A stretch of 64,000 nt of DNA from Mizuhopecten yessoensis. Lineage: Eukaryota. The stretch covers positions 491,902 through 555,901 of the forward strand of contig NW_018408710.1 of the NCBI RefSeq assembly GCF_002113885.1, given 5' to 3'. Numbering within the stretch: the stretch's first letter is position 1; each line of letters opens with the position of its first letter. The notes under the pieces are model-generated. The model was given only the letters and a program-made list of their open reading frames with translations. It ran no database searches and was not told the origin of the DNA. Below are positions 1 through 64,000 of the stretch, piece by piece. Both the position numbers and the translations under genes were made by a program.

Positions 1-1592
1 GCTATAAAGTGATGTATCTGTGCCGACGACAAACCTGTTATTCCGGTATGTTATACCATAGCATCCTTTAGTCGTCATTGACAACTTAATTGTTGATGTA
101 AGGGTCAACTTTAAGTCCTCCACACTGACTATACATATGGTGTCCTCCCGCAGCATCACTGCTACTGTGTTGTCGTCAACTTGACATAGATCTACAGGCG
201 TCCCATCCATACTGATGTTACATAGGAAGTCTCCGTTTTCTGTAAATAGCTTGATATTTTTGTTCGCCCAGTCCCCTAAGACAATGAAGCCACCATGTAG
301 GTATACAATCCCACAGGAAAAGCTGTCTGATTTATCAGAAGGAAGTTTGATATTGAACTTTCGCATTATCCTCAGTTGTCTTTCAGACAATGGCACACTC
401 AAGGTAGTTGTAGGCGGATTTCTCTGTTGTTTATCAACAACTATCTTCCCCATGGTAAGATCAGTGTTTGTGTCGAAAGTTTGTGTGTCATACTCATGTC
501 TCAGGGTGGTGGATACTGACGATTTCTCCAGTTCCTGTATCAGTCCCTTACAGGATGCGACCTCAGCTCGCCCTCTCTGAAACAGACAAATCGTCCCTAC
601 CGTGTCGTCTGTCATTGTTGCTTCTTCGGATGACGTCAAAGTGTTTTGCATAGCGAACATCAGCCGTTCACATTGCTGTCTCGATAATTCCAGATTTGCC
701 TTTTCGTCCTTAAAGTGTGTATCAGTTTGTCCGTCAGCTCTTTCTGTAGCGTATCGAACCTCCGATCAATGTTTTGGCGAAGATCTGTTAAACTTTTCAG
801 TGCAGTGTCTTGATCATAGGAAATGGACTGAAGTTGTTCGCCAATATCTTTAATCAGCGTCTCCATGGCTTCTGTGCATTCATGAAGCAGGTCCATTAGA
901 TCATCGATCTTGGAGCTGTTTCTGAGTTTGTCCCGCGACTCTTCTATCGACATCACCACTTCACACTTCCGGTGGTCGACGATGATGCATTTGCTACATC
1001 CAAGGAGCTGGTGGTCCTCGCAGTAATACTCTATTTTCTCATTATGCTTTCCACAATCGTTAGGCGAGACCTCTCGACGCATTTTGGCTGACATGTTTAC
1101 GTCCGCGATGTCCTTCGGTTCGCATTCTTCATGAAACATGTCATGGTGGTCTACTTTGCAAGCTGCACAGAAGAAAGTTTTGTACTGTTCGCACCAGAAT
1201 TTCACTGGCACATTCATTTTTCCTTTCTTTGCGCAAGGTCTGCATGCTGTTGGCTCACTTGTCTTCTGCGACAGTTTGATCATTTCTACAGCCAAATGAT
1301 TGGTTGGGAACTGTTCGGCCCAGGTTTCCTTAGCTTCTGATTGGCTCACAGGCTCAGTGACCTTCCGGCAAACAGGACAGGAGAAAGAAGACGCTGACAC
1401 CGTCTTACCTGACAATTCTTTTGTGATGTAACTTCCCAGGCATTCCTGGCAGAACAAATGCAGACAGGGCAGGGACTTGGGATGTCTCAGCTGCTCCAGA
1501 CAGATGGGACATTCCAGTAGCTGGGAGTCCAGGGACTGGCGTCTTTCTCCTTCTATCGACGACGGTTGATGACGTGGTCCACCTTCCGCCAT
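1..1592 (-). pseudogene. TRIM-NHL-like E3 ligase, copy 1; frameshifted, 3' end outside the window
   Basis: Near-identical to 12841-14433 (offset 12840, then 12841). One T is missing at ~720/721 (taaagtgtgt-atcag vs taaagtgtgtTatcag in copy 2), so the ORF stops at 660 after RING, B-boxes and part of the coiled coil. The propeller-coding sequence continues in another frame to position 1. Confidence 0.85.
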
Positions 1593-3317
1593 ACTGACTG
1601 GGGCGTCACTGCTACGATATTACCTTGAACAGAAAGAGATGATTTTAAAATCTTAACTACATACATATGTGGCACCCTGTTACATTTGTCAATTAATTTA
1701 AATTCTTTATAATCCTAAGATTCAGTTAAAATATATTGAGTCTAATCAGTATTACTTTGTATAATATTGTGTCGTCGATTTTAATCAGTAATCCGCGCTC
1801 CGCATCCGCAGTCGCCTATTCTCGTGTGTTACTTTCGTTTTGATTGGACTGTATGTGAGTGTGACGTAATTGTGTATGCTATTGTATACCTGTTTGACCA
1901 GTGACAAACTGATCTCTGACACTTGTCGCATTGCATGATATTTCCTGCGTTTATGTTTTCTTCGCTTGCTTCTCTATCCTTTCTTTTCTAGTCACTTCCT
2001 ATCTGCTCCTCGTAGAGGCAACATCGCCATATATATATACATTACAGAATATAGAGAGATATACGTACAGAACTTTTCAACATGATTATACTAGTGGATT
2101 CCCGGGGGTACCACATACAGAGTAAGCTATAAGTCAACTAAGCTATTGTTAAACTTAATAGATAATAAATTTATTTGGAATTGCTATAATTTCTCAAATG
2201 TACTTATGAGTGTGGTTATTTGGCAAGGTGAATACGTATACTTTCCTTATTTAACACCGATATTTTACTTCGTTGTAAGTTACTAAATGTTATATCCAGT
2301 GTTATGTGAACCATATTCATGTGTAGTTTTCTAGGCTACTTCTTTAAATAATTGTTTTATCACTTTATAGCTTTTAAAAAATATCGTGCGTTTCAATGTA
2401 AATTGTCCATTTGATAAATGTATTGTTAGGCGAGTTCGTTTCTGTATATTATCTCATGTGTGTTAAATATTGTTACAGGGAAATAAATAACCCACTGAAA
2501 TCAAGGCATTTGGTACTCGTCGTCTTCTGTAAGAGAACCCAAACACCACACATACACCGTTTTTTGAAAATCAGTTTGACCGAGACGGAGACAATTGTCA
2601 GAGCCTGAACCATGTGTCATCGATTCTTAATAACCTTGATTTCATCTTACATGTAACCGTCAGTGGAGACGGTGTTACAGTGTTACAGTGTTTCAGTGGT
2701 ACACGGCTCTTAACTTTATACATCTTGCATGTAACCATCAGCGGAGAAGGTATAACAGTGATACAGGAAAGATGGCTCTTAACTTTATACCAGTCTAATC
2801 ATGTTATTTATAATGTTTAAATGAGTAGGAAAAGGACGATATATATTACCACACCCTTCACAGGCGTGTCTCCCTTTTTAGCCGGGAAAGAAAAGCTTGT
2901 CACCCCCTAGGGGGAGATAGCCTCGTGCTGATTAGCACGTGTTCAATTGTGACGTCATTAAAATGCGTCATCGGTAATTGTTACGTCATCAAAAGTGAAT
3001 GACGATATGCATACCCCACATGTGTTTTTGTTTACAAACATGGCAGCCTACTGTCGGTGGAGCTCTGACTGAAATAATAGGATGGGAGAAAAATAATTAT
3101 CCCCTACGCATACCTAGAGGGTGTAAAAGAGAAATCTCTAACACTTGTCGTGATTATTTTGGTTGTCTAACCCTCCAGGCACGATAGGTTAACCTATAAC
3201 TTATAGCATTCACATTCAGTTAATAATAACTTGAACAACTACGTGTATATTGATTTATAAATACATAGTTTCTTTATTTTACAACAATATAAAACAACTT
3301 TTCCCAATTTGTTTTAA

Positions 3318-3467
3318 TTGCTCTTGTTGCCCCTGGAAGCGTGCGGAAGCCGGAGGATCAAGAGAAAACCACGTGGTAGGGCAGGTGACCCACTACCTTT
3401 TCGTTGTCCGATCGGAGAAATGAATCCCGGCCGTCTTGGTGAATGGCGAGTGAGTGAGCAAACTACT
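3318..3467 (-). mobile_element. Degenerate SINE of the same family as 63295-63499 (duplicated at ~17119-17258)
   Basis: Shares gggcaggtgaccc..taccttttc..tccgatcgg..cccggccg.cttggtg with the 63.4-kb copy. Confidence 0.6.
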
Positions 3468-4168
3468 CAGTAATCAGTATAATCAATGTAGCACTTTTAA
3501 ATAATTACCCAGAATATAAATGCAACTAATTCATCCTAACCAAACCATTGGAGCTTTAAATGTATGGGTAGAACTACAATCCATGTAGCACTTTTAGTTA
3601 CTCATACATGAGCCAAACCATTATCCTTAACCCCATTCAGCATTCCAAACCAAGTCCATAAAGCGTATATAAATGTAGGTCAAATTCAGTGCGCGGCACA
3701 TGCACTCAAGGTAGAATCACCTGTTGCATCATTGATGCAGGTATAATCTATGTAGCATAGTTACTCAGATATGACTAAATAAGTATTCCTAACCAGCCTC
3801 ACGGGCGGACGGTCGAAGGGACGGAACGTTGGACGCCATTTTCATATCCCCTAACAACGAAGGGTATCATAACTGGTAAAATCATCACGAATATAGAGAT
3901 GTACACTGTATCTCTTGTTGAGGAATATCAGATATCATCCAAACGGATGAAAAATTTGATATTTCAGCAAATTATTAATTTTTTCGAGCGGAAATGAATT
4001 CGTTATGATGTATTTTCGTTTCACATATATCTATCATTATGATGTCATACAACTCTATTTATAATACTTCCTGAAATAAATAAAGACATACAAAGAAATA
4101 AAGTTATTTAGCTTTTACATATGCTTAGTACATATGTACCAGGAGTTCTTCTTTATCTGTGTACTTAC

Positions 4169-4310
4169 GTTTTAGTCTTTGTTTAAGCGACTAGTACAGC
4201 TCCCTTTCTCGTCACGCTTGTCATCATTTTGACCCTTGGAATTCGACCAAGGTGTGTGTCTAAATCTTAAACCGGAATACACGAATCACCCGTCTGAAGT
4301 CCGGAAATAT
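4169..4310 (-). promoter_or_regulatory. Putative non-coding exon 1 and core promoter of TRIM copy 1 (intron 1624-4168)
   Basis: Acceptor tctttctgttcAAG lies 31 nt before the ATG. Donor AAAAC|GTAAGT at 4168 sits in a block conserved in all three copies, with two CCGGAA (ETS-like) motifs. The 5' boundary is approximate. Confidence 0.55.
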
Positions 4311-5469
4311 ACACGCATGCGTACAGTATGCTCTTGTTCAGTTATTATTGGTTTCAGGTATTGTTTTTATAAAATGTAATAGTTTAAATGTTATGTAGTA
4401 TATAATTGTGATATATACATTGTATTACGTAATATTGTGATAATGGTGTCTCATAGGTCAACACTGGCCGGACATTTCTCATAGGTCAACACTGGCCGGA
4501 CATTTCTTATGCATAGTTTTTAAACACTGTAAAAAAGTATTTGATGGTACATGCATGTATTTAAATGTGTGACACGTTAATTAAATATTTATTATTATAT
4601 CATTAATATCATGTAATATGAATAAAATAAATAAATTGATTCCTAAACAGTGTTAAAGAGAAAAATATCCGGTACAGTAATTATTATCTCGATATCAACA
4701 GTACGTACGATGGTGCTAGCACGTGTTTCAGCCGGTAGCTTTTTTCAAGCTTACGTTGTTGTTATGGTAATGTAATACATTCTCATTGATAGCAAGTGAC
4801 TGTAATCAACAACAAATTACTTCAAAAGAATTTCAAAAGCATTTCTCTGTGATTTTAGAGTACGGAAAGTGATGACCTGACTTTAATTTCTTACATTTTA
4901 TAAAATTGTGTTTCGTTTTAAATGAATGATTTACAACTTTTCTCCAACACATGTGTAAAACAATTTTTTGAAAAAGTGTGTGTTTGCGATGTTTATTAAA
5001 AGTCCCCTGCTTGCATCCATCCAGGCCGACAAAAATAAGCTAACAAAATAACTTGTTTCATAATGGTTGTTAAATAAGTAAATTTCTGCAAAAATAAAAT
5101 AATAATTACTGCAAATTTCGGCTTTAAGGGATTAGGTGGTCCTAAATGTGTGACTCCATTAGATTTCCTACGTTTCATAGTCTATTCCTAGGTGTTGATC
5201 TCACTTATTCTTTATTCTTTTTTAGATCTTAACTTGTAAATTGAGATAATAGTTGTTCAGATATCTGTACATGTATATACATATCGCTGAGTGTTGTTAT
5301 ATTGTTCTTAATACCAGTATACTTTTAAAAATGTAAATATTTGGTTTTTGTACTAAGGGAACGGTACAGCGTCAGCTAATTATATATAATCCGGTACATG
5401 GCTGATGGTAACGCACGTACTGATACAAAACAGCAATATATATTCACAAAATGTGCCATACACAGGTTG

Positions 5470-5715
5470 AGGTGGGGAAAGAGGTGGTGTGGGGTGGTTG
5501 TCGGGAAGGGAATGGAAGGGAGGGGATTCAGGTTCGTTTTGGTTTGGTTAAGGTTGGAAGGGGGAAGGAGGAGGGGGTGNGAGGGGGAGGGGGTTCTGAC
5601 TCTTTTTGGTTGGGTTAGGGTTGGGAGGGGGAGGGAGTTCTGATTCTTTTTGGTTGGGTTAGGGTTGGAAGGCGGATGGGATTCAGGTTATTTTTGGTTG
5701 GGAGTTGGAAGGGTT
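5470..5715 (+). repeat. G-rich ~44-bp satellite, short version
   Basis: About 5 degenerate units of ggattcaggttcgttttggtttggttagggttgggaggggg. Confidence 0.8.
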
Positions 5716-6420
5716 TCAGTTTTTTTGTTTTTTGTTTTGTTTTAATTTTTTATTTCTCACCCGACACGATTCTCACCCGGGTTCAGGTTCTTTATCTTTG
5801 GCTGCTATTAAAATTGGTTTATGGTCCGATTTCCACGTAAATAAATCAGTTAGAAAGAACGGAATGCCTTAGTTTAATACGAAGTTTTGTGATATCAAGT
5901 CACCTTTATTGTGATACCAATGTAGGTAGCTTTAGTTCGTTAAAGAGATAATCCTTCACTTTATAATGAATAACGGTTATAGTGTGACCGATATATATAA
6001 TGAGTAATCAGATTCAGATTTTTTATTACTTTTGTTTACACATCCGCGGCACATCAAAGTTACTATGTGAATAATATTTAAAAATCAATCCTAACTCGAT
6101 GAAACATGACCGATGTTTATCACGGTAAAAGGTTATTTCTTGCATTTTCAGTAGACACACTTAACTAACAGGACGGGTTCAAAAACTTCAAAGCATCATG
6201 GAAACTTCCGGTAACTGAAAATATAATGCAACGATGGCCTATATATTATATATATATTTTTATTGTAATTTTCAAATACATTGTTATGTTAATTCCTTTT
6301 AATTTGTAAAATAATTAAAAAAATTCCACAATTGGTTCGAAAAAAAGGCTCGTTTAGTGATACCCATTAGAAACTGAGACTATGGCATTTAACACTCGTT
6401 GGATCATGAATGGCAATAAT

Positions 6421-8130
6421 CTAGTCTATGTTATAGGATTTGTTTATCTTAATTTGTGTTTTTTCTTTGATTTATTAGTACTTATGTTGTTATTGAAATC
6501 TTTTTAACATGCTTACTTGCATCCAGTCTATGTAATAGGATTTGTTTTTCTTTGTTTAAGTTATTTATTTAGCTAACAAAATCCTACTAACATGCTTATT
6601 TGCATCCAGTCTGTGTAATAGGATTTGTTTTTCTTTGTTTAAGTTACTTATTTAGCTAAAGAAATCCTTCTAACATGCTTATTTGCATCCAGTCTATGTT
6701 ATAGGATTTGTTTATCTTAAAAAAAAAATTCTTTGATTTATTAGTACTTATTTTGTTATTGAAATCTTTTTAACATGCTTATTTGCATCCAGTCTATGTA
6801 ATAGGATTCGTTTTTCTTTGTTAAAGTTATTTACTTAGCTAACAAAATCCTACTAACATGCTTTTTGCATCCAGTCTATGTTATAGGATTTGTTTATCTT
6901 AATTTGTGTTTTTTCTTTGATTTATTAGTACTTATTTTGTTATTGAATTCTGTTTAACATGCTTATTTGCATCCAGTCTATGTAATAGGATTTGTTTTTC
7001 TTTGTTTAAGTTCCTTATTTATCTAAAGAAATCCTACTAACATGCTTATTTGCATCCAGTCTGTGTAATAGGATTTGTTTTTCTTTGTTTAAGTTACTTA
7101 TTTAGCTAGAAATCCTACTAACATGCTTATTTGCATCCAGTCTATGTTATAGGATTTGTTTATCTTAATTTGTGTTTTTTCTTTGATTTATTAGTACTTA
7201 TTTTGTTATTGAAATCTGTTTAACATGCTTATTTGCATCCAGTCTATGTAATAGGATTCGTTTTTCTTTGTTTAAGTTATTTACTTAGCTAACAAAATCC
7301 TACTAACATGCTTTTTGCATCCAGTCTATGTTATAGGATTTGTTTATCTTAATTTGTGTTTTTTCTTTGACTTATTATTACTTAGTTTGTTATTGAAATC
7401 TTTTTAACATGCTTATTTGCATCCAGTCTATGTAACAGGATTTGTTTTTCTTTGTTTAAGTTATTTATTTAGCTAACAAAATCCTACTAACATGCTTATT
7501 GCATCCAGTCTATGTTATAGGATTTGTTTTTCTTTGTTTAAGTTACTTATTTATCTAAAGAAATCCTACTAACATGCTTATTTGCATCCAGTCTATGTAA
7601 TAGGATTTTCTTTTCTTTGTTTAAGTTACTTATTTAGCTAACAAAATCCTACTAACATTATTATTGCACCCAGTCTATGTTATAGGATTTGTTTTTCTTT
7701 GCTTAAGTTACTTATTTATCTAAAGAAATCCTACTAACATGATTATTTGCATCCAGTCTATGTTATAGGATTTGTTTGTCTTTGTTTAAGTTACTTATTT
7801 ATCTAAAGAAATCCTACTAACATGCTTATTTGCATCCAGTCTATGTAATAGGATTTTCTTTTCTTTGTTTAAGTTACTTATTTAGCTAACAAAATCCTAC
7901 TAACATTATTATTGCATCCAGTCTATGTTATAGGATTTGTTTTTCTTTGTAAAAGTCACTTTTTTAGCCGAAGAAATTATACTAACATGCTTATTGCATC
8001 CAGTCTATATAAAATCAGTTATTTTCGGTGTTTGTTTTAATAGCTTATCTCTGGTATTTGCATCCAATATTTTCAGTGACTTACTTAGATACAGAAACCC
8101 AATAAATATGCTTATTTGCATACAGTCCTA
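6421..8130. repeat. AT-rich composite satellite (~82- and ~101-bp units); short version at ~21896-22280
   Basis: Recurring aacatgcttatttgcatccagtctatgtaataggatttg...aaatcctact. Confidence 0.9.
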
Positions 8131-8504
8131 GTAATTGGGGCTAGCTCAGTATTGAGTTAATATAAATACAACCACCAATGGCGAAGATTTCATGATTGAG
8201 GAATTATTGAATTCTTAAAACATACATAGGAAATAATATTATAAATAGTAATACTTCTACCACTGGCTTTGTATTAATAAAGAAAATGATGTTTGTAAAA
8301 CCTATAGATTTTTCATCTCATTTTGAGACTTATATCGTGGGTTCCGTAAAACCGACTTTGAAATTGAATTCGCCCAAATGTGTTTCAAAAGGTAATCTTC
8401 CCAAATTTCTAAAGGTTTTCGAGGTTTTCATTCTATGTTCAAATATATAACCTACAACCAATCACTAAAACATTACACAAATGCGTAATAGCATAAATAC
8501 CGTC

Positions 8505-8670
8505 GAATGACTGAGCTAAGATAAGAATCAAATTTCATATATATTTAGTTAAGATAAGAATCAAATTTCATTTATATTCAGTCAAGATAAGAATCAAATT
8601 TCATTAATATTCAGTCAAGATAAGAATCAAATTTTATTTATATTCAGTCAAGATAAGAATCAAATTTCAT
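8505..8670. repeat. 33-bp minisatellite (duplicated at ~22670-22865)
   Basis: About 5 units of gtcaagataagaatcaaatttcatttatattca. Confidence 0.85.
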
Positions 8671-8759
8671 GTATACATGAAATTTAAGGTATGTTTTACA
8701 AGTGCAGTGTATATTAACTTGAATGAGCACTTTTACTCGACGACAGTCAATGTTGACAT

Positions 8760-9600
8760 CGGCAGGGACGCTAATGAAAAAAGGTAGTATCTGCTCCGAC
8801 TTTTTGTCACTACTACAAAGTATTAAAAACCGGAACTTTAACAACAATCTCGTACAAAATATTGCCCTTTGTATTAACAGAATCTTAGTTTTCTGTCAAC
8901 TGATCTTGATTTGGATTCCCGGCCATGTCGGAATTAATGGAAATGAAAAAGTGGATACAGCTGCTAAGGCAGCACTTAACCTCAATACGAAAGAAATCAA
9001 ACTGCCTTATTTTGATTTCAAACCTTGAATAGCGAATTTTATTAAAACGATTTTGCAAAAGAAGTGGTCTGAAGAAATGAAAAATAAGTTGTTTTCAATT
9101 CAACCTAATGAAGCTATATGTTCATGTGCAAAAGGTAGTGCAGACCGCAGAGAGGAAGTTGTCCTCTCGCGACTACGCATAGACAATACCTACATCACAC
9201 ATAGTTATATATTACAGAAAGAAGACCATCGTTACTGTCATGCATGTGATCAACCATTTACAGTCAAACATTTTATGATTGAATGCGCTGATTTCAAACA
9301 AATACGCGACAGATTTTATAATGTACCCTCTATGAAACGTTTATTTGATACAGTTTCTGTGCAATCAATCTATGATTATTTACATTCAATCAATCTCTAT
9401 ACGATATGATACATTTTTATAAACAATTCGTTTGTTATTGATATATTTTGACATCTTTTACACATTTTAACCTTTTCTTTCTGGTTTTTATGTACATGTA
9501 TTCATTTTTTTGTCAATGCTTATTTTTTTCATCGTTGTTTGGCTTTTATTGATTCAAAGTGTCGAGTGGTCGTTAAACAATAGAAAACAAACAAACAAAC
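8760..9600 (+). mobile_element. 3' fragment of an RNase H-bearing LINE (I-clade-like)
   Basis: RNase H motifs ICSD...WIPGHVGINGNEKVDTAAK and C-terminal LSRLRI...CHACDQPFTVKHFMIEC, with an in-frame stop and an (AAAC)n tail. Confidence 0.85.
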
Positions 9601-9709
9601 ACGGTCTGCTTATTGTGATTCACCACCATGATACATAGGTTAGCCATTAAACCAGCCGTGTGGTGGTAAGTGCCGTATAAACAAGATGTTCAGTTAATAT
9701 TTTAAAGCA

Positions 9710-11690
9710 GTCAAGTATATTAGTCACTTATCTTATTACATCAAAGTATATAAGTACATTTTTTTAAAACATCAACTTATCTCAAGCCACTTATTTTATT
9801 ACATGAAAGAATACAAGTCACTTATTTTATTACATCAACGTTTGTCAGTCAGCTATTTTATCTCATCAAAGTATGTAAGTCACTTATCTTATTACATCGA
9901 AGTATACTAGTCACTTATTGTATGATATCAAAGAATGTTAGTCACTTATTTTATGATGTGAAAGTATACTAGTCACTTGTTTTATTACATCAAAGTATAT
10001 TTGTTACTTATTTTATTTAACCACTCACTGATCTTATACTCAGTCGCTCAACTCATAGCATCAAAGGATATCAGCCGTTTCTAATATTAAAAACACACAC
10101 TATATTCCAGTCACTTATAACATCAAAGTAAAAACGGGCTACGGCGTAACTGGTTATAGGATGGTTAGTGACATCATGTATATAGAACTAGATAGGGATA
10201 TGAGAAAGAAATACAGGGATAAAGCGTTTGGCTAAATTGACATTCTATTTGCATACTCAAGCATATCTCAATTGTAGCTCCATCTATATTTAGGCTCCAA
10301 CTGGTCACAAAACTATCAATACCTAATAATTGGTGCAAAGTAACACTAAACCATAGGGAAACATTGAACCAGAGTAACATTTAACAACATGATAGCACTA
10401 AACCAAAGGGTACCACAACACCACAGGGTAACATTTAATCATAGAATTACAAACTAATTCTAAAGAACAGGGTAACACTTAAAAACACGAGGTTACACTA
10501 AACCACACGATAACACTTAACGACAGGGTAATACTATTCCACGGGGTTACACTAAATCACGGAGTAACAACATTGAACCACATGATAACAATAAAACACA
10601 GGGTAACACTAAACCATAGGCTAATATTCATTCAAGGGGTAACACTCCACCACAGGGTAACATTAAACCAAAGGGTTACACTAAACTACAGAGTAACACT
10701 AACCCACAGGTAACGTTAAACCACAGGATGGCACTCCACCACAGAGTAAGACTAAACCACAGGTAACACTAAATCACATGATAACACAAAACAACCACAA
10801 GGTAACACTCAAACAATGGGTTACAGTAGACCATAGGGTAAAACTCATCCACCGGATATCACTAACCATAGTCTAACACTAAACCACCTAGTGGTGTAAA
10901 ATGTACCTAATACGCAGACAGACCCTTGTAGTAAAACACGACTGGTTATGCCATGAACATCTGGTACACTTACAACCCGGTAGTGTAAACAGTATCTGGA
11001 CTACAGAATAACCAACGAGTGATGTAGACCGCAGTTGTTATGCAGACAAACCTTTATAGTGAGACACGACACTAAACCACCCAGTGATCTAGACCATACC
11101 TTGTATGTAGACAAGTCCTTATAGTGAGACACGACACTAAATCATCCAGTGATGTAGACCATGCCTTGTATGTAGACAAGTCCTTATCGTGACACACGAC
11201 ACTAAACCACCCAGTGATGTAGACCATACATTGTATACATACAAGCCCTTATAGTGAGGCACGACACTAAACCATCCAGTGATCTAGACCATACATTGTA
11301 TACATACAAGCCCTTATAGTGAGACACGACACTTAACCACCCAGTGATGTAGACCATACATTGTATACATACAAGCCCTTATCGTGACACAGGACACTAA
11401 ACCACCCAGTGATCTAGACCATACATTGTATACATACAAGCCCTTATAGTGAGGCACGCCACTTAACCACCCAGTGATGTAGACCATACATTGTATACAT
11501 ACAAGCCGTTATAGTGAGACACGACACTTAACCACCCAGTGATGTAGACCATACATTGTATACATACAAGCCCTTATAGTGAGACACGACACTTAACCAC
11601 CCAGTGATGTAGACCATGATTGGTATGCAAACAAAACCCTTATAGTGAAACACTACACTAAACCACCCAGTGATCTAGACCGTAGTTGGT
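9710..11690. repeat. Stacked minisatellites: ~31 bp (9710-10020), 18 bp (10335-10890), 65 bp (11000-11690)
   Basis: Units agtcacttattttattacatcaaagtat, gggtaacactaaaccaca, and cccagtgatgtagaccatacattgtatacatacaagcccttatagtgagacacgacacttaacca. Confidence 0.88.
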
Positions 11691-12429
11691 TGTTGGTATC
11701 AATTTTGTTAGGAACCGATGGTCCTTTTACGTTCTTGTTCCTGCAATCCGGTCGTCTAAAAGTCTACCCATTGTGTTGGTTGGTTGTTTGGTTTCAATCA
11801 TAACATTGAAAGGACAGACGGAAACTGATCACCTACTTAAGTGAGGTCATGCCAGATAAAACTCAACCTTTGGGATTACATTCTTGAATGTATGACCCTC
11901 AGGTGAAACAATCCCGAAGATTGGCCCCTGGATTAAGATTTTTCTGTCTTACCCTCACAGTAGAGGAGGAACCCGGGCCCATCAATCTACTGTGAGAAGC
12001 TGTACGATCGTCGCCATAAGCTGGTTTTAACTGAAGGTCTCGGTGTCTGCAATTATTAAATGTAAACATCTAACGCAGCCTATATTGTTAGAGCGACTCT
12101 TGACTTGACAGGTGCCATCACGATGGCAGGAACAGGTAGAAACAGTAACCCTTCCACAAATTCCCATTCGCCTTGCTTATAGACTAGTATATCATAATGT
12201 CTTACTGTTGTTTTTGTTTCTGACCGGTTACTGTTGTTCTTTTAAAGAGTAACCCCCTAACGTGCACGTTCCGATTTTCTTTGATGTGTTGGCGGCATGG
12301 AATTGTTGTCTAGTCAACTTACAATTTCTTCACAACGTGTTTTCTATATTTGTCACTAAGTGTAAAAGTACTTTCAATTTCAGTACGACCTAAACCGCAA
12401 CTTCATGTAGAGGGGTATGTTGGTATGAC

Positions 12430-14433
12430 TTAAACAAGCTGGAACACATGTACAGTGTTCTGATCCAGCGATCCGTTTGTGATCACTACTCTGTCAGCAC
12501 ATACAGAAATCGCCCTCGGCTGCTGTATTCCATCTGATGACGTCAGTAGTTCCCTGACGTTTGTCCCGTCCCCGGACATCTGTATGACGTTGTGAGAATC
12601 AAAGCCACAAACGTACACGTTGTTTTCCCTGTCCACGTCTATTCCTGTTGCATGCTTCAAAATCCCTGGTTTCATTACGTCCGTGCTCGAGCCGTCTGAA
12701 AGTCTAGTCACGGCAGATTCGTTAGGATTTTTGGTATGGAGACTGGCAAAGACGTGTCCACTATGATGATCGCTAGCGAGGTGCAAGCACATTGTTTTTA
12801 ATGTGTGAAGTTGTGATGTTATCCCATCTTTTCTTGATACGCTATAAAGTGATGTATCTGTGCCGACGACAAACCTGTTATTCCGGTATGTTATACCATA
12901 GCATCTTTTAGTCGTCATTGGCAACTTAATTGTTGATGTAAGGGTCAACTTTAAGTCCTCCACACTGACTATACATATGGTGTGCTCCCGCAGCATCACT
13001 GCTACTGTGTTGTCGTCAACTTGACATAGATCTACAGGCGTCCCATCCATACTGATGTTACATAGGAAGTCTCCGTTTTCTGTAAATTGCTTGATATTTT
13101 TGTTCGCCCAGTCCCCTAAGACAATGAAACCACCATGTAGGTATACAATCCCACAGGAAAAGCTGTCTGATTTATCAGAAGGAAGTTTGATATTGAACTT
13201 TCCCATAATCCTCAGTTGTCTTTCAGACAATGGCACACTCAAGGTAGTTGTAGGCAGATTTCTCTGTTGTTTATCAACAACTATCTTCCCCATGGTCAGA
13301 TCGGTGTTTGTGTCGAAGGTTTGCGTGTCATACTCATGTCTCAGGGTGGTGGATACTGACGATTTCTCCAGTTCCTGTATCAGTCCCTTACAGGATGCGA
13401 CCTCAGCTCGCCCTCTCTGAAACAGACAAATCGTCCCTACAGTGTTGTCTGTCATTGTTGCTTCTTCGGATGACGTCAATGTGTTCTGCATAGCGAACAT
13501 CAGCCGTTCACATTGCTGTCTCGATAATTCCAGATTTGCCTTTTCGTCCTTAAAGTGTGTTATCAGTTTATCCGTCAGCTCTTTCTGTAGCGTATCGAAC
13601 ATCCGATCAATGTTTTGGCGTAGATCTGTTAAACTTTTCAGTGCAGTGTCTTGATCATAGGAAATGGACTGAAGTTGTTCGCCAATATCTTTAATCAGCG
13701 TCTCCATGGCTTCTGTGCATTTATGAAGCAGGTCCATTAGATCATCAATCTTGGAGCTGTTTCTGAGTTTGTCCCGCGACTCTTCTATCGACATTACCAC
13801 TTCACACTTCCTGTGGTCGACGATGATGCATTTGCTACATCCAAGGAGCTGGTGGTCCTCGCAGTAATACTCTATTTTCTCATCATGTTTCCCACAATCG
13901 TTAGGCGAGACCTCTCGACGCATTTTGGCTGACATGTTTACGTCCGCGATGTCCCTCGGTTCGCATTCTTCATGAAACATGTCATGGTGGTCTACTTTGC
14001 AAGCTGCACAGAAGAAAGTTTTGTACTGTTCGCACCAGAATTTCACTGGCACATTCATTTTTCCTTTCTTTGCGCAAGGTCTGCATGCTGTTGGCTCACT
14101 TGTCTTCTGCGACAGTTTGATCATTTCTACAGCAAAATGATTGGTTGGGAACTGTTCGGCCCAGGTTTCCTTAGCTTCTGATTGGTTCACAGGCTCAGTG
14201 ACCTTCCGGCAAACAGGACAGGAGAAAAAAGACGCTGACACCGTCTTACCTGAAAATTCTTTTGTGATGTAACTTCCCAGGCATTCCTGGCAGAACAAAT
14301 GCAGACAGGGCAGGGACTTGGGATGTCTCAGCTGCTCCAGACAGATGGGACATTCCAGTAGCTGGGAGTCCAGGGACTGGCGTCTTTCTCTTTCTATCGA
14401 CGACGGTTGATGACGTGGTCCACCTTCCGCCAT
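12430..14433 (-). CDS. TRIM (RING-Bbox1-Bbox2-coiled coil-NHL-like beta-propeller) E3 ubiquitin ligase, copy 2, 667 aa
   Basis: C3HC4 RING (CPICLEQLRHPKSLPCLHLFCQEC...CPVCR), B-boxes (CRPC...FCAAC...HH; CGKH...YYCEDHQLLGCSKCIIVDHRKC), heptad region, and propeller blades (GIDVDRENNVYVC, PRAISV). The ORF is intact and encoded in one exon. Confidence 0.93.
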   Translation of the reverse strand: MAEGGPRHQPSSIERERRQSLDSQLLECPICLEQLRHPKSLPCLHLFCQECLGSYITKEFSGKTVSASFFSCPVCRKVTEPVNQSEAKETWAEQFPTNHFAVEMIKLSQKTSEPTACRPCAKKGKMNVPVKFWCEQYKTFFCAACKVDHHDMFHEECEPRDIADVNMSAKMRREVSPNDCGKHDEKIEYYCEDHQLLGCSKCIIVDHRKCEVVMSIEESRDKLRNSSKIDDLMDLLHKCTEAMETLIKDIGEQLQSISYDQDTALKSLTDLRQNIDRMFDTLQKELTDKLITHFKDEKANLELSRQQCERLMFAMQNTLTSSEEATMTDNTVGTICLFQRGRAEVASCKGLIQELEKSSVSTTLRHEYDTQTFDTNTDLTMGKIVVDKQQRNLPTTTLSVPLSERQLRIMGKFNIKLPSDKSDSFSCGIVYLHGGFIVLGDWANKNIKQFTENGDFLCNISMDGTPVDLCQVDDNTVAVMLREHTICIVSVEDLKLTLTSTIKLPMTTKRCYGITYRNNRFVVGTDTSLYSVSRKDGITSQLHTLKTMCLHLASDHHSGHVFASLHTKNPNESAVTRLSDGSSTDVMKPGILKHATGIDVDRENNVYVCGFDSHNVIQMSGDGTNVRELLTSSDGIQQPRAISVCADRVVITNGSLDQNTVHVFQLV

Positions 14434-14889
14434 ACTTACTGGGGCGTCTCTGATACGATATTACCTTGAACAGAAAGAGATGATTTTAAAATATTAACTA
14501 CATACATATGTGGCACCTCGTTACATTTGTCAATTGATTTTAACTCTTTATATTCCTAAGATTAAGTTAAAATATATTGAGTCTAATCAGTATTACTTTG
14601 TATAATATTGTTTCGTCGAATTTAATCAGTAATCGGCGCTCCGCATCCGCAGTCGGCTAGTCTCGTGTGTTACTTTCGTTTTGATTGGAATGTATGTGAG
14701 TGTGACGTAATTGTGTATGTTATTGTATACCTGTTTGACCAATGACAAACTGACCTCTGACACCTGTCGCATTGCATGATGTTTCCCGCGTTAATGTTTT
14801 CTTCGCTTGCTTCTCTATCCTTTCTTTTCTATTCACTTCCTATCTGCTCCTCGTAGAGGCAACATCCCCATATAAATATACCTTACAGA

Positions 14890-15817
14890 TTAAAAACATA
14901 AATTTTTCAGATCGTCCGCTGGGCCTTTCTGCCTTCTAGGGCTTCTTCAAGCCTTTATCAACGTTGGTTGCATGACGTCATCAATATTTGTATAGTCAAC
15001 AATTTTAGTGACGTCATAAATAAACAAGCATAGTGATGTCACAAACAATACCAAGACAAAGAAAACATCTACATACAATACATTGCAAAAATCATTGTGC
15101 ATTCAAGCTGGGTTTGAGGACTTTTATAAACATATTTTCTTTAATTTCTTTTGCAACTACATCGTCGCTATTCAGTTTGTTAATAGGTAACACATAAAAA
15201 TCATCTTTAAAACATTGATGCTGATATTTGCTACCTTTTAAAAATCTTAGTTCATTGTCCTTCATTTGTTATCTATGTACATTCATTCGTATTCTCAATT
15301 CACATCCGGTCTGTCCGATATAAAATTCACCACATTGTGTACATATTAAAGAGTAAATAACATTCTTAGAATTACAGTTAATGTCTGATCTAATTTCTAT
15401 TTTGGAACCATTTGCAAAAACGTAGTCTTTACATTCAATAATAATCTTACATGTACATAATGTACCACACCTTGGTTTCTTACATTATTTTACACCAGTG
15501 ACAACATTTGTGGTATTCAAGTCAAATTTGGATGTACATAGTAAACGTTTCAAGTTTTTAGGTTGTCTTTTACAGTTTATAATCTTCTTCTTATCAAAAA
15601 TACACTTCATGTTCTCACTGTTTTAAAATACACTTCATGTTCTTACTGTTTTTCATAAAATTTACAAAATGTTTAACGACAGGAAACATATTACAATTAT
15701 TTGGATTGTAAGTAGTAACAAATGGTATGATATCAGTATCTTTGGTGTTAGCTCTTTCTAAATTAACACTGACAGGGCCTTTCTCTTTAGCTCTTTGTAT
15801 GGCATTTAGTACCACTT
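14890..15817 (-). mobile_element. 5'-truncated Penelope-like retroelement (RT C-terminus plus GIY-YIG endonuclease), degenerate
   Basis: Minus-strand translation gives IPFVTTYNP and NCNSKNVIYSLICTQCGEFYIGQT, with stops. It is absent from the equivalent site in copy 1 and is flanked by an 11-bp direct repeat TACCTTACAGA (14879-14889, 15818-15828). Confidence 0.88.
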
Positions 15818-16554
15818 TACCTTACAGAATATAGAGAGATATACGTACAGAACTTTTCAACATGATTATACTAGTGGATCCCCGGGGGGTACCACATACA
15901 GAGTAAGCTATAAGTCAACTAAGCTATTGCTAAACTTAATAGATAATAAACTTATTTGGAATTGCTATAATTTTTCGTAAATTTCTCAAATATACTATGA
16001 GTGTGGTTATTTGGCTAGGTGAATACGTATACTTTCCTGATTTAACACCGATATTTTACTTCGGTGTAGGTTACTAAATGTTATATCCAGTGTTATGTGA
16101 ACCATATTCATGTGTAGTTTTCTAGGCTACTTCTTTAAATAATTGTTTTATCACTTTAGCTTTTAAAAAGTATCGTGCGTTTCAATGTAAATTGTCCATT
16201 TGATAAATGTATTGTTAGGCGAGTTCGTTTCTGTATATTGTCTCATGTGTGTTAAATATTGTTACAGGGAAATAAATAACCCACTGAAATCAAGGCATTT
16301 GGTACTCGTCGTCTTCTGATAGAGAACCCAAACACCACACATACACCGTTTTTTGAAAATCAGTTTGACCGAGACGGAGACAATTGTAAGAGCCTGAACC
16401 ATGTGTCATCGATTCTTAATAACCTCGATCTCATCTTGCATGTAACCATCAGCGGAGAAGGTATTACAGTGATACAGGAAAGATGGCTCTTAACTTTATA
16501 CCAGTCTAATCATGTTATTTATAATGTTTAAATGAGTAGGAAAAGGACCATATA

Positions 16555-16945
16555 TTATCACACCCTTCACAGGCGTGTCTCCCTTTTTAGCCGGGAAAGA
16601 TAAGCTTGTCACCCCCTAGGGGGAGATAGCCTCGTGCCGATTAGCACGTGTTCAATTGTGAGGTTATCAAAAGTGAATGACGATATGCATACCCCACATG
16701 TGTTTTTGTTTACAAACATGGAAGACTACTGTCGGTGGAGCTCTGACTGAAATAATAGGATGGGAGAAAAATAATCATCCCCTACGCATACCTTGAGGGT
16801 GTAAAAGAGAAACCTCCAACCCTCGGGGTGATTTTTTTGGTTGTCTTACCCTCGGCAGAGCCTCGGGTTAGACAACCAAAAAACATCACCCCGAGGGTTG
16901 GAGATTTCTCTGTCACACCCTTAAGGTAGGGGATGATTCTATTAA
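16555..16945. mobile_element. Non-autonomous element ending in a long palindrome (truncated duplicate at ~2848-3175)
   Basis: ~80-bp imperfect inverted arms (16773-16940) around the loop ctcggcagagcctcg. Confidence 0.6.
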
Positions 16946-18022
16946 TCAGCACTATTTCCCTTTGAAGTTTGAGCCCCTACAAATACAGGCACGATAGGTA
17001 AACCTATAACTTATAGCATTCACATTCAGTTAATAATAATTACGTGTATATTGATTTATAAATACATAGTTTCTTTATTTTCCAACAATATAAAACCACT
17101 TTTCCCAACCTATTTTAACTGCTCTTGTTGCCCCTGGAAGCGTGCGGAAACCGAAGGTGGGGCAGGTGACCCAATACCTTTTGGTTGTCCGATCGGAGAA
17201 TTGAACCCCGGCCGTCTTGGTGAATGGCGAGTGAGTGATCATGAGTGCGCAAACTACTTTCAGTCGAGTCCCTCATGTGTAAAACACATCCGTAACATTA
17301 TTTCAGTAATCAGTATAATCCATGTAGCACTTTTAAATAGTTACCCAGAATATAAATGCTACTAATGCTACACTAATTCATCCTAACCAAACCATTGGAG
17401 CTTTAAATGTATGGGTAGAACTACAATCCATGTAGCACTTTTAATTACTCATACATGAGCCAAACCATTATCCTTAACCCCATTCAGCATTCCAAAGCAA
17501 GTCCATGAAGCGTATATAATGTAGGTCAAATTCAGTGCGCGGAACATGCACTTAAGGTAAAATCACTTGCTGCATCAGTGATGCAGGTATAATCTATGTA
17601 GCATAGTTTCCCAGATATGACTAAACAAGTATTCCTAACCAGCCTCACGGGCGGCAGTCGAAGGGACGGAACGTTGGACGCCATTTTAATATCCCGTAAC
17701 ACGTTTGTCACGTAGGGTATCATAACTGGTAAAGTCATCACGAATATAGAGATGTACATTGTATATATCTTGTTGAGGAATATCAGATATCATCCAAACG
17801 GATGAAAAAATTGATATTTCAGCAAATTATTAATTTTTCGAGCGGAAATAAATTCGTTATGATGTACTTTCGTTTCACATATATCTATCATTATGATGTC
17901 ATACAACTCTATTTATAATACTTCCTGAAATAAATAAAGACATACAAAGAAATAAAGTTATTTAGCTTTTACATATGCTTAGTACAGATGTACCATGAGT
18001 TCTTCTTTATCTGTGTACTTAC

Positions 18023-18160
18023 GTTTTAGTCTTTGTTTAAGCGACCAGTACAGCTTCCTTCCTCGTCACGCTTATCATCATTTGACCCTTGGAATTCGAC
18101 CTTTGTATGTCTAAATCTTAAACCGGAATACACGAATCACCCGTCTGAAGTCCGGAAATA
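18023..18160 (-). promoter_or_regulatory. Putative non-coding exon 1 and core promoter of TRIM copy 2 (intron 14465-18022)
   Basis: Same acceptor and GTAAGT donor as copy 1. Confidence 0.55.
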
Positions 18161-19309
18161 TACACGTATGCGTACAGTATGCTCATGTTCAGTTATTATT
18201 GGTTTCAGGTATTGTTTTATAAAATGTAATAGTTTAAATGTTATGTAGTATATAATTGTGATATATACATTGTAATACGTAATATTGTGATAATGGTGTC
18301 TCATAGGTCAACACTGGCCGGACATTTCTTATGCATAGTTTTTAAACACTGTAAAAAGTATTTGATGGTACATGCATGTATTTAAATGTGTGACACGTTA
18401 ATTAAATATTTATTATTATATCATTAATATCATGTAATATGAATAAAATAAATAAATTGATTCCTAATCAGTGTTAAAGAGAAACATATCCGGTACAGTA
18501 ATTATTATCTCGATATCAACAGTACGTACGGTGGTGCTAGCACGTGTTTCAGCCGGTAGCTTTTTTTAAGCTTACGTTGTTGTTATGGTAATGTAATACA
18601 TTATCATTGATAGCAAGTGACTGTAATCAACAACAAATTACTTCAAAAGAATTTCAAAAGCATTTCTCTGTGATTTTAGAGTACGGAAAGTGATGACCTG
18701 ACTTTAATTTCTTACATTTTATAAAATTGTGTTTCGTTTTAAATGAATGTGTAAAACAATTTTTTGAAAAAGTGTGTGTTTGCGATGTTTATTAAAAGTC
18801 CCCTGCTTGCATACATCCAGGCCGATAAAAATATAGTTAAAATAAGCTAACAAAAATAACTTGTTTCATAATGGTTGTTAAATAAATAATTTCTTCAAAA
18901 ATAAAATAATAATTACTGCAAATTTCGGCTTTAAGGGATTAGGTGGTCCTAAATGTGTGACTCCATTAGATTTCCGACGTTTCATAGTCTATTCCTAGGT
19001 GTTGATCTCACTTATTCTTTATTCTTTTATACATTGTAGATCTTAACTTGTAAATTGAGATAATAGTTGTTCAGATATCTGTACATGTATATACTTATCG
19101 CTGAGTGTTGTTATATTGTTCTTAATACCAGTATACTTTTAGAAATGTAAATATTTGGATTTTGTACTAAGGGAACGGTACAGCGTCAGCTAATTATATA
19201 TAACCCTGTACATGGCGGATGGTAACGCACGTACTGATACAAAACAGCAATATATATTCACAAAACGTGCCATACACAGGTTGAGGTGGGGAAAGAGGTG
19301 GTGGTTGTC

Positions 19310-21132
19310 GGGAAGGGAAGGGAGGGGAGTCAGGTTCATTTTGGATTGGTTAGGGTTGGGAGGGGGAGGGGATTTAGGTTCGTTTTGGTTTGGTTAGGGT
19401 TGGGAGGGGGAAGGGGGGGGGGNNNNNNNNNNNNNNNNNNNNNNNNNNNNNNNNNNNNNNNNNNNNNNNNNNNNNNNNNNNNNNNNNNNNNNNNNNNNNN
19501 NNNNNNNNNNNNNNNNGGATTCAGGTTCGTTTTGGTTTGGTTAGGGTTGGGAGGGGGTTAGGATTCAGGTTCGTTTTGGTTTGGTAAGGGTTGGGAGGGG
19601 GAAGGGGGGGCGGGGTCAGATTCGTTTTGGTTTGGTTAGGGTTGGAAAGAGGGATGTGATTCAGGTTCGTTTTGGTTCGGTTAGGGTTGGGAGGGGGTTA
19701 GGATTCAGGTTCGTTTTGGTTTGGTTAGGGTTGGGAGGGGGTTAGGACTCGGGTTCGTTTTGGTTTGGTTAGGGTTGGGAAGGGGAGGGGGTTCAGATTC
19801 GTATTGGTTTGGTTAGGGTTGGGAAGGGAAGGGTGGTTCAGATTCGTTTCGGTTTGGTTAGGTTTGGGAGGGGGAGGGGATTCAGGTTCGTTTTGGTTTG
19901 GTTAGGGTTGGGAGGGGGTTAGGATTCAGGTTCGTTTTGGTTTGGTTAGGGTTGGGAAGGGGGTTCAGATTCGTTTTGGTTTGGTTAGGGTTGGGAGGGG
20001 GATGGGATTCAGGTTCGTTTTGGTTTGGTTAGGGTTGGGAGGGGGTTAGGATTCAGGTTCGTTTTGGTTTGGTTAGGGTTGGGAAGGGGAGGGGGTTCAG
20101 ATTCGTATTGGTTTGGTTAGGGTTTGGAGGGGGATGGGATTCAGGTTCGTTTTAATTTGGTTGGGGTTGGGAGGGGGTTAGGATTCAGGTTCGTTTTGAT
20201 TTGGTTAGGGTTGGTGGGGGGTTAGGATTCAGGTTCGTTTTGGTTTGGTTAGGGTTGGGAAGGGGGTTCAGATTCGTTTTGGTTTGGTTAGGGTTGGGAG
20301 GGGGATGGGATTCAGGTTCGTTTTGGTTTGGTTAGGGTTGGGAGGGGGTTAGGATTCAGGTTCGTTTTGGTTTGGTTAGGGTTGGGAAGGGGAGGGGGTT
20401 CAGATTCGTATTGGTTTGGTTAGGGTTTGGAGGGGGATGGGATTCAGGTTCGTTTTAATTTGGTTGGGGTTGGGAGGGGGTTAGGATTCAGGTTCGTTTT
20501 GATTTGGTTAGGGTTGGTGGGGGGTTAGGATTCAGGTTCGTTTTGGTTTGGTTAGGGTTGGGAAGGGGGTTCAGATTCGTTTTGGTTTGGTTAGGGTTGG
20601 GAGGGGGATGGGATTCAGGTTCGTTTTGGTTTGGTTAGGGTTGGGAGGGGGTTAGGATTCAGGTTCGTTTTGGTTTGGTTAGGGTTGGGAAGGGGAGGGG
20701 GTTCAGATTCGTATTGGTTTGGTTAGGGTTTGGAGGGGGATGGGATTCAGGTTCGTTTTAATTTGGTTGGGGTTGGGAGGGGGTTAGGATTCAGGTTCGT
20801 TTTGATTTGGTTAGGGTTGGTGGGGGGTTAGGATTCAGGTTCGTTTTGGTTTGGTTAGGGTTGGGAAGGGGGTTCAGATTCGTTTTGGTTTGGTTAGGGT
20901 TGGGAGGGGGATGGGATTCAGGTTCGTTTTGGTTTGGTTAGGGTTGGGAGGGGGTTAGGATTCAGGTTCGTTTTGGTTTGGTTAGGGTTGGGAAGGGGAG
21001 GGGGTTCAGATTCGTATTGGTTTGGTTAGGGTTTGGAGGGGGATGGGATTCAGGTTCGTTTTAATTTGGTTGGGGTTGGGAGGGGGTTAGGATTCAGGTT
21101 CGTTTTGATTTGGTTAGGGTTGGTGGGGGGTT
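19310..21132 (+). repeat. G-rich 44-bp satellite with a 303-bp higher-order repeat
   Basis: Unit ggattcaggttcgttttggtttggttagggttgggagggggtta. A diagnostic variant recurs at 20148, 20451, 20754 and 21057. Contains the N gap. Confidence 0.92.
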
Positions 21133-22944
21133 NGAGTTTATCGCGGTAATAGGTTATTTCTTGCATTTTCAGTAGACATACTTAACTAACAGGACGGGTT
21201 CAAAAACTTCAAAGCAACATGGAAACTTCCGGTAACTGAAAATATAATGCAACGATGGCCTATATATTGTATATATATTTTCATTGTAATTTTCAAATAC
21301 ATTGTTATGTTAATTCCTTTTAATTTGTAAAATAATTAAAAAATCCACAATTGGTTCGAAAAAAAGGCGCGTTAAGTGATACTCATTGAAAACTGAGACT
21401 ACGGCATTCAGCTAGAAAAGACACTCGTTTGATCATGAATGGCAATAATCTGCACTGCAGGAATTTAAAATCCACATACACTTAGGTATTTATTTCTATT
21501 TAGGAATAGAACATACCACATTTAGATAACACCCGAACATAGAAATATTGTCCTTTGAAAAATCTCACAGCATATTCACACGAAGAATTAATATTTTCAC
21601 AACCAGTATCCATGAATTTCAAATCAAGCTGCTTTCACAAACATTTATATTTTTAATGTTTTGAGAGTACACTTGATTGAAAATATGAGTATATTATATG
21701 CACTCCAACCAAACGTCCATTATCTTGAGACCTAAAGAGTCGAAATCATTTCTACTGAATGAGACGTGTAAGCACGACAATTTTGTGTGGTATTTAGAGA
21801 TTTGGGGCCCTGTTTACAACACTGTTTGTGTTAATCCATGCGCATATATGCTTAAATATTTCTTTTGATTTGTAGTTGTTGCCTCATTGAAAACATAATT
21901 TGTGTTTTTTCTTTGATTTATTAGTACTTAATTTGTTATTGAAATCCTTTTAACATGCTTATTTGCATGTAATAGGATTTGTTTTTCTTTGTTTAAGTTA
22001 ATTATTTAGCTAACAAAATCCTACTAACATGCTTATTGCATCCAATCTATGTTATAGGATTTGTTTTTCTTTGTAAAAGTCACTTATTTAGCCGAAGAAA
22101 TTATACTAACATGCTTATTGCATCCAGTATATATAAAATCAGTTATTTTCGTGGTTTTTTTAAATAGCTTATCTCTGGTTTCAGAAAGCATACTCACACG
22201 TTTATTTGCATCCAATATTTTCAGTGACTTACTTAGATACAGAAACCCAATAAATATGCTTATTTGCATACAGTCTTAGTAATTGGAGCTAGCTCACTAT
22301 TGAGTTAATATAAATACAACCACCAATGGCGAAGATTTCATGATTGAGGAATTATTGAATACTTAAAACATACGGAGGAAATAATATTATGAATAGTAAT
22401 AATGGCTTTGTATTAATAAAGACACTCAAGTTTGTTTTGAAAAAAAATGATGTTTGTAAAACCAATAGATTTTTCATCTCATTTTGAGACTATCGTGGGT
22501 TCCGTAAAACCGACTTTGAAATTGAATTCGCCCAAATGTGTTTCAAAAGGTAATCTTCCTAAATTTCAAAAGGTTTTCGAGGTTTTCATTCTATGTTCAA
22601 ATATATAACTTACAACCAATCACTAAAACATTACACAAATGCGTAATAGCATAAATACCGTCGAATGACTGAGTTAAGCTAAAAATCAAATTTCATATAA
22701 ATTCAGTCAAGATAAGAATCAAATTTCATTTATATTCACTCAAGATAAGAATCAAATTTCATTAATATTCAGTCAAGATAAGAATCAAATTTCATTTATA
22801 TTCAGTCAAGATAAGAATCAAATTCATTCATATTCAGTCAGGATAAGAATCAAATTTCATTTATACATGAAATGTAAGGTATGTTTTACAAGTGCAGTGT
22901 ATATTAACTTGAATGGGCACTTTTACTCGACAACAGTCAATGTT

Positions 22945-23780
22945 GACATTAATGAAAAAAACTATTATCTGCTCCGACTCTTTGTCACTACTACAAAGTA
23001 TTAAAAACCGGAACTTTAACAACAATCTCGTACAAAATATTGCCCTTTGTATTAACAGAATCTTAGTTTTCTGTCAACTGATCTTGATTTGGATTCCAGG
23101 CCATGTCGGAATTAATGGAAATGAAAAAGTGGATACAGCTGCTAAGGCAGCACTTAACCTCAATACGAAAGATATTAAACTGCCTTATTTTGATTTTAAA
23201 CCTTGAATAGCGAATTTTATTAAAACGATATTGCAAAAGAAGTCGTCTGAAGAAACGAAAAATAAGTTAATTTTCAATTCAACCTAATGAAGCTATATGT
23301 TCATGTGCAAAAGGTAGTGCAGACCGCAGAGAGGAAGTTGTCCTCTCGCGACTACGCATAGACCATACCTACATCACACATAGTTATATTTTACGTAAAG
23401 AAGACCATCGTTACTGTCATGCATGTGATCAACCATTTACAGTCAAACATTTTATGATTGAATGCGCTGATTTCAAACAAATACGCGACAGATTTTATAA
23501 TATACCCTCCATGAAACGTTTATTTGATACGGTTTCTGTGCAATCAATCTATGATTATTTACATTCAATCAATCTCTATACGATATGATACATTTTTATA
23601 AACAATTCGTTTGTTATTGATATATTTTGACATCTTTTACACATTTTAACCTTTTCTTTCTGGTTTTTATGTACATGTATTCATTTTTTTGTCAATGCTT
23701 ATTTTTTTCATCGTTGTTTGGCTTTTATTGACTCAAAGTGTCGAGTGGTCGTTAAACAATAGAAAACAAAAAAACAAACA
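22945..23780 (+). mobile_element. Duplicated copy of the I-clade LINE fragment
   Basis: Near-identical to 8760-9600; duplicated along with the unit. Confidence 0.85.
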
Positions 23781-23889
23781 CGGTTTGTTTATTGTGATTC
23801 AACACCATGATACAAAAGGTTAGCCATTAAACCAGCCGTGTGGTGGTAAGTGCCGTATAAACAAGATGTTCAGTCAATATTTTAAAGCA

Positions 23890-25590
23890 GTCAAGTATAT
23901 TTGTCACTTATCTTATTACATCAAAGTATATTAATACATTATTTTAAAACAGCCAATTATTTTATTACATGAAAGAATACAAGTCACTTATTTTATTACA
24001 TATACGTTTGTCAGTCAGCTATTTTATCTCATCAAAGTATGTAAGTCACTTATCTTATTACATCGAAGTATACCAGTCACTTATTGTATGATATCAAAGA
24101 ATGTTAGTCACTTATTTTATGATGTGAAAGTATGCAAGTCACTTATTTTATTACAAGGAGGTATATTTGTCACTTATCTTATTATATCAAAGTATGTCAG
24201 TCACTTATTTTATTACAAGAAAGTATATGTCACTTATTTTATAACATCGAAGTATTTTAATTACTTATTTTATTACATCAAAGTTACATCAATGCCTGAT
24301 AACTGGTACAAAGTAACACTAAACATCAGGGTAACACTAAACATCAGGGTAACACTAAACTTCAGGGTAACACTAAACATCATGGTAACATTAAACATCA
24401 GGGTAACACTGAACATCAGGGTAACACTAAACATAAGGGTAAAACTAAACATCAGGGTAACACTAAACCACAGAGTAACACTAAAGATCAGGGTAACACT
24501 AAACATAAGGGTAACACTAAACATAAGGGCAACACTAAACTACGGGGTAAAACTAAACATTAGGGTAACACTAAACATCAGGGTAACACTAAACCACAGA
24601 GTAACACTAAAGATCAGGGTAACACTAAACATAAGGGCAACACTAAACTACGGGGTAAAACTAAACATTAGGGTAACACTAAACATCAGGGTAACACTAA
24701 ACCACAGGGTAACACTTAACATCAGGGTAACACAAAACATCAGGGTAACACTTAAGATCAGGGTAACACTAAACCACGGGGTAAAACTAAACATTAGGGT
24801 AACACTTAACCACAGGGTAACACCAAACATCTGGGTAACACTAAACATCTGGATAACACTTAGCATCTAGGTAACACTAATCATCAAGATAACACTAAGC
24901 ACCAGGGTAACACTAAACCACAGGGTAACACTAGACATCAGGGTATCACTAAACCACAGGATAACACTAAACATCAGGGTTACACTAAACCAATGGGTAA
25001 CACTTAACCACATGGTACAGCTCTGTAACACTAAACCACGGGTTAACACTAGACCGAGGGGTAACACAACATTACTGGATAACAATAATCAACGCGATAA
25101 CACTAAACCACATGGTAACACTAATTAATCACAGCGTTAAACTAAACCACAGGGTAACACTAAATCATTGGCTTACACTTAACCACAAGTAACACTAACC
25201 CACAAGATAGCACAACACCACAGGGAGACACAAAGCCATAGAGTAAAACTAGACCATCCGGAACCTAATATGCAGACAAGCTCTTATTGTGAGACACGAC
25301 ACTTAGTAACCAAGTGATATAGACCGTTATAGGTACGCAAACAAAATCATTAAAGCTTAACAATCAAGTGATGTAGAACATAATGTGTATGCAGACAAGC
25401 CGTGATAGTGAGACACGACACTTAACCACCCAGTGATGTAGACTATACATTGTATGCAGACAAGCCTTGATACTGAGACACGACACTTAACCACCCAGTG
25501 ATGTAGATCGTAGTTGGTATACAGACAAGTCCTTATTGTAAGAAACGACACTAAACTATCATGTAATGTAGACCGTAGTTGGTACACTAT
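23890..25590. repeat. The same stacked minisatellites in the next unit, with the 18-mer expanded and the 65-mer contracted
   Basis: 31-mer at 23890-24285, 18-mer at 24310-25260, 65-mer at 25270-25590. Confidence 0.88.
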
Positions 25591-26159
25591 CCATCGCTTG
25601 TGTTAGGAACATATTGTCCTTTTACTCTAAAATCTGTTCCAGCAATCGCGACGTCTAAAAGTCCATCCATTATGTTAGGTTGATTGTTTGGTTTTCAAGC
25701 AAAGCATTGAAAGGACAGAACAAAAATGGATCATCACCTAAATTGAGGGCATGCTCCAAACAAAACTCAACCTTTCGGGTTAAACAATCCCGAAGATCGG
25801 CCCCTGGATTAAGTTATTTCTGTCCTACCCTCAAAGTAGAGGGGAGCCCATCAATCTACATGGAGAGGTTCTAAGATCGTCCTCAAACTCATATTTGCCT
25901 TGCTCATAGTGTATCATAATGTCTTACTGTTGTTTTTGTTTCTGACCGGTTACTGCTGTTCTTTTGTAGAGTAACCGACTTAACGTGCACGTTCCGATTT
26001 CCCCTTAAGTATAATTGTTGTGGCAAAGTATTGTTTTCTAGTCTACGTACAATTTCTTCTTATTTTCTATATTTGTCACCTATTGTAAAAGTAATTTTAA
26101 TTTCAGTACGACTCATACCGCCGGCAACTTCGTCATGTAGAGAGGTACACGTGTATGAC

Positions 26160-28166
26160 TTAAACAAGCTGGAACACGTGAACAGTGTTCTGTTGATCTG
26201 GCGATTGGTTGGTGATCACTACCCTGTCACCACATACAGAAATCGCCCTCGGCTTTTGTATTCCATCTGATGACGACAGTAGTTCTCTGACATGTGTCCC
26301 GTCCCCAGACATCTGTATGACGTTGTGAGAATTATAGCCACACACGTACACGTTGTGTTCCATGTCTACGTCTATTCCTGTAGTAAGTTTCAAAACCCCT
26401 GATTTCAATACGTCCGTGCTCGAGCCGGCTGAAAGTCTAGTCACGGCAGATTCGTTAGGATTATTGGTATGGAGACTGGCAAAGACGTGTCCACTTTGAT
26501 GATCGCTAGCGAGATGCAAACACCTTGATTTTAGTGTGTGAATTTTTGATGTTATCCCAAATTTTCTTGATACGCTATGAAGTGATGTATCTTTGCCGAC
26601 GACAAACCTGTTATTCCGGTATGTTATACCATAGCATCCTTTAGTCGTCATTGACAACTTAATTGTTGATGTAAGGGTCAACTTTAAATCCTCCACACTG
26701 ACCATACATATGGTGTCCTCCCGCAGCATCACTGCTACTGTGTTGTCGTCAACTTGACATAGATCTACAGGCGTCCCATCCATACTGATGTTACATAGGA
26801 AGTCTCCGTTTTCTGTAAATAGCTTGATATTTTTGTTCGCCCAGTCCCCTAAGACAATGAAACCACCATGTAGGTATATAATCCCACAGGAAGTACAGTT
26901 AGATTTATCAGAAGGAAGTTTGATATTGAACTTTCCCATTATCCTCAGTTGTCTTTCAGACAATGGCACACTCAAGGTAGTTGTCGGCAGATTTCTCTGT
27001 TGTTTATCAACAACTATTTTCCCCATGGTCAGATCGGTGTTTGTGTCGAAGGTTTGCGTGTCATACTCATGTCTCAGGGTGGTGGATACTGACGATTTCT
27101 CCAGTTCCTGTATCAGTCCCTTACAGGATGCGACCTCAGCTTGCCCTCTCTGAAACAGACAAATCGTCCCTACAGTGTTGTCTGTCATTGTTGCTTCTTC
27201 GGATGACGTCAATGTGTTCTGCATAGCGAACATCAGCCGTTCACATTGCTGTCTCGATACTTCCAGATTTTCCTTTTCCTCTTTAAAGTGTGTTATTAGT
27301 TTGTCCGTCAGTTCTTTCTGTAGCGAATCGAACCTCCGATCAATGTTTTGGCGTAGATCTGTTAAACTTTTCAGTGCCGTGTCTTGATCATAGAAAATGG
27401 ACTGAAGTTGTTCGCCAATATCTTTAATCAGCGTCTTCATGGCTTCTGTGCATTTATGAAGCAGGTCCATTAGATCATCGATCTTGGAGCTGTTTCTGAG
27501 TTTGTCCCGCGACTCTTCTATCGACATCACCACTTCACATTTCCTGTGATCGACGATAATGCATTTGCTGCATCCAAGGAGCTGGTGGTCCTCGCAGTAA
27601 TACTCCATTTTCTCATTATGTTTTCCACAATCGTTAGGCGATACCTCTCGACGCATTATGGCTGACATGTTAACGTCCGCGATGTCCTTTGGTTCACATT
27701 CTTCATGAAACATGTCATGGTGGTCTACTTTGCAAGCTGCACAGAAGAAAGTATTGTACTGTTCGCACCAGAGTTTCACTGGTACATTCATTTTTCCTTT
27801 CTTCTCGCAAGGTCTGCATGTTGTTTTCTCACTTGTCTTCTGCGACAGTTTGATCATTTCTACAGCCAAATTATTGGTTGGGAACTGTTCAGCCCAGGTT
27901 TCCTTAGCTTCTGATTGGCTCACAGGCTCAGTGACCTTCCGGCAAACAGGACAGGAGAAAGAAGACGCTGACGCCGTCTTACCTGACAATTCCTTTGTGA
28001 TGTAACTTCCCAGGCATTCCTGGCAGAACGAATGCAGACAGGGCAGGGACTTGGGATGTCTCAGCTGCTCCAGACAGATGGGACATTCCAGTAGCTGGGA
28101 GTCTAGTGACTGGCGTCTTTCTCCTTCTATCGACGACGGTTGATGACGTGGTCCACCTTCCGCCAT
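26160..28166 (-). CDS. TRIM (RING-Bbox1-Bbox2-coiled coil-NHL-like beta-propeller) E3 ubiquitin ligase, copy 3, 668 aa
   Basis: Intact paralogue of 12430-14433, about 91% amino-acid identity by manual comparison, with the same domain motifs. Confidence 0.93.
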   Translation of the reverse strand: MAEGGPRHQPSSIEGERRQSLDSQLLECPICLEQLRHPKSLPCLHSFCQECLGSYITKELSGKTASASSFSCPVCRKVTEPVSQSEAKETWAEQFPTNNLAVEMIKLSQKTSEKTTCRPCEKKGKMNVPVKLWCEQYNTFFCAACKVDHHDMFHEECEPKDIADVNMSAIMRREVSPNDCGKHNEKMEYYCEDHQLLGCSKCIIVDHRKCEVVMSIEESRDKLRNSSKIDDLMDLLHKCTEAMKTLIKDIGEQLQSIFYDQDTALKSLTDLRQNIDRRFDSLQKELTDKLITHFKEEKENLEVSRQQCERLMFAMQNTLTSSEEATMTDNTVGTICLFQRGQAEVASCKGLIQELEKSSVSTTLRHEYDTQTFDTNTDLTMGKIVVDKQQRNLPTTTLSVPLSERQLRIMGKFNIKLPSDKSNCTSCGIIYLHGGFIVLGDWANKNIKLFTENGDFLCNISMDGTPVDLCQVDDNTVAVMLREDTICMVSVEDLKLTLTSTIKLSMTTKGCYGITYRNNRFVVGKDTSLHSVSRKFGITSKIHTLKSRCLHLASDHQSGHVFASLHTNNPNESAVTRLSAGSSTDVLKSGVLKLTTGIDVDMEHNVYVCGYNSHNVIQMSGDGTHVRELLSSSDGIQKPRAISVCGDRVVITNQSPDQQNTVHVFQLV

Positions 28167-29194
28167 ATTGACTGGGGCGTCACTGCTACGATATTACCTT
28201 GAACAGAAAGGAAATATATTAAAATATAAGCTACATCATTAACAACAAAAATGTACTGTTTCTGTGAATGAAATGAGTATCAGCAAATCAGTTTGACCGG
28301 GGCGAAGACAATTGTCAGAGCCTGAACCATGTGTCATCGATTCTTAATAACCTTGATTTCATCTTACATGTAACCACCAGTGGAGGCGGTGTTACAGTGT
28401 TTCAGTGGTACACGGCTCTTAACTTTATACCAGTCTTTTTTTGATGATTATTTTTTTATTCAGATTTATCATCAATGCAATGCACATGTACTATAAATAG
28501 CAAAACATTCACTCATTTGTATACTCGCACATACATACATAAACCTATATACGTTATGTCCACATTTGTCAAAGAGTACATCCATTCTCAGGATTCTCAT
28601 ATTTATCACACTAGCACAAACTTATATACTCATTTCCGTCTATTTTTACATTTCAACATTTTATTACCCAGATATACGCATCCATCCATGTGTCTGACAT
28701 ATGTATGTCCCAATCATTCAATGCTATGTCTCGTGTACAAATAGAACACCTATCCACCTTCATCACATGTGGTATATATCTTCGTGCTGGAAAAAATATC
28801 TGCACTAAATTATATATAACCGCACATACTGTATAACTCTTGTCCATGTCAAAAACACCCATGTCCATTGATAAACATAATTAATATCAGTTCACCATAC
28901 TCACATACGTTGTACGCAAACATACCCATATGCATGATATTAGACATTTTCAGACATTCGTGTATCTACTGCAAGGAGAAGAAATATCAGTCTCACACAC
29001 AAAAAACGGAAGAAAAAAAAGAAACTTTTAAGGTAAATGAGAAATTTGCACAGACCGTCTACTGAGTACATTGCATTGTCTTTATAAGAAAGAGGAATTG
29101 AGATAGAGATTGAAAAAATAAAAAGAAAGGGAGAACAGAGAACACAAAGAGAAGGGAGAAGAAAGGTAGGATAAATTGGGGGCAGATGGTGGAA

Positions 29195-29636
29195 TAATAG
29201 AATCATTCAGCCCCTTTGGGGCGAGATAGGGGAATATCAACCCGAGGGGGAAGATTCTTATGTTACCAAACACGAGGCTTTGCCGAGTGTTTGGCAACTT
29301 AAGAATCTTTCCCCGAGGGTTGAGATTCCCCTATCTTACCCACAAGGGGGTGAATGATTCTTTTTCTCTTACATGTACCATGTTTTCCCCAATGTGTATC
29401 ATATACACAATGTAATGATAACGTTACATGCTAAATTCAGGGTTGACGTGACGTTGATGGATTGTTGACGTGACGTCATTGTATTGTTGCAGTGACGTCA
29501 TACCATTGTTATAAATAGGGGAATCCCCCCGTCTCAACCCTAGGGCGGAGACAGATAAATCTAGCACCGGCAAAACGGGAGATAAATCTGTCAGGTGTGG
29601 GAGAACAAGATATAAACTCCTGTATGTTATATTATA
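29195..29636. mobile_element. Related palindromic non-autonomous element, opposite orientation
   Basis: Arms 29199-29361 around the loop cgaggctttgccgag. The distal end resembles the reverse complement of 16555-16600. Confidence 0.6.
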
Positions 29637-29754
29637 AATAGTTAATATATCGGCTTTGTGAAGGGCTATCCCAGATTCCATAACCACGAAAAGAAGCAGA
29701 AATTAAAATATGTATGATAGAGTACGTCTTCAAAATGATAATGATAATAATAAT

Positions 29755-30767
29755 AAACAAGAGACCCAAGGGCCTAAGCGGTCACCTGAGTTATATCATA
29801 GGTACTGGTAGCTATATTTTATTGTTTAGATGTGATGTGGAAATCAGCATATAAACTAAGTGAAATACAATACTTGTCATGTCATGAAAGGATAAGAATT
29901 TGAAAATATTGGTAAAAGTTCCCTTTGGGGCCCCGCCCTAGCCCCTGGGGATGGAGATGGGGCAGGAATCCCAATTTTAAAATGTAATACCCTCATTCAC
30001 AAAAGATGATTCTGACTAAGTTTGAGTAATTTTCTGCAGAAAATGGATAAAATATACCCAAAAGTGTTGTTTCCATATATAAACTATAGTAAACTTTTCC
30101 CCCTCTCCAAGGGAGAACGGATAGCTCGGGGGTCCTGAAATTTACAATTTAAGTAAAGCCCCTGATGATCTTTCTTTCCATGCAGAGGAAATGACTGTAG
30201 TACCTCTGAGTCTGGAGAAGAAGATTTTTGAAAAAATTGGTTAATTTTCCCTTTGGGGCCCCGCCCTTGCCCCAGGGGTTGGGGTAGGAATTTCAATTTT
30301 ACAATTTGAAACCATCTTCCTCCAAGGATAATTCTCACCAAATAAAATAAAAATGATTTCCTACAAAAAGTTGTCAAAATATACTCAAAAGTGTTATTTC
30401 CCTATATAAACTATAGTAAACTTTACCCCCTCCCCAAGGGAGAACGGATAGCTCGGGGGTCCTGAAATTTACTATTTAAATAAAGCCCCTAATGATCTTT
30501 CTTTCCATGCAGAGAAAATGAGAAGATTTTTGAAATATTGGTTAATTTTCCCTTTGGGGCAACGCCTTGGCCCCAGGGGTCGGGGTAGGAATCCCAATTT
30601 TACAATTTTGTAGCCTCATCTACCAAGGATGATTCTGACCAAGTTTGAAAAAAAAATCCATCCACTGGTTCTTGAGAAGAAGTCGAAAAAGTAAAAAGTT
30701 TACGCACGACGGACGACGGAAAGCGATTAGAATAGGTCACTTGAGCAAAGCTCAGGTGACCTAAAAA
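29755..30767 (+). mobile_element. Non-autonomous Helentron/HINE-like element with internal tandem repeats
   Basis: Starts aaacaagagacccaagggcc...ggtcacctgag, has ~300-330-bp internal repeats and a (GACG)n microsatellite, and ends in the hairpin taggtcacttgagcaaagctcaggtgaccta. Confidence 0.7.
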
Positions 30768-30789
30768 TAAAAATATTTAAGGCCAAAAA

Positions 30790-33735
30790 GAAAAGATTTC
30801 TTGTTTACTGAAAATGGGATTGAAAGAGCTTCCAGTAATGTATCACGACTTTCTAGTAATCTTTGTACTTCTTCACATTCCCATCATATATGAGTAATTG
30901 TTTCTGGTTCAGAGTTGCATAGTACACAAAGAAGGGAGACAACTACTCCAATTTTACTTGAAACAAATTCAATATAAACTATTAAATTTAAGACCAACTC
31001 AATTCATCAACCCATGAAATCCACCAAAGCAAGATTCAATCCTTATATTTCAATCAACTTGTGTATTTTTAAATAATTGGAACTTGTGAAGTCAATTCTG
31101 ATAGTTTTTCCCAGGTTCTAGAGCTTGTGCAAGTCTACGTATTGACGTAATGTAAAAAAATATAGCTGGTCATTGAAAGACCATCATACAAAATGATGGT
31201 GTACGTTGATAGTTTAATACCGCCAATTATGTAGAAACAAATCACAAAACCATATTTTAAATGTCATATTTGATTTTTGTTGATGAATTCATAAGATATC
31301 ACATTTTCTGACGAGTCATCGTGGCCATCTTTTTACTAGCTCGAAGTGGAGAGCCGCTTAATTTCAAGGTTCTACATCTTCTGGAATGTGAAGCTGCAGT
31401 AATTGAATTTCGAATTAGACAGGAAACCAGACGTAGCTTGAAAGGACAAAACAATTTGATATGTCAGTTGGCTGTTCGACTGTATTTCATATATAAGACA
31501 GGACCATATGGATCTACGTTGTTTTTGATTTGTACAAGGGGTTGATACTGATACATGAAGCAGAATGGGTAGCTGGAGGGAGAATTTCCAGGGCAGTACA
31601 TGACTTGTCACTACCGCTAGCAACCGTGAGCTGATAATATTTTGCTGATTGATCGTTTTTGGTTGTTTGAACAATTCGTTGTGTACCTTCAATAAAAATG
31701 TAAAATCTCATAAAGTGGTAGACTATCTTCTTTGTTTAAACATGTCAGTAGTTTTCTCCCTTCGCAAAATCATACGCACAGGCAATGCTAATATGGCCAA
31801 ATTCATCGGCAAATGAAACAGGTTACATTTGGTAGTTGCATTATAATAATAATAATAATTCGAGGTTCTGATATACCGCTTTATCACAACCTAGTTCGTA
31901 GGTCGTCTCAAAGCAGTTCACAAATTATTATCCGTGGTTATAGGGCATTTGCAACCAGCCAATATCTTTCTCAACTCCCTGGGGAGCATACAGCCGGAGC
32001 TGCCATTCGGCGCTAACAGCAATAATTCTAGCACTTCCCAACCACGTACTTATTTACAGCTGAGTAGACTGGAACAAGCGAGGTAAAGTATCTTGCTGAA
32101 AGATACAACACATAGTGTCGTGCCGTGACTCGAATCCGCAACCCTTCGGTCACGAGCCCGGCGTCCAACCACTAGACTACCGTGCCTGCTAATTGAGCAT
32201 TGGGTCCAACTTGAATATGAATTGAAATATATAGAAATGAGATAGTTGTTAGTACGTGATGAATCACTCTATACTGGAACCACTGAAGTTTTGTATTTGT
32301 TGTTACGCAGATGGCATTTTGTAGATTTTACACCAGTTTAGTTTATCCATGTTGTCGAATACAGTATTCCACTTTCTGGTGCCGGATGGTATCTTGTCCG
32401 ATTTGATTATGATGTTGTTCAACATTTTTTACCCTTTATTATCTCTAAAAATAATTCTAAATTGATAGGTATGTAGGGATAAATTATCTCATGTCTGTAT
32501 GTATTATATGATGTAATAAAGTCTTTAACTGCAGAGACAAGATCCTGATATTGTAAAAAAGTTGTGTTAACTTGGTATTTTTGAATAAATTCTACAAATG
32601 TGTAAAACAAACCTGTTCTACACTCCTTTATAATATCATTCATAATAAAAGTTTTTTTTCTGATAATATTTTTCATTATAAAAAACAGCTCTTCCTCCTA
32701 TCTTGATTTGTTTTCCTGAAGAATTTTATCATAATACTTTGTATTTAGTGTGTACCATGATTTGAGCACATCACTCCAGAATTTTTTTTACACTTATTTA
32801 CATATGTCTGAATATATTCAGAACCACAATTTGCAAGAAGATCTATGCCAATATAAGTTTTAAGTATGGCCTGCCATTTCTCAGTACTCTGATAGTCTTC
32901 TGATCCAATTAAGTTTAAGAGAGTTTATAAATGCAACACGATTGATTATCTTCAGCATAATTTTGAATAATTATCTCTCTTCTAATTTTGTCTGGTTTTC
33001 CACTCCATAAGTAATCAAGTAATATTGAGTTGAGTTTGTTAATAAATTTATCATCTTGATTAGGTAATGATATACACAGGTGATTAAATTGAGAGATGAG
33101 CAATGATTTGATAGTGTTAATTTTTCCAATAGGTGTTAATGACCTTCTGTTCCAAATTTTTATTTTGATGAGGGTTTTTTGTCAAAGTTAAGTTTTGGTA
33201 TTTCATGAAGATTCACACTAAATTCAATTCCTAACAACGTAAATTTTTCTTTTCCCCACGGCAAATTAAGTTCAGGTAAAAAACAATCTTCACTATACTT
33301 TTTGCTACCAATCCATATCACCTGAGTTATCAATGTTCATTTTTAAACCAGATTTTTTTGCAAATTCATTTAGTTCTTTTACGTCTTCCTTTAGTGATTT
33401 CTCAGAGCTATCAAGTATAAGTGAAGTGTCATTAGCATATTGTGATAATGAAATAGGGCAACTTTCAATCTCGATACATTTTATATTTCTATTATTTCTC
33501 AATTTATAGCCAAAACCTCTGCACAAAGAATACACAGATACAGTGCGATCGGATCCCCCTGTCGGCCCAAAGAGAAGTTTAACTTTTTCAATAAGTTACC
33601 AAGACTCTGAATCAAATTGCTTCTCAAAATCAATCATAAGTAGCAGGCCAGGTATATCATTCTCCTCAGTATAATGCATTATATCATATATTAATCTTGT
33701 ATTTATACTATAACGACCCGAAAGAAAACAAGTTT
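30790..33735 (-). mobile_element. Degenerate L1/Tx1-like LINE ORF2 remnant, interrupted by insertions at ~30970-32210
   Basis: Minus-strand fragments RQGDP, LSQYANDTSLILD...SGLKMN, WNRRSLTPIGKI, LISQFNHL...WSGKPDKIRR, and terminal CVLCNSEPETITHI.WEC, with many frameshifts. Confidence 0.8.
31843..32186 (-). mobile_element. tRNA-derived SINE (Nin/Deu-domain-like)
   Basis: Head GGCACGGTAGTCTAGTGG...GATTCGAGTC with A and B boxes, central tacttatttacagctgagtagactgg block, and (ATT)n tail. Confidence 0.7.
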
Positions 33736-34261
33736 ATCATTCAGCATTCCAAAGCAAGTCCATGAAGCATATATAAATGTAGGTCAAATTCAGGGCGCGG
33801 AACATGCACTCAAGGTAGAATCACTTGCTGCATCATTGATGCAGGTATAATCTATGTAGCATAGTTACCCAGATATGACTAAATAACTATTCCTAACCAG
33901 CCTCACGGACGGTCGAAGGGACAGAACGCGGACGCCATTTTCATATCACCTAATTATATAGCGAGTTTGTTGTACAATGTAGTAGGGCATTATAACTAGT
34001 AAAATCATCATCAATATTGAGATATATGCTGTATCTCATGCTGAGGAATACCAGCTAGCATCCAAACGGATGAAATATTTGATATTTCAGCAAATTATTA
34101 ATTGTGAACAAGGAGGTAAACGTTTCACCTACTTATTCATGATGTCATACAACTGTATTTATTATAATTCCTGAAATAAATAAAACATTAAATGATGTTG
34201 TTTTGTTATTCTTTTGGTCAAACGCTCAATAGCATGAGTTTTTCATTATCTGCGTACTCAC

Positions 34262-34372
34262 GTTTTTGTCCTTGTTTAACAAGTGCAAGGTCCTTCTTCC
34301 TCGTCACGCTTGTCACCACGTGTCTAAATCATAAACCGGAATACAGGAGTCACCCGTCTGAAGTCCGGAAAT
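34262..34372 (-). promoter_or_regulatory. Putative non-coding exon 1 and core promoter of TRIM copy 3 (intron 28198-34261)
   Basis: The homologous donor reads AAAAC|GTGAGT (a consensus-preserving change). The block taaaccggaatac...cacccgtctgaagtccggaaata is retained despite divergent flanks. Confidence 0.55.
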
Positions 34373-37300
34373 ACTCTTTTAGTAACAGTATACTCTGGTT
34401 CAGTTATTCGTTTCAAGGAGAACAGCATTGCATATTTTAAAATATGAATAGAATAAATTAATTGAATCAAAAACACTGCTGAAGAGTAACATATGATATG
34501 GTAACTCATATATCAGGAGTACGGTGGTTTACGCTGATAACAAGTTTCAGTGAATTGTGAATTATAATCATCTGGGATTTTATGGTACGGGAAGTGCTGA
34601 CCTGTCTTAATTTCTTACGTTTTATAAAATGTTTTTCGTTTTAAGTGAATGATTTACACCTTTGCTTTAAACATATTTTATCATATTTGTGAAAAAAGTA
34701 GAGTTTCAGACCTTAATTAAAATCCCATGCGCTCTTCCATCCAGGCCAATGAATATGTTATTTATATACAGCATCGTGACTAAAGTATTCCCGATCGATT
34801 TGCCCGAATTTATTCATCTCTATTTTTTTCTCACTGAATTTTCCTGGAGTCAATATTTGCGCCACCGAAATAAAATTGGACACCCTAAAACAGAATTAAT
34901 TGATGTTTTCTCTGACGATGTTTTCTTTTTTTCAGTGGAATGATTTCCAAAACCTGATGACTTATTCTCGGAAATATAATTTCCAATTATTTGTCAGACA
35001 AAGAACTCAAAAACCAGACAACACAACTGTAGGAATAGAGTTTCAGGTTATTGAATAAAAACGTATATTTCAGTCTGTGAAGTTTCTGTTTCAATAACGC
35101 TATAATAAGCCCAAAAACATTCCAATGAAAAATTGCGAAAATGTTTGAAATATATATTAAACTTGGGGAAATCTTGGGGAAATGCTATAAGTTGAAAAAA
35201 CGTGTTTCATAACTGTTGTAAAATAAATTCAGTTTTCATAAATACCGCAAATTCCTGAGGTTGGGATTAGGTCCTAAATCTGTATGATTGCCTGCGTTTC
35301 ACAGCCTATTCTTTCGTGTTGATCTCACAATCCTATTCTATATTATATTTTGGATCTTAACTTGCAAATAGAGATTAGTAATTCAGATATCTGTACATGT
35401 GTGGGTGTTGTTGTATTGTTTCCATACTTTACATTATTGATGTTAATCTATCAACTGACAACAACTGCCATTAGACTATAAATTTAGAAACGTAAATATT
35501 TCCTGAAATCAGGTTCGTTGAAAATGAGTGACTTATTTGTTTGAAATATAAACTATGATTACAAAACCATTTGACTATGAATAGTTTTGTTATACAGTCT
35601 CAAGAGATATATTTTGAGTCTGTGTTCTTCAATAACCGTTGGTTGCTATTTAAATTGGTGTATGGTCCGATTTCCACGTAAATAAATCAGTAAGGAAGAA
35701 CGGAATGCCTTAGTTTACTACGAAGTTTTGAGATATCAAATCACCTTGATTGTATTATCAATGAAGAGAACTTTAGTTTGTTAAAGAGATAATCCTTCCC
35801 TTCATAACGTACAACGGTTATATTGTGACCGATATATATAATGAGTAATCAGATTCAGATTATATATTCCTTTTGTTTTACAACACATCCGCGGCACATC
35901 AAAGTTACTGTGTGTATTGCTGTCGTAAATAATATTAAAAGATCAATTCTAACTCGATGAAATATGACCGGAGTTTATCACGGTAATAGGTCATTTCTTA
36001 CATTTCAAGTAGACACACTTAACTAAATGGACGGATTCAAAAACTTCAAAGCAACATGGGAGCTTCACCGTTATTAAAAATATAATTGATCGATTGGTTT
36101 TATGTCCGCATCACTACCGAGTAGTTCGGTTATCCAACAGACATTAAAAGTATAATACAACCATAGCCTATATATTGTATATATATTTTCTGTGTAATTT
36201 TCAAATTCATTTTAATTTATAAAATAATTATAAAATCCACAATTGGTCCGACAAAAGGCTCGTTAAGTGATATCCATTAGAAACTGAGACTATGGCATTT
36301 AACACTCGTTTGATCATGAATGGCAATAACCTGCACTGCGGGAATTTAGAATCCATATACATTTTGGTATTTATTTCTCTGGGGATGGGAACTGCGCTGA
36401 GCAATTATGTACATATTGATTGTAAATTTAAAGTTTCAAGCAGAAAAACTTAATATACTGCGAAAATTTTAATTTCAAATTGATAAATATATCATCACTC
36501 AAGAATGTATTATTTATTCAAAAGACCACTATTAGAGTAATGGGTTTTAGTATGGGCAACATACAACATTGCTTTGTCCAAAACGTTAGAACGTCTCCAA
36601 CTAGAAACCGCGTGTATATACAGTTACAGGTAATATTCAACTTTTTCTTAACTTGTTTTCTTCACATAACGACTTACCAAACTCCATTTGTTTTGTTACT
36701 TTGCATTGAATATTATAGCTTTCCTCGACTGATACATGTACATGTGGATCATGACTCGATACAAACGTTTAACAAACACCAAAACTTCATCATGATAACG
36801 CTTTATTTTTTTAACACTGTATATGAAAATCAGTTATAAAAAAAATACGAAATGTAAAATTATTGTTGTATAGCATATGACGTGTAAATATACGTAAACG
36901 TTGCAAAACTACATAACAGAGAAATATTGATATCTAACATAGAGTTTTATATGTTATGAAGCATTACGAATTTCTGTATAGTTTTTTAACTGCAAAATAT
37001 AGTAGAATACATTTCTTCGAAAATATGTACATTTTATACATATTGCTATGTTTCCATTTGATTAGAGGGGATTGTTTCGGGTAACATATGTAGCTCAGAC
37101 GACAACAAAGAAGTTCTAATTCAGGATTAAATAGAAAAGTTTAATTATCAGTAGGCGGCTTCGTTTCACATTCGTTTTTGAGGTACGGGGAACATAATCA
37201 CACAGCTCATGTAGCGATGTGCGGAACCGTCACAGTCAGAGATGATCGGCTGTTAAAACCACGGCTGTGATATATATCGGCACACCATTCGCTGACAGGG

Positions 37301-37657
37301 ACGTTCCGTACATTACCACAGGAGCCAGGAGATTATCAGGCTGATGTTGACAGGGTTTCTACTACTTTTCAGTAAAACCTGATACACCAACACCAAGGTC
37401 CCAGTCAGAAACCAACCAAGCCTACAACTTCATAAAAAACGGTATTTTAGAAAATAAAAATACTTTCAAATTCTTAAGACGTGTGATCAGTTCTATTCAA
37501 GTCTCTATCTCAATTCACCATTATTTTGACATTATCTCTGGTACGACAAAAGTACTTATAATATGCATGACTCTTTCTATCCATAAGGTAACTAAAATTA
37601 TATAGCGGTGTTGTTTCAAGTCGTCGTGTGTTTCAATGCGGACTAGGATCCCGGACC

Positions 37658-39077
37658 TTACACCAACTTTTCGTAGATCACATGAGGGACAGTCGTCTGC
37701 GACCTGACTCCCAGTGACATTTCCTGTATGGTATTCTTCTTTTTGGACACCGAAAACATGGGGAGGCAGGATTTTGCGACTTTGATGTCATTGAATGTGT
37801 ATAGAATGCAGTTGTTTGCGCTGTCCAACACTGAAAATGTCCTTGTTTTCAGATTCAGGAAAAACCCGAAATGTAAATAGAAGTCATCATTAGACCATTC
37901 CAAGTCCTTTGCTGGCATTAGGTTCATCCTGCCGTTAACCCCGAATTCTAACCTCACAAACTTCTTGCCGTATTTTACCGCTCTACACGTGTATGACGTG
38001 TGTGTGGTGTACGTGCGCCCGGTGCCATCACCATAGCCAACTTTGTGTGCACAACAAATACCAAGATCGAAAGCCCATTCATGGGCAGTTTTTAAGAGAT
38101 GGCCCATCCGATACTTGACCTTCAGTTCCCAGTAGTTGTATGCCCCCGTCAGCTCGCGGAGTCCGAACGTCCCGGCGATAGTCGGACAGTTTAATTCCTG
38201 GAACTTGACGTCATTTCCGGCTCCCTTCCCAAGCAACCGCATTCCGTCGCTGTCTACCACAATTTCTTTTGAGGCTTTCTTCGCATCAAATACGACGTCA
38301 CCTAAAACACCACAAAAGGATTGCAAAACAAAAACTTTCAAAAATATAACAGCACTACTATTTCATATTACATCGTTAGGACGTCATTAGTGCACGTCAT
38401 ATACAGCCTGTATGATTGTAATGTCACAAGCAATGGATGGTTCTGAGAAATCTAAAGCACCAGGTGAAAGCGTCCAATGTACGTTGCTTAGCTGAATTGG
38501 TTAAAACGATGAAATGAATTGGCACCATCATATTATTTGTTGTACGTACTTAACATATTTCTTTAAAATTGTTCGCGTCTAGGCTGCAACGATGTACAAT
38601 TTGATTTGAATAGCATCCGAAACGCTACCATTTATCTAGAAATAAGCTCAAATGTAGAGTAATCAAGAAACGGCACTGGAAGTTCGTTAGGTCGTGTCAC
38701 TTGTTTTTTTTAAATCTTTCTATTTCATCACTTCAATAATTCTCATTCGGTGATCCGCTGTCACAGACAAATACATTTATATGTGGCGCTGTTATTGACG
38801 AGTTATTTACCAGCATGGATAGATTATAACACATGAACATCAACTCCAACATGGTTATCGAACTGACAATGTTAACATAGTCATACCGTGATGAACTGTT
38901 ATTTGCTTCGAGCATGACAGACAGGAATTGATGGGTTGAATTGATAAACCCCTGGAACGACGCCATGAATAAGTTTTTTTTCAAAACATTTTCGGGAAAA
39001 AATAATTCTTTGAACTTGAATAATGATGGTGGTCTTCTGCTGATACAGAGAACTAGGTATCCTAGACTTTGCAATGG

Positions 39078-39108
<31 letters not shown>

Positions 39109-42100
39109 ACTACAATCACTGCATGGTTGCCAGAAAGTTATCAATTTAGCAACGTCCAGCTGAGAGAAACAGTACTAAGGCAAGGCAATCCAGTCAAACA
39201 CAGGGTCACGTTACAAATGTCTGAGATACGGGTCACAACACACATAAACATACACGTATGTGTGTTGTGACCCGTATCAGGATAGCGTATGTGTATTTCA
39301 GACATTTGTCGTGACCCTGTGAGTCAAATAAAAGCCAGTGGCCATTTACCGTTAACCTTGCCTTTTCATTTTCTGACGACGAGTAGTCCGACCAAGCTCT
39401 TTGTTCGGCGTACCGTCACGAGACAATCACTTTGGAAGACGGCTTCCCATGATGAATAAGACTTTTCGAGGTAGTATATTGAGGTAAGTTGACATGTTTT
39501 TTTACAAGATGACAAACATAAATACTGTGTTATGATACATCGAATGACCTTTATGTACTTACTTGTGATGGCGGGGAGAGTGGTCACGTCGACGAAGCCC
39601 TTTGTCCCGGGCCTGCCTTGCACCCAGACGGACACGCGGTACGTGGTATCATGCCACAGACGAGTCACCACCACACCCGTGTCGCACACACCGTAGATTT
39701 CGCGTGTGCTTCGCTCCGTGCCTACGTCACACTGAAGCTGGATGTCGAACACTCGGCCGTCGCCGTGTGACCATTCCAGGACGACACTGGCCCCGTTCTC
39801 ACCCCATCTCCGACCCACTACCGGAATCTGTACTTTCTCCTCCACTGGTCGGAAGCAAAAACAGGTGTAAACTAGATTAAAATTTAGTGCTAATGAAACC
39901 CGTGTTTCTGTTTTTTATAAAATATACATTACACTGTATTTATGCAGCACAGTTCAGAGCCATAAGTGACTAATATTTACATCTGCTCTGCATTGCCACT
40001 ATATAACACTACAATGGCGAGTTCCGTGTTATGAGACCATATAACACAGGCGTAATGATATCTACACGTACGGGTCCAACTAACTACCAGGTCGCTATTC
40101 CCCTCCACACTAGCAAGCAGATAAGCAAACAAAACCACTATGACTCAATAATATTCACCGTTTTATGTGAGACTATTATAAAATGTGAATTGAATATATT
40201 GATTGATTAAATTATGGAAATAGTATCGATATTATTGTGTTTATTTCCAAGAACTATATTTTTTACGGGAAAAGTCACGAGACAACATTCCGTGGGCAAT
40301 TCCATGGGCTGTTCTATCTCTTGAACAAACACCGCTAAATTTGAATTTAAAAGTGCGTTGTGAACTTGTAAATGAAAATAAAAAAACTGGAAAATGTAAA
40401 TATAACCATTAAACAGCATTCTGTTCCGTGCTAACGCGCGTTACTCATCTTGTCTGCAATGGTGTTCCGTGTCAGTTGACCATAACATGGAACATAACGT
40501 TGTTTAGTGCTTTAAAAATAAACCAGTTTTTGCTTTCGAATTATTTATTAAATACATATCTGGTAATCTTACTACAGAAATACTAGATATTGCAGTAGCC
40601 CAGAAACCGGAAACATGTTCGCTTAAACTCATTAGTTGTTATCCACTGATGAAATCGACGAATTGAAAAAAGCATCGGTTTAAGCGCCATTTTAGTTTAT
40701 AGTAACGTGACGTCATCATCCGTTCTCGACGTCGTTTTGTCTGCCGTTTTTGTTTGGCGCAAATTTTTGAGAAGCAAACTGAACAAAAACGGGGTAATGA
40801 TAAGCAATGCTTTGAAAATATTCATTTAAGGAGGTTCCACCCTTTCGAAATTAACCAGTAGAATTCATTGAAACTTTCATATAATGGTTATGCAACAGTG
40901 TTGAGGTGTTTTCACGAAAATCTAAGCCTTCCGATTTTTTGGGGGAAATGCCTTATATGCAAAACGGCAATGACGTCACGAAAATTCAACGGGAATAAAC
41001 ATGTGTATTGCGAAGGGCTGAGAGCCCTTAAACGTGAACAGATAGTAGTGCCTTCGCCTGTTTATACCATCATTATATCAATGAACCAAAATGTCCCTTC
41101 ATGTTAAATTATGCAAAATCTTGTTGAATTTCATCTGAACGACCGTGTGAATAGCTGAGGATGCGTCATACTTACACATATCCCCTCCGCCCATACTATC
41201 TCGAATTATACCATCTGAAATAGTAAAAAAAGCATTAGTTGTCCATTTGTTTATATTTTCTTTAGCCAAACCTTACTAAATATATTGATAAATAGATGTT
41301 CCAGTAGTCCATGTATCAAATATGTAATAAAATAACAATCTCATACCTCTTATTTTATTTACCACTTCTTTTACCTCCAAAGTGTATAACGGTTTCCCCT
41401 TTTCCTTGTTTTATTTTCCAATGTCTCCTACGATTAGTCGACTAATTATTTTGTAACTTCAACATTGGCAAACCAAATGCTGACAGTATAACTATGTGTC
41501 ATTGCTCCTTACCAATCAAACACTAGTCTGACCCTTCCATCAGACACCAACTTAATTAACAAGCACTTCCAAAACTTTAAGGTCCTTTACTTAAAAAATA
41601 AAAAGTTTAATGAACATCATAAAGAACACATGGCGGCTCCACACACATTTAACGAAATCGTCGTCATTGTCCTAAATTCGACTGTGTTAGTTCAACATTA
41701 TAGACCTGTAAGCTGTTATTTAACGCGTTATGACTACTGAATGGCAATACAAAACATAAATGAACCAAGAACAAACACAATCTGTTCCGCGAAACATATA
41801 CGTACTTTCCTGTTCCGCCAAACATACATTTATAATGTACCAGTCCGTCAGCTCTCCCACAAGAGGACTGACCCAATACGTACCTATCTGTCCCGCTGTT
41901 GTATCTGTCAGAGCATTTTGGATTCGGCGGATGGCGGCGTCCGCTGTGGCCGGAAGTTGGCTGACTTTCTGGTCTTCTGAGAATGTAAATTCCAGCTTAT
42001 CTTTTGTCTGTTCCATCCTGGACAAAGAAAAGACGAAGAAAAAACGAGACAATAAAAAAGGTAAATGTGCGGAATCAGCTATGATTAGACCACATTTAAG

Positions 42101-45100
42101 ATTGTTCGTTCGTTGATATCATAAAATAGAAATAAAACGTCACGTACGTTTTCTGGTGTCAACGTTAGAATTAGTAAAATTTCATCACCGTCAGGTCAGG
42201 ATGGGTAAACATTTCATCACCGTTAGGATGGGTAACATTTCATCACCGTTAGGATGGGTAAACATTTCATCACCGTCAGGATGGGTAAACATTTCATCAC
42301 CGTTAGGATGGGTAAACATTTCATCGTCATTATAAGACTAGAAAGATGTTATAGCCATTTAAAAGGATAACATTTCTTCTCCATAAGAATCGGTATCATT
42401 TCATCTCCATGATAATCGGTAGCATTTCATCTCTATGAGAATCGGTAGCATTTCATCTCTATGAGAATCGGTAGCATTTCATCTCAATGAGAATCGGTAG
42501 CATTTCATCTCTATGAGAATCGGTAGCATTTCATCTCTATGAGAATCGGTAGCATTTCATCTCTATGAGAATCGGTATCATTTCATCTCCATGGCAATCG
42601 GTAGCATTTCATCTTGATGAGAATCGGTAAGATTTCATCTCCATGACAATCGGTAATATTTCATCTCTAATAAAACCAGTATATTTTCTAAACTATTCTG
42701 ATAATTTATTCTCAGAACATTACTTTGCCATTACCTTCTTTGCAGTGCAATCATGTTCTGAAATAAAAGAAAAAAACATGTTAAAGTTAATACACGATAG
42801 AAAACATCGTAATAAGGTATAGATCAATGTTTGGTAACGACATAATGTTGCAATAGATCCATGGTAATATATTGAAAAATATTATCCTCAAACATTAAAT
42901 GTTGTCATGGATACAGGTTAACGAATCTATAAACTGTACATATTGTCATAGATACATGATTACGTATCATCAAATTGTTTATGTTGTCATAGAAACAAGG
43001 TGAAGCATCCTCCAAAAGTGTATGTTGTCTTGGATAAAAAAATACTTGTTGTCATATATTTACTGGATAACGTACAAATGTAAATAGTTACTGGATAATG
43101 TATACCGAAAACCATATGTTGTCATAGTTACTGGATAACGTATACCGAAAACCATATGTTGTCATAGTTATATAATAACGTATACCGAAAACCATATGTT
43201 GTCATTGTTATATAATAACGTATAAAGAAAACTATATGTTGTCATAGCTATATAATAACGTATAACGAAAACCATATGGTTTAATAGTTACTGGATAACG
43301 TATACCGAAAACCATATGTTGTCATAGTTATATAATAACGTATACCGAAAACTATATGTTGTCATTGTTACTGTAAAACGTATACCGAAAACCATATGTG
43401 GTCATAGTTACTGGATAACGTATACCGAAAACCATATGTTGTCATAGTTATATAATAACGTATACCGAAAATCATATGATGTAATAGTTACTGGATAACG
43501 TAAACTGAAAAACAATATGTTGTCATAGTTACAGGATTTCATTTTCTCAAAAAGTTGTTAATAACTTACATAATGCCTTACACACAAACAGCCGAAATTG
43601 GACACTAGCCAGAAACAGTCAAAAATGACTAATAATAATTTATATAGACTATTGGGTAATAAAATTTGTTATTACCCAATAGTCTATATAAATTATAATT
43701 AGTCATTTTTGACTGTTTCTGGCCTTTTGTCCAATTTCGCCTGTAGGGGTGAAACAGTCAAAGCGAACTGTTACCCGGCGCGAATTCGATGCGCAGAAAT
43801 CCCCCCTCGAGAGCCCCGTTCAAGCGTTGTGGTGACCTCATCATTACATGCAGCGTTGATACTGATATGTATTTGGTAATAAAACAATTGTTTCATGGCT
43901 ATTTGGGGAACAGTCAAAACTATCATCCCGAGGTAGGGGGAAGCCCGGTGGAACTGTTTGTTTGAGGCCGCTAGGTTTTAATATAAAATATATTATTTTA
44001 TATTTATATAAATAAAAATATCGAAAACAAGGAACAATGTGTATTGTATATTGTATATTGTTTAAGAGTCATTTTTACATAACAACTTACACCAATTGTT
44101 TATAGTGTCAGTTACAGGACGTCGTCTATAGATATGATGTCATAGATACAGGGTTACGTATTCCGCGGCTTAGATAAAGCCAAAGGTAGTTTGTTTTACT
44201 TTTTAGCGACAGCAACATTATGCTATCACAATAATTGAAGTTATCATAAACGATGCCTCACGTGACTACCCAATGACGTATAAGAAAACGTGTTACCGTA
44301 ACAAGTTCGGACTGAGTCCCATGACCATTGACCTCCAGCAGGGCCTGGCCCTCCCCTATCAGCCCTGTTGCCTGTACGAGTTTCTGTCTAGCTCTATCCA
44401 GCTCTGTCTCTGTTTTTATGAAGTATCCGGTAAAACCTAGCTTGGTCTCCGCCCGAAGTTTGGTCTGTCTGTCTTGTATAACTTTGCCGATTCTCTCTAT
44501 TTCCCGGTTTATTTCCCGCAGCTTGCTGACTTCAGCCTCCTAAATAAAAATATCGAAAACAAGGAACAATGTGTAACTTTCTAAAACGGGAAGGAATACG
44601 CGTTTTGGCTTTGGCGGAAATGTATTAGGTATCGATAGTCTGAATTATTGTGAAAAAGATACTATGTTATAATTCTAATTGTCGTTAACTTCGCTCGTTA
44701 TTGTAAAAGAGAGAAAAATAGACGGCAAAATAAAAGCATTTTGACGTATAAACAAATATATGAAAATATAACATTGATTTCTTTCTCAAAAGATTTTTTT
44801 TTTCGTGTTTCATAACGTCCCTTTTTTAAACTGAAAAGGCTACTCGAAATGTTTTTGATGTATTAAAGAAACAAAAACAGGGGCCGTATTCATGAAACCG
44901 TTCTCATGCTCAAACTTATATCCTGGACTGAAACACAATTTCTTGTTTGAGTAATTAATTAAAAAAAAAGCGTTTCGTCAATGAAGCCAAATACCATTTT
45001 CATATTATTATTCCCGCAGTGAATCGAACCGCGATCCTCAGCGTACTGTTTACTCATACAGACTGACTTGTGTTACCTTGGTGATTTGAAACTCGCTCTC

Positions 45101-47805
45101 TTTATCACCGACCTGCTTCGCCAACTCCCGTTTCACCACCTCCATATCCAAGATACTGGCTTTTAAACTCGTCTGTGGGGTGAAAATCAGCAATAAAAAG
45201 TACAATTATCGAGAAATAATAGATTTGTTTTGTGACATTGACCTTTATCAATTACTTGCAAAATCGATAGCTTAGCCCATTATAGTCTTTAGTCATGATT
45301 CTTGTTTTCAAATCAACACAAGACCAATATATATTTATATAGTAGTCTCAATACATATACCTCGTACACCTAACATTTTTTGAAGTGTACGATCTACACA
45401 AATCATGTATCGTGACGTACAATAAGTGTTTCACGTAACGTCATTTTAGTTGGATTCTATGTCCATTTACTTCTTTTCAATTAATTTTCGTGATTTCTAT
45501 TTTCGTTCCAGTTTTGATGAATTTTAAACATAGCAAGAAAAACAGTCAATTCTTCTAAATTTATTTTTGATATTAATTTTAGAATATGATTATCCTTGAC
45601 AAAGTTATTCTAATATAACCTTTCCTTTCCAATGAAAAGTCATGGGAAGATGAAAGGCTTTTACAGAAAGAATTTAGTTTGTTTCTACAAAGTGACGGTA
45701 AAGGCTTGATTTGAAAGAGTTTGCTGTCAGGCATTGGCTAATTACCTAATCGTTAAAATTCAATACTTTTCAGAAAAGATCACCTCAGTGAGGGTACCCA
45801 AAATGGAACACTTTTCAAACAAACAAAAATCCTTAAAAAATCCTGAAAGACCAAATTTGTTACTGTAATAAAACAATACATGCCTGTAGCCTTCATTTTA
45901 TGTATTTCTTGGTTATCAAAAACACATGTGTTTATTTATAGAGTTCATTAAAGCGAGTCAGATTCACTTGGAAATTAAAGCTGGTCGAGTACCCAAAATG
46001 GAACAGTTGTCATATAAGACAGTTTATGAAAAGAACTGACAGTTTCTAAAACAATTTTCTTCATTTCAAAAAAGTTCTGACAATTTCTGACAAATTTCAG
46101 TAATTTATTCCCTAAAATATTTGATTAAACTTATATGTTTCCATAATAAGAATTATGATAGGATATTGATGTTGTCGCATCGTATCGTTTCCCGGAATAT
46201 TTTTTGTTGATTTCATTTTCTCAATATTTCAATTGAGTTTATGGGCATTGTTTAACAGGTATGCATATAGAATGTTCTCAAAATGCATAAAACTATATAA
46301 ATCTTGACGGACATACCATTCATTTTCATTGCAAAGTAAAAACTGCTGCATCATATATATATTAAGAGTACCCTATTTCGGGTACCCTCGTCCTAGACTT
46401 GCTGACAGTTTTAATGTTGTACTAAACTATTTACAGTGTGTACATCTAGTTTATTACAAAGAAATGTTATGGTTTGAACATTTCCATATCGTACCCCGTA
46501 TCAGCCCGAGGGTTGATAGGAACCCTCGACCCATATCAGCTTTCGGGCTAATACAGAGGTTTCGGGTTGATACGAGGTATGAAATGGAAATGGTAACATC
46601 GTAATCTCTGAACATCCTTATAATTAGGCTATTCGTATATGTATGCATTTTCAAACCATATTCCAAATGATAAAGTGTTAATCTCAATAAAGTAGCTCTC
46701 AAAACTTGTTGTGATCCCGATACGACCATACTTTATAATTTGAATCACAGACCCTACCAACTTACGTGACCTTCAGAACCAACCATCTTACGTGACCTTT
46801 AGAACCTACCATCTGACATGACCTTCAGTACCCACCATCTGACATGACCTTCAGTATCTACCAGTTGCAGACATGACCTTCAGTAGGTACCATCTGACAT
46901 GACCCTCAGAACCCACAATCTTACGTGACATTTAGTACCTACCATATGACATGACCTTCAGTACCTACCATATGCAGACATGACCTTCAGAACCCACCAT
47001 CTTACGTGACATTCGAACTCAGTACCTACCATCTGACGTGGCATTCAGTACCACCCTTGTAGCTACAGCCTAAATACTTATATATCTTATGTGACCTTAA
47101 GTACATGCCATCTGATGTGGCTTTAGTACTTCTACCTACCATCTGATGTGGCTTTAGTTGATTACCTACCATCTGCTGTGAAACAGCTTGTCTAATGCCG
47201 ACCAGGGTGTGACCCATGCCCTTGTGACTGGCCACAGCTAACTCAGCCTCCCTTCGGAGAACGACCTGACACTTTTCACAGAATAGGTCATTTAATACTT
47301 TGGTAGGGAATAAATGCTCATCTATGTCCCTCTCCCTAGGGTCGAACAGCTCGTGCTTTGCTAACGCCCCTCGCCTGGGATGAAGTTCTTCGCAACAAAA
47401 CTTGCAATATGATGTCTGACATTGTGTGCACGATCTGACGGCGTTCCTTGGCGGGACCGACTCACAGGCGTCACACGGCACCAACGGTTCCGGATACTTC
47501 TGGTCAGGCGCAAACTTCTGTACGATAGTAGCAATCAGATAGTTCTTCGGTAAGCCTGCAACGCCCTTCTCGTCCAAGACCCCAACCTGTCTACATTCGG
47601 GACACTCCAATACGCGTCGCTTCTGTTGCTGGTAGCGTTCCTGGTCTGTGAGGTTACTTTGCCACGGGGACCTTTGAGGGTCGGGACATTTTCTGCTGGC
47701 GAGGTCGTTTAGACAGGGGCGGCAGTACGTGTGGGCACACGGCAAGTTGACGGGGTCCCGGAAAATGTCCAGGCAAATCGGACAACTCAGTAACGACTCA
47801 TCCAT
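37658..47805 (-). CDS. Multi-exon TRIM protein (RING-Bbox-coiled coil-FN3-PRY/SPRY; MID1/TRIM9/TRIM36-like architecture), ~698 aa
   Basis: Exons 47805-47170, 45172-45077, 44539-44297, 42757-42735, 42017-41884, 41214-41176, 39844-39563, 38301-37658. All introns are GT-AG with compatible phases (0,0,0,2,1,1,1), giving 2097 nt open. Motifs: RING CPICLDIFRDPVNLPCAHTYCRPC...CPECR, B-box CDAC...CTQCQTSYCKFC...H, FN3 (LEW...LWHDTTYRVSV), SPRY (YNYWELKV...HFGFFLNLKTRTFSV). Confidence 0.85.
42178..42670. repeat. Intronic 27-bp and 26-bp minisatellites sharing the core catttcatc
   Basis: catttcatcaccgttaggatgggtaaa (~5 units) and gagaatcggtagcatttcatctctat (~11 units). Confidence 0.9.
43050..43535. 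repeat. 40-bp intronic minisatellite
   Basis: About 11 units of ataacgtataccgaaaaccatatgttgtcatagttactgg. Confidence 0.9.
45790..46389. mobile_element. Putative MITE
   Basis: 15-bp inverted termini GAGGGTACCC(A/G)AAAT; no clear TSD. Confidence 0.45.
46460..46612. repeat. Palindromic MITE-like hairpin
   Basis: catttccatatcgtaccccgtatcagcccga ... tcgggttgatacgaggtatgaaatggaaatg. Confidence 0.6.
46750..47175. repeat. ~28-bp minisatellite abutting the exon 1 donor of the SPRY TRIM
   Basis: Recurring cagtacctaccatctgacatgacctt. Confidence 0.8.
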
Positions 47806-48627
47806 CCTATCGGGTCCTATAAAGGATCGGTTCTATAAATACAATGAAAACAGACCGCTTAATGCTGTTGACAAAAATCCGTACAAGGTTTCCAGTCGGA
47901 AAAACTGGACGAGTTTCTTTTACGACCAACACAGGAACCGTCGTCAGATACCAATAAACATGATATCTCTAAGGAGACGACAATGGTGTTGTGACGTCAT
48001 AATCAATATGATGTAATAACGTCATGTGGTCAAAGACTTCATGGCATGTCGCAGAGTTTCAGTGGCCAGCGGAAAACTACCCAATTATCGGCATCGGCGC
48101 CAACTATTTTAAATATTTGAATATGTCTAAAACAGTCCAGTAGAAAGTGTCCGATGTACAATTGTTTATGAAATGTTGCGTACATTATTAAATGGTTCAT
48201 GTTTTGTCGTTGTCTTCATACTATTTGATAAACCAAATTGTAGGGTGAGGTTAACAAGAACCACCACCGAAAGTTTGAATTGCAGTACAAGATAGCAGAT
48301 TTCATCTGTTTGCTATTGTATATGTTTGTCGCTACCCTGGAGAGCACGGCGACTAGTGTGTTAGTCACGCCCTCGACGGACAATTGATATGATAATAAGC
48401 GGAGTGTATCCGAAGTTGCTACAGGTGGTGGCAAAACTTGTTCCGTATCCGGAGTAAATTGAACTACATTACCGCACGCATTAGAATGTGTGTCAACAGC
48501 TTATGGGAACAATAGAAAAACACTGAAGATACTAAGTAAGAGATACATACATATGTACCTTAGCTTGATGTTAAAAGAGGTATTGTACCGTTTCTTTTTT
48601 ATGACCATTATTTTTTTGAAATGGAAA

Positions 48628-48890
48628 TGGTGGTTGTGGGTGGTTTATGGGTTGTGAGTGGGTGGGGGTTGTGTGTGGTTTGGGGGTTGTGGGTGGTTGT
48701 GTGTGGTTTGGGGGTTGTGGGTGGTTTGGGGGTGGTTTGGGGGTTGTGAATGGGTGGGGGTTGTGGGTGGTTGTGGGTGGTTTGGGTTGTTGGGGGTTGT
48801 GGGTTAGGGTTGTAGGTAGTGTTGTGGGTGGTTTGGAGGTTGTGAGTGGTGTTGTGGGTGGTTTTGGGGTTATGGGTGGGTGGGGGTTGG
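48628..48890. repeat. GT-rich low-complexity repeat
   Basis: Degenerate gggggttgtgggtggttt units. Confidence 0.85.
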
Positions 48891-49009
48891 ATCCACCAAA
48901 GACATGAATCAAACCTAAACGATGGACCGGAACCTTTTTGTATTTTATTTATTTATTCTTCTTATCATTTATAACTTCTATATGTGGTATCCAAATATAA
49001 CGTATACCC

Positions 49010-49545
49010 ACCGACTGAAAGTCTAACAAGATCAATAGTGATAGTAGCTGCGTGCCTCCGTGTATTGATGCTGTTCTTACCAGCTCTGTTTAAAGATCCT
49101 TAATGCACTCCAGCAAAACAAAAAAGAATTGTGCCCTTTCTTTTCACGCCTCATTCCCTAAACAAGCAGGCTTCCCGATATAGAGTCGTTTCGACAGGTA
49201 CAATACTGCTTCACTGACCTCTAGTGTTACTGCCGCGCAGACAGACTCTACTCTTACTTTGTTTAGGGGGTTGGGTTGGTCGAGATGGCGGCCGAGTGCC
49301 GCTTTTATAACTTTCTATGAAGGGTTAATTCGAGTAAACCTGTTGTGACTAAACGTCTGTTTGGTTTCAGTTCGAACTTCCTTGGCCTCATCCTTATCCC
49401 AGCTGACTGTTCAGTCTGATAATTAACATGGATGCGGCAGCGCCCATGGGTTGTGAGGGATCGGGTTTGGAAGGGTCATTATAACCTCTTATCCAGACGT
49501 TCTGAGGTTGGTGACAACCCTCTGGTAACCACATATTGGGACCAT
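49010..49545 (+). ncRNA. Unidentified highly structured non-coding segment (candidate ncRNA or element UTR)
   Basis: Several nested stems that extend with G-U pairs on the plus strand, a GNRA-capped hairpin, and a hairpin followed by TTTT. No family recognised. Confidence 0.3.
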
Positions 49546-51351
49546 AAATAAATATTCTGATGTTTTATAGACGAACGTGTTTGGCGTGCTTTGTTAAATC
49601 GTTCGAAAAGTCGTGAAATTTTAATCAATACTGCTTTTCACTTTTTAGTTAAGTAGTTTTTATATATAGCATAATGCGCACGTAGAATTTGGAAAAAAAT
49701 ATAATGTGTGTGTGTGGTTTTTTGGTTTTTTTTGTATGGATATCAGGTAGCAGTGTACAGTAGCGTGGTTATGGTGGTATTTTTGTACAATGAATAACCC
49801 GTGTAATATTACATGTATCAAAATAAAATAAAATAAATCAGCACTAAAATTGGCATATACATGATGAAGTGGACTATTTGGCCTTCATAACTTAAAAATA
49901 AATTAATAAATCGAATTTGGTTTGAGACTACAGTTTTGGCCATTTACAAATCTGTGTCTACACAACAATAGCTAGCTTTGCATGTAGTCTATTTTTGTAC
50001 TATATTGAACAATGAATGATATGTTGAACGGTGGATGAAACATTGAGCAGTGGATTATACCTTGAAGAGTGAATAATACATTGAACAGAGAATGATGTAT
50101 CAAACAGTGGATGATTGATTGAACTGTGGATGATATATATGTACTAAAAGTGAATGGTATATTGAACAGTGAATTGTATAATGAACAGTGAATGATATCA
50201 TGAACAGAGGACGTTACACTGACCAATAATCTGGTATTCAAAACTATAATGAGCAGTGAATGATGATTGGATGAAACAGTTTCTTTTGAATTTGTAATAT
50301 TTAAAGTCAATCGACAATTACGTTGTTTTGGGGGAAAAAAAATAAAATAAAATACATTGAACAACAAGATGTTTATAAAACAGTGAACGACAGATCGAAA
50401 AGTGAATGGATCCTGACTATTCAAGGAAATACTGAAGGATATACTGACCAAGAACTTGAATATTAACTCATGAAGGATTTAAATTGCTTCTTTTACACGG
50501 ATGATACATGTTATATCAGCAGTTATTATACCATATAAATATACCTTACTCAGTGACGTTCTCTGCAGTTCTTGAATATCATGTCACAACAAAATCTAAG
50601 GCACACGGTAAATATATAATTGTTTTCGGGAGAAAAAAAAACCACTCGATAGGCTGATATTTTTCTGTTGATGATTAAAGAGGAGCGACATCTGACTTCA
50701 TAGCCGGTCAATTTTACCGTTTTGCTGATGCACGATTTGTTTTATGTACATCAAAGTATGTCTAAGCATGTCTAAATACCCCCTTCTTTATACTTTCAAC
50801 TCCAAAATGATATACACGCGCGCTAACATCTGGGCAAACAAGAGGTGATTTATATAAGTTGAACATTGTTTTAAAATAAATTAAGTTTATATTATAAATG
50901 ATACACATACTTAGCGGTGTTTCGGTTAACGAAAGAACAATACTGTAATACCTCAAGGTGGTCTAAAATCACCATTATCCAGAATTAATATCCAGAATTA
51001 AATTTTAGTCTCAAAATGACACACACGAAGCGATGTAAAGGGGCATATATTCTGTATGCAACCTGATAAATAATCGCTTGTCGTTCTTATGGCGTAACTT
51101 AAATCATACAGGAGTATTATTGCTGTACTTCATACAGGTCTAAACCACTTTTATCACTTAATGATACAAACGACTTTATGCGTTGTGATGGCAACACAAG
51201 TGAAACCACTGACGATGTTAATAAGACGTGATGTGGGTATCGTAAACATGCTATAAAGAATTGTGATATTTTTCTTTTGTTTCTGCAAACAAGAACGGAA
51301 GTGTTATTGTTACTACGCAACCAGACACGTTCTTCTTTGTCCAAGAGCGCC

Positions 51352-51633
51352 ATGGGTTCATTTACTTTGACGATAAAAGCGCCTCCCAATACGTTCTCTG
51401 TCTATCAAGTGAACCCTTTCGCTAGGCAATTCTCCGGAGAAGTAGGGGATGGTTTGATTGTCACAGGAGTTAGAGTGAGCGAAGTACATCAGATCATACC
51501 ATGTGTCTCCGAAACCAAACACTGGAAGTACGGCGAAGGTGGTGGGCTCCCTATTGCTAACTTACCTTATGAACCCGGATATGCTATTTTTTGGGTTTCT
51601 AATAACAGTTTTAGCAATAGCGAACATAGTTGA
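51352..51633 (+). CDS. Candidate orphan small ORF, 93 aa (MGSFTLTIKAPPNTFSVYQV...)
   Basis: gccATGg start context, TATAAA at ~51252, and higher GC than the flanks. No family recognised. Confidence 0.25.
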   Translation: MGSFTLTIKAPPNTFSVYQVNPFARQFSGEVGDGLIVTGVRVSEVHQIIPCVSETKHWKYGEGGGLPIANLPYEPGYAIFWVSNNSFSNSEHS

Positions 51634-52869
51634 AGTAGGTAGTGTACATCAGCTAACAGCACACCTGACATATAAACTTGAAGGAGTGTCCCAAAGCCAA
51701 ATGTTCACTGCGTATTACCAATTCAAGGATAACGAAATCAACAAGCTAAATGGCTACAGACATGTAAAACACAGCAAAAAAACTGTATTGCTTCACATTG
51801 CAATTTTACGGATCCCTGACCTACCACACTGTGTTTTTTTTTTTATTATACAGTAAACACCCCTTAACTTCCGCTCAGACATGAGTGTAGCAGAGTTGGG
51901 CCACGAGACCTCCTTTGACGAGGTGGTCCAATCGTAAGAGCGATAGTGTAACAATATGAAGTTCAAGGTTCAAATCCAAGTCTATCCCTGCTAAATTTTA
52001 ACACTCTTTCTCAATTTTTTTCGTGAAAGTTCTCGCGAGGTAGAGGTTTTCTTTTCTAAAATGAGTTATCAAAGCTTCAGTCGTACCGGAAAAATAATGT
52101 TGAAACGCTTGAAAAAATAATTCCAAAAGCATAGTTTCAGTTTATGGCAGTGGTGTGTGGAACCTTAATACGCAAATCTTCACAATCAGGGTTCAGCTCT
52201 CGTTACACGTGTCTTCCCTACATCCTTGGATTATGTTATGACAAATTGAAGGCTCTTTTTGCACCACCTTGTGAACGAGGACACTAGTTTGAGTCTTTTT
52301 ATGTACACCAAAAGATTCGTGCGGTTGCGAAACGGTAAAATGATCCGTCAGTGAAGTCGAGTTTCGCTCCTCTACATGTAATCTTCAAAGACAATTTCAT
52401 ACACCTAAAACCAATCAAATATTGTTTGCGAGCCTTAGATTTAATCTTTACATATTCTGAAGGTGCAGGGAATATATGTGTATCGAGTTCGGAGCTGTAG
52501 AGGTTCGAGGAGGATACGTGCGATGTTATACAGGATGCTGTATGACATAGCATATCAAGAACTTCCCCTTTGCTGTTAAGTTTGTTAAGAATGAGTTCAT
52601 TTAAAAAAAACAACAACATAACGTTATTGTTCGGTTAATGTTTTCGGAAAGCAATTTGGTGATTAGTCAGAAATAATCAGTAACAATGTTCCGAAGAATA
52701 TATAACGTTCATAAGAAATCGAAGAGTAGTTATAAAAAGAGAAATATGCCTTTATTATGTGTCACAGACAAATGCAGCCGGATTTATCTCGGAGTGTTAT
52801 TTATTATTGCCATCCTTAATGTAGTAAATTAAGGTTTTAGTACACTAAGTGTCGCCTCCCTAACCTAAG

Positions 52870-54200
52870 TGTTACAAAGGAAGTGTTTGTTACAATAAGG
52901 GTTATTTACAAAGTAAGTGTTTGTTACAATAAGGGTTATTTACAAAGTAAGTGTTTGTTACAATAAGGGTTATTTACAAAGTAAGTTTTTGTAACAATAA
53001 GGGTTATTTATAAAGTAAGTGTTTGTTACAATAAGGGTTGTTTACAAAGTAAGTGTTTGTTACAATAAAGGTTATTTACAAAGTAAGTTTTTGCAACAAT
53101 AAGGGTTATTTATAAAGTAAGTGTTGTTACAATAAGGGGTATTTATAAAGTAAGTGTTGTTTCAACAAGGGGTATTTACAAAGTAAGTGTTCGTTACAAT
53201 AAGGGTTATTTTCAAAGTAAGTGTTTGTTACAATAAGGTTTATTTACAAAGTAAGTGTTCGTTACAATAAGGGATATTTACAAAGTAAGTGTTTCTTACA
53301 ATAAGGGTTATTTATATAGTAAATGTTTGTTACAATAAGGGTAATTTATAAAGTAAGTGTTTGTTACAATAAGGGGTATTTACAAAGTAAGTGTTCGTTA
53401 CAATAAGGGTTATTTTCAAAGTAAGTGTTTGTTACAATAAAGGTTATTTACAAAGTAAGTTTTTGTAACAATAAGGGTTATTTATAAAGTAAGTGTTGTT
53501 TCAACAAGGGGTATTTACAAAGTAAGTGTTCGTTACAATAAGGGTTATTTTCAAAGTAAGTGTTTGTTACAATAAAGGTTATTTACAAAGTAAGTTTTTG
53601 TAACAATAAGGGTTATTTATATAGTAAATGTTTGTTACAATAAGGGTTATCTACAATGTAAGTGTTTGTTACAATAAGGGTTATTTACAAAGTAAGTGTT
53701 CGTTACAATAAGGGTTATTTACAATCTAAGTGTTTGTTACAATAAGGGTTATTTACAAAGTAAGTGTTTGTTACAATAAGGGTTATTTATAAAGTAAGTG
53801 TTTGTTACAATAAGGGTTATTTATATAGTTAGTGTTTGTTACAATAAGGGTTATTTATAAAGTAAGTGTTTGTTACAATAAGGGTTATTTACAATGTAAG
53901 TGTTTGTTACAATAAGGGTTATTTACAAAGTAAGTGTTTGTTACAATAAGGGTTATTTACAAAATAAGTGTTTGTTACAATAAGGGTTATTTATAAAGTA
54001 AGTTTTTGTTACAATAAGGGTTATTTATAAAGTAAGTGTTTGTTACAATAAGGGTTATTTATAAAGTTAGTTTTTGTTACAATAAGGGTTATTTACAAAG
54101 TAAGTTTTTGTTACAATAAGGGTTATTTACAAAGTAAGTGTTTGTTACAATAAGGGTTATTTACAAAGTAAGTGTTTATTACAATAAGGATTGTTTATAA
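52870..54200. repeat. 34-bp satellite, ~39 copies
   Basis: Unit gtaagtgtttgttacaataagggttatttacaaa. Confidence 0.95.
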
Positions 54201-56327
54201 CGTATATTGACGCAGCTTGGGGTCATCACTGCAGCAAATTCCGATAGCATTAAACTAAGTGTTATATCTATAACCGCAAACTATTGTGTAATAAAACAAA
54301 TTGATGTTGGTATATTCCAGAACATGTTTAATTACGCGCCCGCAAAGCTCGAGTGATATATATATAGGTATTTTCTGACATACGAAAAATTACTTCTGAG
54401 TACATTTTAAACTATCTACAAAAACAAGGGTCTAGGTCTTTTATGTTTTCACAAATGACTGACATGGGAGGAAACATCAATCTACATCTAGATCTTCACG
54501 ACGTCATTAATTCAAACTACTTATGTCTTCCTTGACGTCGGAACATGGGCAGATGTAGACTATGGCAGACTTCTATTCGAGTTCCCAATGCCATATTCAT
54601 CTAAAGGACTCGTTCATTCTGTGCGATTATACTGTAGTGGTGATGGGGTACAATAAAATTGGGCGATACTTTACTGTCTTTACATTGTAAGTTTTATTTT
54701 CAAAAAGAATGTGTTTAATGATCTTTGGGTAATATTTCGATGATATGAACCGTTTTGTGAACAATTTTCTAAAGAGAATATTTTGATTTTTCTTTCCTTT
54801 TAAATATGTGTGTACAATTTACTTTAGGGAATATTTGGAATCCCAGGGGATGCATAATTTGAAATATTGAAATCACCGATTCACCGATTTTAGCTTATTT
54901 AGACAGTCGGCTAGCGTGGCTCCTTACATCCGATTCCAGATATGGCTGTACCTTTATACAAAGACTACATTCGTTGTATCACACATGCACGCTGCAAATA
55001 ATATCAATACTATCAACAATCAGGGCCTAATCGGTAACTGTTTCAGATTGAATTTAAGCAGATACAGCTCTCCGAGATTGTTGTCGTAACGAGTATTTAC
55101 TGTAATTGAAAGGAGGGGTGCCAATTTTGGCCTTCTGGTGGCTATCACCGATACGTTTCATTATTTTTGTATATACAATGTACATACGTTTGGGTTATGC
55201 CATCATGATATGACATGAAATTAAGTTCAGCTTGGAGACCATTCCGGGATATGAGGAGGTAAAGTGGGGGACCAAAAATCACGAATGGTCTCATTTTGAC
55301 AAAACTACATGTTATTTTTTGAAAGTTTTTTCATAATTTTGATGTATTGTGTAACACTAAAGCTGAAAGTAATAAAATGGCCGAAATAAGTAGCACATAG
55401 TTGATAAGTAGAACACTATGACCTTGTTATATATTGGCTTAATTATGTCAACAACTCTTACTTTTTTGTGCCTAAATACATAATAGAACCATACACTAAT
55501 CTTTATTTCAAATACAACTGTAACCGGGGTTTAATGGTACTGTTTGGATAATTACTTGCTTGAGCATCTAGCAGAGTTAGTAATTAAAATGTTGTTGTGA
55601 GGAATCTAATACAAACGAGGCAGGTCCTTATCCTTAACTTTAAGTGGTATTCGAAAAGATTGTAATAACAAAACATGATCTGCTGGAAATTTGTCTTTTG
55701 AAGAAATGGAAAAATGTATACGTAGGATTCCTTGCTTATCAAGCAATACAAGTTCGTTTTTCGAGTAAATCTAATAGAGTTGCTGAGAAAGTTTATGTTA
55801 ATAGACGCTTTGTTTGAAGACACACCACATTTCAATACTTTTCATATATCTTATCGTGTAGATAGTTGAGCAACTCGTCACATCCCGTCAGATTCCGTAC
55901 CAACATCTGAAGGGTACCGGAATCAGCCGAGGTTAGTCGAATGATAGTTGAGTGTGGATGGATATTGAGTTAAATATAGACTTGCTTTGTTTTCATTTCG
56001 GATTTCAATAATTTTTGACAAGATAATAAAGACATAATGCTCAGGAGTTTGTTTCGATCTTTTACCTCATTTTTAGACCATGACCGAGGCTGTTTAATCA
56101 GCTGTTAAAATATACTCCTGACAAAAAAATGTGTGCAGCAGATTGACTGACAATGCAATACTACAAGAAAGGCATTTACAATGAAACATAGTATTATATT
56201 TTGAATTCTTTTATTTCACTTCCTCTCATAGCATCTGGTATCTCAAGACTAATACATACCAATACACATTTGATAAAATTGCGTAATAAAGCACCAACTA
56301 TACCAACTTGTCGATAGGAACACAATT

Positions 56328-56921
56328 TGTAGATACTAGAATCAGTCCCATTAACGTTAGGGACGTTGATACTATAGGACCAGTCCTGTTAGGGATGTAG
56401 ATACTATAGAATCAGTCCTGTTAGTGATGTAGATACTATAGAATCAATCCTGTTAGGGATGTAGATAATATAGAACTAGTCCTGTTAGGGACATATATAC
56501 TATAGGACTAGTCTTATTAAGGACGTAGAAACTATAGGGTAAATCCTGTTAGAGACGTAAAAATAATATATGATCAGTCCTGTAAGGGACGTATCGTAGA
56601 TACTATAGTATCAATCCTGTTAGGGACGTGGATACTATATGATCAGTCCTGTTAGGGACGTGGATCATGATCAGTCCTGTAAGTGACGTATAGATATATA
56701 TACGATCAGTCCTGTTAGGGACGTAGATTTTATACGATCAGTCCTGTTAGGGACGTAGATTTTATACGATCAGTCCTGTTAGGGACGTAGATTTTATACG
56801 ATCAGTCCTGAGAGGGACGCAGATTTTATACGATCAGTCCTGTTAGGGACGTAGATTTTATACAATCAGTCCTGAGAGGGACGCAGATTTTATACGATCA
56901 GTCCTGAGAGGGACGCAGATG
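56328..56921. repeat. 32-bp minisatellite
   Basis: Unit gatcagtcctgttagggacgtagattttatac. Confidence 0.92.
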
Positions 56922-58067
56922 TAAGATTTGCTTGACATGGAAATCAAGGTCGATTAATAGAATAGGAACATATATGTGCTTAACAGACTGCGAGCTATAT
57001 CCTGGCTAGCTAATATATGTCTGTTATGAGGTAGACTAGCTGCTTTCTCATACAAACTTGCAAATTAGTACCAATGATAAGTACATGTAATAATTGGTAC
57101 AAAACAAAGAGGGGTTTCTGTATACCAAGGTCAACCTTTAACCACTATTGGTACTACTGCTGAAAGCATTATTTTCACAGGTTAACAGACGATGGTTTGT
57201 TATTATGATCATCTCGATCAATATGGTTAGTAAATTTTCAACTTGTAAAAGATGCTCATCTTTGAACAGTTTGAAGATCACATCCTCTATTTAGACACAT
57301 GACAACCACTCTATTGTAAGAATAATAAAGATAATACAAACTAGTTACAGTAACATATCAGAATAAGTGTCACAAATAAACTGTCAAACATTTTAGCATA
57401 CAATTACATGTATATGCAAGTCCACAAACGCACTTAGTATTTTTAACATACAGCTTACCGGTATTTCTTTTTTCAAAAAGAATTTAATATCTTTGGTACA
57501 GCCAGAGTGCTCTGAAGACGGAACATAGAACTATTACATTTATATAAGTCAGGGATGTATAGTGAATAGTGTACAAGTATAACTAGTACATTTATATCGG
57601 TAAATGCAACAATAAAACAAACATGCAAAACAATTTTCAGATCAAGTTTTCAGTATATCTGCAAGAAGACACAAAAAACATGACATTGTTGCTTGTACTT
57701 TTGTGCGACAATATACTTTCAATAATAAATTTATTAAAGTTTCAGTTAAATATCTGACTTATAAACAGATGACCTTTCCATATGTCATGGCTTCAAATAA
57801 ATATCAAACATATTCTGCAACATCTTCCAAATATGGTATGTTGTACCGTAAAATGGTACGCATTTTCAAGATTATATATCTATAGTTATATTTTGATGCT
57901 GTTCAAAAAAATTACAAGTCTTCAATACAAAGCATTGCAAGCGATTTGTATTCAACAAAACATGAACTCTTTAAGTGAAGCACTTCTTGAAATAAATTAA
58001 CATCAGTGGTTTTTGTATATTTTTCCTCTGGCGAGTCCTGCACATCCTGTTCTATGACATAAATGGG

Positions 58068-60218
58068 TAGGGCTGTAACGATACACCGCGGTGCACCGAA
58101 AACCGCGCTAAATTGCTTCGGTTCGGTTTACGGTATATTTTTCCGTGTTTCGGTTCGGTTCGGTTTTTAGTATTACATGACTTCCGGAATTTAACCACAC
58201 GTGTGTAACGTAAACATTTATTCTCCAGCGTCACCTACGATGATAATAAAGGTTTTGAAGGGTTTGTCACCGGTGATGAGGAAATACTACGGTGTAACAT
58301 AATATGTAATTTTCCAATGAACGGCTTTAATTTTGTGCCCTACGCAAACAGAAACATATCGGCGGACCGAGGTGCACATGTCGTCTGCAGGTGAGGCCGA
58401 TTTAAACATTGACATTGATACGTTTTGAGCCGATTGATTTCTTCAAACTATATATCGATGATTTAATCATAAACTAGACCGTAGCTAATATATATCTATA
58501 TGCCGACTGTGACAGTAAATATATTGAATGACGACTTGAAACCTGTAGCAAAACACATGCAATTCTTGATAAAATACCTGACCTTTTTACCTGATAATCT
58601 CCGTGTAAATGTACAGCGTCTTATGTCATAAATGAAATTTAGAATCTCTGTTATCATTTGCCAGTCACATTTGCTGACAAAAATAATTTTAAAATTATCT
58701 TTATGGTGCTTAAATCCGATTAATTAAAAGTTTCACCTGTACAGGTAAACACTGAAGCACTTTAGAATTGAAAACGTTAATGTAAACTAGAGACAATAAC
58801 GAACAATTTTCATATAACTTTCATTCACACATAACATATATATTTCAAGTTATGCACATTTGAAATATCAAGTAAATTAATTTATATTTCAACAAGAGTC
58901 CCAATGGGCCTGCATCGCTCACCTGGTATAAATCTCACACTTGTAACCTTAAAAGTGATCTAAAATAAAGCTACAGGCAAAATATCAGTATTTATGATTA
59001 AAATTCATTAAAAAGACCCTGTGAATTTTTTTTAAAACATTTCACCCCTGTGATTGAAAGTCGAACAAAGTCATTATGTTGAACAAATTTTATAGCCTTT
59101 CATCTCAGGATGCAACTTGCAAAGTATCGACATCCTGGGACCCATGGTTATTCAGAAGAGGTCGTTTAAAGATTTTAAACAAATTTGACCCCTGTGACCT
59201 TGAATATGGGTGAAGGTCATTTATTTGAACAAACTTTGTAGCCCTTCATCTCAGCATGCATCTGGCCAAATATCATTACCCTGGGCATTTTGGTTTTTGA
59301 GAAGAAGTTGTTTAAAAGTTATTAACATATTTGACCCCTGTGACCTTGAATATGAGAGAAGGTCATTCATTTGGACAACCTTTGTAGCCCTTCATCTCAG
59401 CATGCATCTGCCCAAATATCATCACCCTGGGCATTTTGGTTTTTGAGAAGAAGTTGTTTAAAAGTTTTTAACATATTTGACCCCTGTGACCTTGAATATG
59501 GGAGAAGGTCATTCATTTGTACAACCTTTGTAGCCCTTCATCTCAGCATGCATCTGGCCAAATATCATCACCCTGGGCATTTTGGTTATTGAGAAGAAGT
59601 TGTTTAAAGTTTTTAACATATTTGACCCCTGTGACCTTGAATATGAGTGAAGGTCATTCATTTGAACAAAATTTGTAGCCCTTCACCCAAGCATGCTACT
59701 GGTTAAATATCATCTCCCTGGGCAGTTTGGTTATCGAGAAGAAGATGTTTAAAGTTTTTAACATATTTGACCCCTGTGACCTTGAAAATGGGTGAAAGTC
59801 ATTAATTTTAACAAACATTGTAGCCCTTCATCCCAGTTTGCTTCTGACCAAATATCAACACCCTAGGCCTTTCGGTTATTAAGAAGAAGTCGTTTAAAGT
59901 AAAATATTCACACCGGACGACGGACGGACGCTGCGCCACGGCATAAGCTCACTTGGCACTTCGTGCCAGGGGAGCTAATAATTAATTCAGCAGTGGTGTC
60001 CCTTTACATAATGTACAATCAATGTAGCAGCACTCTCCACTTGCCGCATATATTTCGTAGCTTTAAGTTACAAGTCGGGGAACACATCAAACATGGCGAC
60101 GCATTTGAAGAGGAAGCATAACATTTCGGCATCCTGTATCGTATCAAAATTTATCGTATCGTGGGAAGATATCGTGATACGTATCGTATCGTGACATAGG
60201 TGTATCGTTACAGCCCTA
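58068..60218. mobile_element. Non-autonomous hAT DNA transposon
   Basis: Perfect 20-bp TIRs TAGGGCTGTAACGATACACC / GGTGTATCGTTACAGCCCTA, an 8-bp TSD TAAATGGG (58060-58067, 60219-60226), and subterminal CGGTT and GTATC repeats. Confidence 0.9.
58891..59980 (+). mobile_element. HINE-like element with a ~146-bp satellite core, nested inside the hAT element
   Basis: Starts aacaagagtcccaatgggcc...gctcacctgg. The motif tttgacccctgtgaccttg recurs every 145-146 bp (5-6 units). (GACG)n precedes the terminal hairpin agctcacttggcacttcgtgccaggggagct. Confidence 0.75.
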
Positions 60219-60849
60219 TAAATGGGGTTCCACAGGGAAAGCATGAGTCCAAGCAATTGCTATAAACATGATAATGACCTAATCATACAATTTAAATTGA
60301 TAATGCAAAAACAATATATACTTTCAATGACATGACATGTACATGTATATACTATTAAACAGGCAGAGAGAAGATTTTCTATAAGCTAGAGATACTGAAG
60401 AGTATGAATCTAATGGGATTACAAGCTTTCAATTAAATAGGTTAAGATGACAATTTCGTTAACTTGTCGAGGGTAAAAATAAGGATACATGTGTAAAAAG
60501 AACATTCAATACACACACTCCATACACCCTCCTCATATCTACCATTGCGAGAGTTTTTATGAGCAACAATTTTCAAATTAAAATACCATTCACCTTAAAT
60601 AAGAAGTATGCAACAGAACAAACAAACAGCAACAAATAGAAACCCATTTCTTTTTTCCAAATAAATATAGAAATGCATAAATGTAGAATAAAACCCCATC
60701 TTCATGACTTAACGTACGACAGAAATAAAATGTACTATCATGGTTTATGTATATCAAATACACCTGAAGATGTGCAGAGAAATATATTATACCACACATT
60801 ACAACATTTTTGTTGCATTTGTTTATCAATATAGATTAACAGACACGGT

Positions 60850-61105
60850 TTGCATACTAGGGCTCCAATGAGTAGTAACATATCAGGTCACATACTGAGT
60901 CTTCTGGAGAAACCACTGAAGCACTAGGGCTGCATTATGGGAATAACTTGTCAGGTGATTTCAGAGTCTTCTGGAGAAACCACTGAAGCACTAGGGCTGC
61001 ATTATGGGAATAACTTGTCAGGTGATTTCAGAGTCTTCTGGAGAAACCACTGGTGCACTAGGGATTCGTTAAGGGAATAACTTTCTGATTTTCTGAGACT
61101 TCTGT
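60850..61105. repeat. 67-bp tandem repeat just downstream of the RTCB stop codon
   Basis: gagtcttctggagaaaccactg starts at 60897, 60964 and 61031. Confidence 0.88.
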
Positions 61106-61151
61106 AGCAAGTGTCTACTGTCCATATTATTTCAGTCACCATGGGAAAATT

Positions 61152-63740
<2,589 letters not shown>

Positions 63741-64000
63741 CTAAAAATACATAAAAACAATAAATGTCTTTAACTTGTTCACCCCTGAACTTTCATAATA
63801 AACTATGCCAACCTTTGAATTGGAAGAGTTAAAATGTGTCTTCAGGGGTGAATGAGTTAAGATTAATATTAAAATGCATTTTGTATAAAATTATGTCTAG
63901 ATCAAGTGTAAGCTATATACTTTAATATTTTATTTGTCATATAATTATGAAATGTCACTGAATTGAAATACACTGTATTTCTACCATTATTGATAATTTA

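Follow-up and report, generated by a model that had tools for sequence, protein, structure and literature searches.

What are the three neighbouring TRIM-like genes in this 64,000-nucleotide stretch of the Mizuhopecten yessoensis genome (the window), and has selection diversified the face with which their proteins would bind a ligand? Here, we propose that they form a tandem array of TRIM ubiquitin ligases working as variable-specificity intracellular receptors, in which a ring of residues on the C-terminal propeller would be under diversifying selection. We give this reading a probability of roughly two in three. A literature search that largely excluded subscription journals and bioRxiv supplements found no account of selection in bivalve TRIM-NHL propellers.

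A tandem array of TRIM-propeller genes

The array consists of three minus-strand copies, each with its coding sequence within one exon, in a tandem segmental duplication (1..28236, no strand assigned) whose units of ~13 kb were delimited by self-BLAST (1-12840, 12841-26573 and 26574-28236). Copy 2 (12430..14433; P0001, 667 aa) and copy 3 (26160..28166; P0002, 668 aa) are intact TRIM genes. Copy 1 (1..1592) is represented by codons 1-531 and runs past the window edge; a one-base deletion near 720 causes a frameshift, making it either a pseudogene or an assembly error, and its C-terminal half is the database protein P0079. The initial annotation called the array young, which holds for copies 1 and 2 (97% alike, with flanks 3-6% diverged) but not for copies 2 and 3, whose flanks are 13-20% diverged (JC); judged from these comparisons, coding identity makes the array look younger than it is. 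It also called the array lineage-specific, a description that has to be given up: the family comprises more than 100 scallop proteins, with members in four named scallop species and more distant relatives in freshwater mussels. The 19 loci added by a metagenome scan were too distant to serve in codon tests, their best segments being 22-50% identical. NCBI's automatic names for these proteins follow no pattern (TRIM2-, TRIM33-, TRIM56- and TRIM25-like).

The copies are TRIM proteins with a RING finger, B-box and probable coiled coil, followed by a six-bladed NHL-type propeller. In copy 2 (all features on the minus strand), the C3HC4 RING finger occupies residues 28-75 (14209..14352), with all eight ligands present in the sequence; Pfam zf-C3HC4 scores 32.4 bits here, and the two values for window proteins are 32.4 and 34.3 bits (cut-off 21). 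Residues 117-157 (13963..14085) have conserved Cys/His/Asp columns in alignment A2 and, from their motif spacing, form what we take to be a degenerate first B-box-like zinc finger, with Y137 at a position where Cys is expected. B-box 2 (residues 180-210, 13804..13896) matches zf-B_box at E=1e-4 and 22.7 bits, slightly short of the cut-off of 24.1, with conserved ligand columns, and 63 of the 75 alignment members match this model at E<=0.01. The probable coiled coil (approximately residues 221-390, 13264..13773) was placed by position and sequence composition. The propeller (residues 407-666, 12436..13215; in copy 3, by alignment, 26166..26948) was modelled by AlphaFold2 as a separate domain, giving 24 strands at a pLDDT of 94.8, and its best Foldseek match is the TRIM2 NHL domain (E=1.6e-12, TM 0.78). 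The Pfam NHL repeat matches neither window protein at E<=0.1; it matches 52/75 alignment members at E<=0.01. Proteins of the TRIM2/3/71 type carry a filamin domain ahead of the propeller; Pfam matched none between coiled coil and propeller in the window proteins. Nor is there a C-terminal B30.2/SPRY domain, the C-terminus being the propeller.

Copy 2 is present as spliced transcript contigs, near-identical in 4/4 sequencing runs examined (assembled contigs under coded labels, which give no expression ranking and in which copies 1 and 3 have no certain match). A splice acceptor, a pyrimidine tract followed by AG, lies 31 bases before its ATG (14464..14465, minus strand); the X1, X4 and X5 contigs lose their match at 14464, where depth drops from ~30 to ~2. 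Copy-2-like contigs differ at just 0-3 bases each across the four runs and so give no hint of allelic hyperpolymorphism, although such contigs lose rare variants. Alongside the 3' end of copy 2, X1, X4 and X5 contain a second, related 3' end, which has the 5-base deletion at 12180 seen in copy 3 and, in alignment, 24 substitutions against 46 for copy 3.

A ring of variable residues on the propeller

The initial annotation had counted ~34 differences and one indel between the propellers of copies 2 and 3 against ~25 in the N-terminal part. Our recount agrees: 34 differences in 259 comparable codons plus one 3-base indel, against 25 in codons 1-408 (Fisher p=0.003). The five clustered swaps that it listed are likewise all real (DSF/NCT at 423-425, TM/SR at 547-548, HA/LT at 594-595, FD/YN at 611-612 and GSL/QSP at 654-656). 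However, because dN/dS across the propeller is 0.54 (0.29 in the N-terminal part) and gene conversion is real, this region-wide excess is by itself no proof of selection; the ratio of nonsynonymous to synonymous changes does not differ significantly between propeller and N-terminal part (p=0.24), nor does the variation of all top loops from that of all bottom loops in the three window copies (p=0.19).

The signal lies instead in a narrower ring of 12 predicted top-face residues, two per blade, one before strand a (425, 465, 510, 548, 594 and 638 in copy 2) and one after strand b (442, 482, 526, 566, 611 and 654), with codons spanning 12472..13161 on the minus strand. The ring was defined from the structure model together with young clades of other scallops, which suggested it, and top and bottom were assigned via secondary structure rather than coordinates; what PMC4015489 defines as the top face is described there as the RNA-binding face of Brat. 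Each of the five swaps contains one ring residue. Between copies 2 and 3, 7/12 ring residues differ, compared with 25/106 loop residues (p=0.0065), and a fixed-sites codon model gives omega values of 0.3 for the N-terminal part, 0.55 for the remaining propeller and 4.8-5.3 for the ring (p=0.0003-0.0007), whether or not the model allows for segment-specific divergence and double-base mutations. When divergence is set to that of the flanks, ring omega is 2.2-2.5 (p=0.013-0.03). This direct dN/dS evidence comes from one pair, with 9 nucleotide changes in 12 codons, and five overlapping site sets were tried in the ring tests. Simple counting is less decisive, weakening to p=0.05 when each changed codon is counted once and giving p=0.053 or 0.22 when divergence of the 3' flanks is the reference. 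Non-ring top loops are near neutral, with omega at 0.7-0.8 relative to the dS of the whole gene or propeller. The codon model points, in one pair, to positive selection at the predicted ligand-binding face. Of the constant effector module that had been proposed, the constancy is borne out by the constraint on the RING/B-box/coiled-coil part. The proposed variable face (residues before strand a and in the b-c loops) is narrowed to a six-fold ring, so that dN/dS, below 1 for the propeller as a whole, is neither below 1 at the ring nor evenly spread.

The same ring varies in other scallop proteins. In young clades of three other scallops, it has 3.0, 2.25 and 1.75 extra residues per site, as against 0.86, 0.35 and 0.70 in other loops. 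Sister pairs from other subfamilies, which are out-of-sample relative to the clades that suggested the ring, show it as more variable at the protein level than each of the regions compared in 20/20 pairs: 128/205 ring positions differ (62%), compared with 322/1098 in other top loops, 82/720 in bottom loops (11%), 98/799 in outer strands and 818/7607 in the N-terminal part. The ring's variability is thus twice that of other top loops and five times that of bottom loops. Ring omega in other species is ~1.5-2.4, an indirect, protein-based value with constraint borrowed from the window pair. In the distant same-architecture cluster P0202 (15/38 members) 0/9 alignable ring sites vary, as do 0/8 in four copies of P0161, a weak control given poor alignment in blades 3-4, low overall variation and the aberrant tail of P0299, which inflates non-ring counts.

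What drives the variation

In the mechanism that we propose, the RING/B-box/coiled-coil part would be a constrained effector and dimerisation module, as in the TRIM family, and the top face of the propeller would bind the target, as in solved NHL domains. Diversifying selection would repeatedly alter the six-fold ring, while gene conversion and unequal exchange would even out the greater part of the coding sequence and move blade segments from one copy to another. By a crude count with no electrostatics behind it, top loops carry a net charge of +1 to +2 in the window copies and of between -6 and +3 in four relatives, and bottom loops one of -6 to -9; since the top loops are not strongly basic, protein ligands seem somewhat likelier than RNA. 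Whatever is bound at the ring would be ubiquitinated, with pathogens as the presumed driver.

Might the selection be real but its driver something other than infection? Positive selection does not name its cause: the proteins might be tracking endogenous targets that evolve fast (transposon proteins or RNA, selfish elements, germline or self/non-self factors), or might have diverged to serve different host substrates. Known TRIM-NHL proteins are described as post-transcriptional regulators that bind RNA on the same face, and the runs expressing copy 2 carry coded labels for tissue and condition. We consider such a driver unlikely: the family has expanded repeatedly at species level and keeps changing at the same sites, much like finTRIMs and fungal NWD receptors, both described as tied to non-self recognition.

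Relaxed constraint combined with gene conversion, by which the top face would drift neutrally after duplication while conversion elsewhere mimics acceleration, is in our judgement quite unlikely, yet much of what it needs is present. Copies 2 and 3 are mosaic, with a coding dS of 0.10 against flanks ~19% diverged. A tract of low synonymous divergence (codons 297-540; 12814..13545, minus strand; scan p=0.018) is read as gene conversion, sites at which copy 1 is the odd one out cluster at codons 316-435 (p=5e-5), and synonymous changes are scarcer in codons 301-540 (6/169) than in codons 541-667 (16/89). The low propeller-wide omega, the near-neutral non-ring top loops, the frameshift in copy 1 and the borderline counting tests also fit. 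Conversion therefore operates, a possibility that the initial annotation had raised, but rather than homogenising the N-terminal part alone it spans blades 1-3 too, and three ring changes fall within the converted tract. The ring signal holds under segment-specific divergence and omega stays above 1 at flank-level divergence; the 20 other pairs repeat the pattern; and, by an offset scan, conversion tracts could not select one residue per half-blade with six-fold periodicity. That the copies are alleles or haplotigs joined in tandem by the assembler is highly improbable: Ns at 5580, 19423-19516 and 21133 and the likeness of copies 1 and 2, with the frameshift, would allow it, but the 3' flanks of copies 2 and 3 are 17% different with indels, the second 3' end accompanies that of copy 2, other scallops carry similar TRIM arrays each on a single contig, and the argument applies to copy 1 vs copy 2 only, leaving the ring result untouched.

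Comparison with known systems

More tentatively, the diversifying-receptor reading may extend to a germline repertoire: each scallop genome, and probably those of other bivalves too, would encode dozens of antibody-like receptors acting in the cytosol. Each receptor would pair an NHL propeller, its 12 hypervariable ring residues reshuffled through gene conversion, with a RING ligase that would tag the recognised pathogen molecule. If true, this would give invertebrates an equivalent of TRIM5/finTRIM that relies on another binding fold, extending the TRIM arms-race pattern known for vertebrate SPRY domains to invertebrate NHL domains. The defined ring would turn anonymous TRIM2/3-like genes into a testable receptor repertoire, name residues to swap and sites to genotype in resistant lines, and, with the propeller, offer a natural scaffold with programmable specificity.

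The closest known architecture is that of the TRIM-NHL proteins (TRIM2/3/32/71, Brat and Mei-P26; class C-VII, Marin subfamily C), which share the RING/B-box/coiled-coil part, the six-bladed NHL propeller and its top-face geometry; the best fold matches of the scallop propeller are the NHL domains of TRIM2, Thin, TRIM3 and TRIM71. Identity, however, is only ~15%, the TRIM-NHL proteins are few conserved genes whereas the scallop family is multi-copy with a hypervariable top face, the top face of Brat and TRIM71 is strongly basic whereas the scallop top loops are not by the crude count above, and the filamin domain of the TRIM2/3/71 type is not detectable in the scallop copies. TRIM56 is a single vertebrate gene. 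Like the scallop copies it joins a RING to an NHL-like C-terminus, and in this RING ligase the NHL-like region is reported to bind viral RNA and to be required for restriction (PMC6623546). Teleost finTRIMs, described as discovered as virus-induced genes, and primate TRIM5alpha use a B30.2/PRY-SPRY binding domain where the scallop proteins have a propeller. In oysters, transcripts of TRIM2/3-like genes, which may or may not belong to the scallop family, are reported to track parasite tolerance, and transcriptomes of infected bivalves commonly include many anonymous genes of the TRIM2/3-like kind without mechanism (PMC9892467). A parallel in mode of evolution is the fungal NWD/HET-E family, for which concerted evolution is described together with diversifying selection on a handful of fixed sites in each blade, at the propeller's interaction face (PMC4986451). 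Both families would combine conversion-type homogenisation with a few variable sites per blade on the binding face, but NWD/HET-E proteins are NACHT-WD40 NLRs whose near-identical internal repeats shuffle, whereas the scallop blades are divergent, fixed at six and joined to a predicted RING ligase.

Diversification of a 12-residue ring

We propose that these scallop TRIM genes are under diversifying selection at a ring of 12 residues on the top face of the C-terminal propeller, a reading whose direct DNA evidence is one pair (copies 2 and 3) and to which we give a probability of roughly four in five, because codon models, counting tests and calibration from other species together make it likely. 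The top face of an NHL propeller consists of the b-c and d-a loops in the available text of PMC4015489, and residues were classed by that definition on the strands of an AlphaFold2 model (residues 401-667; alignment of 75 sequences), which gave a six-bladed propeller with a pLDDT of 94.8. Top loops were about twice as variable as bottom loops in each of three young clades, those of Argopecten (11 sequences; p=0.003), Pecten (6; p=0.02) and Mizuhopecten (5; p=0.013). A scan of offsets from all strand ends gave two sharp peaks, one for the residue that precedes strand a (mean 6.7) and one for the residue that follows strand b (7.3), with 4.5 at the second position after b, 3.0-4.3 for b-c loops counted back from c, and at most 2.6 at the remaining offsets.

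The ring so picked from other species (positions 425, 442, 465, 482, 510, 526, 548, 566, 594, 611, 638 and 654) was then tested twice, on the window pair and on sister pairs from other subfamilies. Between copies 2 and 3, 7/12 ring residues are changed, more than among loop residues as a whole (p=0.0065). The sister pairs (75-99.5% identity) came from a tree of 117 of the 122 long proteins, outside the defining subfamily; 20 were kept and 4 more distant ones dropped, with 9-11 ring sites alignable per pair. Over these 20 pairs, 128 of 205 ring sites (62%) are changed, against 29% for other top loops, 11% for bottom loops, 12% for outer strands, 12% for inner strands and 11% for the N-terminal part; in 20/20 the ring is more variable than the other top loops, the bottom loops, the outer strands and the N-terminus. 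The initial annotation had placed diversification at the predicted ligand face: the ring sharpens this, but loops of the three window copies showed no significant top-to-bottom difference (p=0.19).

Region-wide omega between copies 2 and 3 (propeller 0.54, N-terminal part 0.29) by itself proves nothing on selection. A fixed-sites codon model gave 0.3 for the N-terminal part, 0.55 for the rest of the propeller and 4.8-5.3 for the ring, the last departing from omega=1 at p=0.0003-0.0007 whether or not double-base mutations and segment-specific divergence were allowed. If flank-level divergence is assumed, the ring having been spared all conversion, ring omega is 2.2-2.5 (p=0.013-0.03). Counting tests on the ring are weaker than the codon model: p=0.006 when stratified, 0.05 with each changed codon counted once and, with the 3' flank as the reference, 0.053 or 0.22. 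Five overlapping site sets were tried in all. Other species provide an indirect calibration (ring omega 1.5-2.4, other top loops 0.5-0.9). The ring signal is real and well localised; the literature searched, in which subscription journals are poorly covered, held no account of such a pattern for bivalve TRIMs.

Array structure and gene conversion

Self-comparison resolved three tandem copies in units of ~13 kb, each with one coding exon on the minus strand. Copies 2 (12430-14433) and 3 (26160-28166) are intact, and copy 1, which extends past the window edge, lacks one base near 720; it appears in the protein collection as two pieces from the same contig (P0078 and P0079). Earlier counts for copies 2 and 3 (~34 differences plus one indel in the propeller, ~25 N-terminally) agree with ours (34/259 plus one codon indel, and 25/408; p=0.003 for the propeller excess), and all five residue swaps named with them were found.

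On the sequence evidence, gene conversion among the copies is real. Between copies 2 and 3 the flanks have diverged by 13-20% (JC) against a coding dS of 0.10 (copies 1 and 2: flanks 3-6% apart), and synonymous differences are uneven (6/91 sites in codons 1-130, 16/101 in 131-300, 6/169 in 301-540 and 16/89 in 541-667; scan-corrected p=0.018). Sites with copy 1 as the odd one out cluster in codons 316-435 (p=5e-5), and its protein is a mosaic (runs p=0.008), like copy 2 at 541-589 and like copy 3 over most of 591-646. The array, initially called young, is thus older than its 95% coding identity implies, and older divergence accounts for some of the raw excess seen in blades 4-6.

Minisatellite arrays (83, 31, 18, 65 and 44 bases; 6419-8012, 9713-11681, 19517-21132 and 21942-25584) lie in both units with differing copy numbers and are possible substrates for unequal exchange. 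A ~930-base insertion upstream of copy 2 (14893-15817), unique within the window, is missing from the copy 1 unit. Close likeness of copy 3 to copies 1 and 2 stops abruptly at 28236, a splice-acceptor pyrimidine tract 70 bases upstream of the ATG. A decayed element copied along with the tandem unit (8700-9406 and 22890-23600, plus strand) is presumably the RNase H-like tail of a non-LTR retroelement, and reverse transcriptase fragments upstream of copy 3 (32422-33595, minus) we take to be LINE-type. A second, multi-exon TRIM gene (37661-47805, minus), unrelated to the array, has a RING and B-box exon (47029-47805; Pfam), a coiled-coil-like exon (near 44261-44539) and, by eye and with no Pfam match there, FN3-like (within 39369-39914) and SPRY-like last (within 37661-38362) exons.

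Family membership and transcripts

In Pfam, a C3HC4 RING passes the cut-off and a B-box falls slightly short of it; by fold, the closest solved structures are NHL domains, those of TRIM2, Thin, TRIM3 and TRIM71 (TM 0.74-0.80, ~15% identity). At residue 137 of P0001, the copy 2 protein, a different residue takes the place of the fourth Cys expected in B-box 1; the column is variable across the family, and the zinc site may be rearranged. A first protein search returned 76 matches (74 from four scallop species, one weak Mytilus, one the query itself) and a profile search 155 at E<=1e-30; among the 120 of these listed, 119 were named, every one scallop. Ten more distant relatives of the same length included 4 from freshwater mussels and 3 from scallops, and 19 distant propeller-encoding loci (L001-L019) lie in metagenome contigs, 9 from one assembly. 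The spread of protein matches makes a scallop the most likely source of the window. Among the closest relatives, an N-terminal tree gives one species-specific clade each for Argopecten, Pecten, Mizuhopecten and the window, a pattern suggesting that expansion or homogenisation happened more than once. One Mizuhopecten member (P0048) is annotated with an attached reverse-transcriptase RNase H domain, possibly a gene-model artefact.

The stretch is present in 20 of the 23 listed runs, spanning 9 studies; the run data are contigs, from which expression levels and absence are not readable. Long contigs in the four runs examined follow copy 2 closely, each with 0-3 differences. Those of runs X1, X4 and X5 depart from the genome at position 14464, where a pyrimidine-tract/AG site lies 31 bases ahead of the copy 2 ATG and depth falls from ~30 to ~2, and are read as spliced transcripts; only X19 is recorded as RNA. 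Some copy-2-like contigs carry the copy 1/3 base at 13088 (L449; X19, X1 and X4) or, in X5, at 14228 and 14254 (S69 and L60), which makes a small number of the copy 2 differences polymorphic or private. Many further, more diverged paralogues stack on conserved motifs; summed contig depth of 260-1460 over the blade 5-6 motif (12535-12621) indicates many paralogues within the same runs.

Possible ligands and comparison with known systems

What might the ring recognise? TRIM families recruit an E2 through the RING, oligomerise through B-box and coiled coil and bring substrate through the C-terminal domain. Human NHL top faces vary in shape and charge by partner, in the portion of PMC9634614 available. 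A different ring on each paralogue would then bind a different target, which might be ubiquitinated or feed signalling. Top-loop net charge is just +1 to +2, whereas Brat, Mei-P26 and TRIM71 have basic top faces in the excerpts available, and this low charge leans towards protein or mixed ligands. The NHL-like tail of TRIM56 can bind viral RNA (PMC6623546). An immune driver is suggested by analogy and by oyster data: oyster TRIM2/3-like transcripts, whose membership in the scallop family is not established, track parasite tolerance (PMC9892467; both sources as partially available).

Compared with known systems, as far as the accessible portions of these sources describe them, the scallop genes share the architecture of TRIM-NHL proteins (subfamily C; PMC3503706), without the filamin domain. 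This placement is one of architecture, not of demonstrated orthology to any vertebrate gene. The scallop genes would work like finTRIMs (PMC2657112), but carry a propeller instead of B30.2. Fungal NWD receptors (PMC4986451) combine conversion with selection at fixed positions per blade, as we propose for the scallop genes.
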